Shown in pieces: positions 1 through 61,259 of a stretch of 61,259 nt of DNA. Source of the DNA: a virus (Duplodnaviria > Caudoviricetes). The position numbers and the translations under genes were made by a program. The notes beneath the pieces were generated by a model. That model was given only the letters and a program-made list of their open reading frames with translations. It was not told the DNA's origin and made no database searches. The stretch is taken from positions 1-61,259 of IMG/VR virus record IMGVR_UViG_3300045003_000239; one strand, written 5' to 3'. How positions within the stretch are numbered: position 1 is the first letter of the stretch; each line of letters opens with the position of its first letter.

Positions 1-145
1 GGGAGCCCGTCTTCTTTAGGGGGGGGGGGCACGGAGAACCCGCCAGCAGCCAACCCTGAGGGACTGGGTCCCGTGCAACATCACGCTCAAGCGCGGGCTC
101 ACGGGCGCGAAGCCCGAAGGCTTCTGCTTCTGGGTCTTCGAGTGG
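1..145. repeat. Terminal direct repeat / circular overlap, left copy
   Basis: Identical to 61116-61259 except one extra G in the poly-G run (145 vs 144 bp). Confidence 0.95.
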
Positions 146-262
146 CTGAACCTCCAGCCCGACGACGAGTTCCACGACCTCTTCCCCGGCAGCGGCGCCG
201 TCACGCGCGCCTGGGAGAAGTGGCGCGCGCAGAAGCTCGGAGGTGCGCCCGTTGAAGCGTGA
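1..262 (+). CDS. 3' part of beta-class amino-DNA methyltransferase that wraps the join (5' part 60848-61259); frameshifted at the poly-G tract
   Basis: With G9 the frame reads FFRGGARRTRQQPTLRDWVPCNITLKRGLTGAKPEGFCFWVFEWLNLQPDDEFHDLFPGSGAVTRAWEKW (SAM motif DLFPGSG), TGA at 260-262. Confidence 0.85.
19..29 (+). repeat. Poly-G tract G11 inside MTase (out of frame)
   Basis: Direct count; the other terminal copy has G10. Confidence 0.9.
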
Positions 263-1286
263 GGACGCCTGGCTCGCGCACCTGGGCACCACGGCGAGCG
301 CGCGCTTCCCGCGCGAGGTCGCCTTCCCCGTCCAGGGCGTGGACCGCTTCACGCGCGTCCTCGTCCACAGCCCCAACGACTACGTCGAGCTCCTCGACCG
401 CCTCGCCAGCTCGCGCAACACGTACACCGGCGTGTACAGCCTTCCCCAGAAGCGCGAGCGCGTCTTCCACGTCGCCTACATGGACGTGGACGCCCCGACC
501 TTCGCCGAGGCGCACGTCCAGAGCGAGGCCCTCGTCCAGGAGAGCTATCGCCGCTACGGCAAGTTCCCTCGCGAGTACGTGAGCGGCGCCAAGGGCTTCG
601 CGCTCTACTGGGCCTTCCCCGAGTGCGCCGCGGACCCGCGCGCCATCCGCGACTGGTGCCTCAAGCTCGCCGCCGACGCCGGCGTCACGCTCCAGGACAC
701 GACCGTCCTGGGCGAGGTCGAGCGCGTCAGCCGCGTCCCATACACCTACAACTTCAACGCCGTCGAGAAGATCGGCCGCCCCGCGGTCTGCGTCCCCGTG
801 GATCCTCGCTGGAGCGCCGACGAGATGCTCCAGGAGAGCCGCGAGCCCTCCCGCTTCCTCGCGCCCACGGGCGACGTCTTCCCCGAGGTCGCGAGCGAGC
901 TCATGGACCTCACCCGCGCGCTGCCACCCGAGACGCCCGCGGCCGAGCTCCTCGCGCGCTTCGACCTCTCCCGCGCCGACGCGACCGTCCAGTTCTTCGT
1001 CGAGAACGCCGCGAAGGTCCGCGACGGCCGCCACCGCATCCTCGGCATGGTCCTGATCCCCTGGTGCGCCGCGAGCGGACGCACGGAGGCTGAGACCATC
1101 GCCTTCTGCGGCGCGTGGATCAAGACGACGCACGAGCCGCCGCACGACTACCGCGAGCACGTCCGCGCGAACTACGACTGGGCCCGCCGGCGCACGTGGC
1201 GCCCGTGGAGCCTGGAGTCGTTCTTCAAGAAGAATCCGGAGCTGCTCACGCAGTTCCTCTCGTCCTCACCCGAGGTGACCCCCTAA
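252..1286 (+). CDS. Archaeo-eukaryotic primase (PriS-like) with C-terminal PriX-like domain
   Basis: YMDVD (DxD), SGAKGF, SRVPYTYN motifs; C-terminal DGRHRILGMVLIPW; GGAGGTG SD before TTG 252 (alternative GTG 243). Confidence 0.8.
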   Translation: MKREDAWLAHLGTTASARFPREVAFPVQGVDRFTRVLVHSPNDYVELLDRLASSRNTYTGVYSLPQKRERVFHVAYMDVDAPTFAEAHVQSEALVQESYRRYGKFPREYVSGAKGFALYWAFPECAADPRAIRDWCLKLAADAGVTLQDTTVLGEVERVSRVPYTYNFNAVEKIGRPAVCVPVDPRWSADEMLQESREPSRFLAPTGDVFPEVASELMDLTRALPPETPAAELLARFDLSRADATVQFFVENAAKVRDGRHRILGMVLIPWCAASGRTEAETIAFCGAWIKTTHEPPHDYREHVRANYDWARRRTWRPWSLESFFKKNPELLTQFLSSSPEVTP

Positions 1287-1564
1287 TGGCCTGGAAAAAC
1301 AACGAGTCCGTCGAAGTCCAACAGAACGCCGTCATGTCCGCCATCCGCCGCGCCCTCAACGGGAAGCGGCAGGTGACCGCGACTGAGGCCTACGAGGCAT
1401 ACAAGCAGGAGACCCTGCCCGAGCCGATCACGCACTTCAGCAACCGCCGCTTCCTCGACTACATCCACAAGCTCGAGGAGCAGAAGCAGGTCAAGTGCAT
1501 CGTCGTGAGCCGCGGGCGCAAGGGCGCCGCGCTCCACGTGAGCCTCCCGGAGGCGACCGCGTGA
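1286..1564 (+). CDS. Stand-alone Cdc6/Orc1 C-terminal winged-helix domain protein
   Basis: TEAYEAYK...FSNRRFLDYIHKLEEQKQVKCIVVSRGRKG...VSL matches the Cdc6_C pattern; TAATG overlap with primase. Confidence 0.75.
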   Translation: MAWKNNESVEVQQNAVMSAIRRALNGKRQVTATEAYEAYKQETLPEPITHFSNRRFLDYIHKLEEQKQVKCIVVSRGRKGAALHVSLPEATA

Positions 1565-2100
1565 ACGCGCCCCTCGTCCGCCGCAGCACGCACGAGAGCG
1601 TCGTCGAGGGCTACGAGAAGAGCCTCGCCGCCCGCGACGCCCTCATCCGCGAGCAGGAGAAGAAGATCGCCGACCAGAACCGCGCCATCGCGACGCTCAA
1701 CGCCGAGCACGCCCGCGAGGTCGCCGAGATCCGCCAGCAGGCCCGGGACCAGTTCCAGGACGCCATCCTCGCCTCCACCGAAGCCCTCGCCGAGGCCTAC
1801 GAGGAAGTCGCCGCCATCACGCGCACCCTCTCCGGCCGCGGGCGCCCGCGCATCTGCGCGCGGTGCACCAACGGCGTCGGCGAGCACAACGAGCACTGCG
1901 TCGGCGCGCGCATCGTCGAGTACGCGACCATCAAGGCCGGCGAGTACCGCGCCCGCCTCCCGCCCCTCCACGATGCGACCGCTCCCACCATGACGTCCGC
2001 GCTCCAGGGCGAGGACGCCAAGGCTGCCATGGACGAGAACGGCGTGAGTCCCGACGAGCACGCCGTCTTCGAGAACGCCCTCGCGTCCGAACCCGCGTGA
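1561..2100 (+). CDS. Hypothetical coiled-coil protein with CxxC/HxxxC metal site
   Basis: GTGA overlap, typical codon usage. Confidence 0.6.
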   Translation: MNAPLVRRSTHESVVEGYEKSLAARDALIREQEKKIADQNRAIATLNAEHAREVAEIRQQARDQFQDAILASTEALAEAYEEVAAITRTLSGRGRPRICARCTNGVGEHNEHCVGARIVEYATIKAGEYRARLPPLHDATAPTMTSALQGEDAKAAMDENGVSPDEHAVFENALASEPA

Positions 2101-2105
2101 ACCCC

Positions 2106-3434
2106 ATGTCCACCGCCGCCCAGTGGCTCAAGGCCAACACGCACACGCTCGACTTCTGGGACGCCAACGCGGACCAGATCTGGGGCGTCGTGACCAGCGG
2201 CGGCAGCGGCAACAAGTACACCGTCTCCCTCACGAGCGACGGACGCGCAACGTGCGGCTGCGCCTACTCCTGGATCGGCCCCGGCCGGTTTTGCAGCCAC
2301 CTCTGCGCGCTCCTTCTGAAGATGCCCCAGGTCGTCGTCGCCCAGCGCCTCGAGGCCATGGTCCGCATCCAGCACGACGACGAACCCTTCCCCCTCCCTT
2401 CGGTGACCCAGATGAAAGGCGACTTCGGCTATCTCACGACGACCATCCCCGCGTTCAACGACCTCATGGGCGGCCTGCCCTACGGCACCATGATGGGCCT
2501 CTACGGCCCGGCCGGCACCGGCAAGAGCATCATCGCCATCCAGGCCGCGTTCGAGACGCTCGCCCAGCGCCCCGGCGACGCGCTCTTCGTGGACACCGAG
2601 GGCGGCTACGGCACCATCGTGGAATGGACCCCCATCCTCGCGAAGCGCTACGGCCTCGACGTCCAGGTCGTCCCCCTCGCCAGCAGCGTGGATGAGGACG
2701 AGAAGGTCACCGTCGTGCCCGTCGTCGCCGTCCAGAAGGGCAAGCGCCACATCTTCGTCGCCGACATCCGCAGCATCGAGCCTCTCAGCGACTTTCACGG
2801 CCGCAGCGGGCGCATCAGCATCTCCGAGGTCAAGGAGAAGGGCGGCGAGCTCAAGGGCGGCAAGATCACCTGGAAGAAGCTCAACACGGGCTGGGTCAAC
2901 GACGTCTGGGAGACGCCCATCGGGAAGTGGTGTGCGAAGCACAAGATCTGCTTCCTCGCCTACGACAGCGTCACGAACCCGCTGGAGGTCTTCGGCAGCA
3001 ACGCCGAGTCGTTCCCCGCCCGCGGCGACGCCACGAAGGACCTCCTCAACGTCGCCCAGCTCATGACGTACGAGATGAGCCTCGTCACCGTCGCCATCAT
3101 GCACGAGGTCGTGAACCCGCAGAGCACGGGCGGCCAGCGCCCGCAGCAGACCGGCGGGAGCGGCGTCGCGTACAACTTCAAGATCAAGGTGTACGTCGAG
3201 GGCCCCCGCAAGAGCTTCCACACGCCCCAGCTCGAAAAGGAGGTGAACGCGCGGCGCGGCAAGAACACGCGCCTCTTCTGGCTCAGCCGCCACCTCTCGC
3301 GCAAGGAGTGGGAGCGCCCCGTCCTCCTCGACCTCACGAACGACGGCTACGTCGGCGCCGGCGAGAAGGCCACGCCCTTCGTCGAGCCCACCGACCCCAC
3401 CGCCGAGCCCGAGGCCGAGCCGGAGGTGAGCTGA
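2106..3434 (+). CDS. SWIM zinc finger fused to RadA/RadB-like RecA-family ATPase
   Basis: YTVSL..ATCGC..FCSHL (SWIM); Walker A GPAGTGKS, FVDTEGG, Walker B AYDS. Confidence 0.85.
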   Translation: MSTAAQWLKANTHTLDFWDANADQIWGVVTSGGSGNKYTVSLTSDGRATCGCAYSWIGPGRFCSHLCALLLKMPQVVVAQRLEAMVRIQHDDEPFPLPSVTQMKGDFGYLTTTIPAFNDLMGGLPYGTMMGLYGPAGTGKSIIAIQAAFETLAQRPGDALFVDTEGGYGTIVEWTPILAKRYGLDVQVVPLASSVDEDEKVTVVPVVAVQKGKRHIFVADIRSIEPLSDFHGRSGRISISEVKEKGGELKGGKITWKKLNTGWVNDVWETPIGKWCAKHKICFLAYDSVTNPLEVFGSNAESFPARGDATKDLLNVAQLMTYEMSLVTVAIMHEVVNPQSTGGQRPQQTGGSGVAYNFKIKVYVEGPRKSFHTPQLEKEVNARRGKNTRLFWLSRHLSRKEWERPVLLDLTNDGYVGAGEKATPFVEPTDPTAEPEAEPEVS

Positions 3435-3698
3435 ATGGCGCCCGACGTCAAGGCCATCGTCGTCGAGATCGCCAAGGTCAGCCTCCGCAAGGGCGACCTC
3501 CTCATCGTCAAGGTCCCGCCGGGCTGCTCGCAGCAGATCCGAGACCAGGTCCACCGCGAGCTCAAGGCCATGCAGTCGGACGGCGCGCTCAACGGCGCCC
3601 ACTACATCGTCGCCGACCACGGCTTCGACTTCGTCCAGGGCCAGGGCCCCGCCCACGAAGCTCCCGCCGCCCCGCCCGCGGGAGGTGCGCCCCAGTGA
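3435..3698 (+). CDS. Hypothetical protein
   Basis: GGAGGTG SD, coupled ORF. Confidence 0.55.
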   Translation: MAPDVKAIVVEIAKVSLRKGDLLIVKVPPGCSQQIRDQVHRELKAMQSDGALNGAHYIVADHGFDFVQGQGPAHEAPAAPPAGGAPQ

Positions 3699-5164
3699 GC
3701 GTCGAAGCCCTCCCCCACTGGAAGGACACCGTCGCCCTCCTCAAGACGAAGGGCTACACGGACGAGCAGATCACCAGCGCGGCCGACGCCAAGCGCAAGA
3801 TGCTGGGCAAGGCCGCGCGCACCGAGGACTTCGTCCTCTGGACCGTCGCCCTCGGCTTCGGCGTCGAGGTCCCCAAGATCACGACGATGGAGCGCAAGCC
3901 CCGCGGCGAGGCCAAGCCCATCACCGCCGGCGACGTCACGCGCGAGTTCGGCGAGACGAACAAGGACCAGGAGTTCGCCATCGAAGGCTGGGTCCTCAAC
4001 CCCGTCGAGTACTACACGAAGACGACCCCGCCCAAGCCCCGCATCAAGGTGGCCTTCGTGGACTCCACCGGCAGCACGCAGATCACGTGCTTCGGCGAGG
4101 AGTCCTGCGAGCACTGGCGCAACCACGAGCTCGACTACCCCAGCTTCGTCCGCCTCGAGGGCCTCCAGGTCTTCGCGCTCGGCGAGGACGGCGTGACGCT
4201 CACGCACGGCAAGTTCGCGCGGTGCACGAAGCTGGACCCGGCCTACCCGCTGGAGAAGGCGCTGCCCGACGCGAGCGACGCCTACGTGGCCGAAGGCAAG
4301 CTCGCCCGCATCCAGGGCTTCGTCACGGACGAGTCCCAGAAGACGTGGAAGCGCTGCTCGAAGTGCGGCAAGGGCGACAAGAACTGCAAGGGCCACCAGG
4401 GCGGCCAGACGTACGAGGACCAGGAGATCCACACGGTCACCGTCTTCGACGGCAACGCGCGCCACACCCTGGTGATGTTCGACGAGCTCGCGCCGCGCCG
4501 CAAGCTCTACGGCTTCCCCATCGAGGCCATCGGCCTCTACCGCAAGAAGGAGAAGGGCCCCGGCGAGTTCGAGGCTGTCATCGTGAACGTCGGCGCCGAG
4601 CCCGCCTTCAAGCCGCTCCCCACGACGCTCAAGCCCGAGTCGAAGCCCGCGCCCGCCCCGCGCGCCGCGCCCCAGCGCAGCGGCGACAACGCCGTCTGGC
4701 CGCAGACGGTGGACGTCCTCAACCGCGCCCTCCGCCCGCACCGCCTCCGCCCCGTCACGGACGTCCTCCAGGCGTTCCAGGAGGCCGGCATCGGCGCGGA
4801 GGACGCGCAGGACCAGATGAACCGCGCGTGCGCCCAAGGCATCGTGCGCGCCGCGGGCGAGCAGTACCAGTGGATGGGCGGTGACCCCCAGGTCGGCGAG
4901 CCTCCCGCCGCCGCCCCGGCGCCCGCGACCTCGCCCGCCGCGAGCGCGCCGCCTGCCTCGTCCGAGGAGCGTTCCCGCCAGCGCAAGGTCATGGGCCTCG
5001 TCCGCAAGCTCGACGACGGCAAGGGCGCCCCCTGGGACAAGGTAGCTGAAGCCGCCGCGAGCGAGGGCATGGACGCGAAGATGATCGACGAGACCATCGA
5101 AGCGATGCTGACCACCGGCGACGTCTGGGAACCCGTCCTCGGTCGCCTCAAGCCCAAGGAGTGA
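3695..5164 (+). CDS. Archaeal RPA-like ssDNA-binding protein (OB folds, Zn finger, C-terminal winged helix)
   Basis: FVDSTGSTQITCFGE OB signature, CSKC..CKGH, C-terminal GAPWDKV..G..IDETIEAMLTTGDVWEP..GRLK. Confidence 0.8.
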   Translation: MSVEALPHWKDTVALLKTKGYTDEQITSAADAKRKMLGKAARTEDFVLWTVALGFGVEVPKITTMERKPRGEAKPITAGDVTREFGETNKDQEFAIEGWVLNPVEYYTKTTPPKPRIKVAFVDSTGSTQITCFGEESCEHWRNHELDYPSFVRLEGLQVFALGEDGVTLTHGKFARCTKLDPAYPLEKALPDASDAYVAEGKLARIQGFVTDESQKTWKRCSKCGKGDKNCKGHQGGQTYEDQEIHTVTVFDGNARHTLVMFDELAPRRKLYGFPIEAIGLYRKKEKGPGEFEAVIVNVGAEPAFKPLPTTLKPESKPAPAPRAAPQRSGDNAVWPQTVDVLNRALRPHRLRPVTDVLQAFQEAGIGAEDAQDQMNRACAQGIVRAAGEQYQWMGGDPQVGEPPAAAPAPATSPAASAPPASSEERSRQRKVMGLVRKLDDGKGAPWDKVAEAAASEGMDAKMIDETIEAMLTTGDVWEPVLGRLKPKE

Positions 5165-5170
5165 GCCGCC

Positions 5171-5839
5171 TTGGAAGCGCCGGCCCCCTTCCCCATCCTC
5201 GTGGACGACCGCGAGGACAAGAAGCTCCTCGCGAAGCTCGCCAAGATCGAGGGCGCCCAAGTCCTCGTCACGCGCCTCCCAGTGGGCGACGTGAGCATCG
5301 GCGACTACCTCTGCGAGCGGAAGGAGGCCGGCGACTTCTTCAACAGCCTCATGGACCACCGCTTGTTCCGCCAACTCAAAGAGCTGCGCGACAACAGCGA
5401 GTTCCCCATCCTCATCTTCTGCGGCGATCCCCACGTCGAAATCTCGTGGCGCCGCACGGATGCCCAGCGCCTCCACATGAGCTTCATCGGCGCGAAGGCC
5501 GCCATCGCGCGCATGGGCATCAGCTTCCTCGAGGTCCGCAGCGACGACGAGTACATCGAGCTCCTCGTCTCGATGGCGAAGCAGGCGAACCCGAACCGCC
5601 CGCCCAGCGACCGGCCCGTCCTCACGCGCAAGGCGGACCGCAAGCCGCAGGAAGTCGCGAGCGACGTCCTCTGCGCGCTCGACGGCGTCGGGCGCGACCT
5701 CGCGGACAAGCTCCTCGCGCGCTTCGGCACCATCCAGGCCATCGCGAACGCCAGCATGGAGGATCTCCGCGCCGTCCCCGGCTGCGGCCCCACGAAGGCC
5801 CAGGCCGTCCACGAAGCGTTCCGCTACCGGAGGACCTGA
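5171..5839 (+). CDS. XPF/ERCC4 (Hef-like) structure-specific nuclease with HhH
   Basis: ILVDDRE, LPVGD, ERKEAGDF..SL.D.RLF.Q, C-terminal (HhH)2. Confidence 0.92.
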   Translation: MEAPAPFPILVDDREDKKLLAKLAKIEGAQVLVTRLPVGDVSIGDYLCERKEAGDFFNSLMDHRLFRQLKELRDNSEFPILIFCGDPHVEISWRRTDAQRLHMSFIGAKAAIARMGISFLEVRSDDEYIELLVSMAKQANPNRPPSDRPVLTRKADRKPQEVASDVLCALDGVGRDLADKLLARFGTIQAIANASMEDLRAVPGCGPTKAQAVHEAFRYRRT

Positions 5840-5841
5840 CC

Positions 5842-6393
5842 ATGGGCACGCGCGTGAACGAGAAGACCGGCCAGGTCGTGCGCTTCGAGGAGGGCGACGC
5901 CTTCCGCACCGGCATGGTCTGGCGCCGCCCCATCGCGCGCTGGTTCGAGCGCCAGGCCTCCCGCCTCGACCTCCAGCGCCCCCTCGTCCACGTCTGCTCG
6001 GGCTCCTCGAGCCTCGGCGAGATCCGCGTGGACGCCGTCCATCCCCACGCAAACCTCCGCGCCGACGCCTTCCAGCTCCCGTTCAAGGACGAGAGCCTGG
6101 GCACGGTCATCTACGACGGCACGTACGAGATCAGCCTCCCCAAGCGCGTCGCCATCTGCAAGGAGCTTCGCCGGGTTATCCGACCAGGGGGGGGGCTGCT
6201 TTGGAAGCAGCGATGGCGCCCGCTCGAAGGCCTCTTCCTCATCGAAGAGGAATGGGTCGTCGGGCGCCGCGTCGGGTTGCCGCGCGACGTGGACCTCCTC
6301 ATCCGCACACAGCGGCGCTTCCCCGGCCCGAAGGTCGGCCAAGGCATCAAGACGGCCGCGCAGCGACGCGCCGGGGAGCGTGAGATAGCGTGA
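5842..6393 (+). CDS. SAM-dependent (probable DNA amino-) methyltransferase; poly-G in frame (ON)
   Basis: HVCSGSS, ADAFQLPFKDESLGTVIYDGTY (degenerate DPPY), ELRRVIRPGGG. Confidence 0.75.
   Translation: MGTRVNEKTGQVVRFEEGDAFRTGMVWRRPIARWFERQASRLDLQRPLVHVCSGSSSLGEIRVDAVHPHANLRADAFQLPFKDESLGTVIYDGTYEISLPKRVAICKELRRVIRPGGGLLWKQRWRPLEGLFLIEEEWVVGRRVGLPRDVDLLIRTQRRFPGPKVGQGIKTAAQRRAGEREIA
6187..6195 (+). repeat. Poly-G tract G9 (in frame)
   Basis: cca GGG GGG GGG ctg. Confidence 0.9.
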
Positions 6394-6966
6394 CCACCCA
6401 GCGCCTCAGCGTCGCGCACGTCAACGCTGCCTTCCCGAAGTACCCGATCACCGTGGACGACAAGGGCTGGGTGTACGGAGTCTGGTACTGCGGGACCGGC
6501 TGGCAGAAAGTCGTCCTCCACGGCCAGTACCCGCCTGGCTTCCTCAAGCGCGCGCTCGCCCTCTTCCCAGACGCTCGCGACGTTCTCCACGCGCCCAGCG
6601 GCACGCTCGGGCCCGAGTGGGGCACGACCGTGGACCTCGTCGTGGACGCCGTCCGCAAGCCCATGTACCAGGCCAGCGTCGCGGCGCTCCCCTTCGCCGA
6701 CAACAGCTTCGACCTCTACATCTCGGACCCGCCTTACACGGACGAGGACTCGAAGAAGTACGGCACGCCGCCCTTTCCCATGCGCGCCATGATGTCGGAG
6801 GCCAAGCGCGTTCTGCGAGGGGGGGGGGCACCTCGGAATCCTCCACCGGCACTATCCGACGTTCCGCCGGCAGGACTGGGACCTTGTTGGGCTCATCGCC
6901 GTCGTCACGGGGGCACAGCGCATGACGCGGATGTTCAGCATCTTCCGCAATCTCAAGGAGGAGTAG
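6390..6966 (+). CDS. DNA amino-methyltransferase (DPPY), frameshifted at G10 (OFF)
   Basis: VLHAPSG, LPFADNSFDLYISDPPY, KRVLRGGG; G9 gives HLGILHRHYPTFRRQDWDLVGLIAVVTGAQRMTRMFSIFRNLKEE* ending TAG 6964-6966. Confidence 0.88.
6819..6828 (+). repeat. Poly-G tract G10 (out of frame)
   Basis: Direct count. Confidence 0.9.
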
Positions 6967-6967
6967 C

Positions 6968-7416
6968 ATGAGCCTTCCCGTCGAAAAGGGGGGGGGGGCG
7001 ACTACGTCGCCTGGTACGCGAACCCGCGCCGCTCCGACGAGTGGGAAACGCCCGACGAGGTCTTCGCGACGCTCCATTCCGAGTTCCGCTTCACCGTGGA
7101 CGGAGCGGCCCGGGCCGAGAACACGAAGCTGCCTCGCTTCTGGTCGCCCGAGATGGACGCCCTCAAGCAGGAGTGGCGCGGCGAGCGCGTCTGGTGCAAT
7201 CCCCCGTACAGCCGCACCGCCGAGTTCATCGCGAAGGGCCACGAAGCCGACGTCGCGGTCTTCCTCGTGCCGGCGCGAACGAACGCGCGCTGGTTCCACG
7301 ATGCGCTCGCGCATGGCGCGCAGCCGCGGTTCTTCCCGCATCGTCTCAAGTTCAAGGGCGCCGAGAGCAGCGCGCCGTTCGACACGCTCCTGATGGTCTT
7401 CCGACGGTGGGTGTAG
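6968..7416 (+). CDS. Phage-type N6-adenine methyltransferase (Dam/T1-like, NPPY), frameshifted at G11 (OFF)
   Basis: SD AGGAGGA + ATG 6968; G9 joins MSLPVEKGGG to DYVAW..SDEWETPDEVF..EFRFTVDGAA..VWCNPPYS..VFLVPARTNARWF..APF. Confidence 0.9.
6988..6998 (+). repeat. Poly-G tract G11 (out of frame)
   Basis: Direct count. Confidence 0.9.
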
Positions 7417-7417
7417 C

Positions 7418-7939
7418 GTGATCGCAGCGCGCGAGGTCGTGGACATCGTCCGGGACAACCGGATGAACGGCCACTACCTCGAGCAGTGGGCCGCTGACCT
7501 TCTCCGCCGCATCCGCCGAGACGTCCAGGTTGTCGGCGGGATCCACGGCGGCGCCGTCCCCGACCACTTCCACCAGAGCGGCACGTGGGACATCCTCGCC
7601 GACGGCATCTTCTACGAGGTCAAGGGCTGCACCTTCCGCATCCGCCGAAGCAGCGTCCGCTCCAAGACGCAGTACGGCCGCTGGAAAATCGACGCCGACG
7701 CCCACCACGCCATCCCCGCCGACGTCGCCGCGCGCACGATGTACCTCCTCATCGTCCGCGTCGGCAAGCGCCCCGTCGTCGCCTACCTCGTCAGCCACGC
7801 GCGCATGACGAGCATCCTGGAGCGCTACTGGCGCCAGGGCCGCTTCGTGAGCCTGAGCCACATCGTCGTGGGCCGCGAGCTCCTCACCATCTTCGACGCC
7901 CGCCGCAAGGCGAGCAAACCGCGCAGGGGGGGGGCGTGA
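7418..7939 (+). CDS. Putative PD-(D/E)XK endonuclease
   Basis: E..A....WDILADGIFYEVKG pattern; follows the MTase cluster; G9 at 7926-7934 in its last codons. Confidence 0.55.
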   Translation: MIAAREVVDIVRDNRMNGHYLEQWAADLLRRIRRDVQVVGGIHGGAVPDHFHQSGTWDILADGIFYEVKGCTFRIRRSSVRSKTQYGRWKIDADAHHAIPADVAARTMYLLIVRVGKRPVVAYLVSHARMTSILERYWRQGRFVSLSHIVVGRELLTIFDARRKASKPRRGGA

Positions 7940-8029
7940 GCGTACTGCCTCACCTGCCGGCGCTTCTTCCTCGAAGCGTCGTTGACCTGCCCGCTGTGCG
8001 GATCTGACCACGTGAGGACGGTATAGAAT

Positions 8030-8323
8030 ATGGCACGCTGCTACCATGCGGGCGGAACGGACACCTGCTCGAACCCGACGTCTTGCACCTACGCGCTCGG
8101 CTTCTGGACCGCCAGAGCCGACATCGCCGAGGACGCGCACGCGCGCACCCTCGCCGAGCTCACCGACGCCCTCAAGAAACCCAAGCTGAGCCGCCGCGGC
8201 CTCGAAGCCGTCCTCAAGCGCGCGCAGGAGCGCGCCCTCGCGCCCGTCCCCGGCGACGTCCTGGAGGGCGGCATCCCGCGCCTCGAGAGCCTGACGCGGC
8301 ACCTCGCCCAAAAAACAGGGTAA
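8030..8323 (+). CDS. Hypothetical protein (Cys-rich N terminus)
   Basis: ORF with typical codon usage. Confidence 0.55.
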   Translation: MARCYHAGGTDTCSNPTSCTYALGFWTARADIAEDAHARTLAELTDALKKPKLSRRGLEAVLKRAQERALAPVPGDVLEGGIPRLESLTRHLAQKTG

Positions 8324-8353
8324 ATATATTGACCTCGGGGAGTACAGGCCGAG

Positions 8354-8884
8354 ATGCCGCCCAAGAAGCCGGCGAAGCCCACGCGCCCCACCCGCAAGCG
8401 CGGCCGAGGGCACCCGACGGCCCAGGTCCTGACCTCCGAGCTCACCGCCCAGATGGTCGAGCACATCAAGAGCGGCGTCACCATCAACGACGCCTGCGCC
8501 CTGGAGGGCATCTCGAAGCAGAGCCACTACCGCTGGCTCGACGAGGGCCTCGTCCCGCCCGGCGAATCCGACCACCGCCCCGCCTGCTGGACCTACCGCC
8601 TGGAGATCGAGGCCGCGCTCGCCTCCTACAAGCACAATCTCCTCAAGAACCTCCAGAGCGCGGCGTCGAACGGCCAGTGGCAGGCGAGCGCGTGGATCCT
8701 GGAGCGTCGCTTCCCCGACGAGTTCGGCCGCAAGGACAAGGTCGCGCTCAGCGGCGGGTTCGCCTCGAAGCCCGACACGCCCGACGAGCCCATCCGGCTC
8801 CTCGAGGTGAAGCTCACCGACAAGCGCGGGAAGCCGCCGGAGGGCGAAGCGCTTGGCGACGCCAGCGTGGACTCCCCCTCCTGA
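8354..8884 (+). CDS. terS: Terminase small subunit
   Basis: HTH (GVTINDACALEGISKQSHYRW), WQASAWILERRFPDEFGR; directly upstream of TerL. Confidence 0.8.
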   Translation: MPPKKPAKPTRPTRKRGRGHPTAQVLTSELTAQMVEHIKSGVTINDACALEGISKQSHYRWLDEGLVPPGESDHRPACWTYRLEIEAALASYKHNLLKNLQSAASNGQWQASAWILERRFPDEFGRKDKVALSGGFASKPDTPDEPIRLLEVKLTDKRGKPPEGEALGDASVDSPS

Positions 8885-10412
8885 TCCGAAGAGGCACCTC
8901 GCGCAAGCCGCGAAGGCCGCGGAGACGGAGCGCCCCGTCCTCAAGACGCAGTGGGAGGCGCACGCGGTCCAGAGCGACATCCTCACCAGCCCCGCGCGCT
9001 TCATCGTCGCCGCGATGGGCCGCCGCGCGGGGAAAACCGAGGTCGGCATCGTCTGGCTCTTCCGCGTCGGCCTCGAACTGATCGAGCAGGGCTACGACCC
9101 CGAGAGCATCGAACTCTGGTGGGTCGCGCCGACCTTCGAACTCACGCAGCGCGGCTACAACAAGATCATCAAGAAGACGAAGGAGGACGGCTCCCCGAAC
9201 CCGCTCTACGCGCTCTTCCAGCGCGGCGTGCGGAGCCCGTACCCCATCATCTACTGCAAGAACGGCCTCCGCATCCAGTTCAAGTCCGCCGAGCGCCAGG
9301 AGCAGCTCGAAGGCGAAGGCGTCCACGCCGTCGTCTTCGACGAGTTCTCCTGGGCCGGCGAGACCGCCTGGACCGAGTCCCTCTATCCCGCGCTGGGTGC
9401 CGCGGGCGGGCGCGCGCTCCTCATCTCCAAGCCGCGCGGCCGGAACCTCTTCTACCGCCTCTTCCAGAAGGGCCGCGACCGCGAAGCGAACCCCGAGTGG
9501 ACGAGCTATCACGCACCAAGCTGGTGCAACCCTTACCTCTACCCCGGCTTCATCGAGGAAGCCCGCCGCGACCTCCCCGACCGCGTCTTCCGCCAGGAGA
9601 TCGCCGCCGAGTTCCTCGACGACGCGGGCGCCGTCTTCCGCAACACGAGGACGCTCATCACGACGGAGGCGAAGTACCGCGGCCCCGCGACCTCGCGCGG
9701 CTGGGGCCTCCAGCGCGCCGCCGCGCCCGGCGTGCGCTACGTCGCCGGTTGGGACCCCGCGAAGCACGCGGACTACTCCGTCCTCACGGTCCTCCGTCTC
9801 CCCGAGCGCCACGTCGTCCACTGGGAACGCCGCCAGACCGTGGACTACCCGACGCAGTGCGAATGGGTCGCCAACGTCTGCCAGGGCTACAACCACGCGC
9901 CCCTCCTCATGGACAGCAGCGGCGCCGGCGACCCGGTCTTCGACTTCATCAGCCGCATCATCGGCGCCGGCGGCGTCGAGGGCTACAAGTTCACCAACGT
10001 CACGAAGGCCGACCTCGTGAACCAGCTCGCGCTCGCCATCGACAAGGGCACCGTCTCGTACCCCGACATCCCCGTCCTGCTCAACGAGCTGGAGATCTTC
10101 GAGATGACGAAGAGCGAGGCGGGCAACGTGAAGTACGCCGCGCCCGAGGGCTACCACGACGACTGCGTCATGAGCCTCGCCCTCGCGAACCTGAAGAGCA
10201 TGACCGGCGCCGCATGGGCGCCCCTGCCCGCGGACCACGCGCTCTCGCGCATCTTCACCGCCGAGCCCACCAGCACCGCGCCAGCGCGCGCTACGCTCAT
10301 CCCGCAGGGCGCCGTGCCCTACGGCGCGTGCGCGACGTGCAAGCAGCCGCTTGTCAAGATCGGCTTCAAGGTCCAGCACGCGGACGGCCGCCCCAAGTGC
10401 CCCGCTGCTTGA
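8853..10412 (+). CDS. terL: Terminase large subunit
   Basis: Walker A GRRAGKT, Walker B VVFDE, ISKPRG, RQEIAAEF, GWDPAKHAD, HDDCVMSLALA. Confidence 0.97.
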   Translation: MATPAWTPPPDPKRHLAQAAKAAETERPVLKTQWEAHAVQSDILTSPARFIVAAMGRRAGKTEVGIVWLFRVGLELIEQGYDPESIELWWVAPTFELTQRGYNKIIKKTKEDGSPNPLYALFQRGVRSPYPIIYCKNGLRIQFKSAERQEQLEGEGVHAVVFDEFSWAGETAWTESLYPALGAAGGRALLISKPRGRNLFYRLFQKGRDREANPEWTSYHAPSWCNPYLYPGFIEEARRDLPDRVFRQEIAAEFLDDAGAVFRNTRTLITTEAKYRGPATSRGWGLQRAAAPGVRYVAGWDPAKHADYSVLTVLRLPERHVVHWERRQTVDYPTQCEWVANVCQGYNHAPLLMDSSGAGDPVFDFISRIIGAGGVEGYKFTNVTKADLVNQLALAIDKGTVSYPDIPVLLNELEIFEMTKSEAGNVKYAAPEGYHDDCVMSLALANLKSMTGAAWAPLPADHALSRIFTAEPTSTAPARATLIPQGAVPYGACATCKQPLVKIGFKVQHADGRPKCPAA

Positions 10413-10415
10413 AAA

Positions 10416-10428
10416 GGAAATGATTATG
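10416..10428 (+). promoter_or_regulatory. BRE/TATA-like promoter GGAAATGATTATG
   Basis: Same 13-mer at 16581 and 60573; ATG ~29 nt after TTAT (leaderless geometry). Confidence 0.7.
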
Positions 10429-10452
10429 GCGGCGGCTGCGTCATAAAGCGCG

Positions 10453-10929
10453 ATGCCCTGGGGCACGGCCGACCCGCGCAAGCCGCACCACCTCGAGCAG
10501 GTCGCCAACCCGTTCGGCTCGCACGACCGCGTCGCCTTCGCGCCCGCGCGCAACTACCCGCTGCGCTGCCCCCACTGCTCGAACCTGATGGCGCCCGACT
10601 TCCTCGACGAAGGCGCCTGCCCCAACTGCCGCCAGCCCTTCACGAAGGCGCAGGCGCGCGACATGTTCATCGAGGCCCTCCAAGTGCACGTCCAGCACGG
10701 CGGCTGGAGCCCCGCGATCATCGAGGCCCTCAAGCGCCTCAAGGGCAGCGGATACGTGAACCGCGAGCTCGACGTGCGCGAGATGAACAGCACCGCGCGC
10801 AACGTCGCCGCGCACCACCTCAACCTCCGCGAGCAGATGCAGCGCGAGGAGCGCGCCAAGAAGGCCCTCCCCGCCGCGCTCCGCAACATGTCCTCCGTCA
10901 GCAAAGCTCTCCGCAGGGGTCCTCTCTGA
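10453..10929 (+). CDS. Zn-ribbon hypothetical protein
   Basis: CPHC...CPNC. Confidence 0.65.
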   Translation: MPWGTADPRKPHHLEQVANPFGSHDRVAFAPARNYPLRCPHCSNLMAPDFLDEGACPNCRQPFTKAQARDMFIEALQVHVQHGGWSPAIIEALKRLKGSGYVNRELDVREMNSTARNVAAHHLNLREQMQREERAKKALPAALRNMSSVSKALRRGPL

Positions 10930-11103
10930 TGGTCTGCCGCAGCAAGCTCGACCGCTACCTGACCGCCCGCGCGAACGGCGAGACCCGCCCCTACAAGGAG
11001 TGGGCCGCCGCCGACTTCGAGCGCCACCTGCGCGAGCGCGAGCAGCGCAAGATCCAGAGCGCCTTCATGGGCAGCGCATCCTCCGCCCGGACGTGAATCC
11101 CGC

Positions 11104-11499
11104 ATGGAAATCTGGCCCGCCAACCAGTCGCAGACCGAGTTCGCCCGCATCGTCCTCCTCCTCGCGCTCGTCGTCGTGCCCTCGCTCTTCCTGCCGGGCG
11201 ACGCGGGCCGGTGGGTGGCTTTCGGCGTGGCCCTCCTCATGTTCGCCTTCCTCGTCTTCGACTGGTGGGTGCGCCCGAACCTCTTCCCCGAGACGACGCT
11301 CACCGACCAGGAGAAGCTCGCCGCTGCCTTCCAGGCGTGGATCACGCGCCAGGGCATGGTGGACGAGGACCGCCTCAAGAAGCTCGAGGTGGTGAACCAG
11401 TCGCTCCTCACGCGCCTGGGCAACATGGACGCCGACCTCGCCGCCGCCAAGGGCGAACTCGCCGCCCTCCGCGCCGCCAAGGAGGCGCCGCCCTCGTGA
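11104..11499 (+). CDS. Two-TM membrane protein with C-terminal coiled coil
   Basis: Two hydrophobic segments followed by a heptad tail. Confidence 0.65.
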   Translation: MEIWPANQSQTEFARIVLLLALVVVPSLFLPGDAGRWVAFGVALLMFAFLVFDWWVRPNLFPETTLTDQEKLAAAFQAWITRQGMVDEDRLKKLEVVNQSLLTRLGNMDADLAAAKGELAALRAAKEAPPS

Positions 11500-11804
11500 A
11501 CGCGCCCTTCGGCATGTGCACCTTCGGCCACCCCCTCCCCGCGGTCTTCCGCGCCGAGCGACAGGACCTCGTCAACGGTGAGGTCGTCACGGACACGCAC
11601 GCCGTCTGCATCGTCTGTATCGTCGAGGCCGTCCAGGACTACGTGAAGCGCCGCGACGCGCCTCCCGCCGCGCCCGCGCCGCCGGCGGGCCTCACGAACC
11701 TCGACCGCCAGAAGCTCAAGGACCTGAGCGACCTGGTCGAGCAGCTTCAGGGCGAGGTCCGCGACGTTGTCGCGCGGAGCTTCCCCACCCCACCCGCTCC
11801 ATGA
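11496..11804 (+). CDS. Hypothetical protein
   Basis: GTGA overlap; C..GH / CIVC motifs. Confidence 0.5.
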   Translation: MNAPFGMCTFGHPLPAVFRAERQDLVNGEVVTDTHAVCIVCIVEAVQDYVKRRDAPPAAPAPPAGLTNLDRQKLKDLSDLVEQLQGEVRDVVARSFPTPPAP

Positions 11805-11865
11805 GAAATGGAAGGGATAACGAAACGGGTATCTCCGCCCCCGTGCTACTCCACGCCGAGCACGC

Positions 11866-13509
11866 ATGGCGGCAGCGCGCGCCTCTCTTCCTCGCTGGAT
11901 CCCCAAGACCGGCCTCGCCGGCCGCGCCGTCGCGCCCCAGTGGGCCGCCTCGCTGAACATCCGCCCCGACGTGATGGATCCGAAGACGGACATCGGGCTC
12001 CCCGAGCTCTACCGCATGATGCGGAAGAGCAACGCCGTCCGCGGCGCCATCATGACCCGACGCGACCACATCTTCATCAACGGCGTCGAGTGGAAGCCCA
12101 AGTTCTCCAAGAAGTGCCTCGACTGCGGATACGAACACGAGCCCGACGCGCGCCCCGACCACTGCGAGAACTGCGGCAAGCTCAACCTCATCAGCCCCGA
12201 CGTGAAGCAGCGCCAGGTCGCCGACCGCTTCTTCCGCAAGGTGGACGCCAACGGCACGCCCTTCCTGCGCGCCATGAAGATGCACCACGTCCACGCCGCC
12301 GTCGCCGACAACAGCTACACGGTCGCGCGCCTGGACTACGACCTCTTCGACGACGACGGCGCCGACCCCAAGACGGGCGAGGTCCACAAGCGCGGCGACA
12401 TCAAGAGCGCGAAGCTCGTCGAGCTGCTCGTCGCCAACCCCATGACGTTCCGCCGCATCCAGGACCCCATCACGAACCTGCCCGGCGGCAAGTTCTGGAT
12501 CTGCATCAACGGCGACCACCGCCCCGACTTCCGCATCGACCCCGAGACGCGTACGCCCATTCGCACCGGAGGCACGGCCTACCAGGCGCCCGGCGACTGC
12601 CCCTCCTGCGGCCTGCCCCTCCACGACGTCTGGTACATCAGCATCGAGCCCGGCACGCGCGACGTCCCCCTCGCGTACTTCCTTCCCCAGGAAGTCCACC
12701 ACCACGCGGAGTTCGCCCTCGGCTACGACCTCGGCTACCCGCCCATGGAGTCCATCTTCAACCTCGCCGACGTGACCGTCTCCATGGAGCGCTTCATGAA
12801 GGCGTACTACGACGAGATGCGGATGCCGCGCAGCGCGGGCTTCGTGTACACGCAGAACCCCGACGGCGTCCAGCAGGCCTTCAAGGACGCCGAGGACAAG
12901 AACGTCGCCCAGCGCGGCCAGCACTTCCCCATCTTCACCGTCGTGCCCTCGCCCAACGGCCCGAACATCCCCATCCACGTGATGGAGCTCTCGAAGCCGC
13001 CGGCCGAGATGCAGTTCCTCGAGTTCATGGACTTCTGCTATCGCCGCATCGGCGCCGCGTTCGGCGTCATGCCCGTCTTCGCGGGCGACAACTCGGCGAG
13101 CGGTCTCCAGAACCAGGGCCCCGTCCAGTGGGAGGTCACGGCCGAGGCCGCGCGCATCTGGCAGAACGTGTACAACGAGGACGTCTTCCCCTGGATCCTC
13201 AACCACCTCCACGTCAGCGACTGGGAGCTGCGCCTCAAGGAGCCCCGCGAGAAGGACGAGCTCAAGAAGGCCCAGACGTGGCAGGCGAAGGCCACGTGGG
13301 CTATGACGATGCTCAACCTCGGCTTCGAGATCACGAAGTTCGACCCCAGCACGGGCGACATCCAGATCAGCCTCCAGCCGCGCCTCGGCGGAATGGGCGG
13401 CTTCGGCCCGGGCGGTGCGCCTCCTCCCGCCCCGGGCGCCCCCGCAACCGACGGCGCGGGCGGACCCAGCGACGGCACGGACTACGACATTGGAGCGGCG
13501 ACCCTTTGA
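11866..13509 (+). CDS. Portal protein with Zn-ribbon insertions
   Basis: Position between TerL and MuF; YY...RMPR.A, EMQFLEF...IGAAFGVMPVF; CLDC/CENC and CPSC. Confidence 0.85.
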   Translation: MAAARASLPRWIPKTGLAGRAVAPQWAASLNIRPDVMDPKTDIGLPELYRMMRKSNAVRGAIMTRRDHIFINGVEWKPKFSKKCLDCGYEHEPDARPDHCENCGKLNLISPDVKQRQVADRFFRKVDANGTPFLRAMKMHHVHAAVADNSYTVARLDYDLFDDDGADPKTGEVHKRGDIKSAKLVELLVANPMTFRRIQDPITNLPGGKFWICINGDHRPDFRIDPETRTPIRTGGTAYQAPGDCPSCGLPLHDVWYISIEPGTRDVPLAYFLPQEVHHHAEFALGYDLGYPPMESIFNLADVTVSMERFMKAYYDEMRMPRSAGFVYTQNPDGVQQAFKDAEDKNVAQRGQHFPIFTVVPSPNGPNIPIHVMELSKPPAEMQFLEFMDFCYRRIGAAFGVMPVFAGDNSASGLQNQGPVQWEVTAEAARIWQNVYNEDVFPWILNHLHVSDWELRLKEPREKDELKKAQTWQAKATWAMTMLNLGFEITKFDPSTGDIQISLQPRLGGMGGFGPGGAPPPAPGAPATDGAGGPSDGTDYDIGAATL

Positions 13510-13634
13510 CCACGACGACGTGCGCGAAGTGCGGCGGCCAGAAGGTCCAGAGCGTGAAGGACACCGACGCCGCCACGGCCGGAGCGCGCCCGTGCACCTG
13601 CGACCTCGTCCCCGGCCTCAAGCTCAAGAGGTGA
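13506..13634 (+). CDS. Small Zn-finger protein (42 aa)
   Basis: TTGA overlap with portal stop; CAKC..CTC. Confidence 0.5.
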   Translation: MTTTTCAKCGGQKVQSVKDTDAATAGARPCTCDLVPGLKLKR

Positions 13635-13638
13635 GCGC

Positions 13639-14565
13639 GTGCGCGCGCCCCTGCGCCTCGTCCAGGAGACCAACGCCAGCTTCGACGCCTGGCTCAAGGC
13701 GAGCCGCGACCCGCGCGTGAGCACGGACGACCGCTTCCGCGCCTTCGCCGACTTCTCGCAGCGCAGCGCCCTCCTCGCCCAGTACACGACGAAGGCGCGC
13801 AGCGACGAGCGGGAGGAGCTCAACGCGCGTCTCGAGCGCGCGCTGGACGAGGAACTCGCAGCGCTGCCCCGCTTCGGCCGGAAGCTCACGGAGCGCGAGG
13901 TCGAGGACTTCGTCCAGCGGCTCGCCCTGCGCGTCGGCGCCGAGGTGACACAGGAGTTCCGCCGCGCCGCGAAGAACGCCTACGTCGCCGGCCTCGAGGA
14001 GGTCACGCGCCGCACCGGCGTCCGCCTCCAGTTCAACGGCTTCCACGAAGGCGCCCTCCGCGCCGTGATCGAGGGCGACGGCGCCGCGCGCACGTACGCC
14101 GACTTCACCGAGGGCATGGCCCGCCGCTTCAACGGCGTCGTCCGCGAGTCCTACGAGGCCGGCGAGGTGAGCCCGGGCAAGATCACGACGCGGCTCATCG
14201 ACGAGGCTGGCTGGCAGGCCCGCAAGCGCCTGGAGCGCATCGCGCGCACCGAGACGTGGAAGATCTGGATGGAGGCCCAGGTTCACGGCTACGAGGACGC
14301 GGAGGAGCGCGCGGGCGAGGTCTGGCGCTACCGCTTCGGCAAAATCAACGACGCGAAGACGTGCGATATCTGCGGCGCCATCATGGCGGCCATCCCGAGC
14401 GAGGGCCTGCCGCTCCAGGACCTGCTGGACACGATGGAGCGCATCATCCGCGCCCGCGCGCACCCCGGCTGGAATCCCACGCGCGACGGTAAGGTCCCGC
14501 TTCCCCACCCGAACTGCCGCCACGACATCTGGCGCACCGTCCGCGTCCCCGCGGAGGCGCCGTGA
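13639..14565 (+). CDS. MuF/SPP1 gp7-like minor head protein
   Basis: RLERIARTET, D.KTCDIC, PHPNCRH. Confidence 0.9.
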   Translation: MRAPLRLVQETNASFDAWLKASRDPRVSTDDRFRAFADFSQRSALLAQYTTKARSDEREELNARLERALDEELAALPRFGRKLTEREVEDFVQRLALRVGAEVTQEFRRAAKNAYVAGLEEVTRRTGVRLQFNGFHEGALRAVIEGDGAARTYADFTEGMARRFNGVVRESYEAGEVSPGKITTRLIDEAGWQARKRLERIARTETWKIWMEAQVHGYEDAEERAGEVWRYRFGKINDAKTCDICGAIMAAIPSEGLPLQDLLDTMERIIRARAHPGWNPTRDGKVPLPHPNCRHDIWRTVRVPAEAP

Positions 14566-14918
14566 GCGGCTTCGCCAGCACGAACGACGACGTCGTCCTC
14601 TGCGTGCTGTGCGGCCAGTACCGCGAGCCCCGCGAGTTCCCCGTCCTCAAGGGGAACCGGCTCTACGAGCGCTGCAAGCCCTGTCTGCGGAAGTTCCCCG
14701 TCGAGTACCTCTTCGTCCGCGACAACGCCACCTGCGGCATCTGCCGCCTCAAGGTCCGCGACCTCCGCGAGGCCAGCCGCGACCACATCGTCCCCGTGAG
14801 CGCGTGGGACTGGAACGCGCGCCCGGAAGGCCCCCACGTCGAGGACAACCTCCAGCTCGCGCACCTCCGCTGCAACCTCGCGAAGGGCAGCCACGTAGGA
14901 GACACCGCCCATGCCTGA
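14562..14918 (+). CDS. HNH endonuclease
   Basis: CGIC...DHIVPVS...NLQLAHLRCNLAKG. Confidence 0.9.
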   Translation: MSGFASTNDDVVLCVLCGQYREPREFPVLKGNRLYERCKPCLRKFPVEYLFVRDNATCGICRLKVRDLREASRDHIVPVSAWDWNARPEGPHVEDNLQLAHLRCNLAKGSHVGDTAHA

Positions 14919-15567
14919 GCCCACCGGCTTCGTCACTGTCGTCCCTCACCCCGAGACCACGCCCACCCAGGCCCAGAAGGAGGCCGGCAACTACGCCAAG
15001 GGGCACCGCAGCGTCCAAGGCCTTGAGGTCGCCATCGAGACGCCCAAGGGCGCCACGCGCAGCGGCACCGACAAGCACGGCACGCCCTGGAGCGTCGTCA
15101 TGAACCACGACTACGGCTACCTCAAGCGCACCGAGGGCGCCGATGGCGACGCCGTGGACGTCTTCCTGGGCCCCTTTGCCGACACGAGCGACCGCGTCTT
15201 CGTCATCAACCAGATCGACCAGGAGACCGGCGACTTCGACGAGCACAAGGTCATGCTCGGCTTCCGCACGCCCGACGAAGCGAAGTGGGCCTACCTCTCG
15301 AACTACTCCAAGGGCTGGCGCTGCGGCCCGATCAAGGAGATGGCGCTCGACGAGTTCAAGACGTGGCTCCAGGAGGGCGACCTCACCGACGTCGCCAAGG
15401 CCCTCCCCGACGCGCCGCCCCTCTCCACCTGGCGCCAGCGCGGCACCGGCCGCATCGCCACCGTGATCCGCCGGCGCAGCGACGGCCGCGCCATGCTCCT
15501 CTTCCACGACCGCGGCGTCACGAAGCCGGCGGACCTCCGAGGCTTCGACCCCATCACGAAAGGGTAA
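14911..15567 (+). CDS. Phage polyvalent-protein type inorganic pyrophosphatase (InPase) domain protein
   Basis: PTQAQKEAGNY.KGH...IETPKG..RSG...YGY...EGADGDAVDVFLG...FDEHKVMLGF. Confidence 0.85.
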   Translation: MPEPTGFVTVVPHPETTPTQAQKEAGNYAKGHRSVQGLEVAIETPKGATRSGTDKHGTPWSVVMNHDYGYLKRTEGADGDAVDVFLGPFADTSDRVFVINQIDQETGDFDEHKVMLGFRTPDEAKWAYLSNYSKGWRCGPIKEMALDEFKTWLQEGDLTDVAKALPDAPPLSTWRQRGTGRIATVIRRRSDGRAMLLFHDRGVTKPADLRGFDPITKG

Positions 15568-15569
15568 AG

Positions 15570-15862
15570 AATATCGGGCGCGATGAGGCCCTCACGCACC
15601 GGAAAGGGCCGCGGCGCGTCCCCCGCGAGAGGACGGCGCTCTGGTTGGGCGAGTCCGTTCGTCCCGTGGCCCGGGAAGGCGCCAGGAAGGCCCGCGCGGG
15701 GCTTAGCACGCCCCAAGGGACCGATGAGTCGGGGCCGCGCACGCAAGGGCTCGGGTGGACACCGAGCCGCCTCTACGGGGGTTGCGCTGGCCGACCGACG
15801 GGTCGGACCGGCCCGCGCTCGCTGACCGCATCCGGCGGGGTCCGGGCAACCGGATCCTTCCG
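15570..15862 (+). ncRNA. Candidate structured non-coding RNA
   Basis: No credible CDS; consecutive hairpins (GGCTCGG/CCGAGCC, CCGACC/GGTCGG, GGGGC/GCCCC, CCGG-GCAA-CCGG). Confidence 0.4.
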
Positions 15863-15882
15863 TCATGATCCACCGCCAAGAA

Positions 15883-15896
15883 CGGAAACTATTATC
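15883..15896 (+). promoter_or_regulatory. BRE/TATA-like promoter CGGAAACTATTATC
   Basis: Identical 14-mer at 56627-56640; ATG 15922 is ~30 nt after TTAT. Confidence 0.65.
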
Positions 15897-15921
15897 GCCC
15901 TTGGCCTCCTACACCTTCACC

Positions 15922-16272
15922 ATGCCTGAGCCGCGCTGCGTCATCCGCCGCGACGACCACGACCGCGCCATCGTCCTCGTGATCGACAGCGAGGGGCGCG
16001 AGATGCCCCTCAAGCACGTCGTCCGCCACAGCCCGACGGGGATGGAGTTCGGCTACGGCGGCGGCGGGCCCAGCGACCTCGCGCGCAGCCTCATGATCCA
16101 TTGGTTCGGCGACGCGGTCGCGGACCTCCACTACCAGGACTTCAAGGCGCAGTTCGTCGCCGCGCTGCCGACCGAGGGCGGCGTCATCACGAAGCGCGAG
16201 GCGACGGCGTGGCTCCAGGCCCGCGAGCTCCAGCGCGAGGTCGATGAAGGCCCCGAAGCTGCGTTCGCGTGA
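15922..16272 (+). CDS. DUF6166-like protein
   Basis: HSPTGMEFGYGGGGPSDLA...YQDFK. Confidence 0.75.
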   Translation: MPEPRCVIRRDDHDRAIVLVIDSEGREMPLKHVVRHSPTGMEFGYGGGGPSDLARSLMIHWFGDAVADLHYQDFKAQFVAALPTEGGVITKREATAWLQARELQREVDEGPEAAFA

Positions 16273-16519
16273 AGCGGCAGGCGGCAAGGCCAAGTAGCGA
16301 ACCCGACGGATAACAGGTTCATGGTTGCCGTTGCGGGGGCCTCAGTGTTCTCCTTCGACCTGGACCTCGGCGCGGCGATCTTCCTCATCCTCTTCGTCAC
16401 GCTCTGGATCCTCGAGCGCGACGAGTAGGCGAGCAGCGAAGATGGAAGGCTTTATCGAAGTCGGGGGCTTCGTAGGGTCCGCCGCGGCGCCCTTGGCAAC
16501 CGGGCGTTCGGTGCATCCA

Positions 16520-16562
16520 GCCGCGCGGGCTCTCTTCGGATTCCTTCTGGAGCCCGCGCGGC
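16520..16562. terminator. 13-bp GC hairpin upstream of a promoter
   Basis: GCCGCGCGGGCTC / GAGCCCGCGCGGC. Confidence 0.4.
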
Positions 16563-16580
16563 GTCCTGTTCTCCCAACAT

Positions 16581-16598
16581 GGAAATGATTATGATTCG
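16581..16598 (+). promoter_or_regulatory. BRE/TATA-like promoter GGAAATGATTATGATTCG
   Basis: 18-bp identity with 60573-60590. Confidence 0.7.
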
Positions 16599-16630
16599 GC
16601 GCGCGCTTGCTGGGCGCGGAGCGAACCTCC

Positions 16631-17503
16631 ATGTCAGCACCCACCGCCGCCTCGACGACCGCGCCTGCCACGCTGAAGATCACCCGCGACGACCTCGACG
16701 AGGCCGGCTACTACCGCCACTCCGAGAGCCTGAAGGTGGAGGGCTCCATCGAGATCGCCGCCGGCCTCTCGGTCGTCCGCTTCCGCGGACGACTTGAGGC
16801 GAAGCGAACGATTCGAGCTCTCGCGGGCTCGGGCATCTCCGCGGGCGAGGGCATCTCCGCGGGCGAGGGCATCTCCGCGGGCTGGGGCATCTCCGCGGGC
16901 GAGGGCATCTCCGCGGGCTGGGGCATCTCCGCGGGCGAGGGCATCTCCGCGGGCTGGGGCATCTCCGCGGGCGAGGGCATCTCCGCGGGCGAGGGCATCT
17001 CCGCGGGCGAGGGCATCTCCGCGAAGCGTTCCATCATCACGAAGCTCCAGGGCATCAAGGCGATGACCGTCAAGGCGCTCCGCATCCTGGCCGGCGTGGA
17101 CACCACCGAGCCGCAGACCATCAGCGTCACCGCCGTCGAAGGCGGCGAGGTCATGCTCGGCAAGGTCGTCTCGCGCGCCGAGGAACTGCGCGTCGTGAAG
17201 GAGGACATCTTCCGCGTCCTCGACACGAGCCCCGGCGAGGTCGCGGGCCTCCGCCAAGCCCTCGTGGACGGCCGCATCGACGGCTCCGTGTACCACGGCG
17301 ACTGCGCCTGCCTCGTCGGCACGCTCGCGAACCTCCGCGGCTGCGACGTCAACGACATCCCCGGCCTCAAGCCCGACAGCAAGCGCCCCGCCGAGGTCTG
17401 GTTCGCCCAGATTCGGCCGAAGCGCACGCCGGAGCACAGCGGCGTCGCCCGCCTCACGCTGCAGTGGATCGACGAGTACATCGCCGCCCACCCGCGCGCT
17501 TGA
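16631..17503 (+). CDS. Hexapeptide-repeat (GISAG[E/W]) protein
   Basis: Ten tandem repeats; C-terminal GRIDGSVYHGDCACLVGT domain. Confidence 0.8.
   Translation: MSAPTAASTTAPATLKITRDDLDEAGYYRHSESLKVEGSIEIAAGLSVVRFRGRLEAKRTIRALAGSGISAGEGISAGEGISAGWGISAGEGISAGWGISAGEGISAGWGISAGEGISAGEGISAGEGISAKRSIITKLQGIKAMTVKALRILAGVDTTEPQTISVTAVEGGEVMLGKVVSRAEELRVVKEDIFRVLDTSPGEVAGLRQALVDGRIDGSVYHGDCACLVGTLANLRGCDVNDIPGLKPDSKRPAEVWFAQIRPKRTPEHSGVARLTLQWIDEYIAAHPRA
16832..17023 (+). repeat. 18-bp tandem repeat x10.7 (GGCATCTCCGCGGGC[GAG/TGG])
   Basis: Direct reading. Confidence 0.95.
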
Positions 17504-17518
17504 GTCGAGGCGACCACC

Positions 17519-17761
17519 ATGGCGCGCGGGAATCTCACGAAGAAGGAGCGCGTCCGCCGCGCCATGGTGATCCTGGGTCCCGATGCCCGCCTCGCCGACA
17601 TCGCCTACCTCGCGAACCTCGACCCCATCGGCGCCGTCCGCATCATGAAGCAGCTCCACGCGCGCCAGACGGCGCCGACATCGACGAAGCACGCCCACTA
17701 CCCCGTCCGCGGCTCCGGTCGCTGGACGCTCCCTTCTCCCTCCGACTACGCCCACGCATAG
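17519..17761 (+). CDS. Small putative HTH protein
   Basis: ARLADIAYLANLDPIGAVRIMKQL. Confidence 0.55.
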   Translation: MARGNLTKKERVRRAMVILGPDARLADIAYLANLDPIGAVRIMKQLHARQTAPTSTKHAHYPVRGSGRWTLPSPSDYAHA

Positions 17762-17773
17762 GAGACCGCGCCC

Positions 17774-19516
17774 GTGACCGCCGCCGTCCTCGCCCCGACC
17801 CAACCTCTCGCCCCGCCTCGTGCACATCCCACTGAGCTCTTCGTGGACCTCTTCTGCGGCTTCGGCGGCGTCACCGCCGGCAAGAAGCGTGCCCTCAAGC
17901 GTCTCGGGCTGCTCGTGGGCGAGGACGCGGACATCATCTGCGTCAACCACAGCCGCGCCGCGCTCGACGGCCACACCGCCAACAACCCGGACTGCCTCCA
18001 CGTCCACTGCGACCTCGAGACGAAGGACCCGCGCGAAGTCCTCCGCACGACGCCCGAGTTCCCCGACGGCCACCTCTGCGACGCCTGCCGCGACCTCGAA
18101 GTCGTCGAGCCCTGCCCCGCGACGGGCAACGTCGGCCGCTACATCACCGGCATGTGGACGAGCGCGCCCTGCCAGCGCTGGAGCAACGCGGCCAAGGCGC
18201 CCTACTCGCGCCCGCAGGACCGCGCGACGCCCGACTACAACCATGACTGGCGCCGCTACGGACGCCCCGCCTTCGTGATCGAGGAGAACGTCAAGCAGAT
18301 CCGCACCCGCTGGGACGGCTGGGCCGCGCACGTCGCGAGCTACGAGGCCGATGGCTACCGCGTCGAGGTTCGCGTCCTCAACGCGGCCTGGTGGGGCGTG
18401 CCTCAAGGCCGCGAGCGGCTCATCCTCGTCGCGCTCCGCCGCGACATCTACGGCGACGGCCCCGCTCCGTGGCCCGCCGCCACCCACAGCGACCCTGAGC
18501 GTCCCGTCTCCGGCACGCAGCCATACGTGCCCGCCATCAGCGCGCTCGACCTCTCGAAGTGGGCGCCGAGCTTCTTCGAGGGCAAGAAGGTCAAGGGCCC
18601 CCAGCGCGGCCAGCCGTACTCGCGCATGGTGCGCGCCCGCATCGCGCGCTACATCCGCAGCGAGGGGCGCTTCTGGGAGCCGCTCGCCCGCGCCATCGAG
18701 GACTTCACGGGCCCTGTCCCGCTCGACGTCGCGCTCGCCTCCTGCCCCGAAGAGGAGTGGCCCTCGTGGCTCAAGCGCGACGGTGAGAACGTCGTCTTCG
18801 AGGGCTTCGCCGCGCCCGACATGGTCGTGAGCCAGTACGACGAGGGCGTCTGCCGCAGTCCCGACGACCTCGCCATGACGCTCACGACGGCCGGCTACGT
18901 GCGCTTCGCGCAGGTCCGCGCGGTCCTCCCGCTCCGCGGCCTCCGCGGCGGTGAGGAAGCGAACCCGGCTTACGACCCTGCCGAGCGTCCCAGCCATGTC
19001 GTCGTTGCGGGCCACGCGCACGGGAACTTCTTCGAGGCCCGTCTCCACTACGCCGCGCCGATCATCGTCCCCGCTCACGGCGAGGACAAGCGCCGCGGTG
19101 AGCACGGCCAGGCGCCGAGGTTCCACCCGCTCACGGACGTCGCGCCCACGACGCCGGCCAGCCGCGCGCTCGACGTCGCGTTCCCCTTCATCGTCACCTA
19201 CAACGGCGGGTACGGCAAGGGCCCCCAGGCTGACGTCGTCGAGCCCAGCACGACCATCACGACGCGGCCCCGCCACTACCTCGCCGCGCCGCGCATCGTC
19301 GCCCGCGCCAGCGAGTGCTTCCTCGACCTCGGCTACCGCCAGATCGACGTCCTTGAGACGGCCGTGCTGCAAGGCTTCGACCGCTCCATCAAGCTCGTCG
19401 GCAGCCTCCGCGTCCAGCAGCGCGGCATCGGTAACGCCGTCCCGCCGCCTCTCGCGGAGGCCGTCATCTACGCCGTGTACGAACGCCTCCTCCAGATTCG
19501 GGGCGTGGCTGCGTGA
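17774..19516 (+). CDS. C5-cytosine DNA methyltransferase
   Basis: DLFCGFGG, SAPCQ, EENV, LNAAWWGVPQGRER, IGNAVPP. Confidence 0.95.
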   Translation: MTAAVLAPTQPLAPPRAHPTELFVDLFCGFGGVTAGKKRALKRLGLLVGEDADIICVNHSRAALDGHTANNPDCLHVHCDLETKDPREVLRTTPEFPDGHLCDACRDLEVVEPCPATGNVGRYITGMWTSAPCQRWSNAAKAPYSRPQDRATPDYNHDWRRYGRPAFVIEENVKQIRTRWDGWAAHVASYEADGYRVEVRVLNAAWWGVPQGRERLILVALRRDIYGDGPAPWPAATHSDPERPVSGTQPYVPAISALDLSKWAPSFFEGKKVKGPQRGQPYSRMVRARIARYIRSEGRFWEPLARAIEDFTGPVPLDVALASCPEEEWPSWLKRDGENVVFEGFAAPDMVVSQYDEGVCRSPDDLAMTLTTAGYVRFAQVRAVLPLRGLRGGEEANPAYDPAERPSHVVVAGHAHGNFFEARLHYAAPIIVPAHGEDKRRGEHGQAPRFHPLTDVAPTTPASRALDVAFPFIVTYNGGYGKGPQADVVEPSTTITTRPRHYLAAPRIVARASECFLDLGYRQIDVLETAVLQGFDRSIKLVGSLRVQQRGIGNAVPPPLAEAVIYAVYERLLQIRGVAA

Positions 19517-19935
19517 CGCCTGGCGCAACTTCTTCCCTCGGACCAGTGACCACCATGAGCCCCAGCCCGCCGCCCTTCACCTCCGCCGACCTCGACGCGC
19601 TCGTCCGCGACTTCCTCGACCACAGCGCCGCCCTCCTCCTGAGCAAGGGCCAGGAGTACGCCGGCGCCAACGCGAACGCCGACCGCCTTCGCAACTTCCG
19701 CGACGTCGCCGCCTTCACCGGCCAGCGGCCCGAGGAGGTCTGCGCGACGTACTTCATGAAGCACGTCCAGGCCATCACGCACGCCGTCCACGACGACCGC
19801 TACACCTGGGCGTACACGCTCGACGACGGCAGCGAGGGCCTCAAGCAGCGCATCTGCGACGGCGTGAACTACCTCCTGCTCCTGGCGGCCATCCTCGAAG
19901 CGAAGGAGCGCGCCAAGGCCCCGGGAGGCGCGTAG
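19513..19935 (+). CDS. All-alpha nucleotide-modification-associated / NTP-pyrophosphohydrolase-like protein
   Basis: KGQEYA..DRLRNF...YFMKH...RICDGVNYLLLL. Confidence 0.6.
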   Translation: MTPGATSSLGPVTTMSPSPPPFTSADLDALVRDFLDHSAALLLSKGQEYAGANANADRLRNFRDVAAFTGQRPEEVCATYFMKHVQAITHAVHDDRYTWAYTLDDGSEGLKQRICDGVNYLLLLAAILEAKERAKAPGGA

Positions 19936-19937
19936 CC

Positions 19938-20345
19938 GTGTACGAGTGGGACGTCGTCGAGGTGGACAAGAAGGCCGCCGACATCGCGAAGCTCCTCAAC
20001 GACCGCGAGGCCGACGGCTGGCAGGCCGCGGACATGCCTTGGCACGTCGGCGCGCGCCGCCTCGAGGGCGACACGTGGGTCGAATCGCTCCTCGTCCCCT
20101 TCGTCCGCGAGAAGGTCGTCGCGGCCGAGAGCGCCGAGGTCGCGCCGCCGGAGGACGCGCAGGCGCCCGCGCATCTGGGGCCTCACGATGTCGTCCTCTT
20201 CCACCTGGACGCGGCGTACCGCGCGCTCGGCACGCTCCCCCAGGTCACGGACATGCAGATCGCCACGAACCGCGGGTGGCTCGACAAGATCCTCCAGGGA
20301 CTCCGCGGCGACGTCCTCAAGGCCATCGGGGAGGGACGCCTGTGA
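19938..20345 (+). CDS. Hypothetical protein
   Basis: GGGAGG SD + GTG; typical codon usage. Confidence 0.55.
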   Translation: MYEWDVVEVDKKAADIAKLLNDREADGWQAADMPWHVGARRLEGDTWVESLLVPFVREKVVAAESAEVAPPEDAQAPAHLGPHDVVLFHLDAAYRALGTLPQVTDMQIATNRGWLDKILQGLRGDVLKAIGEGRL

Positions 20346-20862
20346 TGAATCCCGACGAGAGCGGAACCCCTGATGCGACTACCCCGAACGCATCAACGTC
20401 TGCCGAGGGCGCGACGAGAGCCCCCGCCGCCCATGGCCGAGCGCGCCAAGGAAGTCATGAAAACCGAGAGAGCTACAACTGCACGAACGCCTACGGGGAC
20501 TTCGGCGGCGATTGCTCGTGCGGTGGGACTTGCGCCTGTCACGGCACGATCAGCGAAGCGCGGGAGGCGAACCATGTCTGAGCCGTCGCAACGTAGACCC
20601 AGCGCCGAGGAGCGCATGACCGCCGCCCGCCGCTCGCTCGTCGGGGCGATGAACCGGGAGGGGTACTTCGTGGACATCAAGCTCAGCTACTGGAAGACCG
20701 GCGCGAAGCGGAAGGCGATGATGCTTGTGGAGGTCGAGGAGCGATGACGAATCCAAGCCCCAGCACGCGGTACGAGTGCGCGATCGGCCACCTGATCGAC
20801 TTCCGCCGCAGCGACGGGACGTGCCCGTACTGCGGCACGAGCGCCGTTCGGAGGCTCTACCA

Positions 20863-21129
20863 ATGACAGGAAGTCGATCTCGCGAGAGGAGGCTGCGCTC
20901 GCTGGCGAGTAACATCTTCGTCATCGGCCCCGAGACGTGTCCTCGATGCCATGCGGGGAACGTCGTGCCGGGCCACACGCGCGGCTTCAGCGGCGCCCTC
21001 TATCCAGCGTGGGTCTGCGACTGGCAGAACTGCGGGATCGCGGTCTGCTGGCGCCAGGAGACGAAGCCATGTGGCCTCGAAGGGTGCCCGAACGAGAACG
21101 GCCTTGCGGTGGTGGTCCTCAATGCCTGA
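20863..21129 (+). CDS. Cys-rich micro-protein (accessory island)
   Basis: CPRC, C..QNC, C...GC. Confidence 0.45.
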   Translation: MTGSRSRERRLRSLASNIFVIGPETCPRCHAGNVVPGHTRGFSGALYPAWVCDWQNCGIAVCWRQETKPCGLEGCPNENGLAVVVLNA

Positions 21130-21576
21130 CAGCCCCACGACACGAAGGGCCTGCATCCGGTCATCCCGGCACGTTGGCCCGGTCGTCCACGACGGCGAGG
21201 GATGGATCGCGGAGTGCTGCGGGGTGAGGCTGCGATGACACTGACCGCACCCAACGGCCGGATCGAGGGCGGCGCATACCGCCTGAGCGCGGCGAATCGC
21301 AGGCGTTCCGAGTGCGGGTGCTGCTCCGACGCGGGCCTGATCGAGAACCACATCTGCGCGTGCCCATGCCATGACGGCGACCTGGTGTTTCTCGACGGAG
21401 CGTGGGTCGATGGATAGGAGTGACCGCTTCTTCCTCGTGTGGCTCGCCGACGAGAGCGGCGACGAGGTGTGGGGCTGGGATTCGACCGAGGCCCCAAACC
21501 AGGGGCGCGAGGCGAGCCGCCCGGAGGACTCCTCCATCGACGGCCGCGAGTGGACAATCGCAACGGCGGTGGACGC

Positions 21577-22332
21577 ATGAAAGGAAGTGGCCCCGTCTTG
21601 GCCGGCGAGCGGTCGTGGGCCGTCGAGGAGGGGGACTGCCTGGAGCTGCTGCAGGCGCTCCCGCGGGAGTCCGTGGACGCCGTGGTCTCCGACCCGCCGT
21701 TCGCCTTCGCCGGCGGGATCAGCAACGGCTTGAGCGCACGGGCGGACGCTCAGTTCTTCGAGCATTGGCTCGTGGATCTCTTCCGTCAGCTCTATCGCGT
21801 GAGCAAGCCGGAGGCGGCGTGGTTCCTCTGGGCCGACTGGCGAACGGCGCCCGTGTACGATGCAGCGCTCGCGCGAGCGGCGCCGGACATGCACAGCGGC
21901 CGGTACGTCTCCCAGGTCATCATCCACGACCGAGAGATGGTCGGCATGGGGAGCCCGTTCCGGAACCAGACGGACTGGATCGCCCTCGTGCGGGGACCGG
22001 CCACCGACTTCAAGGCGCGCATCCCCAAGGACCAGCCGAACATCATCCGGTCGTACTGGTACTACGGCAAGCACGAGCACCACCCCGCGGAGAAGGACCC
22101 CCAGGTCGCGCGCAAGCTCGTGGAGTGGGTGACGGACCCCGGCGGGCTCGTGCTCGACCCGTTCACCGGCAGCGGGACGACGGGGATCGGCGCGCTCGCC
22201 GCGGGCAGGCGCTTCATCGGCATGGAACGCGACCCGGCGCACGTTGCGACGGCCCGGCGCCGTCTCGAGGAAGTGCCGACGGGTCAGCAGGTGCGGCGCG
22301 GGATCTTCTCCTTCGGCGAGGTGTCGGGATGA
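21577..22332 (+). CDS. Beta-class N4C/N6A DNA methyltransferase (no poly-G)
   Basis: GDCLELL..SVDAVVSDPPF...HPAEK...VLDPFTGSGTTG. Confidence 0.93.
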   Translation: MKGSGPVLAGERSWAVEEGDCLELLQALPRESVDAVVSDPPFAFAGGISNGLSARADAQFFEHWLVDLFRQLYRVSKPEAAWFLWADWRTAPVYDAALARAAPDMHSGRYVSQVIIHDREMVGMGSPFRNQTDWIALVRGPATDFKARIPKDQPNIIRSYWYYGKHEHHPAEKDPQVARKLVEWVTDPGGLVLDPFTGSGTTGIGALAAGRRFIGMERDPAHVATARRRLEEVPTGQQVRRGIFSFGEVSG

Positions 22333-22469
22333 ATCGAAGCCTAAGAAGCGAGGGGGAGGAGGGCGCCGCAGGTGTCGCATTTGCTCCCGACGCGGCGGAG
22401 GGCGCGGCCCTCGCTGGGCGGGCGCTGTTCGTAGATGGCGCGGGTGCGCTCGTGCTTGCAGGCCATGTC

Positions 22470-22673
22470 TCAGGCCGCCTGCTGGGCGAGCCTCGCATGG
22501 GCAGCCTCGTAGGCGCGTTCGAGGGCGGCGACGTGGGCGGCGGCGGCGTGGGCTTCCTCGGCGTCGCTCTCGGCCGCGTTCATCGTCTGCTCGTAGGCGC
22601 GCTGCGCGGAGAGGATCGCGGTCTCGTGCTCGGCGTCGAGGGCGTGGAGGAGGTAGCGGGGGGCCGTGGTCAT
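22470..22673 (-). CDS. Small helical protein, minus strand
   Basis: ATG ~30-60 nt downstream of the palindrome/TATA element. Confidence 0.45.
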   Translation of the reverse strand: MTTAPRYLLHALDAEHETAILSAQRAYEQTMNAAESDAEEAHAAAAHVAALERAYEAAHARLAQQAA

Positions 22674-22705
22674 GTCGGGTTCAACCTGCGCGTCTCGCGC
22701 AAGTC

Positions 22706-22743
22706 TGCTATAGCACCACGGGTGCATATAGGTTGCTATAGCA
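22706..22743. promoter_or_regulatory. Twin palindromic operators TGCTATAGCA flanking a CATATA element
   Basis: Perfect 10-bp palindromes at 22706-22715 and 22734-22743 between divergent ORFs. Confidence 0.65.
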
Positions 22744-23558
22744 GGGGGTGGGCACCGTGAGCCCGCCCCAGAGTAGTGCAAACACCCAAGGGCGCGGGTC
22801 GCGCTCCGTCGAGGGGCACGACGCCTCGGAGGTGAACATGGATACGAGCCGGATCGTGGAGGAGTTCGAAGCGACATGGCGCGAGTTGCATGCCGAAAAG
22901 TGCGACAACCTTGAGCGCTGCGAGTCCTTCGGCGGGTCCAGCTATTGCTACTGCAAGCGTCCGGCTTCGCTCGCGGAGGCGATCTCCGGATGAGTGCAAG
23001 CCGTTGCCGGCGCGTCTTCGTGCCCCTGGAGCAGGGCGCGGGCGGCTTCTACTGGTGCGCCGCGCACGAGTGCCCCGAGATCGTCTGCACGTACACGAAG
23101 GCAGGTGTCGCACCATGACAACGGATCGAAGCGTCTGCGTCTACTGCTTCGAGCCGTTCCAGCCCGGCGTCACGGTCTGGAAGCGCAACGGTGGGGGCGC
23201 CCAACCGGATTGCGCTCGGAAGTACGAGCAGGGGGGACTCGATTGAGTGCGGAGAATCGAAGGCGTTCAAGCTCACCTGGGTCCGCGTCCCCGAAAGACG
23301 CGGTGGTGCCAGCGGGCGGGCAGCGGGACGCCGGGCGTAGCGCCCCGGTGGATGATCGCGGCCCGTCGTCTCGAAGTGGTCCCGTCTGGCGCGTCGGCCG
23401 CAAGGTGGGCCGCACCCTCTACGTGGACGACAAGCTCGTCGGCATGGTGGACACGCCCGAGATCGCCGCCCAGATCGCCGCCGCGATGAACAACCACGGC
23501 AAGTGCCCCTGCTGCGGCCAGTGGCCCTGCAAGTGCGTCCCCGCGGAGGACTGAGGCG

Positions 23559-24059
23559 ATGCCCGACCGCGTCTCCCGCGACGCCTACTACATGGGTATC
23601 GCCCGCGCCGTCGCCGCCCGCGGCACCTGCTCCCGCGCCAAGATGGGTGCCATCGTCGTCGTGGGCGACGCCGTGGCCGCGACGGGGTACAACGGTTCGC
23701 CTCGCGGCACGCGGCACTGCGACCACGCCGACCGGATCACGGTTCGCCCGGCCCTCATCAGCGCTACGGGCTGGACCGAGGAGGAGCGCGTCAACGAAGG
23801 ACCCGGCGACATGGAGAACGGGCACTGCTCAAGAGCCGTGCACGCGGAAATGAACGTCGTCGCCAACGCTACGCGCTCCGGGACCTCGCTCGTCGGTGGC
23901 ACCCTCTACGTGACGGCGACGCCGTGCTACCGCTGTGCGCCCCTCCTCGTCCAGGTGGGCATCACGCGCATCGTCATGGACGGCGAGTACCGCCCCGACC
24001 CCCGCGCGCTGGAGCTCCTCTCCGAGGCCAAGGTCGCCCTGGAGTACCTCGCGAGGTGA
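23559..24059 (+). CDS. dCMP deaminase family protein
   Basis: TGYNG, HAEMN, PCYRC. Confidence 0.93.
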   Translation: MPDRVSRDAYYMGIARAVAARGTCSRAKMGAIVVVGDAVAATGYNGSPRGTRHCDHADRITVRPALISATGWTEEERVNEGPGDMENGHCSRAVHAEMNVVANATRSGTSLVGGTLYVTATPCYRCAPLLVQVGITRIVMDGEYRPDPRALELLSEAKVALEYLAR

Positions 24060-26632
24060 CCAAGCTGAAGGTCCCCCTTGCCGCCCGCCGCGTCATCACG
24101 GAGCAGGGCGACCAGATGCTGGAGATCTGGGCGAACGCGCGCCGGTTCATGGAGCGCGCGCCCATCCTGCCGTACTACTACTCCGCGCGCAAGCCCAGCG
24201 AGGTCAACACCGGCGAGGACGAGCCGACCCTCACGGGCGTCATGTACGTCTCGCCCGAGCCCGTCATCCCGCTCTCCAGCCTCACGCCGAGCGCGCAGCC
24301 CTGGTACAAGGTCGAGGTCCAGAACGTCAACCACGTCCGCCGCAGCCACCGCATCGAGGACCCCTCTCCCTGCGGCGTCGTCGCGGAGAACCACCTCGGC
24401 TACGTCGAGCGCGTCCTGATCGACCTGCCCGACTACTACGAGGCCTTCCCCAACGACGCGCCGCTCCGCTTCCTTGCCTTCGACATCGAGCAGCTCACGA
24501 AGGGCGGCCCCTTCCCCGGGCCCAGCGACCCCCTCGTGAGCATCGCGTGGGACTGCTACACCGAGAACGACTTCATCCCCAAGAGCCAGGACCACATCCG
24601 CTGCGAGCTCGCCGACTTCCGCGCCGATGGCACCGTGGACGACTCCCGCCTCGTCCGCGCCTTCGTCCAGGCCTGGAAGGAGTGGGACCCCGACGTCGTC
24701 GTCGTGTACTTCGGCCACCGCTACGACATCCCGCGCCTCATGGAGCGGATGGAGCGCCTCGGCATCGACCCCGCCGAGCTCTCCCGCACGCGCAAGGCGC
24801 CCTGGATCGAGGAAGAGAAGTTCGCCAAAAAGACCCGCAAGCGCGTCCACGTCCCCGGCCGCGTCGTCTTCGACGTCTGGGAGAGCGTGGACAACGACCA
24901 GACCATCTACGGCATCAAGAACAAGCAGCTCAAGACCATCGCCGAGTGGATGAAGCTCCCCGCCATCCGCGAGGACACGGGGAACACGGACGGCCTCCTG
25001 CGCGACCGGCCGCGCGACCTCGTGCGCTACAACAAGAACGACGTCTGGCTCACGCGCAGCATCAGCCGCAGCTACTGGTTCAACTTCGTCGCCCTCGCCG
25101 AGCTCATGCGCGCGCCGCTCGACAGCGTCCTGCGCGCCAGCCCGAACTTCTACGTGACGACGCTCCAGGGCCGCGCCATGCTCAAGAGCGTGCCCCGCGT
25201 CGTGAGCGACGGTCGGAACTCGCAGCGCTTTCGCAACCTCCTCCACAATCCCCACTGCCCCAAGAAGGTCCGCGCCGCCACGAAGATGCTGGAGCCCGCC
25301 CCCGTCACCGGCGCGCGCATCGAGATCTACCAGACCGGCTTCTTCGCGCCGCTCTACAAGGTGGACTTCGGCAGTATGTACCCCAGCATCATCGCCTCGC
25401 TGGGCATGGGCAGCGAGAACGTCAAGTGGATCGGCCACGAAGCCTTCGGCCCCTTCCGCCTCCTCAAGAACGACGCCGGCGAGCGCACCCTGAGCCTCCC
25501 CGACGAGGGCTGGAAGCGCAACCACCTCATCCGCATCGTCGGCTTCAGCCCCGCCGCCGCCGAACTCGCGCGCCTCCGCCAGAGCCGCCTTGACCTCAAG
25601 GCCGAGCGCAAGGCCCTGGACAAGAAGATCCGCGCCCGCGCAGCCGAAGGCGGCGCCCCCATGAGCCCCGAAGAGGAGGGCGACATCATCCGCCTCACGG
25701 CCCAGGAGGACGCCCTCAAGCGCGTCATGAACGCCTACTACGGCGTCCACGCGGGCGAGACGACGCGCTACGGCAACCTCGCCGTGGGCATGACCGTCAC
25801 CGCCATCGCGCGCCTCCTCGCCCGCCTCGTCGAGGACGTCCTGGGCGACGCGAAGGTCGAGACCGACACCGACGGCGTGTACGCCAGCGCGCCCCCGCCC
25901 ATGGACGCCATCCGCGAGGCCATCGAGCGCTTCGCCCGCGATCAGCTTGGACTCGAGAGCCACTTCTTCACGGTGGACCTCGACGAGTACAAGGCCGGCT
26001 TCTTCGACAAGCGCAAGGTGTACCTGCTCCAGAAGAAGGACGGGGCGTTCGAGAAGCACGGCGCCGTCTTCAAGAGCTCCAAGGCCTGCGGCCTCGCCGA
26101 CGACATCCTCGACGAGCTCATCAAGTACCTCTTCGCCCGCGACGAGAAGGGCGGGCGCGACTTCGTCCTCCGCGCGCTCAAGCTCGAGGACGTGCCCATC
26201 GGCAAGTTCGTCTTCCGCGTGAAGCCCAAGACGCCCGACCTGAACCTCGCCGTCGTCAGCGAGCAGAAGAACCGCGACACCACCGTCGCCGACGCCCTCA
26301 ACCGCTCGTACGGCAGCGGCACGCCTCAAGGCAAGCAGGTCCTCCAGAGCTTCTACCGCGTCCACAACCGCCTCCCGGGCACGGAGGACTACGTGGAGTA
26401 CGTCACGACGCGCAGCGGCTACGAGGTGCCCAGCGCGCCCGGCGTGGAGAGCCGCATCGACCTGGACTACTACCGCGCGATCATCCGCGACCTCGCGGAG
26501 CGCTTCGGGATGGCGCCGGGCGGCAAGCAGGTCAAGCTGGACGGCTTCGCCCAGGCCAGCGCGGAGGGCGCGCAGAAGACGCTCGCCACGGCCGAGGGCG
26601 ACGAAGACGAGGCGGAGGGAGATATCGAGTGA
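24056..26632 (+). CDS. polB: Family B DNA polymerase with proofreading exonuclease and C-terminal PIP box
   Basis: FDIE, YDIP, YNKND; DFGSMYPS, KRVMNAYYG, DTDG; QVKLDGF. Confidence 0.96.
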   Translation: MTKLKVPLAARRVITEQGDQMLEIWANARRFMERAPILPYYYSARKPSEVNTGEDEPTLTGVMYVSPEPVIPLSSLTPSAQPWYKVEVQNVNHVRRSHRIEDPSPCGVVAENHLGYVERVLIDLPDYYEAFPNDAPLRFLAFDIEQLTKGGPFPGPSDPLVSIAWDCYTENDFIPKSQDHIRCELADFRADGTVDDSRLVRAFVQAWKEWDPDVVVVYFGHRYDIPRLMERMERLGIDPAELSRTRKAPWIEEEKFAKKTRKRVHVPGRVVFDVWESVDNDQTIYGIKNKQLKTIAEWMKLPAIREDTGNTDGLLRDRPRDLVRYNKNDVWLTRSISRSYWFNFVALAELMRAPLDSVLRASPNFYVTTLQGRAMLKSVPRVVSDGRNSQRFRNLLHNPHCPKKVRAATKMLEPAPVTGARIEIYQTGFFAPLYKVDFGSMYPSIIASLGMGSENVKWIGHEAFGPFRLLKNDAGERTLSLPDEGWKRNHLIRIVGFSPAAAELARLRQSRLDLKAERKALDKKIRARAAEGGAPMSPEEEGDIIRLTAQEDALKRVMNAYYGVHAGETTRYGNLAVGMTVTAIARLLARLVEDVLGDAKVETDTDGVYASAPPPMDAIREAIERFARDQLGLESHFFTVDLDEYKAGFFDKRKVYLLQKKDGAFEKHGAVFKSSKACGLADDILDELIKYLFARDEKGGRDFVLRALKLEDVPIGKFVFRVKPKTPDLNLAVVSEQKNRDTTVADALNRSYGSGTPQGKQVLQSFYRVHNRLPGTEDYVEYVTTRSGYEVPSAPGVESRIDLDYYRAIIRDLAERFGMAPGGKQVKLDGFAQASAEGAQKTLATAEGDEDEAEGDIE

Positions 26633-26890
26633 CGCAAGGCGGAATCTGCTGCGGTGCGCGGATGAACGGCTCGGCCGCGGTATGCCTTCGCCCGCCGGGT
26701 CATCCGGGCAAGCATAGCTTTCACCGTGAGGGCGGGGGAATCGAATGGTAACGGCATCACGTGGACCGCGGGGGAAGCCCCCGAACTGGCAGGCTGGATG
26801 GAACTACGCGCCTCCCGAGCCGTGCGCGTGCCGCGGTGGGCATGGCGCGCGGTGCATGGCGTGTCTCAACCGTTGGGCTGAGGCGCAGCG

Positions 26891-26924
26891 GCGATTAACG
26901 AAAACCCCCTCCGGCGTTAATCGC
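26891..26924. promoter_or_regulatory. 10-bp inverted repeat in the long intergenic region after polB
   Basis: GCGATTAACG-N14-CGTTAATCGC. Confidence 0.5.
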
Positions 26925-27148
26925 GTCTGATTCTACTAAAGCGGGTGAAGCCACGACGCGCCGAGGTCGCCCGCTGGGCCGGTACGTTCCCTTGTGCGCG
27001 GGGTGCGGGAGGGCGCTCACGGGTTCGGTGTTGGTGGCGGCGCGGCGGCGTGGGGATTATAGGTGTCCGACCTGCCCACGACCGGAAGGGTAAGCATTAT
27101 GAAAGCGGCTCGCGTAAGTGACCCCACGCGAAAAGGAAAGGAATACCG

Positions 27149-27556
27149 ATGCCAAGCCGCCACATCACGCCCGCCAGCCTCGTAGAGACCCGCCGCCACC
27201 TCCGCGCCAACCGCCGCCTGTGGAAGAAGCTGGAGAACGACCCGAAGGCCAACCGCCGCTACTGGGAAGGGCGCCGGGGTCTCCAGAAGCCGAAGCCCAA
27301 GACGGTGACCATTACGGCCGCGTCCGGCTCCCCTGCCGAGCGGCCCCAGCGTCCGGCTCCCGTGGCGCCCCAGGTCGTCTCCGTGGCTCCCTCGGCTCGC
27401 GTCCTCACGAAGGCCGAGCTGCGCGACCTCGCTCGCAAGACGACCTGCAAGGACCCCACCTGCGCCCACCTCGCAGCCGACCACGTCAGCGACGGCTGCG
27501 GCGTGAAGACCTGCCCGTGCCGCCTCACGAAGGGCGACGTCCTCCGCGCGGCGTGA
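27149..27556 (+). CDS. Basic protein with C-terminal Cys/His cluster
   Basis: C..PTC.H...H...C....CPC. Confidence 0.55.
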   Translation: MPSRHITPASLVETRRHLRANRRLWKKLENDPKANRRYWEGRRGLQKPKPKTVTITAASGSPAERPQRPAPVAPQVVSVAPSARVLTKAELRDLARKTTCKDPTCAHLAADHVSDGCGVKTCPCRLTKGDVLRAA

Positions 27557-27838
27557 GCGGCATGGGCGTCCTTTCCTTCGCGCTGAGCCTGCTGGGAGCC
27601 GCCGCGGGCTGGGCCTCCATCTTCGGGCTCTGGGTCCTCGTCCTGCGCTTCAGCCGCAGCGCCTCCTCGGCCATCCTGGGGGCACTCGCGTGAGCCTCAC
27701 CATCGGCATCCTGGTGGGCGTGGGCATCGCGTTCGTCGGCTGCCTCTGGCTCCCGCCCCTCGAGGGCGAACGCGACGTCCGCGGGGCCGCCCTCTTCGTC
27801 GGCGCCATCCTCCTGGGCACCGCTGCGGGGCTGGCCTC

Positions 27839-28210
27839 GTGATCGACGAGAGCGTCCTCAAGGCGGCGTACGAGCAGTCCACGTTGCCGCCTCGCGCGCC
27901 TGCGATGGAGATCATCGAGGAGCCGAGCAGCTTCGTCCTGACGTGCGACATGCCCGGCGCCGACCGCGAGGACATCCGCGTCGACGTGAGCCCCCACCGC
28001 GTCGTCGTCGCCGCGCTGCCCCGCGCCAAGGAGACGAAGCCCGCCAAGCCCGGCGCGCCCTACCAGTCGTTCGAGCGCGCGGTGCCCCTGCCCAGCGAGG
28101 TCGACCCCGAGAGCGCCGAGGCGCGTCTCAACAACGGCGTGCTGGAGGTCGTGCTCCCGAAGAAGCGCCTGGGCGGCAGCGGCGTCTACCGGCTCCCGGC
28201 CGTGGAATAG
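27839..28210 (+). CDS. Hsp20/alpha-crystallin small heat-shock protein
   Basis: DMPGADREDIRV...FERAVPLPSEVDPESAEARLNNGVLEVVLPK. Confidence 0.93.
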   Translation: MIDESVLKAAYEQSTLPPRAPAMEIIEEPSSFVLTCDMPGADREDIRVDVSPHRVVVAALPRAKETKPAKPGAPYQSFERAVPLPSEVDPESAEARLNNGVLEVVLPKKRLGGSGVYRLPAVE

Positions 28211-28301
28211 CTGGTCCGCGCTCCTGATGCGTTCACGCGCTCCACGCGCGGATGAGAGTCGTTATCATCGCCGTTCGCGCTATGACGAGCGGGGACCTCT
28301 C

Positions 28302-28571
28302 GTGCGGAAGGAGGACATCATCCGGCTTCACGCGCTCCTTTTCCAGCTCCGCTGCGCGATGGAGGGCCTCACCGACGCGGGCGACGCCTTCGCCGCCTAC
28401 GACAAGCTCGGCATCCTCCCCACGCACATCCAGCAGGGCAAGGGCGCCCACCAGCGCGCCGTCTTCGTCCTCGGCGAGGCCCTGAGCAAGGTCGCGGTCG
28501 CCTCGAGCGCCGACCCGAAGCTCAAGCACGTTCTCCGCTTCGTGCCCGCGCCGCCCGCGCGCCTCGGGTGA
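28302..28571 (+). CDS. UPF0058 family protein (archaeal)
   Basis: RKEDIIRLHALL...F.AY..LGILPTHI...K.AH..AVFVLG..LS. Confidence 0.85.
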   Translation: MRKEDIIRLHALLFQLRCAMEGLTDAGDAFAAYDKLGILPTHIQQGKGAHQRAVFVLGEALSKVAVASSADPKLKHVLRFVPAPPARLG

Positions 28572-28641
28572 CTGCGCGCGCATCGCGTGTAACCATGCAA
28601 AACGCAACGGCCTTCGCTTCGCCGCGCGACGAGGATTCGCG

Positions 28642-28908
28642 ATGAGCGACGCTCAAGCGCCGTTCGACAGCGCGGACGACGCGGCCTTCGAGGCTGAGGA
28701 CGTCATGCTCATCCTCCGCCGGCCTGGGGAACTCGCGGAGCCCGGCGCGCACGCCACGCTGCGCTTGGCCGAGGCGCTCCTGCGCGTCAAGCGCGAGCAG
28801 CCCGAGGCGTGGAAGATCCTCTGGGCCGCGGGCGTGCGGCTCAACGAGAAGAACATCGAGCTCCTGACCCAACGCCGCGACCACCCCAGTCTGGGCGTGG
28901 ACCCATGA
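28642..28908 (+). CDS. Hypothetical protein
   Basis: SD + ATG, coupled chain of small ORFs. Confidence 0.5.
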   Translation: MSDAQAPFDSADDAAFEAEDVMLILRRPGELAEPGAHATLRLAEALLRVKREQPEAWKILWAAGVRLNEKNIELLTQRRDHPSLGVDP

Positions 28909-29038
28909 ACCCGGTGGAGCAAGCGCTCCCGCCGCCCTGGCGCCTCGACGCGGCCGTCGGCATCGCCATCCTCGGCCTGCAAGCCCTCTTCTGGATCGCC
29001 CTCGCCGCGGCGCTCTACGCCGTCGCCCCGCCACGGCG

Positions 29039-29257
29039 GTGACGCGCACGGTCGCGTGCGACGACTGCGGCGCGTACGTGCGGCCTGACGACGTCCAGGT
29101 CCTCTACGTGGGCACCGCGGACGGCACGCTCACGAAGAACCTCTGCCGCAGGTGCCATCGCGTCCGCTTGACGGGAGAGGCCCTCCGCGTCGATCCTGAC
29201 GACGTCGAGGACGTGCGGGCCAGGCAGGCCGAGCAGCGCGCGAGGTTCCGTCCATGA
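29039..29257 (+). CDS. Small Zn-finger protein
   Basis: CDDC...CRRC. Confidence 0.55.
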   Translation: MTRTVACDDCGAYVRPDDVQVLYVGTADGTLTKNLCRRCHRVRLTGEALRVDPDDVEDVRARQAEQRARFRP

Positions 29258-29372
29258 AGCGCCTCAAGCAGCCCTACGAGGCGCCGAGGGCGCGGAGGGG
29301 CTTCTGGACGCACTTGTGGGGAATCATCGCGAAAAGACGATAATCACCACCGTCTTAGGCTGCCTGAGGAAC

Positions 29373-29648
29373 ATGCCTCCGAATCCCCTGACCCCGACCG
29401 ACGCGCAGGCCGCCGCCGACAAGATCGCCGCACTCCTCAAGGACGCTGGCGTGCCGGAGAGCCTGGCGCGCGTGAGCGTGCACGTGGACGAGCGCGAGGG
29501 TGGGCTCCACCAGACGTACGTGCACGTCGAAGCCTGGTTCCCGGGCCCCGGGCTCGTCGCGGAGACCCAGCGCCACGAGGCGGAGGCCCAGGCCGCTGCC
29601 GAAGCCGCGAAGCCCGCCGAAGCGCCTGCCGAAGCTCCCGCGCAGTAG
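29373..29648 (+). CDS. Hypothetical protein
   Basis: GAGG + ATG downstream of a GAAAA..GATAATC promoter-like element. Confidence 0.5.
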   Translation: MPPNPLTPTDAQAAADKIAALLKDAGVPESLARVSVHVDEREGGLHQTYVHVEAWFPGPGLVAETQRHEAEAQAAAEAAKPAEAPAEAPAQ

Positions 29649-29764
29649 GCGCGCGCCCGCGCGGCGGGTCGCCGCGATTATCTTTTCTTTCGAGCCACGC
29701 GCAACAGCCGAAGGCTCCTGCAAAACGGCCGCCTAAAATACTTCCCATGTTCTAAGGTGGAGCG

Positions 29765-32245
29765 ATGGCCGCCACTGCTGACGAGAGCGTCCCCGAGCCG
29801 GGCCTCCGCGTCCTCACGAAGGGCATGGGCGGCCTCCGCATCGTGTACGGGCCCGCGAGCGTCAGCATCGTGGACCGCGAGGGCGACCTCATCACCGGCC
29901 CCGCCCTCAAGAGCCTCCTGCCGGGCATCCTTCTTCGCAAGCGCTTTTCTCTCGGTCACATCGACATCCTGCCCGGCGAGATCCTTGAGAAGTTCGTGGA
30001 CCCCGCGACGGGCGCGGAGACGCGCACGGAGGTCCGCACCGTCACGAAGGAGGACATGGCGCGCTTCTCCTGGCTGGAGAAGAACGGCGTCCAGGAGGGC
30101 GACGACGCGCTCTTCGCCGTCGGCCGCGTGTACTCCAAGGAGCTCGACGGCATCGGCGCCGGCTCCTTCTGCGACAACGTCTGGGACCAGGTCCTCAAGG
30201 GCGAGCTCAACGCCTACTCCATCAGCGGGAAGGCCAAGAGCGGATCCCGCAAGGTCCTCTGCGAGCGCGGCGGCTTCGCCTGCAAGCTCGTGAACGAGAT
30301 CAGCGAGATGGAGGGCAGCGCCATCACGCTCTGCAAGATCGGCATGAACCAGGGCGCGGGCTTCGTCGTCCTGGTCAAGAGCGCGGACAAGCTGCGCCTC
30401 GACGGCTTCGTCGTGAAGGGCGACGACTGCGGGTGCGGCTGCGGCGGCGAGTGCGGCGGGGAACCCCACATGGACGAGAACCATCTCCACAGCGACGAGC
30501 AGGAACTGGCGACTCTCGAGGCGCAGCTCAGCGAGGTCGCGGCGCACGAGGCCACCGAGGGCGAGGCGAGCGACGCGGCGGAGCTGCGCGAGCTTCAGGC
30601 GGCCGTCGAGGCCCTCGCGGACGAGGACCGCTCCGAGCTCGCGATGATGAAGGCGCAGATCGAGGCGCTGGAGGGCAAGGCGTGGACGCCCTTCACGACC
30701 GAGGCCGGCACGCTCGGCGCGCAGGACGAGCACGGCAACAAGAAGTACGGCGCCGAGGCCCAGCGGCTCCTCGCGAGCCCCGCGCTCCGTGGCGCCGAAG
30801 CCGGTGCGCAGGCCGCCGCCCACGGGCAGGGCGGCGACAGCCTCGGCGGCCAGCGCGGTCCCTACGCCATCGCCGAGGGTCGCGCTCGCGCCCAGCAGAA
30901 CCAAGTCGCGCAGGCGGTTGATACTGCACCTTTTCGCCGTCTTATGCATGCCGCCCAGGCTCGCCGGGATTTCCCGCGCAACATGGGCGCTCCGGTTACC
31001 CGAGAAGATCTCGATGAATACGGCGCGGAGGCTCCGCGCCCCTCGATGCATCTACATGATACCGGACCGAGCGATGCGCGCAACTACAACAGTCCCTATA
31101 GGAAACCGATCCAGACGCAACCCAAGCCAGAGGCATCCATCTCTGACGATGTCCACGGCCCCGACGTCCTGGACGAGGCCGGCAACATCCGCGCCCAGAA
31201 GAGCGCCGACGTCCTCGCGCTCAAGGCCGAGTTCGAGGCCATCGAGAAGGGCACCCTCACGGACATCGAGGGCGCCGAAGAGGTCGAGTTCCCCCTCATC
31301 TACCCCGCGCACCCCACGCACCTCGACGTGAACCGCGCGCACGCCGACAGCATGGCGACGAAGAAGCCCACCGACGAGACGCTCGCCCTCGCGCGCTCGC
31401 CCATGGGCACCGACCGCATGGAGGACGCGGCCGTCGGTGACACGCCCCGCGGCGTCCCCCCGCGCGGCCTCGTCGAGGAAGCGAAGCTCAAGCCCGTCCA
31501 GAAGGCGCTCGGCGACGGCCAGTCGAACATGGCCTCCAACCAGCAGGCCGTGATGGGCAAGGACGTCGAGGGCGCCATGGGTGGCCCCGACACCGGCGCG
31601 GGCTACATGGCGAAGGATCCCCACGCCGAGGCCCACGAGCGCGAGCAGGCTTTCCTCGCCGCGGCCGACCCCGAGGCGCAGGAGCGCGTCGCGCTGGCCC
31701 ACCAGTTCACGCCGAAGGCCAAGGCCGCCGCGCAGCTCGCCCTCAAGAGCGCGCAGCCCCGCGCGCCGCGCCCCGTCTCGCCCCTCGAGGTCATGCCCCT
31801 CGTCCGCAAGGAGGCGGCTGACGTCCAGGTCATGCCCGGCACCGTCATGAAGCCCGGGCCGGGCCACCAGCACTCGGAGAACTTCGAGCGCTGCCTCGCC
31901 GACGTGCGCGCGCAGACGCCCGCCGGCCGCGACCCCGACGAGTACGCCCACCGCATCTGCTACAGCACCGTCGGCAAGGACGCCTTCCAGAAGGAGTTCG
32001 TCCCCACCTGTCGCGGCTGCCAGCGCGTCCTCAAGGCGCTCGGCAACCAGTACGAGGCCGCCCACTACTTCGAGGTCGCCCTCAAGGCCGCCACGACCGG
32101 CCGCGCCTCCTACCACGGCCTCCGCACGCAGCACGTCGCGCTGCTCAAGGCCGACCTCCCCGCGCTCACCGAGCGCCTCCCCGTCCTCCAGCGCCAGCTC
32201 ACGAAGAGCGGGCCCGCTGAGGTACACCCCAAGGTGAATCCATGA
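29765..32245 (+). CDS. Prohead protease (XkdF-like) with long scaffold/internal-protein extension
   Basis: RIVYGPASVSIVDREGDLI, VWDQVLKGELNAYSISG; upstream of scaffold and MCP. Confidence 0.85.
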   Translation: MAATADESVPEPGLRVLTKGMGGLRIVYGPASVSIVDREGDLITGPALKSLLPGILLRKRFSLGHIDILPGEILEKFVDPATGAETRTEVRTVTKEDMARFSWLEKNGVQEGDDALFAVGRVYSKELDGIGAGSFCDNVWDQVLKGELNAYSISGKAKSGSRKVLCERGGFACKLVNEISEMEGSAITLCKIGMNQGAGFVVLVKSADKLRLDGFVVKGDDCGCGCGGECGGEPHMDENHLHSDEQELATLEAQLSEVAAHEATEGEASDAAELRELQAAVEALADEDRSELAMMKAQIEALEGKAWTPFTTEAGTLGAQDEHGNKKYGAEAQRLLASPALRGAEAGAQAAAHGQGGDSLGGQRGPYAIAEGRARAQQNQVAQAVDTAPFRRLMHAAQARRDFPRNMGAPVTREDLDEYGAEAPRPSMHLHDTGPSDARNYNSPYRKPIQTQPKPEASISDDVHGPDVLDEAGNIRAQKSADVLALKAEFEAIEKGTLTDIEGAEEVEFPLIYPAHPTHLDVNRAHADSMATKKPTDETLALARSPMGTDRMEDAAVGDTPRGVPPRGLVEEAKLKPVQKALGDGQSNMASNQQAVMGKDVEGAMGGPDTGAGYMAKDPHAEAHEREQAFLAAADPEAQERVALAHQFTPKAKAAAQLALKSAQPRAPRPVSPLEVMPLVRKEAADVQVMPGTVMKPGPGHQHSENFERCLADVRAQTPAGRDPDEYAHRICYSTVGKDAFQKEFVPTCRGCQRVLKALGNQYEAAHYFEVALKAATTGRASYHGLRTQHVALLKADLPALTERLPVLQRQLTKSGPAEVHPKVNP

Positions 32246-32988
32246 GTCCCGCACCCACGAGTGGGGCGCCGGGGGACCAGAAGCTGAAGGCTCCCCTCCA
32301 GACGCCCAACGAGACGCGCGCGCAGGACTCCCTGCCGCCCGAGGCCAAGGACCCGGGCTCCGAGCAGGGAGGCTCCGTCGAGGCCTACAAGGCGTACGCC
32401 AAGAAGGCCCTCGGCGTCGCGCAGACCAAGGACGCCGAGAACACGCGCCTGAAGGCGCAGCTCGCGCAGATGGAGGCCAAGCTCAAGGAGTACGAGCCCC
32501 ACCAGCAGGCCAGCGGCACCGGCGCCCCCGCCCCCAAGCCGACGAACAACCCCGTCAAGGAGGACATGGACAAGGCTCAGTCCCCCGAAGGCGTGGTCAA
32601 GCCTCCGCATGACACGGAGGGCGACGTCGAGCTCCCGAGCCTCTACAAGGCGCTCCGCGAGCGCCCCGACCTCATGGCCGCGCTCAAGCAGGACATCCTC
32701 AAGGAGCTGCGCCCCGAGATCGAGAACGGCGTCAAGACGACCCTCAAGGGCGTCACGCCCCGCCCCGGTGGCGGTTGGGTCGCCGTCGGTGAGACCGGCT
32801 GGCCCAAGCTGCGCCAGATGATCATGAAGGCCGTCACGCACGACCGGCTCGCGGCCGGCTCGTACACGTCGGAGGACTTCGAGTCCTTCGGCTTCAAGTC
32901 GCACGGCCAGGACAGCGAGGCCGCGCTCGGCGTGGACCGCTTCGTCCAGAAGATGCTCCGCGACGAGTTCAACCAGGTGGTGTTCTGA
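32242..32988 (+). CDS. Capsid scaffolding protein (putative)
   Basis: Coiled coil; between protease and MCP. Confidence 0.65.
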   Translation: MSPAPTSGAPGDQKLKAPLQTPNETRAQDSLPPEAKDPGSEQGGSVEAYKAYAKKALGVAQTKDAENTRLKAQLAQMEAKLKEYEPHQQASGTGAPAPKPTNNPVKEDMDKAQSPEGVVKPPHDTEGDVELPSLYKALRERPDLMAALKQDILKELRPEIENGVKTTLKGVTPRPGGGWVAVGETGWPKLRQMIMKAVTHDRLAAGSYTSEDFESFGFKSHGQDSEAALGVDRFVQKMLRDEFNQVVF

Positions 32989-34232
32989 TAGCCCAGGACC
33001 TCTTCGGCGGCGACATCGCCGCGCTGTACGAGTACTGCCTGACCAAGGGCGCCGCGCCGCAGTTCATCAAGAACTTCCTGCTCAAGGCGGGCGGCACGGT
33101 CTCCGACATGGCGGGCGCGATCAACGTCGTGTACGGCTCGCTCGTGTACGACCTCCCGAACCGTGAGACGAACGCCCACGCCGTCATCAAGAAGGTGCCG
33201 TGGGAGATCTCGGGCTACCGCTACACGAACAGCAACCCGACCACGAAGCTGTACGGCGGCGCTGACCCGTCCACCATCGGGACGGACATCGACACGACGC
33301 CCACGGAGCTCTCGAGCATCCCCGGCTTCGTGCACTCGCCCTTCGGCCTGAGCGCCGACGCGGCGTTCCGCACCCGCCACGACGACGGCCTCGACGCCTG
33401 GGAGTGGAAGCGCGCCAACATCCGCGACATCCATGCGCAGGGCCTCAACGAGCAGCTCCTGAACTCGGCCCAGGCCGAGGCCAACGCCATCGGCGCGGGC
33501 GGCTCGACGGACCCCAAAAACGCCGGCAACGGCGTGGGCATCGACACGCTCGACCGCGTCTTCGCGGCCAAGGCCGAGGCTGACGCCTTCAAGGTCGGCG
33601 CGGGCAACTACGGCCTCTTCGAGAACCAGGTCTCGCGCGACACGGCGAACCCGCAGTTCGACGCGGTCGTCGCGCGCCCGGACGGGAAGACGGACAGCAC
33701 GAGCCTCCAGAACAACATCCCCTTCCAGATCGACGGTCTGGACTACGTGCTGGACACGACGGAGGACAACGGCGCTGACGAAGCGAGCCAGGTCATCCTG
33801 ACCTCGCGCCAGACGCGCCGCGCGCTCTACAAGGATCTCGCGACCGCCGGCCGCTTCGACATCACCGGCCAGGTCCAGGCGAAGATCACGATGGCGGGCC
33901 TCTCGCCCACCTCGACCCACCAGGGCCGCGACGTGAGCTTCACCGTCCGCACCTACCAGGGCCGTATCGTCGTCGCCGACCGCAACATGATGAGCAACGG
34001 CACGACCAAGCGCACCGCGACCACCCCCGACGGTGGCACGGGCCTGGGCCACATGCTCGTCGCGGACCAGCGCCACATCCACCTGAAGGTGGGCTTCCCG
34101 ACCCTGTACATCGAGGCGGACAACCCGATCCTCCTCAACGCCTTCCGCACGAGGGCGCTGTACTGGACCTGCGAGCAGCTCTACTTCACGAAGATCCCGG
34201 TGCACGGCAAGGTCCGCAGCATCCTCTCGTGA
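32988..34232 (+). CDS. Major capsid protein (HK97 fold); probable ATA start at 32988 (first ATG 33108)
   Basis: Position and size; N..YG...Y..N.E.NA..VI.K.PW..SGYR pattern; 40 well-biased in-frame codons upstream of the ATG. Confidence 0.8.
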   Translation: MAQDLFGGDIAALYEYCLTKGAAPQFIKNFLLKAGGTVSDMAGAINVVYGSLVYDLPNRETNAHAVIKKVPWEISGYRYTNSNPTTKLYGGADPSTIGTDIDTTPTELSSIPGFVHSPFGLSADAAFRTRHDDGLDAWEWKRANIRDIHAQGLNEQLLNSAQAEANAIGAGGSTDPKNAGNGVGIDTLDRVFAAKAEADAFKVGAGNYGLFENQVSRDTANPQFDAVVARPDGKTDSTSLQNNIPFQIDGLDYVLDTTEDNGADEASQVILTSRQTRRALYKDLATAGRFDITGQVQAKITMAGLSPTSTHQGRDVSFTVRTYQGRIVVADRNMMSNGTTKRTATTPDGGTGLGHMLVADQRHIHLKVGFPTLYIEADNPILLNAFRTRALYWTCEQLYFTKIPVHGKVRSILS

Positions 34233-34342
34233 GGTAGCCGCGAGGCTCCTCCGGAGCGCTGCCCGCCCGCGACGACGGGCAGCCTCCGCCTCTCCCTGAT
34301 CCGAACCTTCGTCGCACCACCCAACGAACGAGCGTGCGAAAC

Positions 34343-34891
34343 ATGACGACCCCCGAAGCCGCCCAAGAACCGAAGCTCATCGAGGCGTACAGCCGCGCCC
34401 CGCGCACCTGGCGCGGCCAGTGGCACCCTTCCAAGCCCGGCATCACGTTCTACCCCGACACGCTGTACTACGTCCACCCCGCCTGCTTCAGCACGGAGCG
34501 TTTCATGCTCGCGGACGAGTGGCGCGCGGACAAGCAGCGCCGGGACGCCGAGAAGCAGCGTAAGGAGCAGGCGCGCATCTTCCGCGACGCTCCCCCGGCC
34601 ACCAAGGAGGTCACCGCGGGCGGCGTCGCCGGCGGCCTCGCGCGCACCTTCGCGCCCCCGCAGGAAGCCGATCAGGCGCCGGTCCTGCCCGAGGGCAAGC
34701 CCGAGCCCACCATCCGCTCGCTCCCCGCGCCCACCCCGGCTCCCGTCCTGGATGCCGAGGTCTCCACGTCCACGCCCGACGCGCCCGCTGCCGCGGACGC
34801 GGAGAGCGAGACCACCGCCGCCAGCGCTCCCAAGGCGCGTGGTGGCAAGCCCAGCCGCAAGGCCGGCAGCCCTGCGGCCACGGAAGCGTGA
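34343..34891 (+). CDS. Hypothetical protein with low-complexity tail
   Basis: Post-MCP ORF. Confidence 0.55.
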   Translation: MTTPEAAQEPKLIEAYSRAPRTWRGQWHPSKPGITFYPDTLYYVHPACFSTERFMLADEWRADKQRRDAEKQRKEQARIFRDAPPATKEVTAGGVAGGLARTFAPPQEADQAPVLPEGKPEPTIRSLPAPTPAPVLDAEVSTSTPDAPAAADAESETTAASAPKARGGKPSRKAGSPAATEA

Positions 34892-34897
34892 GACACC

Positions 34898-35806
34898 ATG
34901 ACGTACAGCTTCACCAGCACCGAAACGACCCGCGAGATCACGGGCCGCCGCCGCAAGATCGCCGGCACCCTCAACCTGAGCGCGTACGAGAGCGGCGGCG
35001 TCCTCCTGGACGCGGCAGGCGTTCGCCTCAGCCACCGCATCGTGGACATCGAGCCCAACGGCCCCAGCGACCAAGGCTGGGTCGTCCGCTACGACAAGAC
35101 GAACGTGAAGATGATCGCCACGCGCCCCGCGGGCGTCCGCACGGTCGCGCTCCCCTCCGCTACCGGCGGCACGGGCGTCAAGGGCGGCACCTCGGCCAAC
35201 CAGGTCGCGAGCGGCGCGGCCGGCGTCAACGACGCCTTCGTCCACGCCGCCGCGGCCCTCGTCACGACCGTCGTGAACACGGGCCTCACGAACCCCGACA
35301 CGCCCCGCAACCTCCGCGTCGTCCTCTCCAGCGCGGCCGGCGGCACGCTCCCCGCGAACTGCGGCACGTGCACCATCATCGGCACCGACCAGTTCGGCAA
35401 CGCCATCACGGAGGCCGTGGCCCTCTCCCCGGTCAACAGCGTCGTCCTCGGCGCGGGCGGCGTCGTCTTCGTCAAGAGCACGAAGGTCTTCGCCACCGTG
35501 ACGAGCTACCAGTTCTCGGTCAACCTCGCCGCGAGCGTCGCCGACATCCAGGCCAGCATCGGCTTGGGCACGAAGCTGGGCCTCTACGACCCCCTGAACG
35601 TCGTGGGCGACTTCAAGGCGCTCTCGAAGAACGGCACGGGCATCGCCGCGGCGACCTACACGGCCGACGCGACGGTCCACGCCATCGAGATGGGCGCCAA
35701 CCTCGCCAACAACGATCAGGTCCTGGCGACGTACGACTGCAGCCTCGGCCAGCCGCCCGTGGGCACGAACATCGGCAACGTCCTGGTGGACGTCATCGGC
35801 ATCTGA
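34898..35806 (+). CDS. Virion structural protein (decoration-like)
   Basis: Ala/Gly/Thr/Val-rich; PRNLRV..TIIGTDQFGNAITE motif. Confidence 0.65.
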   Translation: MTYSFTSTETTREITGRRRKIAGTLNLSAYESGGVLLDAAGVRLSHRIVDIEPNGPSDQGWVVRYDKTNVKMIATRPAGVRTVALPSATGGTGVKGGTSANQVASGAAGVNDAFVHAAAALVTTVVNTGLTNPDTPRNLRVVLSSAAGGTLPANCGTCTIIGTDQFGNAITEAVALSPVNSVVLGAGGVVFVKSTKVFATVTSYQFSVNLAASVADIQASIGLGTKLGLYDPLNVVGDFKALSKNGTGIAAATYTADATVHAIEMGANLANNDQVLATYDCSLGQPPVGTNIGNVLVDVIGI

Positions 35807-35819
35807 GGAGACGGTCCGC

Positions 35820-36176
35820 ATGAAGGCCGCTCTCCTCCCCCAGCACCCGGAAGGGCTCGAAGTTCGCGAGTCGCCTCACGGCGTCGTGTACGCCGTCCGC
35901 CCCATCCGCTACGGCCGGATGGAGAACGGCTGGAAGCACCGCTTCGTGGACATCGACGTCCTGAGCCTGCCCATGAACGCTGGCCTCGTCCTCGAGCCCG
36001 GAGAGCTCCAAGTCACGAAGCTCATCAACGCGAACCCCCAGCCCATCGGCTGGGCGGGCCGCGTCACGTGGGACGGGGACGAGACGCGCCCCTGCTTCAT
36101 GCTGACCGACTACCCCGAGTTCGGAGACGACGAGATGCCCGTCCTCCGCTTCCGCGTGGAGGTGACGGGCTCGTGA
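35820..36176 (+). CDS. Hypothetical protein
   Basis: GAGGAG SD + ATG. Confidence 0.55.
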   Translation: MKAALLPQHPEGLEVRESPHGVVYAVRPIRYGRMENGWKHRFVDIDVLSLPMNAGLVLEPGELQVTKLINANPQPIGWAGRVTWDGDETRPCFMLTDYPEFGDDEMPVLRFRVEVTGS

Positions 36177-36385
36177 GCCCCGCCCGCCGGGCCGCCGTCG
36201 TGAACGGCCGCGACGCGGTCGCCATCGTCGCCATCGTCGCCATCGCGAGCCTGGAAGGCGTCGCGCTCGCGACCGGCCGCGATGGCGTCTTCTTCAGCGG
36301 CACGCTCGCGCTCATCGGCAGCATCGTCGGCGTGAGGCTGGGCGTCAAGGCGCTCCGCCTCAAGCTCGTCGAGGAGGAGGGCTGA
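36173..36385 (+). CDS. Small two-TM membrane protein
   Basis: AVAIVAIVAIASLEGVAL..G.DG.FFSGTLALIGSIVG. Confidence 0.6.
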   Translation: MSPARRAAVVNGRDAVAIVAIVAIASLEGVALATGRDGVFFSGTLALIGSIVGVRLGVKALRLKLVEEEG

Positions 36386-36387
36386 GC

Positions 36388-37098
36388 ATGGCGCGCGGCG
36401 TCCCCTTCTTCATCACGGGCTACAACAGCGGCGTGAGCACGAGCATCACGGACCTCGCCGAGCACGTCGCCGGCGGCGCGCTCTACGCCTTCCCCGCGGC
36501 GGCCACCGCCATGGAGGTCGTGAGCGCGAGCGCCAACGACGCCGCGGCCGGCACCGGCGCGCGCCAGGTCCAAGTCGTGGGCCTCGACGCGAACTACAAC
36601 CCGCAGAGCGAGACGGTCATCCTCAACGGCACGACGCCCGTCGCGACCGCAAAGAGCTACCTCCGCATCAACGACTTCCACGTCCTCGCCGTGGGCAGCG
36701 GCGGCGTGAGCGCGGGCAACATCACGCTGCGCGACGCCGGCGCGGGCACGACGCGCTCGCGCATCACGGCCGGCTTCCAGCGCGCGCTCCAAGGCATCTT
36801 CACGGTGCCCGCTGGCTTCCGCGCGGATATCCTCTACCCCGAGTGGGGCGTGGACACCGCGAAGGCCGCTCGCGCCCTCGTGTACGCCAACGTGGACCCC
36901 GACGAGATGAGCCCCCTCCCAGTGGGCGTCTTCGTCGAGCTCATCCACCGCATCATGAGCGGTCCCGTCGCACCGAACCTCGCCGAGACGCCCATGGTCC
37001 TCCCACCGAAGACCGACATGCGCCTGAGCGCCCTCACGCTCGCAGCGACGGCGGCCGTCAGCGGCAAGATCGGCATCGTCCTCCACCGGGTCCAGTAG
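36388..37098 (+). CDS. Virion structural protein
   Basis: SASANDAAAGTGARQVQVVGLDANY...ETVILNG motif seen in phage structural proteins. Confidence 0.65.
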   Translation: MARGVPFFITGYNSGVSTSITDLAEHVAGGALYAFPAAATAMEVVSASANDAAAGTGARQVQVVGLDANYNPQSETVILNGTTPVATAKSYLRINDFHVLAVGSGGVSAGNITLRDAGAGTTRSRITAGFQRALQGIFTVPAGFRADILYPEWGVDTAKAARALVYANVDPDEMSPLPVGVFVELIHRIMSGPVAPNLAETPMVLPPKTDMRLSALTLAATAAVSGKIGIVLHRVQ

Positions 37099-37108
37099 GA
37101 GAACCTGA

Positions 37109-38032
37109 ATGGGCTACACCCTGTACGCGGCGTGCACCCCGGGCGACGTGGCCGCCTTCCTCCAAGACGAGGTCGGCTTCGACGCCACCAGCCAGCCGCG
37201 CGCAGGGACCATCGGGAGCTTCATCGTCGCGGCCGAGGGCGACTTCTTCGACCGCACGGGCACCATCTTCGGCAAGCCGGTCCTCATCACGGAGGAGGTC
37301 CACGACCTCGAGGCGGAACGGAGCCGCTACCCGGACCTCTTCGACGGCTTCCTCGTGCGCCGGCCCATCCACCTGCTCAAGAAGCCGCTCGTGCCCTTCC
37401 AGGCGGCACGGAACCACAAGATCGAGCTCTTCCTCGGCAGCGCCACGGCCGTCGCGGGGAGTCCGGGCGCGGAGACGTGGGACGAGTGGGTCGCGACGAA
37501 GACGTACGGCCGCACGCAGGACTACTGGGCCGACTACCAGAAGGCCATCCTCTACATCCGCAAGAGCTTCATCGTGCGCCGTGACGCCCTCGCGCGCATC
37601 ACGTACGAGGTCGGCTTCGTCCCGCCCACGCTCACCGGCGCGCTCGGCACCACCGACACGACCATCCCCGTCAGCGACACGCGCTGGCTCCAGAACCGCG
37701 GCTGGATCCGCATCGGCGACGAGTACATCGCGTACTCCGCCAAGAGCACGAGCGCCGGTCCCGGGAACCTCACCGGCTGCCAGCGCGGCTACTTCGCCAC
37801 CGTGAGCGCGAGCCACGCCAGCGGCGACGAGGTGTACGGCAACATCCCCGACGGCTATCGCCAGCTCATCATCAAGCGCGCGGCCACGCTCTTCCTCCAG
37901 AACGAACGCTACTCGGGCCGCGTCGGCGAGGAGTCCGAGGGCTACGGCATCAAGGACGCCGTCGAGCAGTGGGAGAAGGACTGGGAGAGCGAGATCGCCA
38001 ACAAGTACTCCGCGTGGAGGAACGTCGCGTGA
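37109..38032 (+). CDS. Head-tail adaptor (gp6/gp15-like) with inserted beta module
   Basis: N-terminal ACTPGDVAAFL, C-terminal IPDGYRQLIIKRAA. Confidence 0.65.
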   Translation: MGYTLYAACTPGDVAAFLQDEVGFDATSQPRAGTIGSFIVAAEGDFFDRTGTIFGKPVLITEEVHDLEAERSRYPDLFDGFLVRRPIHLLKKPLVPFQAARNHKIELFLGSATAVAGSPGAETWDEWVATKTYGRTQDYWADYQKAILYIRKSFIVRRDALARITYEVGFVPPTLTGALGTTDTTIPVSDTRWLQNRGWIRIGDEYIAYSAKSTSAGPGNLTGCQRGYFATVSASHASGDEVYGNIPDGYRQLIIKRAATLFLQNERYSGRVGEESEGYGIKDAVEQWEKDWESEIANKYSAWRNVA

Positions 38033-38640
38033 CGCGCATCCCCGACGGCAAGCTCGATGCCGCCGACGGCATCATCACACTCGACGGCGCGGCCACGCGC
38101 TTCGCTCTTGACCCGGCGGTCATCATCGCGGGCCTGCTCCAGAAGGAGTGGAACGACCAGAACACCGACGGCGTCACGCCCACCATCGGAATCCCGGAGG
38201 TCATGAAGGCCATCAAGTGGCAGGGCGGGCGCGACTACATCACCGTCTGGAACGAGGGAAGCAGCGGCGAGACTCCCAACGCCGTCGAGTACGGCTTCAC
38301 GAGCGAGACGCTCCAGGTCAAGATCGAGTTCGTGACCGCCTACGCGCTCGCGCAGCAGACGGCCGCGTTCAAGGGCCACATGCACCGCCTCCGCGAAGAA
38401 GCCCGCCGCATCGTCCTGGCGAATCGTCTCGACAGTGATCCCGCCTCCTTCCTCGCGCAGCCCGCGGGCCCCATCGGCAGCGCGCTCAATCCCAAGACCT
38501 ACTCCCAGCTCCTGACTGGCCGCCAGTGGATCAAGTGGGCCGCCCACAAAACCGAGCCCCAGCCTTGGAGTGGGGGCACGTTCCGCTTCGTCGTCATCTG
38601 CGAGATCGACTGGCGCTTCCGTGAGGTGAAGACCTCGTGA
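38029..38640 (+). CDS. Tail completion/terminator-like protein
   Basis: Position and size only. Confidence 0.45.
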   Translation: MTRIPDGKLDAADGIITLDGAATRFALDPAVIIAGLLQKEWNDQNTDGVTPTIGIPEVMKAIKWQGGRDYITVWNEGSSGETPNAVEYGFTSETLQVKIEFVTAYALAQQTAAFKGHMHRLREEARRIVLANRLDSDPASFLAQPAGPIGSALNPKTYSQLLTGRQWIKWAAHKTEPQPWSGGTFRFVVICEIDWRFREVKTS

Positions 38641-39110
38641 CCTCCAAGCAGGGCATCGACGTCATCGAGACCGGCCTCCGCGCCGTGGACACCGAGTTCG
38701 GCCCCGCGGCCGGCTTCGGCACGAGCCTCTTCGGCGACTTCCGCCGCGCCCCCTACATCGTGATCCTCGCCGTCATCGAAGGCGGCAGCGTCGCCCGGCT
38801 TGACGCCGGCAACACGTACGGCATCGAGGTCTGGTTCTACGCCGAGGACGGCACCCTCTTCACGCCGTTCAACGGGCTCGCTCAGATCCGCATCGAGAAT
38901 CCTGACGGTAGCGTCCTTCTCGACTGGACGGCCATGGACAACCGCGGCATCGGCCACTATCTGTACCAGTGGCAGACGCCCGACCCCACCGTGACCACGA
39001 ACGTCGTCCAGCAGGGGACGTACGTCATCCGCGTCCGCGGCCAGCTCCCCAGCGCGCCGAACAACTACCTGACGAACCGCATCAAGCGCTACCTTGAGGT
39101 GATCCGCTAA
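38637..39110 (+). CDS. Virion protein (Ig/BppU-like)
   Basis: IENPDGSVL..M...G.GHYLYQWQTP. Confidence 0.5.
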   Translation: MTSKQGIDVIETGLRAVDTEFGPAAGFGTSLFGDFRRAPYIVILAVIEGGSVARLDAGNTYGIEVWFYAEDGTLFTPFNGLAQIRIENPDGSVLLDWTAMDNRGIGHYLYQWQTPDPTVTTNVVQQGTYVIRVRGQLPSAPNNYLTNRIKRYLEVIR

Positions 39111-42100
39111 ATGGCCGCCGTCTTCCCCGCCGCTGCGTCCGTCAAAGGAACGAATCTCTTCGACGGTCAGGATCGCGCCGAGACCTTCCTCACGGGTCCG
39201 GTAGGCAGCACGGACGTGGTCATTCCCGTCAACGACCTCACGAAGTTCCAGTCCTACGGCGGCATCGCGTGGCTGGACAGCGAGCTCATCCGCTACACGG
39301 GCCTCAGCGCGGGTTCCGGAGCCGGGAACCTCACTGGCGTCACGCGCGGCTACGGCGGCACGGTCCAGACGACGCACAACGCGAACGCGCCCATCGGCCA
39401 GCGCATGAGCGCCGAGCACCTGAACCCCATCATCGACGAGGTGGTCGCGATGGAGCAAGTCCTGACGGGCGCCGCTCCCTTCCTCCACGGCCTCACCATC
39501 AAGCCCGCTGCGGCCGAGACCGCCCTCACGCTGGACCTCCAAGATCAGGTCGGTGCGACTGGCTCCAAGTTCCTGTCGCTCCAAGTGGCCGGCGTCGAGA
39601 AGGGCAACATCTCGTGGGATGCCGCCCTGTCGGAAATCCAGTTCAACGGCATCACGCTGGAGATCGGTCCGAGCGCTGACCTCGTCATCGACGACTCGCG
39701 GAGCCTGTGGTTCGGCACGAGCGAGCTCACGCGGTTCACCTACAACGCGACGAGCGCGCGCACCGAGGTCTCCGGCACGAACCTGAGCTTCCTCAACGCC
39801 GCCCAGTTCTCCAGTGGCGCCGGTGTGGCGCCTGATGTCGCCCTCGCGCGCCAGGCCTCCTCCATTCTGGAGGCCACGGGCTCCCTCGCCGGCAGCGTGC
39901 GCTACGGCATGAGCGGCGCGGGCACGCCGTTCGTCGCGCTGCGCGCTGCCGCCGCCGATGCGAATCCCATGGCGCAGCTCTCCACGACCGGCGTGAGCTT
40001 CGGCGTGGGTGGCGCCACCGCGACCGACGCGTCGCTCGGCCGCCAAGCCGCAGCCGTCCTGGAGCTCACGGGCTCCGTCGCAGGCAGCGTGCGGTACGGC
40101 ATGATTGGCGCCGCCGCGCCCTTCCTCGATCTCCGCCTCGCCGCGGGCGACGCGAACCCCGCCGCCGAGGTCCTCAAGGACCGCGTCCAGTTCGGCGCGG
40201 GCGGCGCGAGCGCGATTGACACGACGGTTTTCCGCCAGGCCGCCGGCATCCTCGCCTTGCCCGATGGGCAAGCCTTCGCGTGGGGCACGAACGCGCCCTT
40301 CCAGCAGAAGTACGTCTCGAACGCGAGCGGTGGCTATCTCGTCCGCGCCGACGGCGTGTACGTCATCCCCACCGGCGTCTCGGACGTCGGCGCGGCGATC
40401 ACGGCGGCGATCAGCGCGGGCGCGCTCAGCATCCTCGTGGACTACTCGACCACGCCGTACAGCATGGCTACCGGCGTGACGATCCCTGGTGGCGTCACCG
40501 TGGACCTGGGCTGGGGCAACACGATCCAGCTCGCCACTGGTCACGCCTCGCTCACGCTCTTCCAGGTCAACCCGAACGCGACGCTCCTGGGCTGCGTCAT
40601 CGACCTCGCGAACTACCTCGACGGCAACGGCAACTGCACGTACACGGGCAACGTCGTGGCCGTGGACGCTGTCGCTGCGAACGCGACGTACCAGGGCCAC
40701 AAGCCCACGACCGTGCGCCGCTTCCGCTTCCGCGGCACGACGGAGGAGCCCATCCCGGACTCGCCCAGCAGCGTCCTCGCCCACACGCTCAGCGGGACGG
40801 CCATCTACGTCAATTCCGGCGGGGCGGTTCAGGGGCTTGCGGTCTATGGTCTTACCGTCGAGGACATCGGCATCCTCGGCTTCCAGTACGGCATCCGCCT
40901 CAACCTCTCCACCGCCGTGGCCTTCATCAACGGCAACACGTTCGACAACATCTGGACCTTCGACTGCGCGAACTCCATTAACTCGACCGCGTTCACTCCC
41001 GGCTTGAACATCGACGGGAATCTCTTCGTGAACATCGACATCCAGAGCACGAAGAACTCGGTCACGGGCGTCGCCATCGACGGGAGCAACAACAAGTACC
41101 ACGGCCAGATCTGGGATTGGGCCAACCAGGCGCCCACGAGCGCCAAGCTCAACGCTATCACGGTCACGACGGGGAGCCACTTCAACGACATCAACCTCGG
41201 GACCTCGAAGGCCAGCACGGCGGACCGCAGCCAGGGTATTACCGGGGCGGACGGCGCCATCACGAGCGGCACGAACACCTTCGCGGCGGCCACTGGGGTC
41301 TTCGTGGCGGCGGACGTCGGGCGCACCATCGTCATCGCGGGCGCCGGCGCCGGCGGTGGCGCCCTCACGACGACGATCAGCGGCTACACGAGCCCGTCCA
41401 GCGTGACGCTCACGGCGAACGCGAGCACGACCGTCGCGGGCGCCACGTATTCGCTCCAGATCGCGGATGGAAAGAACTACTGGAAATACAACGGCGCGGA
41501 CAGCATCATCAGCGCGAAGTTCCTCCAGATCAGCGGCCTCGCCAACAGCCCCGACGGCGCGCTCCTCGACGCCTGGGGCAACAAGCTCCTCGCCAGCTTC
41601 TCGACGTTCAACTTCGGCGCGGGCGTCGGCAACTACCTCCTCATCACGCCCGGCCAGGCCAACACGAACACCGTCAAGCTCGGCGCGACCGGCACCGACG
41701 CGACGGTCCACCTCCTCCTCGAGGGGAAGGGCGTGGGCGGCAGCGTGCGCTTCCAGGACCCCAATACGGGCCTCACCGCGAACGCCGCCCTGATCGTCCA
41801 GCCCAGCATCACGCCCAGCGGCAGCGCGGCGCTCTACAACGTGGGCCTCTTCGGGGGCAACACGCTCACCTTCAACGCGAACCAGACGGGCGACTTCGGT
41901 AGCTTCCGCTTCGCGCAGACGACCATCGCGGAGAACTCGGTCGTCGCGGCCATCACGAACGCGACGACGGTCATCATCGACGGCGCACCCATCGCGGGAG
42001 CGAACCTGACGGCGATCACCAACGCCCGCGCGCTCTGGGTCAAGGCGGGCCTCGCGCAGCTCGATGGCAACCTCGGCATCGGCGCGGGCGCTGGCGCGGC

Positions 42101-44999
42101 GGACACGTACCTCATCCGCCAGGCTGCCGGCGTCCTTGCGGCCAGCACGAACGGAGCCAACATCGCGGGCACCTTCTACGCGCAGGTCTTCAAGGCCAAG
42201 AATGTGGGCTCCGGCGGCGACCCGTCGCTGAGCAGCGCGAGCAGCGGCCAGAACATGGACTTCAACGGCGTCGCCTTCCGCCCTGCCTCGGACAACGGCG
42301 GTCAACTCGGCCAGCCCGCGAACCGCTGGTCCAGCGTGGACGCCGTCCAGTGGCGCATCTTCGCCGCCGCCAACGACGCGAACCCCACGATGCAGGCCAG
42401 CGCGGGCGTCCTGAACTTCGGCGCCGGCGGCGCGACCGCCGTGGACGTCATCCTCCAGCGCAACGCCAACAGCGACATGAAGCTCACCGGCTCGCTCGCC
42501 GGCGACGTGCGCTGGGGCATGACCGGCGCGAACACGCCCCGCGTGAGCCTGCGCGCCGCGACGAGCGACGCGAACCACGCGGCTGCCGTCCAGGTGGACC
42601 GCTTCGAGATCGGCCACGGCGGCGCCAGCGTCGTGGACGTGGATCTGCGCCGCACGGGCGCCAACGCGCTCCAGCTCACCGCGAGCGCGGGCATCACCAT
42701 CACGGGCGACCTCGTCGGGAGCGCGGACGCGGCCCGCAGCGTGGGCACGGCGACCACGCGCATGTTGAACGTCGTCGCCAACGTCCATGCGATCTACGCC
42801 GCCAGCGGCGACGCGAATCCCGTCTGGCGCGCGTCCAGCGCGGGAGTCGCCTACGGCGTGGGCGGCGCAACGGCGACGGACGTTCTCGTCGCCCGCCAGG
42901 CCGCCTCGGTCCTCGAGGTCACCGGCAGCGTGGCCGGTAGCGTGCGCTACGGCATGACTGGTGCCGGCGCACCCTTCCTTGCGCTGCGTGCCGCCGCGGC
43001 GGACGCGAACGCCCTCGTAAGCTTCACGAGCACGGGCCTCAGCCTGGGGCCGGGCGGCGCGACGGCCGTGGACTGGACACTCCTCCGCACGGCCACGCAG
43101 ACCGCGACCTTGACGGGCCTCACCATCTTCGCCGCGACCTCAAGCCAGGCGGGCCAGAGCGCCGCGGCGGTGGATCTCGTGCGCGGCGGCACGACTCAGA
43201 CCGTGACGTTCACGACGAACCAGACGGGCGACGTCGTCGCGAACCACTACTACCAGAAGACCATCGTGAACGCGGGCGCCGTGACCATCACGAACGCCTC
43301 CACCCTGAAGATCGACGGCGCGCCCATCCAGGGCGCCACGGGCACCATCACGAACTTGTACGCCCTGTGGGTCGCGGGCGGCACGACGCGCTTCGACGGC
43401 GCGCTCAGCACCCAGAACATCAACCCCACCTCGGACGCGACGTACAGCCTCGGCACGAGCACGCTGCGCTGGCAGAACGCCATCGCGAACGTCCACGCCG
43501 TGTACGCGGCGAGCGCGGACGCGAACCCCGTCTGGCAGGCCAGCAGCGCTGGCATGGCGCTTGGCGTGGGCGGCGCGACCGCGACGGACGTCCTCATCGC
43601 GCGCCAGGCCGCGGGCGTCGTGGAGCTCACGGGGAGCCTCGCGGGCAGCGTCCGCCTGGGCATGAGCGGCGCGAACACGCCCTTCCTCGCTCTCCGCAAC
43701 GCGGCGGCCGACGCCAACGCCAAGACCCTCCTCGGCGCTGGCAGCCTCGCCTTCGGCCCGGGCGGCGCGACGGCCGTGCGCTCGTACATCTTCGAGCAGG
43801 CGTCGAACGTGCTTGCCGCGGGCAACGATGGCGCGACCGTCAACGGCACGTTCTACGCCCAGAACCTCAAGATCAAGAACACGGGCGCCGGTAGCGACGT
43901 GACCCTCGCCAGCGCGTCCTCGAGCGCCATCGCGAACATCAACGGCGGCCTCGTGCCCAGCTCGGACGGCTCGTTCAACCTCGGCCTGGGCAGCGCGCGG
44001 TGGAGCAACATCTTCAGCGCGGCCTTCAAGACGTACACGGCCGGAACGGACACCGTCGCGACGGTCCAGCTCGACAGCAACTGGATCAGCCTCGGCGCGG
44101 GCGGCTCCACGGCGCTCGACATCTTCGTGAAGCGTCAAGCCGCCAGCATCCTCGAACTCACCGGCTCCCTCGCCGGCAGCGTGCGCTACGGCATGAGCGC
44201 GGCTAACACGCCGTTCCTCGCGCTGCGCAACGCGGCTGCCGACGCGAATCCGCTCCTCCAGCTCAAGACCGACCGCATCGAGCTTGGTCCGGGCGGCGCC
44301 AGCGTCGTGGACGTGGATCTGCGCCGCACGGGCGCGAACTCGCTCCAGCTCACTGCGTCGAGCGGGATCACGGTCACGGGCGACTTGCTCGCGAGCAGCG
44401 ACAACGCGCGCGCGCTGGGTAGCACGTCGAACCGCATGGCGCACGTCTATGCGGCCGAGCTCGACCTGCTCAGCGCGGCCAGCGGCAGCGTCGGCGCCCT
44501 CGTCCCCGCGGCGCTCACGGCCGCGCGCACGTGGACGTTCCCCGACGCCACCGGCACCGTCGCGTTGACCAACCAGGTCGCCGGCCTCCCGATCAAGCGC
44601 AAGGTGACGCCCGCGAACTCGGGCAACATCACGGTCACGTCGCAGGGAACGGCCGTGAGCGTCGGTACGTACACGACGAACGGGAATGCGCTCCTCGCCT
44701 TCCAGATCAAGGCGACCACTGCGCCGGCCGCCACGCAGAACCTGACGCTCTTCATCAAGGTCACGTTCACTGACAACACGACTCTGAACCTTGCCACGCA
44801 CAACGACGGCGGCGTCGCGACGACCTTCGACTGGAATCTCAGCGGCGCGACCGTCGCCAGTGCGGTGAGCATCGACTTCCCCAGCGAGGTCGGCAATCAG
44901 ACGAAGGCCATCAAGCAGATCGACATCATGGCCTACGGCAGCAGCGGCACGAACTCGGGCACGATCACGAACATGCTGATCACCGGCGTGGACTTCTAA
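39111..44999 (+). CDS. 1962-aa fibre/adhesin with internal repeats and a beta-helix-like region
   Basis: A/G/T/S-rich; repeated RQAA.VLE.TGS.AGSVRYGM.GA..PF.ALRAAAADANP units. Confidence 0.85.
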   Translation: MAAVFPAAASVKGTNLFDGQDRAETFLTGPVGSTDVVIPVNDLTKFQSYGGIAWLDSELIRYTGLSAGSGAGNLTGVTRGYGGTVQTTHNANAPIGQRMSAEHLNPIIDEVVAMEQVLTGAAPFLHGLTIKPAAAETALTLDLQDQVGATGSKFLSLQVAGVEKGNISWDAALSEIQFNGITLEIGPSADLVIDDSRSLWFGTSELTRFTYNATSARTEVSGTNLSFLNAAQFSSGAGVAPDVALARQASSILEATGSLAGSVRYGMSGAGTPFVALRAAAADANPMAQLSTTGVSFGVGGATATDASLGRQAAAVLELTGSVAGSVRYGMIGAAAPFLDLRLAAGDANPAAEVLKDRVQFGAGGASAIDTTVFRQAAGILALPDGQAFAWGTNAPFQQKYVSNASGGYLVRADGVYVIPTGVSDVGAAITAAISAGALSILVDYSTTPYSMATGVTIPGGVTVDLGWGNTIQLATGHASLTLFQVNPNATLLGCVIDLANYLDGNGNCTYTGNVVAVDAVAANATYQGHKPTTVRRFRFRGTTEEPIPDSPSSVLAHTLSGTAIYVNSGGAVQGLAVYGLTVEDIGILGFQYGIRLNLSTAVAFINGNTFDNIWTFDCANSINSTAFTPGLNIDGNLFVNIDIQSTKNSVTGVAIDGSNNKYHGQIWDWANQAPTSAKLNAITVTTGSHFNDINLGTSKASTADRSQGITGADGAITSGTNTFAAATGVFVAADVGRTIVIAGAGAGGGALTTTISGYTSPSSVTLTANASTTVAGATYSLQIADGKNYWKYNGADSIISAKFLQISGLANSPDGALLDAWGNKLLASFSTFNFGAGVGNYLLITPGQANTNTVKLGATGTDATVHLLLEGKGVGGSVRFQDPNTGLTANAALIVQPSITPSGSAALYNVGLFGGNTLTFNANQTGDFGSFRFAQTTIAENSVVAAITNATTVIIDGAPIAGANLTAITNARALWVKAGLAQLDGNLGIGAGAGAADTYLIRQAAGVLAASTNGANIAGTFYAQVFKAKNVGSGGDPSLSSASSGQNMDFNGVAFRPASDNGGQLGQPANRWSSVDAVQWRIFAAANDANPTMQASAGVLNFGAGGATAVDVILQRNANSDMKLTGSLAGDVRWGMTGANTPRVSLRAATSDANHAAAVQVDRFEIGHGGASVVDVDLRRTGANALQLTASAGITITGDLVGSADAARSVGTATTRMLNVVANVHAIYAASGDANPVWRASSAGVAYGVGGATATDVLVARQAASVLEVTGSVAGSVRYGMTGAGAPFLALRAAAADANALVSFTSTGLSLGPGGATAVDWTLLRTATQTATLTGLTIFAATSSQAGQSAAAVDLVRGGTTQTVTFTTNQTGDVVANHYYQKTIVNAGAVTITNASTLKIDGAPIQGATGTITNLYALWVAGGTTRFDGALSTQNINPTSDATYSLGTSTLRWQNAIANVHAVYAASADANPVWQASSAGMALGVGGATATDVLIARQAAGVVELTGSLAGSVRLGMSGANTPFLALRNAAADANAKTLLGAGSLAFGPGGATAVRSYIFEQASNVLAAGNDGATVNGTFYAQNLKIKNTGAGSDVTLASASSSAIANINGGLVPSSDGSFNLGLGSARWSNIFSAAFKTYTAGTDTVATVQLDSNWISLGAGGSTALDIFVKRQAASILELTGSLAGSVRYGMSAANTPFLALRNAAADANPLLQLKTDRIELGPGGASVVDVDLRRTGANSLQLTASSGITVTGDLLASSDNARALGSTSNRMAHVYAAELDLLSAASGSVGALVPAALTAARTWTFPDATGTVALTNQVAGLPIKRKVTPANSGNITVTSQGTAVSVGTYTTNGNALLAFQIKATTAPAATQNLTLFIKVTFTDNTTLNLATHNDGGVATTFDWNLSGATVASAVSIDFPSEVGNQTKAIKQIDIMAYGSSGTNSGTITNMLITGVDF

Positions 45000-45123
45000 G
45001 GAGGAGCCTAACGCCCATCTTCGTGAGCTTCCTCTGAATCTGGCCTCAAAACGCTACCGGCATAATCGCCACCGTCTCATCTCCATTCGCTCGGGGCTAC
45101 CAGGCCCCGCACCGAACGTTCGA

Positions 45124-45702
45124 GTGATCGACATGGCAACCGACACCGAGATCAAGACCGTCGAGGACCGCGTGAAGGAGCTGGAGCGCGAGAAGAACCG
45201 CGCCGACATCGACTACAAGCGCAAGCAGGCGGACCACGCGCAGATCCAGCAGGAATGGCAGAAGAAGCGCCAGGACGTCCAGAAGAAGGCCGCCGAAGTC
45301 GAGGAGAAGCTCAACAGCCTCGACTCGCGCGAGAAGGACCTCCGCGACCTCAAGATCGCGTACGACGCGAGCGTCATGGAGTCCCGCCGGCGCCGCCTGA
45401 AGGACGAGCTCGCAGACCTCAAGGCCCAGATCAGCGACCTGTACGCACAGCAGCAGGTCGAGGAGCAGCCCATCCTGAAGGAGATGGACGCCCTCAACGA
45501 CCGGCTCACGAAGGCCACCAAGGCCGCGACCGGCGAGCGCGAGTACCTCGATGAGCTCCGAGCGGCCAAGGACACCTCCGCGCCCCCTGAGGGCTCCAAG
45601 CGCCGCGCCGGCGCCGCTGCGCGCGCCAAGGCTGCTGCGACCGACGCGACGGGCAAGGACGTCAGCCCCGCGGACTCGGAGGCCGCCGCCCCGCCCGCGT
45701 AG
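45124..45702 (+). CDS. Coiled-coil protein
   Basis: Long charged heptads. Confidence 0.65.
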   Translation: MIDMATDTEIKTVEDRVKELEREKNRADIDYKRKQADHAQIQQEWQKKRQDVQKKAAEVEEKLNSLDSREKDLRDLKIAYDASVMESRRRRLKDELADLKAQISDLYAQQQVEEQPILKEMDALNDRLTKATKAATGEREYLDELRAAKDTSAPPEGSKRRAGAAARAKAAATDATGKDVSPADSEAAAPPA

Positions 45703-45756
45703 GGCGGCCCACCGCTCCGGGGAGGGGCATCTTCCTTTCCGTCTTGAGGTGCTTCC

Positions 45757-47070
45757 ATGGTTTCCGGTACGCCCTACACGAGCGCGACGGGCCGCCTCGC
45801 CTTCGGTCGCGAGACGAGCCTCGGCAAGTTCGCCACGCCCGACCGCTTCTTCGGCATCACGCACCAAGCCGTGGAGCTTCCCGACGTCAGCGTCGAGCCC
45901 CTCCCCTACAACAGCTTCGGCAGCACCGGCACGGCGCCAGCGGGCGGCACGGTCGCGATCCGCAAGCGCGCCACGGTCCTCCAGGGTCGCAAGGAGCGCA
46001 AGCGCAGCATCACGTACCTGCCCACGACTGCGGAGCCGTTCTACTACGCCTTCGGCGTGGACGACTTCACGCCTGGCTCGCCGAACATCCACGTGATGTA
46101 CCCGGCGGCCATCGCGGTGCCGCCCAGCCGTACGCTGGCCGCCGCGAACCCCGGCAGCCCGAACTTCCAGCGCCTCTTCATGGGCTACGTCGTGGACGGC
46201 CTCCGCGTACAGCTCAGCGAGGCGCGCGAGCTCCAGGTCACGGAGGACTACATGGCGCGCGTCGCCCGCGCCTACGACCTTCCCGCGCCCACTCTCCTGC
46301 CGAGCATCGCGACGCAGGCGAGCATCCGCGCGGGCGCGCGGCCCTACATGTTCTACGACCGCCAGGCGAACGTGACGCTCGGCGGCACCTACGACTACTC
46401 CGCGAACTCGATCAGCGGAGGTCGCAGCATCGCCCGCGTGCGATCGTTCGACTGGAGCATCCGCAATCAGGCGAAGGCGCACCATTTCAGCAACAACGGC
46501 GACCGCACCCAGCTCACGGGCACCGTGACCGTGACCAACGGGTCGGCCGTCGTCACTGGGGTGGGTACGACCTTCACCACCGACCTCTTCGCTGGCGCTC
46601 ACGTCCTCTTCCAGCAGGACGCGGGCTTCAGCCTCAAGCTCTACACCGTCCAGAGCGTGGACTCCGACACGCAGATCACGCTCACGGCGAACGCGGGTTC
46701 GGGGAGCGCAGGCGCAGGCCAGTGGGTATCCCGCATGGACACCGATAACGCGCAGGACCCCTACCAGTTCACCTGGGGCACGCCCGAGTTCGACCTGACG
46801 CTTCAGGTCACGCCCGCGGGCAAGACGAGCGCCGACGTCGATGCCGTGTACGACCTCATCGAGAACGGCACGAAGGGCGACTGCCTCATCCCCTTCTGGC
46901 GCGGCGCCAGCGACCGGCTCGACTTCGTCTTCTCCCAGTGCATCTTCGCGGAGGGTCCGCACGGGTGGAGAGAAGACGGGAACGAAATCACCGTGGATCT
47001 GCGCGTCGTGCCAGAGGAAATCCGAGTCGTCGCGCGGGACACCTTGGGTCAGTATTCGCTCCTCGTTTGA
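45757..47070 (+). CDS. Major tail tube protein with inserted fibre-type domain
   Basis: LAFGRETSLG..PDRFFG N terminus; upstream of chaperones and TMP. Confidence 0.75.
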   Translation: MVSGTPYTSATGRLAFGRETSLGKFATPDRFFGITHQAVELPDVSVEPLPYNSFGSTGTAPAGGTVAIRKRATVLQGRKERKRSITYLPTTAEPFYYAFGVDDFTPGSPNIHVMYPAAIAVPPSRTLAAANPGSPNFQRLFMGYVVDGLRVQLSEARELQVTEDYMARVARAYDLPAPTLLPSIATQASIRAGARPYMFYDRQANVTLGGTYDYSANSISGGRSIARVRSFDWSIRNQAKAHHFSNNGDRTQLTGTVTVTNGSAVVTGVGTTFTTDLFAGAHVLFQQDAGFSLKLYTVQSVDSDTQITLTANAGSGSAGAGQWVSRMDTDNAQDPYQFTWGTPEFDLTLQVTPAGKTSADVDAVYDLIENGTKGDCLIPFWRGASDRLDFVFSQCIFAEGPHGWREDGNEITVDLRVVPEEIRVVARDTLGQYSLLV

Positions 47071-47077
47071 GGTCTGC

Positions 47078-47965
47078 ATGTACATCTACGCCCTCGTTGA
47101 CCCGCGAGATGGAGAGATCCGCTACGTTGGGAAGGCCAAGGACCTGAAGGTGCGACTGTGGGGGCATCTCCACGAGAAGGCCCGCACGCACAAGGCCAAC
47201 TGGATTCGGTCCCTCCTCGCCGCCGGCCTGAAGCCGGAGCTTCGCGTCCTTGAGGAGACAGGCGACGATTGGGCTGAGCGCGAGCGGTGGTGGATTCGCC
47301 ACTTCCGCGAAACCGGCACGCAACTGACGAACTACACCGACGGCGGCGAGGGATGGTCCGGAGGTTCCCATCGCCCTGAGACCATCGAACGTATTCGCCA
47401 GAAGAAGCTCGGGACTCCCGCATGGAACCGCGGCCTCAAGGGCTTCATGGCTGGCCGAACCGTCTCGTCCGAAACCCGCGCAAGGATGAGCGCGGCGCAG
47501 AGGAAACCGTGGGACGAGTGGAGGGCGCACATGTTCGGGATCATGCGCTACAATGCCTACTCCACGGGATACCGCCACACGCCCGAAGCCATCGAGCGCA
47601 TTCGCGCATCCTCCCGCGCAAGAGGTATTCCGCCTGAGGTAGCCCGGCGCGGAAGGGAGGCCGCCCTAAAGGCAACAGTCGGACGGACCCAGTCGCCGTC
47701 AGAAAGGGCTGCTCGATCCGCCTCGATGAAGAAGGCGTGGAGCGAAGGTCGTCACCCGTCGGTACGTCCCACCGTGACTCCGGCGTTCGCCGCTCACAAC
47801 AAGGAGGCCTTGGCGAAGGCCTGGGCCAAGACTCGTGGACAACCTCGCAGTGCCGACTTCAAAACCAAAGTCTCCGCTGGAATGAAGGCGTATTACGCCT
47901 TTGTCAGGGGGTGTGAGGCCCTCCGATTCCTCACGACAGAATCGATCGAAAGAGTGAGCGTATGA
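47078..47965 (+). CDS. Free-standing GIY-YIG homing endonuclease with NUMOD3-like repeats
   Basis: YIYALVDPRDGEIRYVGK...ERWWI...LTN.TDGGEG, H.PETIERI, SSETRARMS; lower GC. Confidence 0.88.
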   Translation: MYIYALVDPRDGEIRYVGKAKDLKVRLWGHLHEKARTHKANWIRSLLAAGLKPELRVLEETGDDWAERERWWIRHFRETGTQLTNYTDGGEGWSGGSHRPETIERIRQKKLGTPAWNRGLKGFMAGRTVSSETRARMSAAQRKPWDEWRAHMFGIMRYNAYSTGYRHTPEAIERIRASSRARGIPPEVARRGREAALKATVGRTQSPSERAARSASMKKAWSEGRHPSVRPTVTPAFAAHNKEALAKAWAKTRGQPRSADFKTKVSAGMKAYYAFVRGCEALRFLTTESIERVSV

Positions 47966-48435
47966 ACACCACCGTAACCGAATCCCAAGCTCCTAAGGAA
48001 CTCGCCGCGCCGAAGAACGCCCAGAGCGGCGAGGCCGCCATCACGCACCTCATCCGTGGCGGCCCCTGGCTCGTGAACGGCCAGCCCACCACCGAGGTGA
48101 AGGTCGTGGCCTACCCGGTCACGCGCTGGCACGTCCGACAGGCGATGGAGGAGGCCGCGCTCGCGTTCCTCGAGAAGTACGGAAAGAAGGGACTCAGCCC
48201 CACCGTCTTCGAGGACGCTCTCGCCCGCGCGTGCATCAAGTCGTGGACGCTCCCGAAGCCCCCCAGCCTCAACGGCTGGCGGCTCATCGAGGACAAGACG
48301 CTGGGCGACAAGATCGCCGAGGCCCTCGGCTTCGACGACGCCCTCCGCAGCCTCCGCGGCGAATCCAAGGAGGCGGAGGACGCGGGAAACTCGCAGCCGG
48401 GCGACTCGTCCCCGACGTCGCCCCCGACCTCCTGA
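47962..48435 (+). CDS. Tail assembly chaperone (gpG-like)
   Basis: Before TMP; slippery G GGA AAC at 48384-48390. Confidence 0.75.
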   Translation: MNTTVTESQAPKELAAPKNAQSGEAAITHLIRGGPWLVNGQPTTEVKVVAYPVTRWHVRQAMEEAALAFLEKYGKKGLSPTVFEDALARACIKSWTLPKPPSLNGWRLIEDKTLGDKIAEALGFDDALRSLRGESKEAEDAGNSQPGDSSPTSPPTS

Positions 48436-48629
48436 TCGACTTCCAGGAGTGGCTCCTGATGCAAACCGGCATCGTCGCCCCGTACACGCGCGCCGAGCTT
48501 GAGCAGGTGCCCCTCCGTCGTCTCCTGCGCTTCCAGGGCTTCAGCAAGGGCCTCCAGGAGCGCCGCGCGAAGGAGCAGGGCGACGCGAGCGTCGAGAACC
48601 AGTACCGGGCCTTCATGAGCAACGGGTGA
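48384..48629 (+). CDS. Frameshift extension of tail chaperone (gpGT-like, -1 frame)
   Basis: -1 frame open (KLAAGRLVPDVAPDLLIDFQEWLL...MSNG*), ending on the TMP start (GTGA). Confidence 0.75.
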   Translation, partial: GKLAAGRLVPDVAPDLLIDFQEWLLMQTGIVAPYTRAELEQVPLRRLLRFQGFSKGLQERRAKEQGDASVENQYRAFMSNG

Positions 48630-49591
48630 ACATCGTGGCTGACGACGACTTCCTGATCGGACGCTTCTCCGGCGAGCTGGCCTTCGACCTCCCCGCCGAG
48701 GAGATGAAGAAGCTCGACGCGATGGGCGACTTCCTCGAGCAGGCCAAGGCCTTCACCGGAGGCCAGGGCATGTCGCTGAAGAGCCTCGAAGTCGTCAAGC
48801 AGGTCGGCGACACGCAGTCGAAGTTCAAGTTCGAGCTGCCGAAGAAGGAGGAGTCGCAGCTCACCCAGTTCGTGAAGCAGGTGCCCATCCTCAAGGACTT
48901 CTACCGTGCGTTCAGCGCCGGCGGCGCGGCCGGCATCGGTACTGCGGCGGCCGTTCTCGGCGCAGTGGGCGTTCTGTTCATGTCCGGGAGCGGCTTCAAG
49001 GAGACCCTTGGCGCCCTGTGGGATCTTCTGGGAATGGTGAGCGACCTCATCTACGTCAGCCTGTTTCCGGTGATCAAGCCGCTTCTCGAATCCTTCGTGG
49101 ATTTCGGCAAGTGGCTGGCAGACCACAGCCACGGGCCGGGCGGCATCCTGGGTGCGTTCGCGGACCCGAGCTTCTGGGCGGGTGCCGTCGGAATCCTTCT
49201 CGATGGTCTCGTCCAGGGAGCCGACCAGCTTGCGAAGCTCGGTCTCGCCATCCTCGACGGCTTCGCCGATGGCCTCCAGAACGACCCCAAGATCGGGACC
49301 ATTTTCACGAACCTCGGTCAGCACGTCGGGGGACTCATCCTCGATAGCGCGACCCTCGCGGCGAAGTTCGCCGAGTTCCTCGCCACCGCGCTTACGGGCC
49401 CGACCATGATGAAGGCCTGGAGCAACATCGGCATGGCAATCGCGGAGGGCTTCGCGAAGGGCGCCGCGCAGAACCTCGCGGGCCACCTCCAGGTGACCAC
49501 GCCAAGCGGCGGGAAGTACCAGCCCGGCCTCAGCGCGGCGCTCCCCATCGGCGGGCTCCGCGGCGGCCTCGGCGTCGTGGGGTGGGGTTGA
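48626..49591 (+). CDS. Tape-measure protein (unusually short, 321 aa)
   Basis: Follows the G/GT pair; amphipathic/hydrophobic Ala/Gly/Leu helices. Confidence 0.65.
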   Translation: MNIVADDDFLIGRFSGELAFDLPAEEMKKLDAMGDFLEQAKAFTGGQGMSLKSLEVVKQVGDTQSKFKFELPKKEESQLTQFVKQVPILKDFYRAFSAGGAAGIGTAAAVLGAVGVLFMSGSGFKETLGALWDLLGMVSDLIYVSLFPVIKPLLESFVDFGKWLADHSHGPGGILGAFADPSFWAGAVGILLDGLVQGADQLAKLGLAILDGFADGLQNDPKIGTIFTNLGQHVGGLILDSATLAAKFAEFLATALTGPTMMKAWSNIGMAIAEGFAKGAAQNLAGHLQVTTPSGGKYQPGLSAALPIGGLRGGLGVVGWG

Positions 49592-50200
49592 ATGGCCGTC
49601 ACCCTCTACCTCCGCCGGCGCCGCACGACGAGCGACGGGGGCATCGGCACGGTGCCAAGATCGGAGTTTCTCTTCCTCACGGCGGAGACGTTCGACCCGG
49701 TCCTCTCGCTCACGCCCATTGCGCCCAAGCTGCCCGGGAACGACGCGACCTCGCTGGCCGGCGGGGGCACGAACTTCATCTTCAATATCGGCACGCAGCA
49801 GGCCACCCTCCGCGTCGCCGGCACGCTCATTCCCCTCCCGCGCACCTCTTTCCCCACCCTGAACTCGCCCGACATCCACGTCGTCGGCCGTGTCACGCGC
49901 GGCGCCGCGGAGCAGACCCTCACGGTGGACCCCAAGGGTGCGGACTTCAGGACGAGCCTCTACGACTACGTCGCGGACCAGGCCGATACGACCGACTGGG
50001 ACCCCACGCAGCTCTACCTCGGCACGCCCGACTGGGGCGGCAAGAGCTTCGGTCGCAGCGCTGTGGACATCGCCACCCCCTGGGGCGTGAGCACCCGCGA
50101 GTGGAACGGCGTCGTCACGAACCTCCGCACGCAGGCCATCGCGGGACGGATCGACCAGTTCCTCTTCAGCTTCGATTTCGTCGTCGGAGCCCCCGCGTGA
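49592..50200 (+). CDS. Distal tail protein (putative)
   Basis: Position after TMP. Confidence 0.5.
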   Translation: MAVTLYLRRRRTTSDGGIGTVPRSEFLFLTAETFDPVLSLTPIAPKLPGNDATSLAGGGTNFIFNIGTQQATLRVAGTLIPLPRTSFPTLNSPDIHVVGRVTRGAAEQTLTVDPKGADFRTSLYDYVADQADTTDWDPTQLYLGTPDWGGKSFGRSAVDIATPWGVSTREWNGVVTNLRTQAIAGRIDQFLFSFDFVVGAPA

Positions 50201-50201
50201 G

Positions 50202-52004
50202 GTGACCATCGTGGCCGACACGTCGAAGTACTACCGCCTCTGGGTCAGGAACGGCGAGCCGGGCAGCGCGTGGGTCCGCGTGCCGTATCTCGTGGACCTC
50301 CACTTCGTCAAGTACGTGAACGCCATCCCGAGCTTCTCGGCGAGCGTGTACACGCGCGATGCCACGCTCCAGGCGCTGCTCACGGGCAACAGGATCTTCC
50401 GCATCACGAACCTCGCCAGCGCGGACGGGCGCTGCTACCGCTGGTGCCACGGCGCGACCACGGGCGAGCTTGGCGGCGACGACGGCAGCCGCGAGATCAT
50501 GACGGGGCGCCTCAACGCTCCCGCGGGCGACCAGAAGAGCGCCACAGGCCAGACCGGCAACCTCCCCAGCCTCTACAACGTGAGCGGCTCCGGCTTCGCC
50601 GCCAGCGTGGACAAGATGCGCACGCAGGGCGCCAGCGTCCTCAACGCCACCGGCGCGGCCACCGTGAACATGGCCGTCGGCGTCACGTCCATCGGCGGCT
50701 ACAACGTCAGCACCGGCTGGCTCGACACGGGCCCCGCCAGCATCTCCTACACGGATCAGCCCGACAGCCTCTGGAAGGTCCTCCTCGACATCGCACGCAT
50801 CGGCGACGGGACCTCGCACTACGCCTACTTCATCGAGGTCACCCACGACGCCAGCTTCAACCCCGTCGTGAACTACTACTCGCCCACCCACGCCAGCGGA
50901 GGTGGCCTGGGCGCGGGCGGCGACTTCACGCTTCGCACCTCGAGCCCCTTCCCGGCGGACACGACGCGCATCATCAACGTGAAGACGTCCTGCCGCGACG
51001 CGCCGCTCTACAAGGACCGCGACCGCGTCATCAACCGCCTCGTCGTGCGCTACCAGGGCTTCGGCACCGGCAACCAGCAGACCGACACGTCACAAGCCAC
51101 CGACGCGACCTTCCCGGAGGTCCGCAGCGTCATCCTCTACACGCCGCTCTACGACGTCCAGGCCGCGAACCTCTACCGCGACACGGTCATCAACATGTTC
51201 AAGGGCACGTCGAGCGGCCTCCTCCGCGTCGAGGCCGTCGTCAAGAACGCGCAGCTCTTCACCGGCGCGTTCACGGCGCTCCTCGGAGACCAGGTCGGGC
51301 TCCAGAAGGATGCGAGCGACACGACGGGCATCATGAACGACAAGTTCCTCGGCTTCGAGTACGACCAGAGCACCGAGCAGCTCACCGTCGTCGTCGGGAT
51401 CCCCAAGCTACCCTTCTTCGATGACTACGCCGCCGTCGCTCGCACGGCGCAGCAAGCCTTCGCCGCCATGAAGCAGACCGTTCCCGGCCGCATGGGCGCG
51501 ACCCGTGCGAACGCCGCGCAGCCGGCCGTCCAAGGCTTCGGGACGTACGGCAGCGGCGCGGGGTTCGACCTCCAGCTCAACTTCACGGACAAGAACTTCG
51601 TCGTGGATTCGGACGAGGCCATCGCGATCCACTTCCTCATCAACACGCGCGACGGCGGGAGCCACGTCGCCGCCAGCGAGACGGTGGACGTCCTTCTCTA
51701 CCTCGGCGGGACGGCCGTGCACCGCGAACGCGCCACGACCGACGCGAGCGGCGTCCTCAGGAAGACCGTGTACCTACCCGCGCAACTCGTGGCCGACGTC
51801 TTCGGGCTCGGAGGCACAACGCAGACGCTCGCGCAACTCGTCGTCACGAACGCCACGACCGGATTCCAGACGCAGACCTCGACGAAGACCGACAGCAACG
51901 GCGACTTCTACACCGACGACACGCTCGTCCTCACGTCGCCGAGCATCGACATCGGCGCGAGCCTCTGGGCCGACGTCATCACGACGCACTACCACCCCGT
52001 CTAA
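50202..52004 (+). CDS. Baseplate hub / tail-tip protein (putative)
   Basis: Position and size; DRVINRLVV.Y.G. Confidence 0.6.
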   Translation: MTIVADTSKYYRLWVRNGEPGSAWVRVPYLVDLHFVKYVNAIPSFSASVYTRDATLQALLTGNRIFRITNLASADGRCYRWCHGATTGELGGDDGSREIMTGRLNAPAGDQKSATGQTGNLPSLYNVSGSGFAASVDKMRTQGASVLNATGAATVNMAVGVTSIGGYNVSTGWLDTGPASISYTDQPDSLWKVLLDIARIGDGTSHYAYFIEVTHDASFNPVVNYYSPTHASGGGLGAGGDFTLRTSSPFPADTTRIINVKTSCRDAPLYKDRDRVINRLVVRYQGFGTGNQQTDTSQATDATFPEVRSVILYTPLYDVQAANLYRDTVINMFKGTSSGLLRVEAVVKNAQLFTGAFTALLGDQVGLQKDASDTTGIMNDKFLGFEYDQSTEQLTVVVGIPKLPFFDDYAAVARTAQQAFAAMKQTVPGRMGATRANAAQPAVQGFGTYGSGAGFDLQLNFTDKNFVVDSDEAIAIHFLINTRDGGSHVAASETVDVLLYLGGTAVHRERATTDASGVLRKTVYLPAQLVADVFGLGGTTQTLAQLVVTNATTGFQTQTSTKTDSNGDFYTDDTLVLTSPSIDIGASLWADVITTHYHPV

Positions 52005-52411
52005 GCCGCCGGGACGTCCCACCACACCGGCGCCTGGCCCGGGTACACGTACCTGAGCCGGAACGGCGCCTTGAGGCCCTGCGTGTCGAACGAGAGCCAC
52101 CCGCTCACGTGGCCGCCCGGGGCAAGCTCGCCGCCCTCGAAGGCGCTGTCGCGCACCGTCGCGTTCGGCGCGGCGAGCCGCGTGACGCCATGGTACACGC
52201 CGTCGCCGTCGAGGAGCGCGAAGTCCACGGGCCCGATGCTCGTGTCCTTGGTCCCGTTGTTCTGGGCCAAGATCAGGATGGCCTGCGGGCCGTGCATCTC
52301 GAGGACGGTGACGTGGGGGACGCGGGTGGCCGTCTCCGCGGGCGTCTCGCACCCGCTCAGGATGGCCGAGGTCGCCACGGCGACGGCGAGCAGCCAGCCG
52401 ACTCGTTCCAT
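52001..52411 (-). CDS. Lipoprotein, DUF4352-like (possible superinfection exclusion)
   Basis: Signal peptide + LSGC lipobox; DFALLDGDG..Y...GELAPG..VSGWLSF. Confidence 0.7.
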   Translation of the reverse strand: MERVGWLLAVAVATSAILSGCETPAETATRVPHVTVLEMHGPQAILILAQNNGTKDTSIGPVDFALLDGDGVYHGVTRLAAPNATVRDSAFEGGELAPGGHVSGWLSFDTQGLKAPFRLRYVYPGQAPVWWDVPAA

Positions 52412-52442
52412 CGGAAGCGCGAGGGGGCCGCGCGTCTTGAAC

Positions 52443-52697
52443 CTATGGAGCGTCTGGAACGGGCTGGAAGCCCCAGGCTCGGTCGAAGTAGATCAACCGT
52501 AGAGGGTGGCCGAAGAAGACCGCGTGCCGGCGAGCCATCGTCTCCGCCTTCTTCAGGGACGAGGCCTTCGCGAACGCGCCCTGCGGGCCGCAGGTGAGGC
52601 ACGTGAGGACGAACTCCTTGGCGACGAGGTCGTGGCGAACCTCAGATGCGGAGTTGATAGTTGTCAGTCTGACGGGCTGCGGCGAGGCAACTTTCAT
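52443..52697 (-). CDS. Small C2H2-type Zn protein
   Basis: CLTC...RRHAVFFGH. Confidence 0.45.
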   Translation of the reverse strand: MKVASPQPVRLTTINSASEVRHDLVAKEFVLTCLTCGPQGAFAKASSLKKAETMARRHAVFFGHPLRLIYFDRAWGFQPVPDAP

Positions 52698-53054
52698 TTC
52701 GGGTGCATCTCCTGGCCGCCGCCTCACGGCGCAACCGACCCCAACCTACGCTTAAGGGGGGAGTCAAGGTCCCGTCAGGACCTACCCCTCTCACTTTCCT
52801 TGCTCATCCACGCCGGGAAAGTGGGCGTCCAGAGGTCGGTTTCGCCGGAGAAACGGACGGAACCGATGGATCAGATGAAACGGGACATATTTGGCTTTGC
52901 CGGAAAGGGGAGTCCGACACTACTTCATGCATGGAGATTTCTTGTGAATCTCCGCATCTTCAGCCCACCCCCGGTGGAAGAGTCACCCAGGCTGAAGCCG
53001 GCAAGCGAGGAGGCACTCCGGCGCCGAATCCGCGCCTGAGGCCGGAGACTGGTC

Positions 53055-54017
53055 ATGGAGCAGGCGATCAGCGTCCGCTCTGTCGCACAGACAGCGGCGG
53101 TCAGCGCGAGCGCTGCCGCGACGCGGCGCCCGCGCCCTGTGAGGAGGAGGTCGCGCGCCAAGCGGGCGCTCGTCTATCTCAGGGTCTCCACCTTCGGCCA
53201 GGAGAAGCACGGCAAGAACCTCGAGGGCCAGCTTGACGAGGTCAAGGAGTACTGCGCGCGCAAGGGCTACACCTTAGACCCGGACGAGGACGTCTTCCGC
53301 GACATCGTGAGCGGCGCGCGCACCGACCGCGTCGCCTACTACCAGCTCCTCGCGCGGATTGAGCGCGAGGACGCCGAGGTCGTCCTGGCGTGGAACGTGA
53401 GCCGGCTCGGCCGCAACACGATGGACGGCGCCTGGCTCATGGTCAAGGCCAAGGAGTTCGGCTTCCGCATCGAGACCGCGCAGGAAGGCATGGACTTCAC
53501 GGCCGACCCGGCCTCGGAGCTCGTCTTCGACATCCTCACCGCGGCGGCGAAGTTCCAACGCAACACCATCCTCCAGGACATGATGCGCGGCAAGAAGACC
53601 GGCCACAAGAACGGCCGCTGGACCACGGGTGCCCCGCCCATCGGCTACACCGCGAAGGGCCCGCGCGGCGGCAAGGTCCTCACGCCGAACGCCGACGCCG
53701 CGCTCGTGCGCGAGATCTTCACGCGCTACGCGAACGGCGAGACGCAGCTCGCCATCGCCACGGACCTCCGCGGCCGGAAGGTCACCGTCGAGAGCGACCC
53801 GCGCCGCGACGGCCTCGGCTGGGCCGCCAACACCATCGGCCGCATCCTGAAGTGCCCGGCGTACGTCGGGCTCCTCGCGTTCCGAGGCGAGGTCGTCAAG
53901 GGTCTCCACCAAGCGATCATCGACCAGGACCTCTGGGACCGCGTCCAGATGAGGCGCGCGGAGGTCCTCAAGGTGCGGCCGGGGCGCCCGAAGAAGGTGG
54001 ACGAGGACGAGGAGTAG
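53055..54017 (+). CDS. Serine recombinase (catalytic + recombinase domain), putative integrase
   Basis: VYLRVST..Q, SGARTDR, SRLGRN, PPIGY, IL..PAYVG, HQAIID. Confidence 0.92.
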   Translation: MEQAISVRSVAQTAAVSASAAATRRPRPVRRRSRAKRALVYLRVSTFGQEKHGKNLEGQLDEVKEYCARKGYTLDPDEDVFRDIVSGARTDRVAYYQLLARIEREDAEVVLAWNVSRLGRNTMDGAWLMVKAKEFGFRIETAQEGMDFTADPASELVFDILTAAAKFQRNTILQDMMRGKKTGHKNGRWTTGAPPIGYTAKGPRGGKVLTPNADAALVREIFTRYANGETQLAIATDLRGRKVTVESDPRRDGLGWAANTIGRILKCPAYVGLLAFRGEVVKGLHQAIIDQDLWDRVQMRRAEVLKVRPGRPKKVDEDEE

Positions 54018-54018
54018 G

Positions 54019-54357
54019 TCAGCGCTTGCGCTTCGTGCGCGCGAGGAGCTCGCTGGTGTCCCAGGCGTCCTGGGCGCTCTCGATCCCCTTGGGCATCTCG
54101 TAGCGTTCGCCGTGGCCCGCGCCGTCCGTGTTCTGGAGGTGCTTGGCGAGCTGGACGCGGGCACGTCCGCCGGTCGCGACGAAGTCGCAGCCTGGGATGG
54201 GGCAGGGGATCTCGACGTTGCGCGGGACGTTCCACGCGGGGTTCTTGCACTTCTGGCAGACCTTGGGGTTGGGGACGTACGCGCGCCACTTGTGGCCGCA
54301 GCGGAGGCACTCGAAGGGGTAGCGAGTCGAGTGTTCGCGTTCCTTACGGGCTGCCAC
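54019..54357 (-). CDS. Double Zn-finger protein, paralogue 1
   Basis: CLRC..W...PKVCQKCKNPAWN..CPIPGC...H....HG. Confidence 0.75.
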   Translation of the reverse strand: MAARKEREHSTRYPFECLRCGHKWRAYVPNPKVCQKCKNPAWNVPRNVEIPCPIPGCDFVATGGRARVQLAKHLQNTDGAGHGERYEMPKGIESAQDAWDTSELLARTKRKR

Positions 54358-54426
54358 GAGGTTGCACCCGTTCCAGGCGAAGCCTGGGGTGGGCGATAAA
54401 CGTTTCCGTGTTCCAACCTGTCGCCT

Positions 54427-54756
54427 TCAGGGAACCGCGGGGTTCGACGGCTCGGTCGTGGCGCCGGGCGCGGCCAGGAGCGCATCGCAGGCGCCCACGA
54501 TGGCCTTGGCGCGCGACATCGTGCGGACCAGGTCCTCCGCGGCCTCCAGCGTCTTGCGGTCGTCCACGGCGCCACGCTGGACCTTCGCGTCCTTCTCCGG
54601 CACGAGCGTGTTCAGCTTCACGAAGCTCTCCTCGAGGAGCTTGAGCATCCGCCCGCGGAGGCGCGCGATGCCGGCGCGCTCCTTCGGCAGCGTCTTGGGC
54701 ACGGTCTTGAGGTCCACGGCGTCGGGGTCGGTCGGCGGAAGGGTTTCCTGCTGCAT
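54427..54756 (-). CDS. Hypothetical helical protein
   Basis: Typical codon usage on the minus strand. Confidence 0.55.
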   Translation of the reverse strand: MQQETLPPTDPDAVDLKTVPKTLPKERAGIARLRGRMLKLLEESFVKLNTLVPEKDAKVQRGAVDDRKTLEAAEDLVRTMSRAKAIVGACDALLAAPGATTEPSNPAVP

Positions 54757-55078
54757 GGTCAGGCCTCGGGAAGGTCGAGGAACCGGCGCGTGACCTCGGC
54801 CCGTTGGGCGCGGATGCGGCGCTCCAGCGCGACACGGGCGCGGTCGGTGAGGGTCATGGTGTTCCACTGCGCCTCAAGCGCGCGCAGGTCGCGGACGGCC
54901 TGCTGGTGTCGCTCCGTGGCATCGCTCACGTCGGTTCGCTCCAGAGGCTCCAGACGCGGGCCGATTCGATAATACTTTCCATCCTTGCGTCACGCGGAAA
55001 GTGGAATCTCGGTAAGCATTATGGCCGAGCGCCGCGTTCAGGGTGGTAGGGTGGGCGAAGTCCGAGGCATCAGCCGAG

Positions 55079-55193
55079 GACGTAGGGTTACGTCTCCTGA
55101 GACGTAGGAGGAGACGTACGTACTGACGTCTGTACGTACACCCTCTGACGTAACCTTGAGACTCTCAACAAGGGAGAAGAGGGAGCGGACGTA
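55079..55193. repeat. Cluster of ACGT-core direct and inverted repeats (candidate origin, att site or operator array)
   Basis: ~9 [G/T]ACGT[A/C] units; GGTTACGTC/GACGTAACC inverted pair around GTACGTAC-N8-GTACGTAC. Confidence 0.65.
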
Positions 55194-55244
55194 GCACCGA
55201 AGCCCACGTCCGCCCATCGGGGGACTGGAGTTCAGCGTGAGGAT

Positions 55245-55565
55245 CTACGCGCGGGCCGGCGCGGCGCCCAGGCCGCGGAGCGCGCGCTCGACGGTCTCGG
55301 GGATGCGGTAGCGCTCGCCGTGGCCTTCGTCGGCCGTGTTCTGGACGTGCTTCGCGATCATCACACGAGCGCGCGGGCCCGTGGCGGTGTACGTGCACCC
55401 GGGCACGGGGCAGGAGAGCGTCGCGTCGCGCGGGATGTTCCAGGCCGGGTTCTTGCAGTGCCGGCAGACCTTCGGGTTCGCGACGTAGGCCTCCCAGGTC
55501 GCGCCGCAGCGCTGGCACGTGAGGTGGAAGCGGTTCGATTCCGCGGGGGCGGCGGGCGCGGCCAT
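55245..55565 (-). CDS. Double Zn-finger protein, paralogue 2
   Basis: CQRC..W...PKVCRHCKNPAWN..CPVPGC...H....HG. Confidence 0.75.
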   Translation of the reverse strand: MAAPAAPAESNRFHLTCQRCGATWEAYVANPKVCRHCKNPAWNIPRDATLSCPVPGCTYTATGPRARVMIAKHVQNTADEGHGERYRIPETVERALRGLGAAPARA

Positions 55566-55795
55566 GGTCCTGCGAACGATAATCGTTTCTCTGCGGCGAT
55601 GAGACTTGCCTTTTGAAGGGTTCCTCGCGGGTCGCGTGAGGCGGCTCCTGTCGGGGCGGCAGCGGGAAGCTCGCTTCAAGGGAAGCATCGGTTCCACACG
55701 CCCGACGAGAAGTGATAATCCTTCCCGAACGTTCGATGGACCAGAAGGAAAGGGGGCCAGAAGGCCCCCGGATGCCTCTCAGGCGAGCGGTCGCC

Positions 55796-55990
55796 CTACG
55801 CGGCGGGGGTCGTGGGCTTCTTGTCGGTGAGGTCGCTGGCGAGCTTCAGGAGGCCAACGACAACGCCACCGCCGAGGAGCCAGAGGTTCTGGGTCATCGC
55901 GCCGGCCACGACGAGCGCGTATGCGCTGCCGTAGTCGAAGCCGTGATCCAGGAGCGCCTTGGCGGGCGCGGGGATGGTGGAGAGGTCCAT
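55796..55990 (-). CDS. Small membrane protein (holin-like?)
   Basis: 64 aa, two hydrophobic segments. Confidence 0.5.
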   Translation of the reverse strand: MDLSTIPAPAKALLDHGFDYGSAYALVVAGAMTQNLWLLGGGVVVGLLKLASDLTDKKPTTPAA

Positions 55991-55993
55991 GCG

Positions 55994-56578
55994 TCACCTC
56001 CCCCCGGCTCCACCGGGCTTGCGCGTGTCACGCGGTTTCAGGGCGCGTCGAATCTCGCCCTGGATCCGCTCGCGAAGGATGCGCGGCGCCTCACGGTGGC
56101 GGACGATGTCCACCGCGGGCCGCATGTAGGGCTGGCTCTGGATGCCGGGGTGCGTGACCTCGCGGGCGAAGTGCACGCCATGGTTGTCCACCCACCGCAG
56201 CGCGCGACGCGGAGGTCGCGGCCGAATCTTGTACGGGCCGAAGCGCTTCTTGCCTGGCGGGATCAAGGGCCAGTCGTCGGCGCCCACTGGGCTGATGTAC
56301 GCGCTGCCGAAGGGCTCGCCCTGCCCGGCCGTGCCGAACTCGACGGCTGCCGCGTAACCCGAGTAGGCGCCGAACTCGGCCGAGACGCGCGTGAGGGACG
56401 ACCTCACGGGCTTGGCCTGGATGCTGCGCTCGAGGTTGCCGGTTGAGACGGGGACGCGGTCCTTCGCGAGTTCGACGATGCGGTCCGCGCTGTCCCGGAT
56501 GCCCTTCACGGCGCCGCGGCGGATGGCGTCCATGAGGATGGTCCGGTTGTCGCGGATTCGGACGTTGCGGAGGCCCAT
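55994..56578 (-). CDS. HK97 gp10-like tail/neck protein
   Basis: AKDRVPVSTGNLERSI..YAAAVEFGT...HPGIQSQPYMRPAV. Confidence 0.88.
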   Translation of the reverse strand: MGLRNVRIRDNRTILMDAIRRGAVKGIRDSADRIVELAKDRVPVSTGNLERSIQAKPVRSSLTRVSAEFGAYSGYAAAVEFGTAGQGEPFGSAYISPVGADDWPLIPPGKKRFGPYKIRPRPPRRALRWVDNHGVHFAREVTHPGIQSQPYMRPAVDIVRHREAPRILRERIQGEIRRALKPRDTRKPGGAGGR

Positions 56579-56709
56579 GGTTTATGAGAGGACGGAAAGG
56601 ATTATCAATGCCGTGTTTTCCCAACACGGAAACTATTATCGTCACCGGCCGCTTTCGTGAGATACGGGCCCGCAAGGGTCCTTGAGCGAACGAAACGGTG
56701 AGCAATACC

Positions 56710-57006
56710 ATGAACGGCTATTCCTGCTTCGGCAAGTACCTGAAGACCCCCCAGTTCACGGACATCCCCGAGCTCGTCGGTCGCATCGAGCGCCTCCCCC
56801 TCGCGGCGGAGCGCCCCGTCGCCATCGGCCAGCCGCACCCCAGCAACCCGCAGATGACCGTCTTCCGCCAGCACCAGGACTTCAAGGCCACCGTGCGCGC
56901 CGGCGACCTCCTCAAGCTCGACCTCGCGAAGATCCTCGGCGCCGCCGAGACGCGCCGCCAGAAGGAGGCCGAGCTCAAGGCGAAGGCCGCGAAGCGCGCA
57001 GCGTGA
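56710..57006 (+). CDS. Hypothetical protein
   Basis: Downstream of the CGGAAACTATTATC promoter-like element (56627). Confidence 0.55.
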   Translation: MNGYSCFGKYLKTPQFTDIPELVGRIERLPLAAERPVAIGQPHPSNPQMTVFRQHQDFKATVRAGDLLKLDLAKILGAAETRRQKEAELKAKAAKRAA

Positions 57007-57056
57007 CGCTGACAGCCTCCCCCGCCGGGCCCCTTGGATGGGCGGGCCCGGCACCT

Positions 57057-57137
57057 GCGCTCGCATCCGGAGGGCGGTCATCCCGGCGGCTTCGGCCGCC
57101 CAACCGCCGGCGGTTCAAATCCGTCCGGGCGCCTCCA
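57057..57137 (+). ncRNA. tRNA-like RNA (acceptor stem + T arm + CCA; no D stem or anticodon loop)
   Basis: GCGCTCG/CGGGCGC stem, GGCGG-TTCAAAT-CCGTC T arm, GGCGGC-TTCG-GCCGCC hairpin, 3' CTCCA. Confidence 0.6.
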
Positions 57138-57300
57138 GCCCAACGCGGCTGGGACAGGAGCGAACGAAGATGCGACTCATGCGGCGACGGCCGCCCCGCA
57201 CTTACGGCGACCTCCACCCCGACGTCCCGTGCCGGGCCTGCCCTGGCATCCTCGCCGTGTTCCAGGACGGAACCCAGCACCACATCGGAGCGTGCACCCC

Positions 57301-57930
57301 ATGAGCGAACCCAAGACCTCCACCGGCCAGACCTACGCGGGAACCCTCGCCGAGCGCCTCCACCGCGCCGCGCTCGCCATGCCCGACGTCGAGAAGACCG
57401 GCCGCAACGCCAGCTTCCAGTACGCCTACATCGAGGACGTCAACCTCACCGCCGCCGCGCGCAAGGCCCTCCTCGAGGCCGGCGTCGTCGTCATCCAGAG
57501 CATCGAGAAGATCGACCGCTCCACCGTCGGCGGCGAAGGCAAGACGCGCTTCCAGACCCTCGTGACCTGGAAGTTCACCCTCACGGCCCCCGGCACGCAG
57601 GACCAGAAGGAGGTCCAGTGGGTCAGCGAGGCGCTCGACAGCGGCGACAAGGGCATCTCCAAGTGCGCCACCATGGCGCGCAAGGACTTCTTCCGCACCC
57701 TCCTCCTCGTCCCCGGCGGCGCCGAGAACGAGGCCGACGAGGACACCGACCGCGCGGAGCGCCCCTCCCGCGAAGCCGCGCCCACGCCGCCCACCGAGGC
57801 CCAGCGCTCCTTCCTGCGTCGTCTCGCCCGCGACGCCGGCCGCGAGGTCGCCGTGCCCGCGACGAGCGCCGAGGCCTCCAAGCTGATCGACGAACTCAAG
57901 GCTGAGGTTGAAACCAAGAAACGCTCCTGA
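57301..57930 (+). CDS. ERF-family ssDNA annealing protein
   Basis: VEKTGRN..FQYAY...DSGDKGISKC.TMARK.F...LL.VP. Confidence 0.85.
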   Translation: MSEPKTSTGQTYAGTLAERLHRAALAMPDVEKTGRNASFQYAYIEDVNLTAAARKALLEAGVVVIQSIEKIDRSTVGGEGKTRFQTLVTWKFTLTAPGTQDQKEVQWVSEALDSGDKGISKCATMARKDFFRTLLLVPGGAENEADEDTDRAERPSREAAPTPPTEAQRSFLRRLARDAGREVAVPATSAEASKLIDELKAEVETKKRS

Positions 57931-58053
57931 GTGGTCCCTCAAGGTTCCTCCTCGGGGGACCAGACGGGACGCGCGCCAAATCTCACCGACGTTCGCTCCT
58001 AAAACTTCGGTTCTGGCCGCGCGTCCCGGGTCAAGCCCCGGGAGGACAACACC

Positions 58054-58479
58054 ACGAAGCCCGACTGGATCACGCCCGACGTCCGCCGCGCCTGGGCGGC
58101 CTACCACTACCCCACGAAGCGCGCCCGCGGCCTCATCCCGCGGAACACGACCGCCGCCGACTGGGCCTCCGAGTTCATCAAGCAGATCGACCCCACGGAC
58201 CTCGACCTCGGCGCCGCGCTGCTGCTCCTGCGCGCGACGGCCGAGCGCACGCAGCTCTTCCCCTTCGTGCACTTCGGTCGTTCCCTCGAGACGGCCTACT
58301 ACGAGGACACGGGCGAGAAGGCGCCCGCGTGGCCCTTCAGCGTCGCCGTCGTGGACGAGTCGAAGACCACGCTCGCGACGTTCGACCCGCGCACGAGCGA
58401 GGGCATCCACCACGCGCTCCTCCAGGCCATCGACGTCATGGCGCGCACGCGCCCGAGCAAGATCCGGCTCACGGAGTAG
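58054..58479 (+). CDS. Hypothetical protein with probable ACG start
   Basis: GGGAGGA SD 7 nt before ACG; in-frame TAA at 58000; strongly biased codons well before the first GTG (58267). Confidence 0.55.
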   Translation, partial: TKPDWITPDVRRAWAAYHYPTKRARGLIPRNTTAADWASEFIKQIDPTDLDLGAALLLLRATAERTQLFPFVHFGRSLETAYYEDTGEKAPAWPFSVAVVDESKTTLATFDPRTSEGIHHALLQAIDVMARTRPSKIRLTE

Positions 58480-58485
58480 GTCGCC

Positions 58486-59577
58486 ATGCCCATCACCGGC
58501 TTCCGCTGCCCCGTCCCGACGAAGACCGTTCGCGAGGTCTGCTCACCCGAGGAGTGCCTGGCCTCATGCCTCAAGGGCGAGGGCTGCCACCCGCCGGCGT
58601 ACATCGCCAACATCACGAAGCAGGTGTCGATGTACAACAACTCCGGGACCATCAGCGGCAGCGGCCTCAAGCCCGAGTGCGATCTGAAGCCTTTCCTGGA
58701 GCGGACGCGCGACTTCCTCGTGGACCCGGGGAGCCTCCACTGGGCCAGCTACCGCGGCGCGCTCGTGCACACGAGCATGGAGGAGTTCGCGGAGCATCCG
58801 GCGGCGAAGGACTGGATTGTCGAGCAGCGCTTCTACGCGGCCATCCTACCCGCGCCGCGCGACGAGGTCGCCGCGTTCGCCGCGCAGCACGGCGTCATCC
58901 TCGGCCAGGAGACCCTCCTTCCCGGCGTCGTCCCCATCCAGATGCCGGCCGACAAGGAGGCCCGCATCCGCGCCGTCGAGGAGCTCAACAAGGCGCGCTT
59001 CATCATCCTCAGCGGCCAGGTCGATAGCTACGACGCGCCCAACAAGATCCTCTGGGACTACAAGACGACGAAGTGGGTGAGCGACTGGGTCCTCGAGAAG
59101 GAGGGCTACTTCTGGCAGGTCCGCTTCTACGCCTTCCTCCTCCGCCTCCACGGTCACGACGTCCAACGCGCATTCCTCAGCTTCATGGACGCCGCCGTGG
59201 AGCAGAGCGCCGAGGTCAGTCTCGGCGACCTCGCCACCTTCGTGCGCGACACCATCAAGCCCGTCGCGCAGCGCCTCTGGATGATCCGCATGGGCTTCCT
59301 CCCCGCCGAGCCCACGCCGAACTTCCTCTGTATGCCCAACAAGGAGGGCCGCGTGTACTGCAACGTGCGCGAGCACTGCGCGTACTGGACCGCTCTCGAC
59401 GGGAAGCCCGCGCAGGTCGTCTGGATCGACCGGCCGCCCACCGACCGGCTCGTCGAGCCCTCGAAGTGCTACTCGTGCGGTTTCTATGTCACCGCCGCCG
59501 AGAAGAAGGCCGGCGTCACGCGCCAGTGCCCCTCCCGCTGCCCCAACATCAAGGAGACGAAGCCCGATGCCGCTTAA
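58486..59577 (+). CDS. Cas4/AddB-like PD-(D/E)XK exonuclease
   Basis: RGALVH..ME, SGQVD...DYKT, Q...YA, C...YC...HC. Confidence 0.85.
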   Translation: MPITGFRCPVPTKTVREVCSPEECLASCLKGEGCHPPAYIANITKQVSMYNNSGTISGSGLKPECDLKPFLERTRDFLVDPGSLHWASYRGALVHTSMEEFAEHPAAKDWIVEQRFYAAILPAPRDEVAAFAAQHGVILGQETLLPGVVPIQMPADKEARIRAVEELNKARFIILSGQVDSYDAPNKILWDYKTTKWVSDWVLEKEGYFWQVRFYAFLLRLHGHDVQRAFLSFMDAAVEQSAEVSLGDLATFVRDTIKPVAQRLWMIRMGFLPAEPTPNFLCMPNKEGRVYCNVREHCAYWTALDGKPAQVVWIDRPPTDRLVEPSKCYSCGFYVTAAEKKAGVTRQCPSRCPNIKETKPDAA

Positions 59578-60199
59578 CTGGCCCCCCGGATGGAACCGCA
59601 CCAGCACCGACGACCGCGAGCGCGGACGCTTCAAGCGCGTCACGCGCGAGGAGAGCAGCTACGGCGGCACGTACCCCGTGAACCGCGCGATCACCTTCAG
59701 CGACGCGCTCAACGAGCTCATGCAGGAGATCCGCCGCGCGGGCGGCAGCGACCTCCGCATCGACCACGACGGCCAGAGCGATGTCACCGGCGTCCCGCTC
59801 AAGGGCAAGCGCGAGCCCGAGGACCCCGGCGTCGTCGTCCGCTTCCGCCGCGCGGGCCACAGCTACGCCATCGCGTGCGACAGGTACACCGACCGCGCGC
59901 AGAACCTCCGCGCCATCGCGAAGACCATCGAGGCCACGCGCGGCATCGAGCGCTGGGGCGCGGTCACGGGAGAGCAGGCCTTCAAAGGCTACGAGGCGCT
60001 GCCGCCGCCGGGCGGGAGCACGGGCACGAGTGCGCCCATCGTGCCGCCGCGTCCGCCGCACGACGTCCTCGGCGTCTCGCCCACCGCGCCCCCCGAGGTC
60101 GTCAAGGCCGCCTTCCGCGCGCTCGTCGCGGCCCGCGGCCAGGACGCCGACGTCACGGACCTCATCGCCGCCCGCGACACCCTCCTCAAGGCCGCGTGA
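59567..60199 (+). CDS. Phage J-domain-family protein lacking HPD
   Basis: PLNWPPGWNRT, DPGVVVRF, ACDRY...NLRAI.KTIEA.RGIERWG, HDVLGV. Confidence 0.8.
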   Translation: MPLNWPPGWNRTSTDDRERGRFKRVTREESSYGGTYPVNRAITFSDALNELMQEIRRAGGSDLRIDHDGQSDVTGVPLKGKREPEDPGVVVRFRRAGHSYAIACDRYTDRAQNLRAIAKTIEATRGIERWGAVTGEQAFKGYEALPPPGGSTGTSAPIVPPRPPHDVLGVSPTAPPEVVKAAFRALVAARGQDADVTDLIAARDTLLKAA

Positions 60200-60203
60200 G
60201 GCC

Positions 60204-60554
60204 ATGCTGGAGATTCGCTGGGACGGGCCCCGCGTCGTCGAGCTCGTCGTGCGCGGGAGCGTCCGCGAAGCGCCCGTGTACGCCGCGCGCCTCCGCGGCA
60301 TGAGCCGCGCTCACGGCTTCGAGCGCGAGTTCCTCGGCAGCTCCCGCTTGATCGAGGGCGGGAGGACGGAAGAGATTACGCTCCCCGTCTCCGCGCTGCG
60401 CCCGGGCGACATCCTCGAGGTGCGCGACGGCACGCCGCTGGAGCGCAGTGGGATCTACGAGCGCTTCCTCCTCTTCGACGGTGCGCGCTTCTCGCGCGTC
60501 GAGATGGCGTACGCGCTCCACGCGATGCGAAGGCTATCATCCGCAGCGCAGTAG
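60204..60554 (+). CDS. Hypothetical protein
   Basis: YAARLRG.S..HGFEREFL...DILEVR. Confidence 0.55.
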   Translation: MLEIRWDGPRVVELVVRGSVREAPVYAARLRGMSRAHGFEREFLGSSRLIEGGRTEEITLPVSALRPGDILEVRDGTPLERSGIYERFLLFDGARFSRVEMAYALHAMRRLSSAAQ

Positions 60555-60572
60555 CGCGCGCCGTCGCAAAAC

Positions 60573-60590
60573 GGAAATGATTATGATTCG
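60573..60590 (+). promoter_or_regulatory. BRE/TATA-like promoter of the MTase-replication operon
   Basis: GGAAATGATTATGATTCG; ATG 60612 is ~31 nt after TTAT. Confidence 0.7.
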
Positions 60591-60611
60591 AGCGCGCCTT
60601 AGCGGCGACCC

Positions 60612-60851
60612 ATGCGGCCCGTGCGCTCCACGCGCTCCGTTTGCGTCCATCGGTTCGACGTGCTGAGCCGACCCAAGCGCGCCCGCCGCTTCGAGAGCCT
60701 CAAGGACGCCGTCGGCGCGCTCAAGCTCCGCGACCCTGGCTTCCGCGCGTTCCGCCGCGTCACCGCGCGCTTCTGGAGCGCCGGCGGCCACGGCGAGTAC
60801 GCCTTCGCCCACCCCGCCACCGCGCCCTGCCCGGAGGCCTGGACGCGGTGA
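60612..60851 (+). CDS. Hypothetical basic protein
   Basis: Leaderless position; GTGA overlap with MTase. Confidence 0.5.
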   Translation: MRPVRSTRSVCVHRFDVLSRPKRARRFESLKDAVGALKLRDPGFRAFRRVTARFWSAGGHGEYAFAHPATAPCPEAWTR

Positions 60852-61259
60852 AGATCGCATACGCCGACCCCATCTACATCGGCCAGGCGCGCAAGCTCTA
60901 CAAGGAGCCCGAGATGGATCACGTCGCGCTCATCGAGCGCCTCGAAACCGAGTTCCCTGACGGCTGGGCCCTGAGCGCCTCCGTGCCGTCCATGCACCTC
61001 ATCATGGACATGCTCCGCGACCGAGGCCTCGACCTCTACCGCGGTGACTACCGCATCGGCTCCTGCGTGAAGCCCTTCTGCGCCTTCAAGCCCAACGTGA
61101 ACCCGGCCTACGCTTGGGAGCCCGTCTTCTTTAGGGGGGGGGGCACGGAGAACCCGCCAGCAGCCAACCCTGAGGGACTGGGTCCCGTGCAACATCACGC
61201 TCAAGCGCGGGCTCACGGGCGCGAAGCCCGAAGGCTTCTGCTTCTGGGTCTTCGAGTGG
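60848..61259 (+). CDS. 5' part of beta-class amino-DNA methyltransferase (continues at 146-262); frameshifted at G10
   Basis: VKIAYADPIYIGQARKLY...FPDGWALS...VKPFCAFKPNVNPAYAWEPVFFRGG. Confidence 0.85.
   Translation, partial: MKIAYADPIYIGQARKLYKEPEMDHVALIERLETEFPDGWALSASVPSMHLIMDMLRDRGLDLYRGDYRIGSCVKPFCAFKPNVNPAYAWEPVFFRGGGTENPPAANPEGLGPVQHHAQARAHGREARRLLLLGLRV
61116..61259. repeat. Terminal direct repeat / circular overlap, right copy
   Basis: Matches 1-145 with G10 (61134-61143) instead of G11. Confidence 0.95.

Follow-up and report, generated by a model that had tools for sequence, protein, structure and literature searches.

Long poly-G tracts in four methyltransferase genes of an uncultivated soil virus as candidate contingency loci

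Homopolymer switches in known phages and bacteria

In bacterial phasevarions (Haemophilus, Neisseria, Helicobacter and Moraxella), a simple sequence repeat in the frame of Mod or another methyltransferase (MTase) sets the gene ON or OFF by slipped-strand mispairing. In Campylobacter Fletchervirus phages, several G7-G11 tracts per genome are reported in receptor-binding protein genes, where they lead to phenotypic subpopulations (Sorensen et al. 2021). The homopolymer in the agt glucosyltransferase gene of phage T2 is a contingency locus with reversible frameshifts, and the progeny escape either TgvAB, which attacks modified DNA, or McrA/BC, which attacks unmodified DNA (Gomez, Barrick and Waters, bioRxiv 10.1101/2025.10.21.683753). 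For polyG tracts in a methylase gene of the Bordetella phage BPP-1, the same preprint refers to Liu et al. 2004. In the BPP-1 genome, the G8 in the adenine DNA MTase gene bpm is the sole G or C run of at least 7. The 2004 work of Liu and co-workers reportedly called this tract a hotspot for frameshift mutations.

The window, which is the whole stretch of DNA analysed here (61,259 nucleotides, IMG/VR record IMGVR_UViG_3300045003_000239), contains six DNA-methyltransferase-type genes, four of which have 9-11 consecutive G on the sense strand. BPP-1 is among the closest described cases: a temperate tailed phage with 65% GC and a poly-G tract in bpm at a P-G-G motif. It differs in having one tract, a G8, in one of its methylases and in frame in the reference, whereas here four unrelated MTase genes carry G9-G11 and three of them are shifted. 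The N6_N4 MTase of the window falls into the annotation class of Bpm and shares its PGG-then-FxGSG site, yet is tract-free. T2 agt shares a homopolymer in a phage DNA-modification gene, and the preprint describes the same bet-hedge that had been proposed for this virus. That phage is AT-rich, its A runs have a length of about 9, and the work deals with a single glucosylation enzyme and measured reversion rates, whereas G runs, methylation and four genes are concerned here, read from sequence alone. In the Fletchervirus phages, the genes concerned code for receptor-binding proteins and the trait affected is host range rather than DNA modification; both host and phage are AT-rich.

The bacterial phasevarions share the repeat tract within an MTase reading frame. 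However, they are defined by methylation-dependent expression of a regulon, whereas the MTases here are orphan viral enzymes without a cognate Res subunit in this virus, and their expected role is protection of viral DNA. The locus was not classed as a phasevarion, since the definition requires a methylation-driven change in the expression of a gene set. Among viruses the idea has precedents: T2 agt trades off two type IV nucleases as a contingency locus, and BPP-1 bpm has its G8. A mutable poly-G methylase switch is thus known from one Bordetella phage, and the set of four is what differs. In the limited literature collection searched, there was no report of several tract-bearing methylases in one virus, nor of any in an archaeal virus. 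On balance, we lean slightly towards reading the tracts as slippage-prone contingency loci which, as a set, would cause MTase expression to differ among the progeny.

The G tracts and the genes that carry them

All homopolymers in the whole window were counted. G runs of length 5 numbered 26 and those of length 6 three; lengths 7 and 8 were absent, and the only longer ones were five unique runs of 9-11 bases, which makes the tracts a class of their own. As counted, lengths 9, 10 and 11 had two runs each, with tract 4 entered twice, once at each contig end; positions 19-29 and 61134-61143 are a single locus, as bases 1-145 repeat bases 61116-61259. The longest C and A runs had 6 bases, with six C runs of that length, and T runs were always shorter than 5. 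The five runs of at least 9 G compare with 0.27 expected under a first-order model. Counted with overlaps, the G9 pattern matched 12 times; dinucleotide-preserving shuffles averaged 1.33 matches, and 0 of 100 reached 12. The census that had been proposed thus agrees with the earlier claim that runs of at least 9 G occur at only five loci, four of them in MTase genes, and the positions hold exactly. The features are as follows:

5171..5839, + strand: ERCC4 and helix-hairpin-helix nuclease (PF02732, 2e-14; HHH_5, 5e-10), directly 5' of the MTase cluster
5842..6393, + strand: gene 1, MTase-like, product of 183 aa, DGTY at motif IV, reading frame intact in the assembly
6187..6195, + strand: tract 1, G9, codons CCA GGG GGG GGG (P G G G), at the RPGG motif of the gene 1 family
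6390..6966, + strand: DNA MTase gene 2, DPPY, frameshifted at tract 2, frame restored by G9
6819..6828, + strand: tract 2, G10, inside gene 2, where homologues have R-[P/I]-G-G-H with mixed Gly codons
6968..7416, + strand: Dam-type N6-adenine MTase gene 3, NPPY, ATG at 6968 with an AGGAGG ribosome site, frameshift 20 nt later, frame restored by G9 or G12
6988..6998, + strand: tract 3, G11, inside the Dam-type gene 3
7418..7939, + strand: ORF5, PD-(D/E)XK nuclease-like, 173 aa, carries tract 5
7926..7934, + strand: tract 5 of ORF5, G9, located in its final four codons, past the conserved core
17762..19516, + strand: C5-cytosine MTase, tract-free (PF00145, 3.2e-23; FxGxG, PCQ, ENV; longest G run 4)
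21424..22332, + strand: N6_N4 MTase, tract-free (PF01555, 2.9e-19; DPPF, FTGSG; longest G run 5)
60848..61259, + strand: MTase gene 4, 5' part, GTG start, DPIY, continues over the contig junction
61134..61143, + strand: tract 4, end copy, G10, AGG GGG GGG G at the conserved RGGR of the gene 4 family
1..259, + strand: junction repeat and gene 4 3' part, motif I FPGSG, with the start copy of tract 4
19..29, + strand: tract 4, start copy, G11, within the junction repeat at the contig start

Four of the five tracts lie within MTase genes (P = 1.7e-4, the six MTase genes together making up 7.8% of the genome). The sequence-only reading had stated that Gly is encoded almost entirely by GGC, so that GGG GGG GGG is not a coding necessity. 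In 32 control genes with 1194 Gly codons, GGC accounted for 77% and GGG still for 9.7%, so the statement stands with this qualification; GGG is disfavoured, and GGG-GGG was used at 0 of 111 Gly-Gly pairs. The codons flanking the tracts are also disfavoured (CCA, 4.8% of Pro; CGA, 7.5% of Arg; AGG, 2.3% of Arg). Moreover, the tracts override conserved residues: gene 2 has R-G-G-G-H against R-[P/I]-G-G-H in the homologues, and gene 4 reads RGGA at a site with at least 90% conservation of RGGR in the family. The data support that the tracts are non-random and that there is no coding requirement for the G runs.

The out-of-frame state could instead be the working state, in which slippage of the RNA polymerase or the ribosome gives a small fixed share of full-length enzyme and keeps potentially harmful methylases low. 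All five runs have G on the sense strand and the same A...C flanks. This is not predicted by replication slippage, which needs no strand specificity, and it counts against the contingency reading and in favour of a bypass at the expression level; the rare GGG codon could likewise favour ribosome pausing. However, the G9 tracts of gene 1 and ORF5 leave both in frame, which speaks against a uniform recoding design, and the shifts needed differ (+1 at G10, -1 or +2 at G11). We regard this bypass as very improbable. It would be compatible with switching at the DNA level.

Another role considered for the tracts was that of an internal restart or Shine-Dalgarno site. This was rejected, as no ATG, GTG or TTG follows tracts 2, 3 and 4 in the coding frame, and in the downstream frame of gene 3 the first start codon is GTG 7096. 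In the relatives, G7-G9 runs lie mostly immediately upstream of start codons. A promoter and terminator scan of positions 4800-8500 gave nothing above shuffles.

The motif IV of amino-MTases is (D/N/S)PP(Y/F/W), and it is present in gene 2 (DPPY) and gene 3 (NPPY). Gene 1 matched the Pfam family Methyltransf_11 (E 1.4e-5, 26.1 bits, cut-off 21.2). This match is generic only, so the predicted product is called MTase-like and no substrate is assigned. Its DGTY departs from motif IV, whereas the gene 1 family (114 HMMER hits) retains DPP[YW], with conservation of at least 90% at D92, P93 and P94; DGPY is found in the nearest relative. The N piece of gene 2 matched phrog_3816 at profile positions 17-150 (4.7e-14) and the C piece at positions 162-202 (4.3e-5). 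Gene 3 matched Pfam Dam PF05869 (1.6e-25) and phrog_111 (1.9e-37). The gene 4 family gave 1292 hits, with no Pfam domain in the 120 listed, and the C piece of gene 4 aligns with its own family. DPIY in gene 4 departs from motif IV, and P8 and P9 of the family are at least 90% conserved (DPP[YW]). The structural model of a gene 4 relative (P0002, pLDDT 89) matched M1.HpyAVI and CcrM (E 7e-6 to 1e-5, probability 1.00). The gene 4 family profile had no meaningful match among PDB sequences, and only 4 of 24 family members matched PHROGs (E about 0.002). Matches to characterised DNA MTases were thus found for gene 3 (Dam), gene 2 (phrog_3816) and the gene 4 family model (M1.HpyAVI and CcrM).

It had been noted that the four MTases are dissimilar. 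All four motifs (DGTY, DPPY, NPPY and DPIY) are present, and genes 1 and 2 showed no pairwise similarity. The set of four tract-bearing genes stands as first described, but the two tract-free MTases (C5 and N6_N4) had been overlooked.

In the AF2 model of ORF5 (pLDDT 73), VIA-align gave NhoI with Z 9.4, Hjc 9.2, I-Ssp6803I 8.8 and PvuII 8.6. D..EVK is shared without change by all 5 aligned sequences. PF25941 is listed for relatives of ORF5. Tract 5 cannot act as an ON/OFF switch of ORF5, as it lies in the last four codons, outside the core. This indicates that tract formation is not tied strictly to switching, and it counts against the contingency reading. A fusion of ORF5 through tract 5 to the following zinc-ribbon-like frame was ruled out by a TGA in that frame at any tract length.

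All four MTase genes are in frame at a tract length of G9 or G12 only. In the assembly this holds for gene 1, whereas genes 2, 3 and 4 are frameshifted; in these three the homologous coding frame picks up again solely at G9 or G12. GC3 on the 3' side of the tracts of genes 2, 3 and 4 was 0.87-0.91 in the G9 frame against 0.37-0.65 in the assembled frame. Read in the G9 frame, the C piece of gene 2 aligned to all 5 intact homologues with scores of 92-166; in the assembled frame the scores were 22-28. Homology and GC3 together put the correct frame on the 3' side of the tracts at G9, in line with the earlier statement that G9 (or G12) gives the intact enzyme at the four loci, with three shifted and one in frame as assembled. 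In the shifted genes, the G9 frame on the 3' side of the tracts is free of stop codons, and these genes are otherwise undecayed downstream of the tracts. The absence of stops, the intact GC3 and the strong profile matches indicate that the frameshifts are recent or reversible.

The same features bear on non-adaptive decay, in which the four methylases are under relaxed selection in this lineage. The G runs, as hot spots of mutation, would already have inactivated three of them, and switching would not be a selected function. We consider decay unlikely. It would not account for the undecayed downstream frames, the origin of five runs of at least 9 G from rare codons, or the location of four of the five runs in MTase genes. 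On its side are the three of four tract-bearing MTases out of frame, the placement of tract 5 where the effect of switching is nil, and the two tract-free MTases with canonical motifs, which may cover the needs of the virus. The degenerate motif IV in the sole in-frame tract-bearing MTase gene (gene 1, DGTY) and in gene 4 (DPIY) would also fit relaxed selection, and this counts against the contingency reading. Furthermore, three of four genes in the OFF state would equally be the outcome of neutral drift in tract length.

Assemblies, relatives and host

Tract lengths were read from assembled contigs (the window and a Logan contig). The Logan contig (33,669 bases, depth 28.5) comes from an independent assembly of the same data. 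It repeats the lengths of the clustered tracts 1, 2, 3 and 5 (G9, G10, G11 and G9) and has G10 at the tract of gene 4. Short pieces of low identity and apparent joints in this comparison derived from other organisms and were left out. The stretch was present in two equal-sized sequencing sets, which are probably one data set and its source sample, and next to none of it was present in two others. The assembly is accurate outside the tracts. The two assemblies had 0 mismatches over 9 kb, and reading frames of 1963, 1026 and 830 aa run on without interruption. The sole sign of length variation in the assembled contigs is tract 4, with G11 against G10 between the overlapping contig ends. Together with the G10 of the Logan contig, this suggests that both lengths were present in the read set. 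A tract also appears to have concealed the terminal repeat, so that a probably complete genome received the score of a linear fragment at 63% completeness.

Short-read platforms make errors in long G homopolymers, and the two copies of tract 4 in the contig disagree. All tracts might therefore truly be G9, with four intact genes encoding Gly-Gly-Gly, and the other lengths would be errors of assembly or base calling. We think this very unlikely, since two assemblers concur at the clustered tracts, two of the five tracts were called G9, which speaks against a uniform inflation of length, and the long ORFs have no other apparent frameshift. Even if it were true, G9 runs of rare codons in MTase genes would still be unexplained.

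A check of tract conservation in related contigs had been suggested. No G or C run of at least 7 was found in the gene at any of 68 gene 2 loci (7 viral, 55 metagenome and 6 genome loci, with some duplicate records), and the gene 4 family had a G8 at the tract site in 1 of 69 readable loci; this supports the view that coding does not require the tracts. The scans with gene 1 and the gene 4 N piece gave 0 confirmed loci, the ORF5 scan gave 1 weak locus, and the scan with the Dam gene 3 gave 2 loci with 55% and 30% identity. A pattern scan for the exact tract flanks with a variable gap gave 0 matches. In the TerL scan of IMG/VR, the best identity was 37%. None of these scans gave a close relative for a comparison of tract lengths, which counts against the contingency reading.

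The virus is a tailed dsDNA virus from soil, of about 61.1 kb and 69% GC, and it is probably temperate, with a serine integrase. No lysis gene was identified in it. The sequence-only reading had taken it for a probable archaeal virus, but the host is most likely bacterial. The gene 2 homologues are located in Acidobacteriota MAGs, and GGAGG-type ribosome sites lie upstream of genes. An acidic proteome is typical of haloarchaea and their viruses; the proteome here is not acidic, with a (D+E)/(K+R) of 0.96 over 30 ORFs (12,831 aa) and pI values of 4.8-11.7. The only pointers to haloarchaeal viruses are remote portal and TerL matches. The portal matched no more than 5 records, all from haloarchaeal viruses (22-27% identity). 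For TerL, the matches were to phages of Thermus, Halorubrum and Tunturiibacter (about 30%), and for PolB to 4 records of bacterial or uncultured phages (23-25%). A search of the 5 MAGs carrying gene 2 homologues gave no portal protein, and no related prophage was shown there.

Candidate switching of methylation

Homopolymer G runs of this length are slippage-prone in DNA replication, as established for contingency loci. Such loci are characterised by a mutable repeat inside a reading frame or promoter, by toggling of the frame with tract length, by tract lengths that vary within a population or among close strains, and by reversible switching far more frequent than base mutation. Here, G9-G11 runs lie inside five ORFs, a change in length would toggle the frame of genes 2, 3 and 4 and not of ORF5, and G11 against G10 at tract 4 is the only sign of varying length. 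In the contingency reading, a tract would gain or lose one G by slippage in replication, and with each such change the gene would pass between three frames, of which one is coding (G9 or G12) and two are non-coding. The progeny of a burst would then be a mixture of methylase ON and OFF combinations, in addition to the two tract-free methylases, which would always be readable. In the sampled population, the dominant genotype would be that in which gene 1 alone of the four is in frame. Some progeny may carry methylation that blocks host restriction enzymes, and others may lack the methylation that methylation-dependent nucleases attack; this pay-off is presumed.

A stronger version is possible, and we hold it only tentatively as the less probable one. 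It supposes a combinatorial methylation switchboard, in which four unrelated methylases were independently fitted with a sense-strand A-G9-C tract and many methylation patterns arise per burst, through an undescribed dedicated mechanism that generates or reads the tracts. The uniform strand and flanks would point to such a mechanism, and the tracts would have been built from rare codons even where these replace conserved residues. The virus would have a built-in hedge against hosts with classical restriction enzymes or with methylation-dependent nucleases. Up to 16 patterns would be available atop the two constitutive methylases if all four enzymes were active. The earlier figure of up to 16 methylation states depends on this condition, and it is weakened by DGTY in gene 1 and DPIY in gene 4, whose families have at least 90% DPP[YW].

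A practical lesson is that annotation pipelines call tract-bearing methylases broken. Phage methylases are a main escape route from restriction-modification, and methylation-dependent nucleases punish such escape. If the reading is true, viral epigenetic bet-hedging can be multi-locus and combinatorial, and it would be found in uncultivated soil viruses, beyond the single genes of laboratory phages.

Poly-G tracts and the genes that carry them

The window contains 26 G runs of length 5, three of length 6 and none of length 7 or 8, followed by five unique runs of 9 to 11; the longest C run and the longest A run are both 6 bases. A first-order model predicts 0.27 runs of at least 9, and the observed number of G9 matches was reached in 0 of 100 dinucleotide-preserving shuffles. 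Four of the five tracts lie in DNA methyltransferase (MTase) genes (P = 1.7e-4). The tracts are real and non-random. The sequence-only reading had placed all of them correctly, as rechecking showed. It had overlooked two tract-free MTases, the setting of tract 5 in ORF5, and the departure of the motifs of genes 1 and 4 from those of their families.

Tracts and MTase genes of the window
5842-6393, + strand: gene 1, Methyltransf_11 match, in frame at G9; tract 1 (G9) at 6187-6195
6390-6966, + strand: gene 2, DNA-MTase family phrog_3816, matched by both pieces; tract 2 (G10) at 6819-6828
6968-7416, + strand: gene 3, Dam-family N6-adenine MTase (Pfam, 1.6e-25); tract 3 (G11) at 6988-6998
60848 through the junction to 259, + strand: gene 4, large family of ~165-aa proteins (1292 hits); tract 4, one locus, G10 at 61134-61143 and G11 at 19-29
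7926-7934: tract 5 (G9), in ORF5
17762-19516: C5-cytosine MTase, no long run, canonical motifs
21424-22332: N6_N4 MTase, no long run, canonical motifs

The piece of gene 2 after the tract aligned with all five intact homologues in the G9 frame only, and the two window pieces of gene 4 fit the family alignment at G9 only. The ATG of gene 3 has a strong ribosome site, the G11 run begins 20 bases downstream of it, and the downstream frame has no start codon before 7096. For genes 2, 3 and 4, reading in the G9 frame gives a GC3 of 0.87-0.91, against 0.37-0.65 for the frame as assembled. Therefore, a single tract-bearing MTase reads in frame and the other three are frameshifted, as had been proposed. 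No Pfam domain was among the matches listed for the gene 4 family; a confident model of one relative (pLDDT 89) has matches to three N6-adenine MTases of the beta class, M1.HpyAVI, CcrM and M.BceJIV.

The model of ORF5 has a PD-(D/E)XK nuclease fold (NhoI, Z 9.4; Hjc, 9.2; PvuII, 8.6) with an invariant D..EVK. Because tract 5 is confined to the final four codons, past the conserved core, its position indicates that it cannot serve as an ON/OFF switch of ORF5. Just past the TGA stop of ORF5, in the same frame, lies a 28-aa CxxC-x14-CxxC zinc-ribbon-like stretch (7937-8026); its GC3 is high and it lacks a start codon. Fused C-terminal zinc ribbons are present in a relative of ORF5 (P0127) and in one of gene 1 (P0128). 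The stretch may be read through the stop codon or may be a cut-off remnant.

Virus genome and host

The record has 61,259 bases and a GC content of 69%. Bases 1-145 repeat 61116-61259 (144 bases), the sole difference being one G in tract 4. Because of this repeat, the genome is probably complete and circular or terminally redundant, with ~61,115 unique bases. The record is catalogued as linear and 63% complete; automatic repeat detection may have missed the overlap owing to the length mismatch in tract 4. Nearly all genes are on the + strand, with open ORFs of 1963, 1026 and 830 aa. The window encodes TerL, a portal, a Mu-F-like head protein, a head protease and capsid, a tail spike and fibre, a family-B DNA polymerase, an ERF recombinase, a PD-(D/E)XK nuclease and a serine integrase. 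The virus is tailed and probably temperate. The gene immediately 5' of the methylase cluster (5171-5839) codes for an ERCC4 (XPF/Mus81-type) nuclease whose tail is a tandem helix-hairpin-helix. A stand-alone InPase domain protein was found at 14899-15567 (PF18823, 1.2e-53); this domain also occurs inside giant polyvalent phage proteins that PHROGs annotates as DarB-like antirestriction or endolysin. An 18-base unit repeated 11.2 times (16822-17023, 92% matches) within ORF 16595-17503 gives a hexapeptide repeat, and the protein had no family match. The tRNA called by ARAGORN at 57063-57133, in the ERF recombinase gene, has a two-base anticodon and is probably a false positive.

The virus had been regarded as probably archaeal, for which the analysis gave no support: it comes from a soil sample, its proteome lacks an acidic character, and GGAGG-type sites lie 5' of the genes. 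The top-scoring TerL match is an Acidobacteriota phage, and four of the six genome loci of gene-2 homologues lie in Acidobacteriota MAGs. However, the portal matches among cultured viruses are exclusively haloarchaeal (22-27% identity), and the ERCC4-HhH nuclease is also counter-evidence. A bacterial host is more likely than an archaeal one. As a whole, the earlier interpretation was supported in part.

Construction of the tracts

In 32 control genes of the window (13,260 codons), Gly is encoded by GGC in 77% and by GGG in 9.7% of cases, and GGG-GGG occurred in none of 111 Gly-Gly pairs. Rare codons also adjoin the tracts (CCA, CGA and AGG), and these supply the 5' A. Poly-C never exceeds its maximum of 6 although CCC is the most frequent Pro codon. 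Conserved Gly-Gly motifs underlie three tracts, namely RPGG (gene 1), R[P/I]GGH (gene 2) and RGGR (gene 4), and all three tracts lengthen their run by sacrificing a neighbouring residue, which in gene 4 is an Arg at least 90% conserved in the family.

None of the 68 fetched loci of gene-2 homologues, some of them duplicate records of one contig, had an in-gene G or C run of at least 7; the highest identity was 71% over the whole query piece. Among the 69 readable of 80 gene-4 loci, one had an in-frame G8 with the same codons, one had G6, and the others had at most 5. The near absence of long runs in these homologues marks the tracts as lineage-specific constructions rather than family features. 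The G8 (L205:1787-1794, AGG GGG GGG AGA) is on a viral contig of 57% GC, exactly at the RGGR site of tract 4, and is a second, independent tract there.

Other runs were seen in relatives. Viral contigs from soil and sediment that are distantly related carry G7-G9 runs 3-7 bases 5' of start codons (L065:1315, L082:3864, L118:4824, L120:2670, L128:1512, L142:3986 on the minus strand, and L169:3001). They resemble extended Shine-Dalgarno sites, and slippage would change the spacing and perhaps the translation level. On one IMG/VR contig that encodes a TerL relative, C runs of 16, 19 and 22 bases stand side by side in 65 bases (L010:8048-8112); either an assembly artefact or an extreme homopolymer locus could account for them.

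Gene 1, the sole in-frame tract MTase, has DGTY where at least 90% of its family has DPP[YW] (its closest relative has DGPY), and gene 4 has DPIY versus DPPY in the family. Some tract-bearing enzymes may therefore be impaired, judging from these motifs. Such degenerate motifs, together with a fifth tract functionless as a switch, would fit non-adaptive decay, but the tracts are assembled from rare codons and the frames downstream of them are undecayed; we consider decay unlikely.

Proposed slippage and known systems

The window sequence was contained in one soil data set, probably its source and deposited under two entries, and tract lengths were read from assembled contigs. A Logan contig, an independent assembly of the same data (33,669 bases, depth 28.5), had no mismatches to window 1-9000 and one gap, in tract 4 (G10 where the window start has G11). 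Therefore, the assembled lengths are reproducible, and the contigs place two lengths of tract 4 in the read set. That the lengths are homopolymer miscalls is quite improbable. No near-identical virus was found elsewhere by the IMG/VR TerL scan or the exact-flank pattern scan.

In every one of the five tracts, G is the sense-strand base, preceded by A and followed by C. This strictness would suit RNA-level or ribosomal bypass of the frameshifts, and laboratory evidence indicates that bypass is possible in G and C repeats; we nevertheless give this explanation little weight. We believe, with slightly better than even confidence, that the tracts are slippage-prone contingency loci, so that MTase expression would differ from one progeny virus to another. 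We infer that the payoff would be a bet-hedge against restriction and methylation-dependent nucleases.

The Bordetella phage BPP-1 genome has a single G or C run of at least 7, a G8 at a PGG motif in the bpm adenine-methylase gene. The preprint by Gomez et al. (bioRxiv 10.1101/2025.10.21.683753) cites a 2004 description of the BPP-1 tract and polyG tracts in receptor-binding genes of Campylobacter phages, and shows a homopolymer in T2 agt, a DNA-modification gene, to be a reversible contingency locus trading off two type IV nucleases. Because of these precedents, the principle of homopolymer switching in phage modification genes is already published. Within the limited collection of literature searched, no paper turned up that describes a single virus with an array of four unrelated MTases, all bearing tracts.
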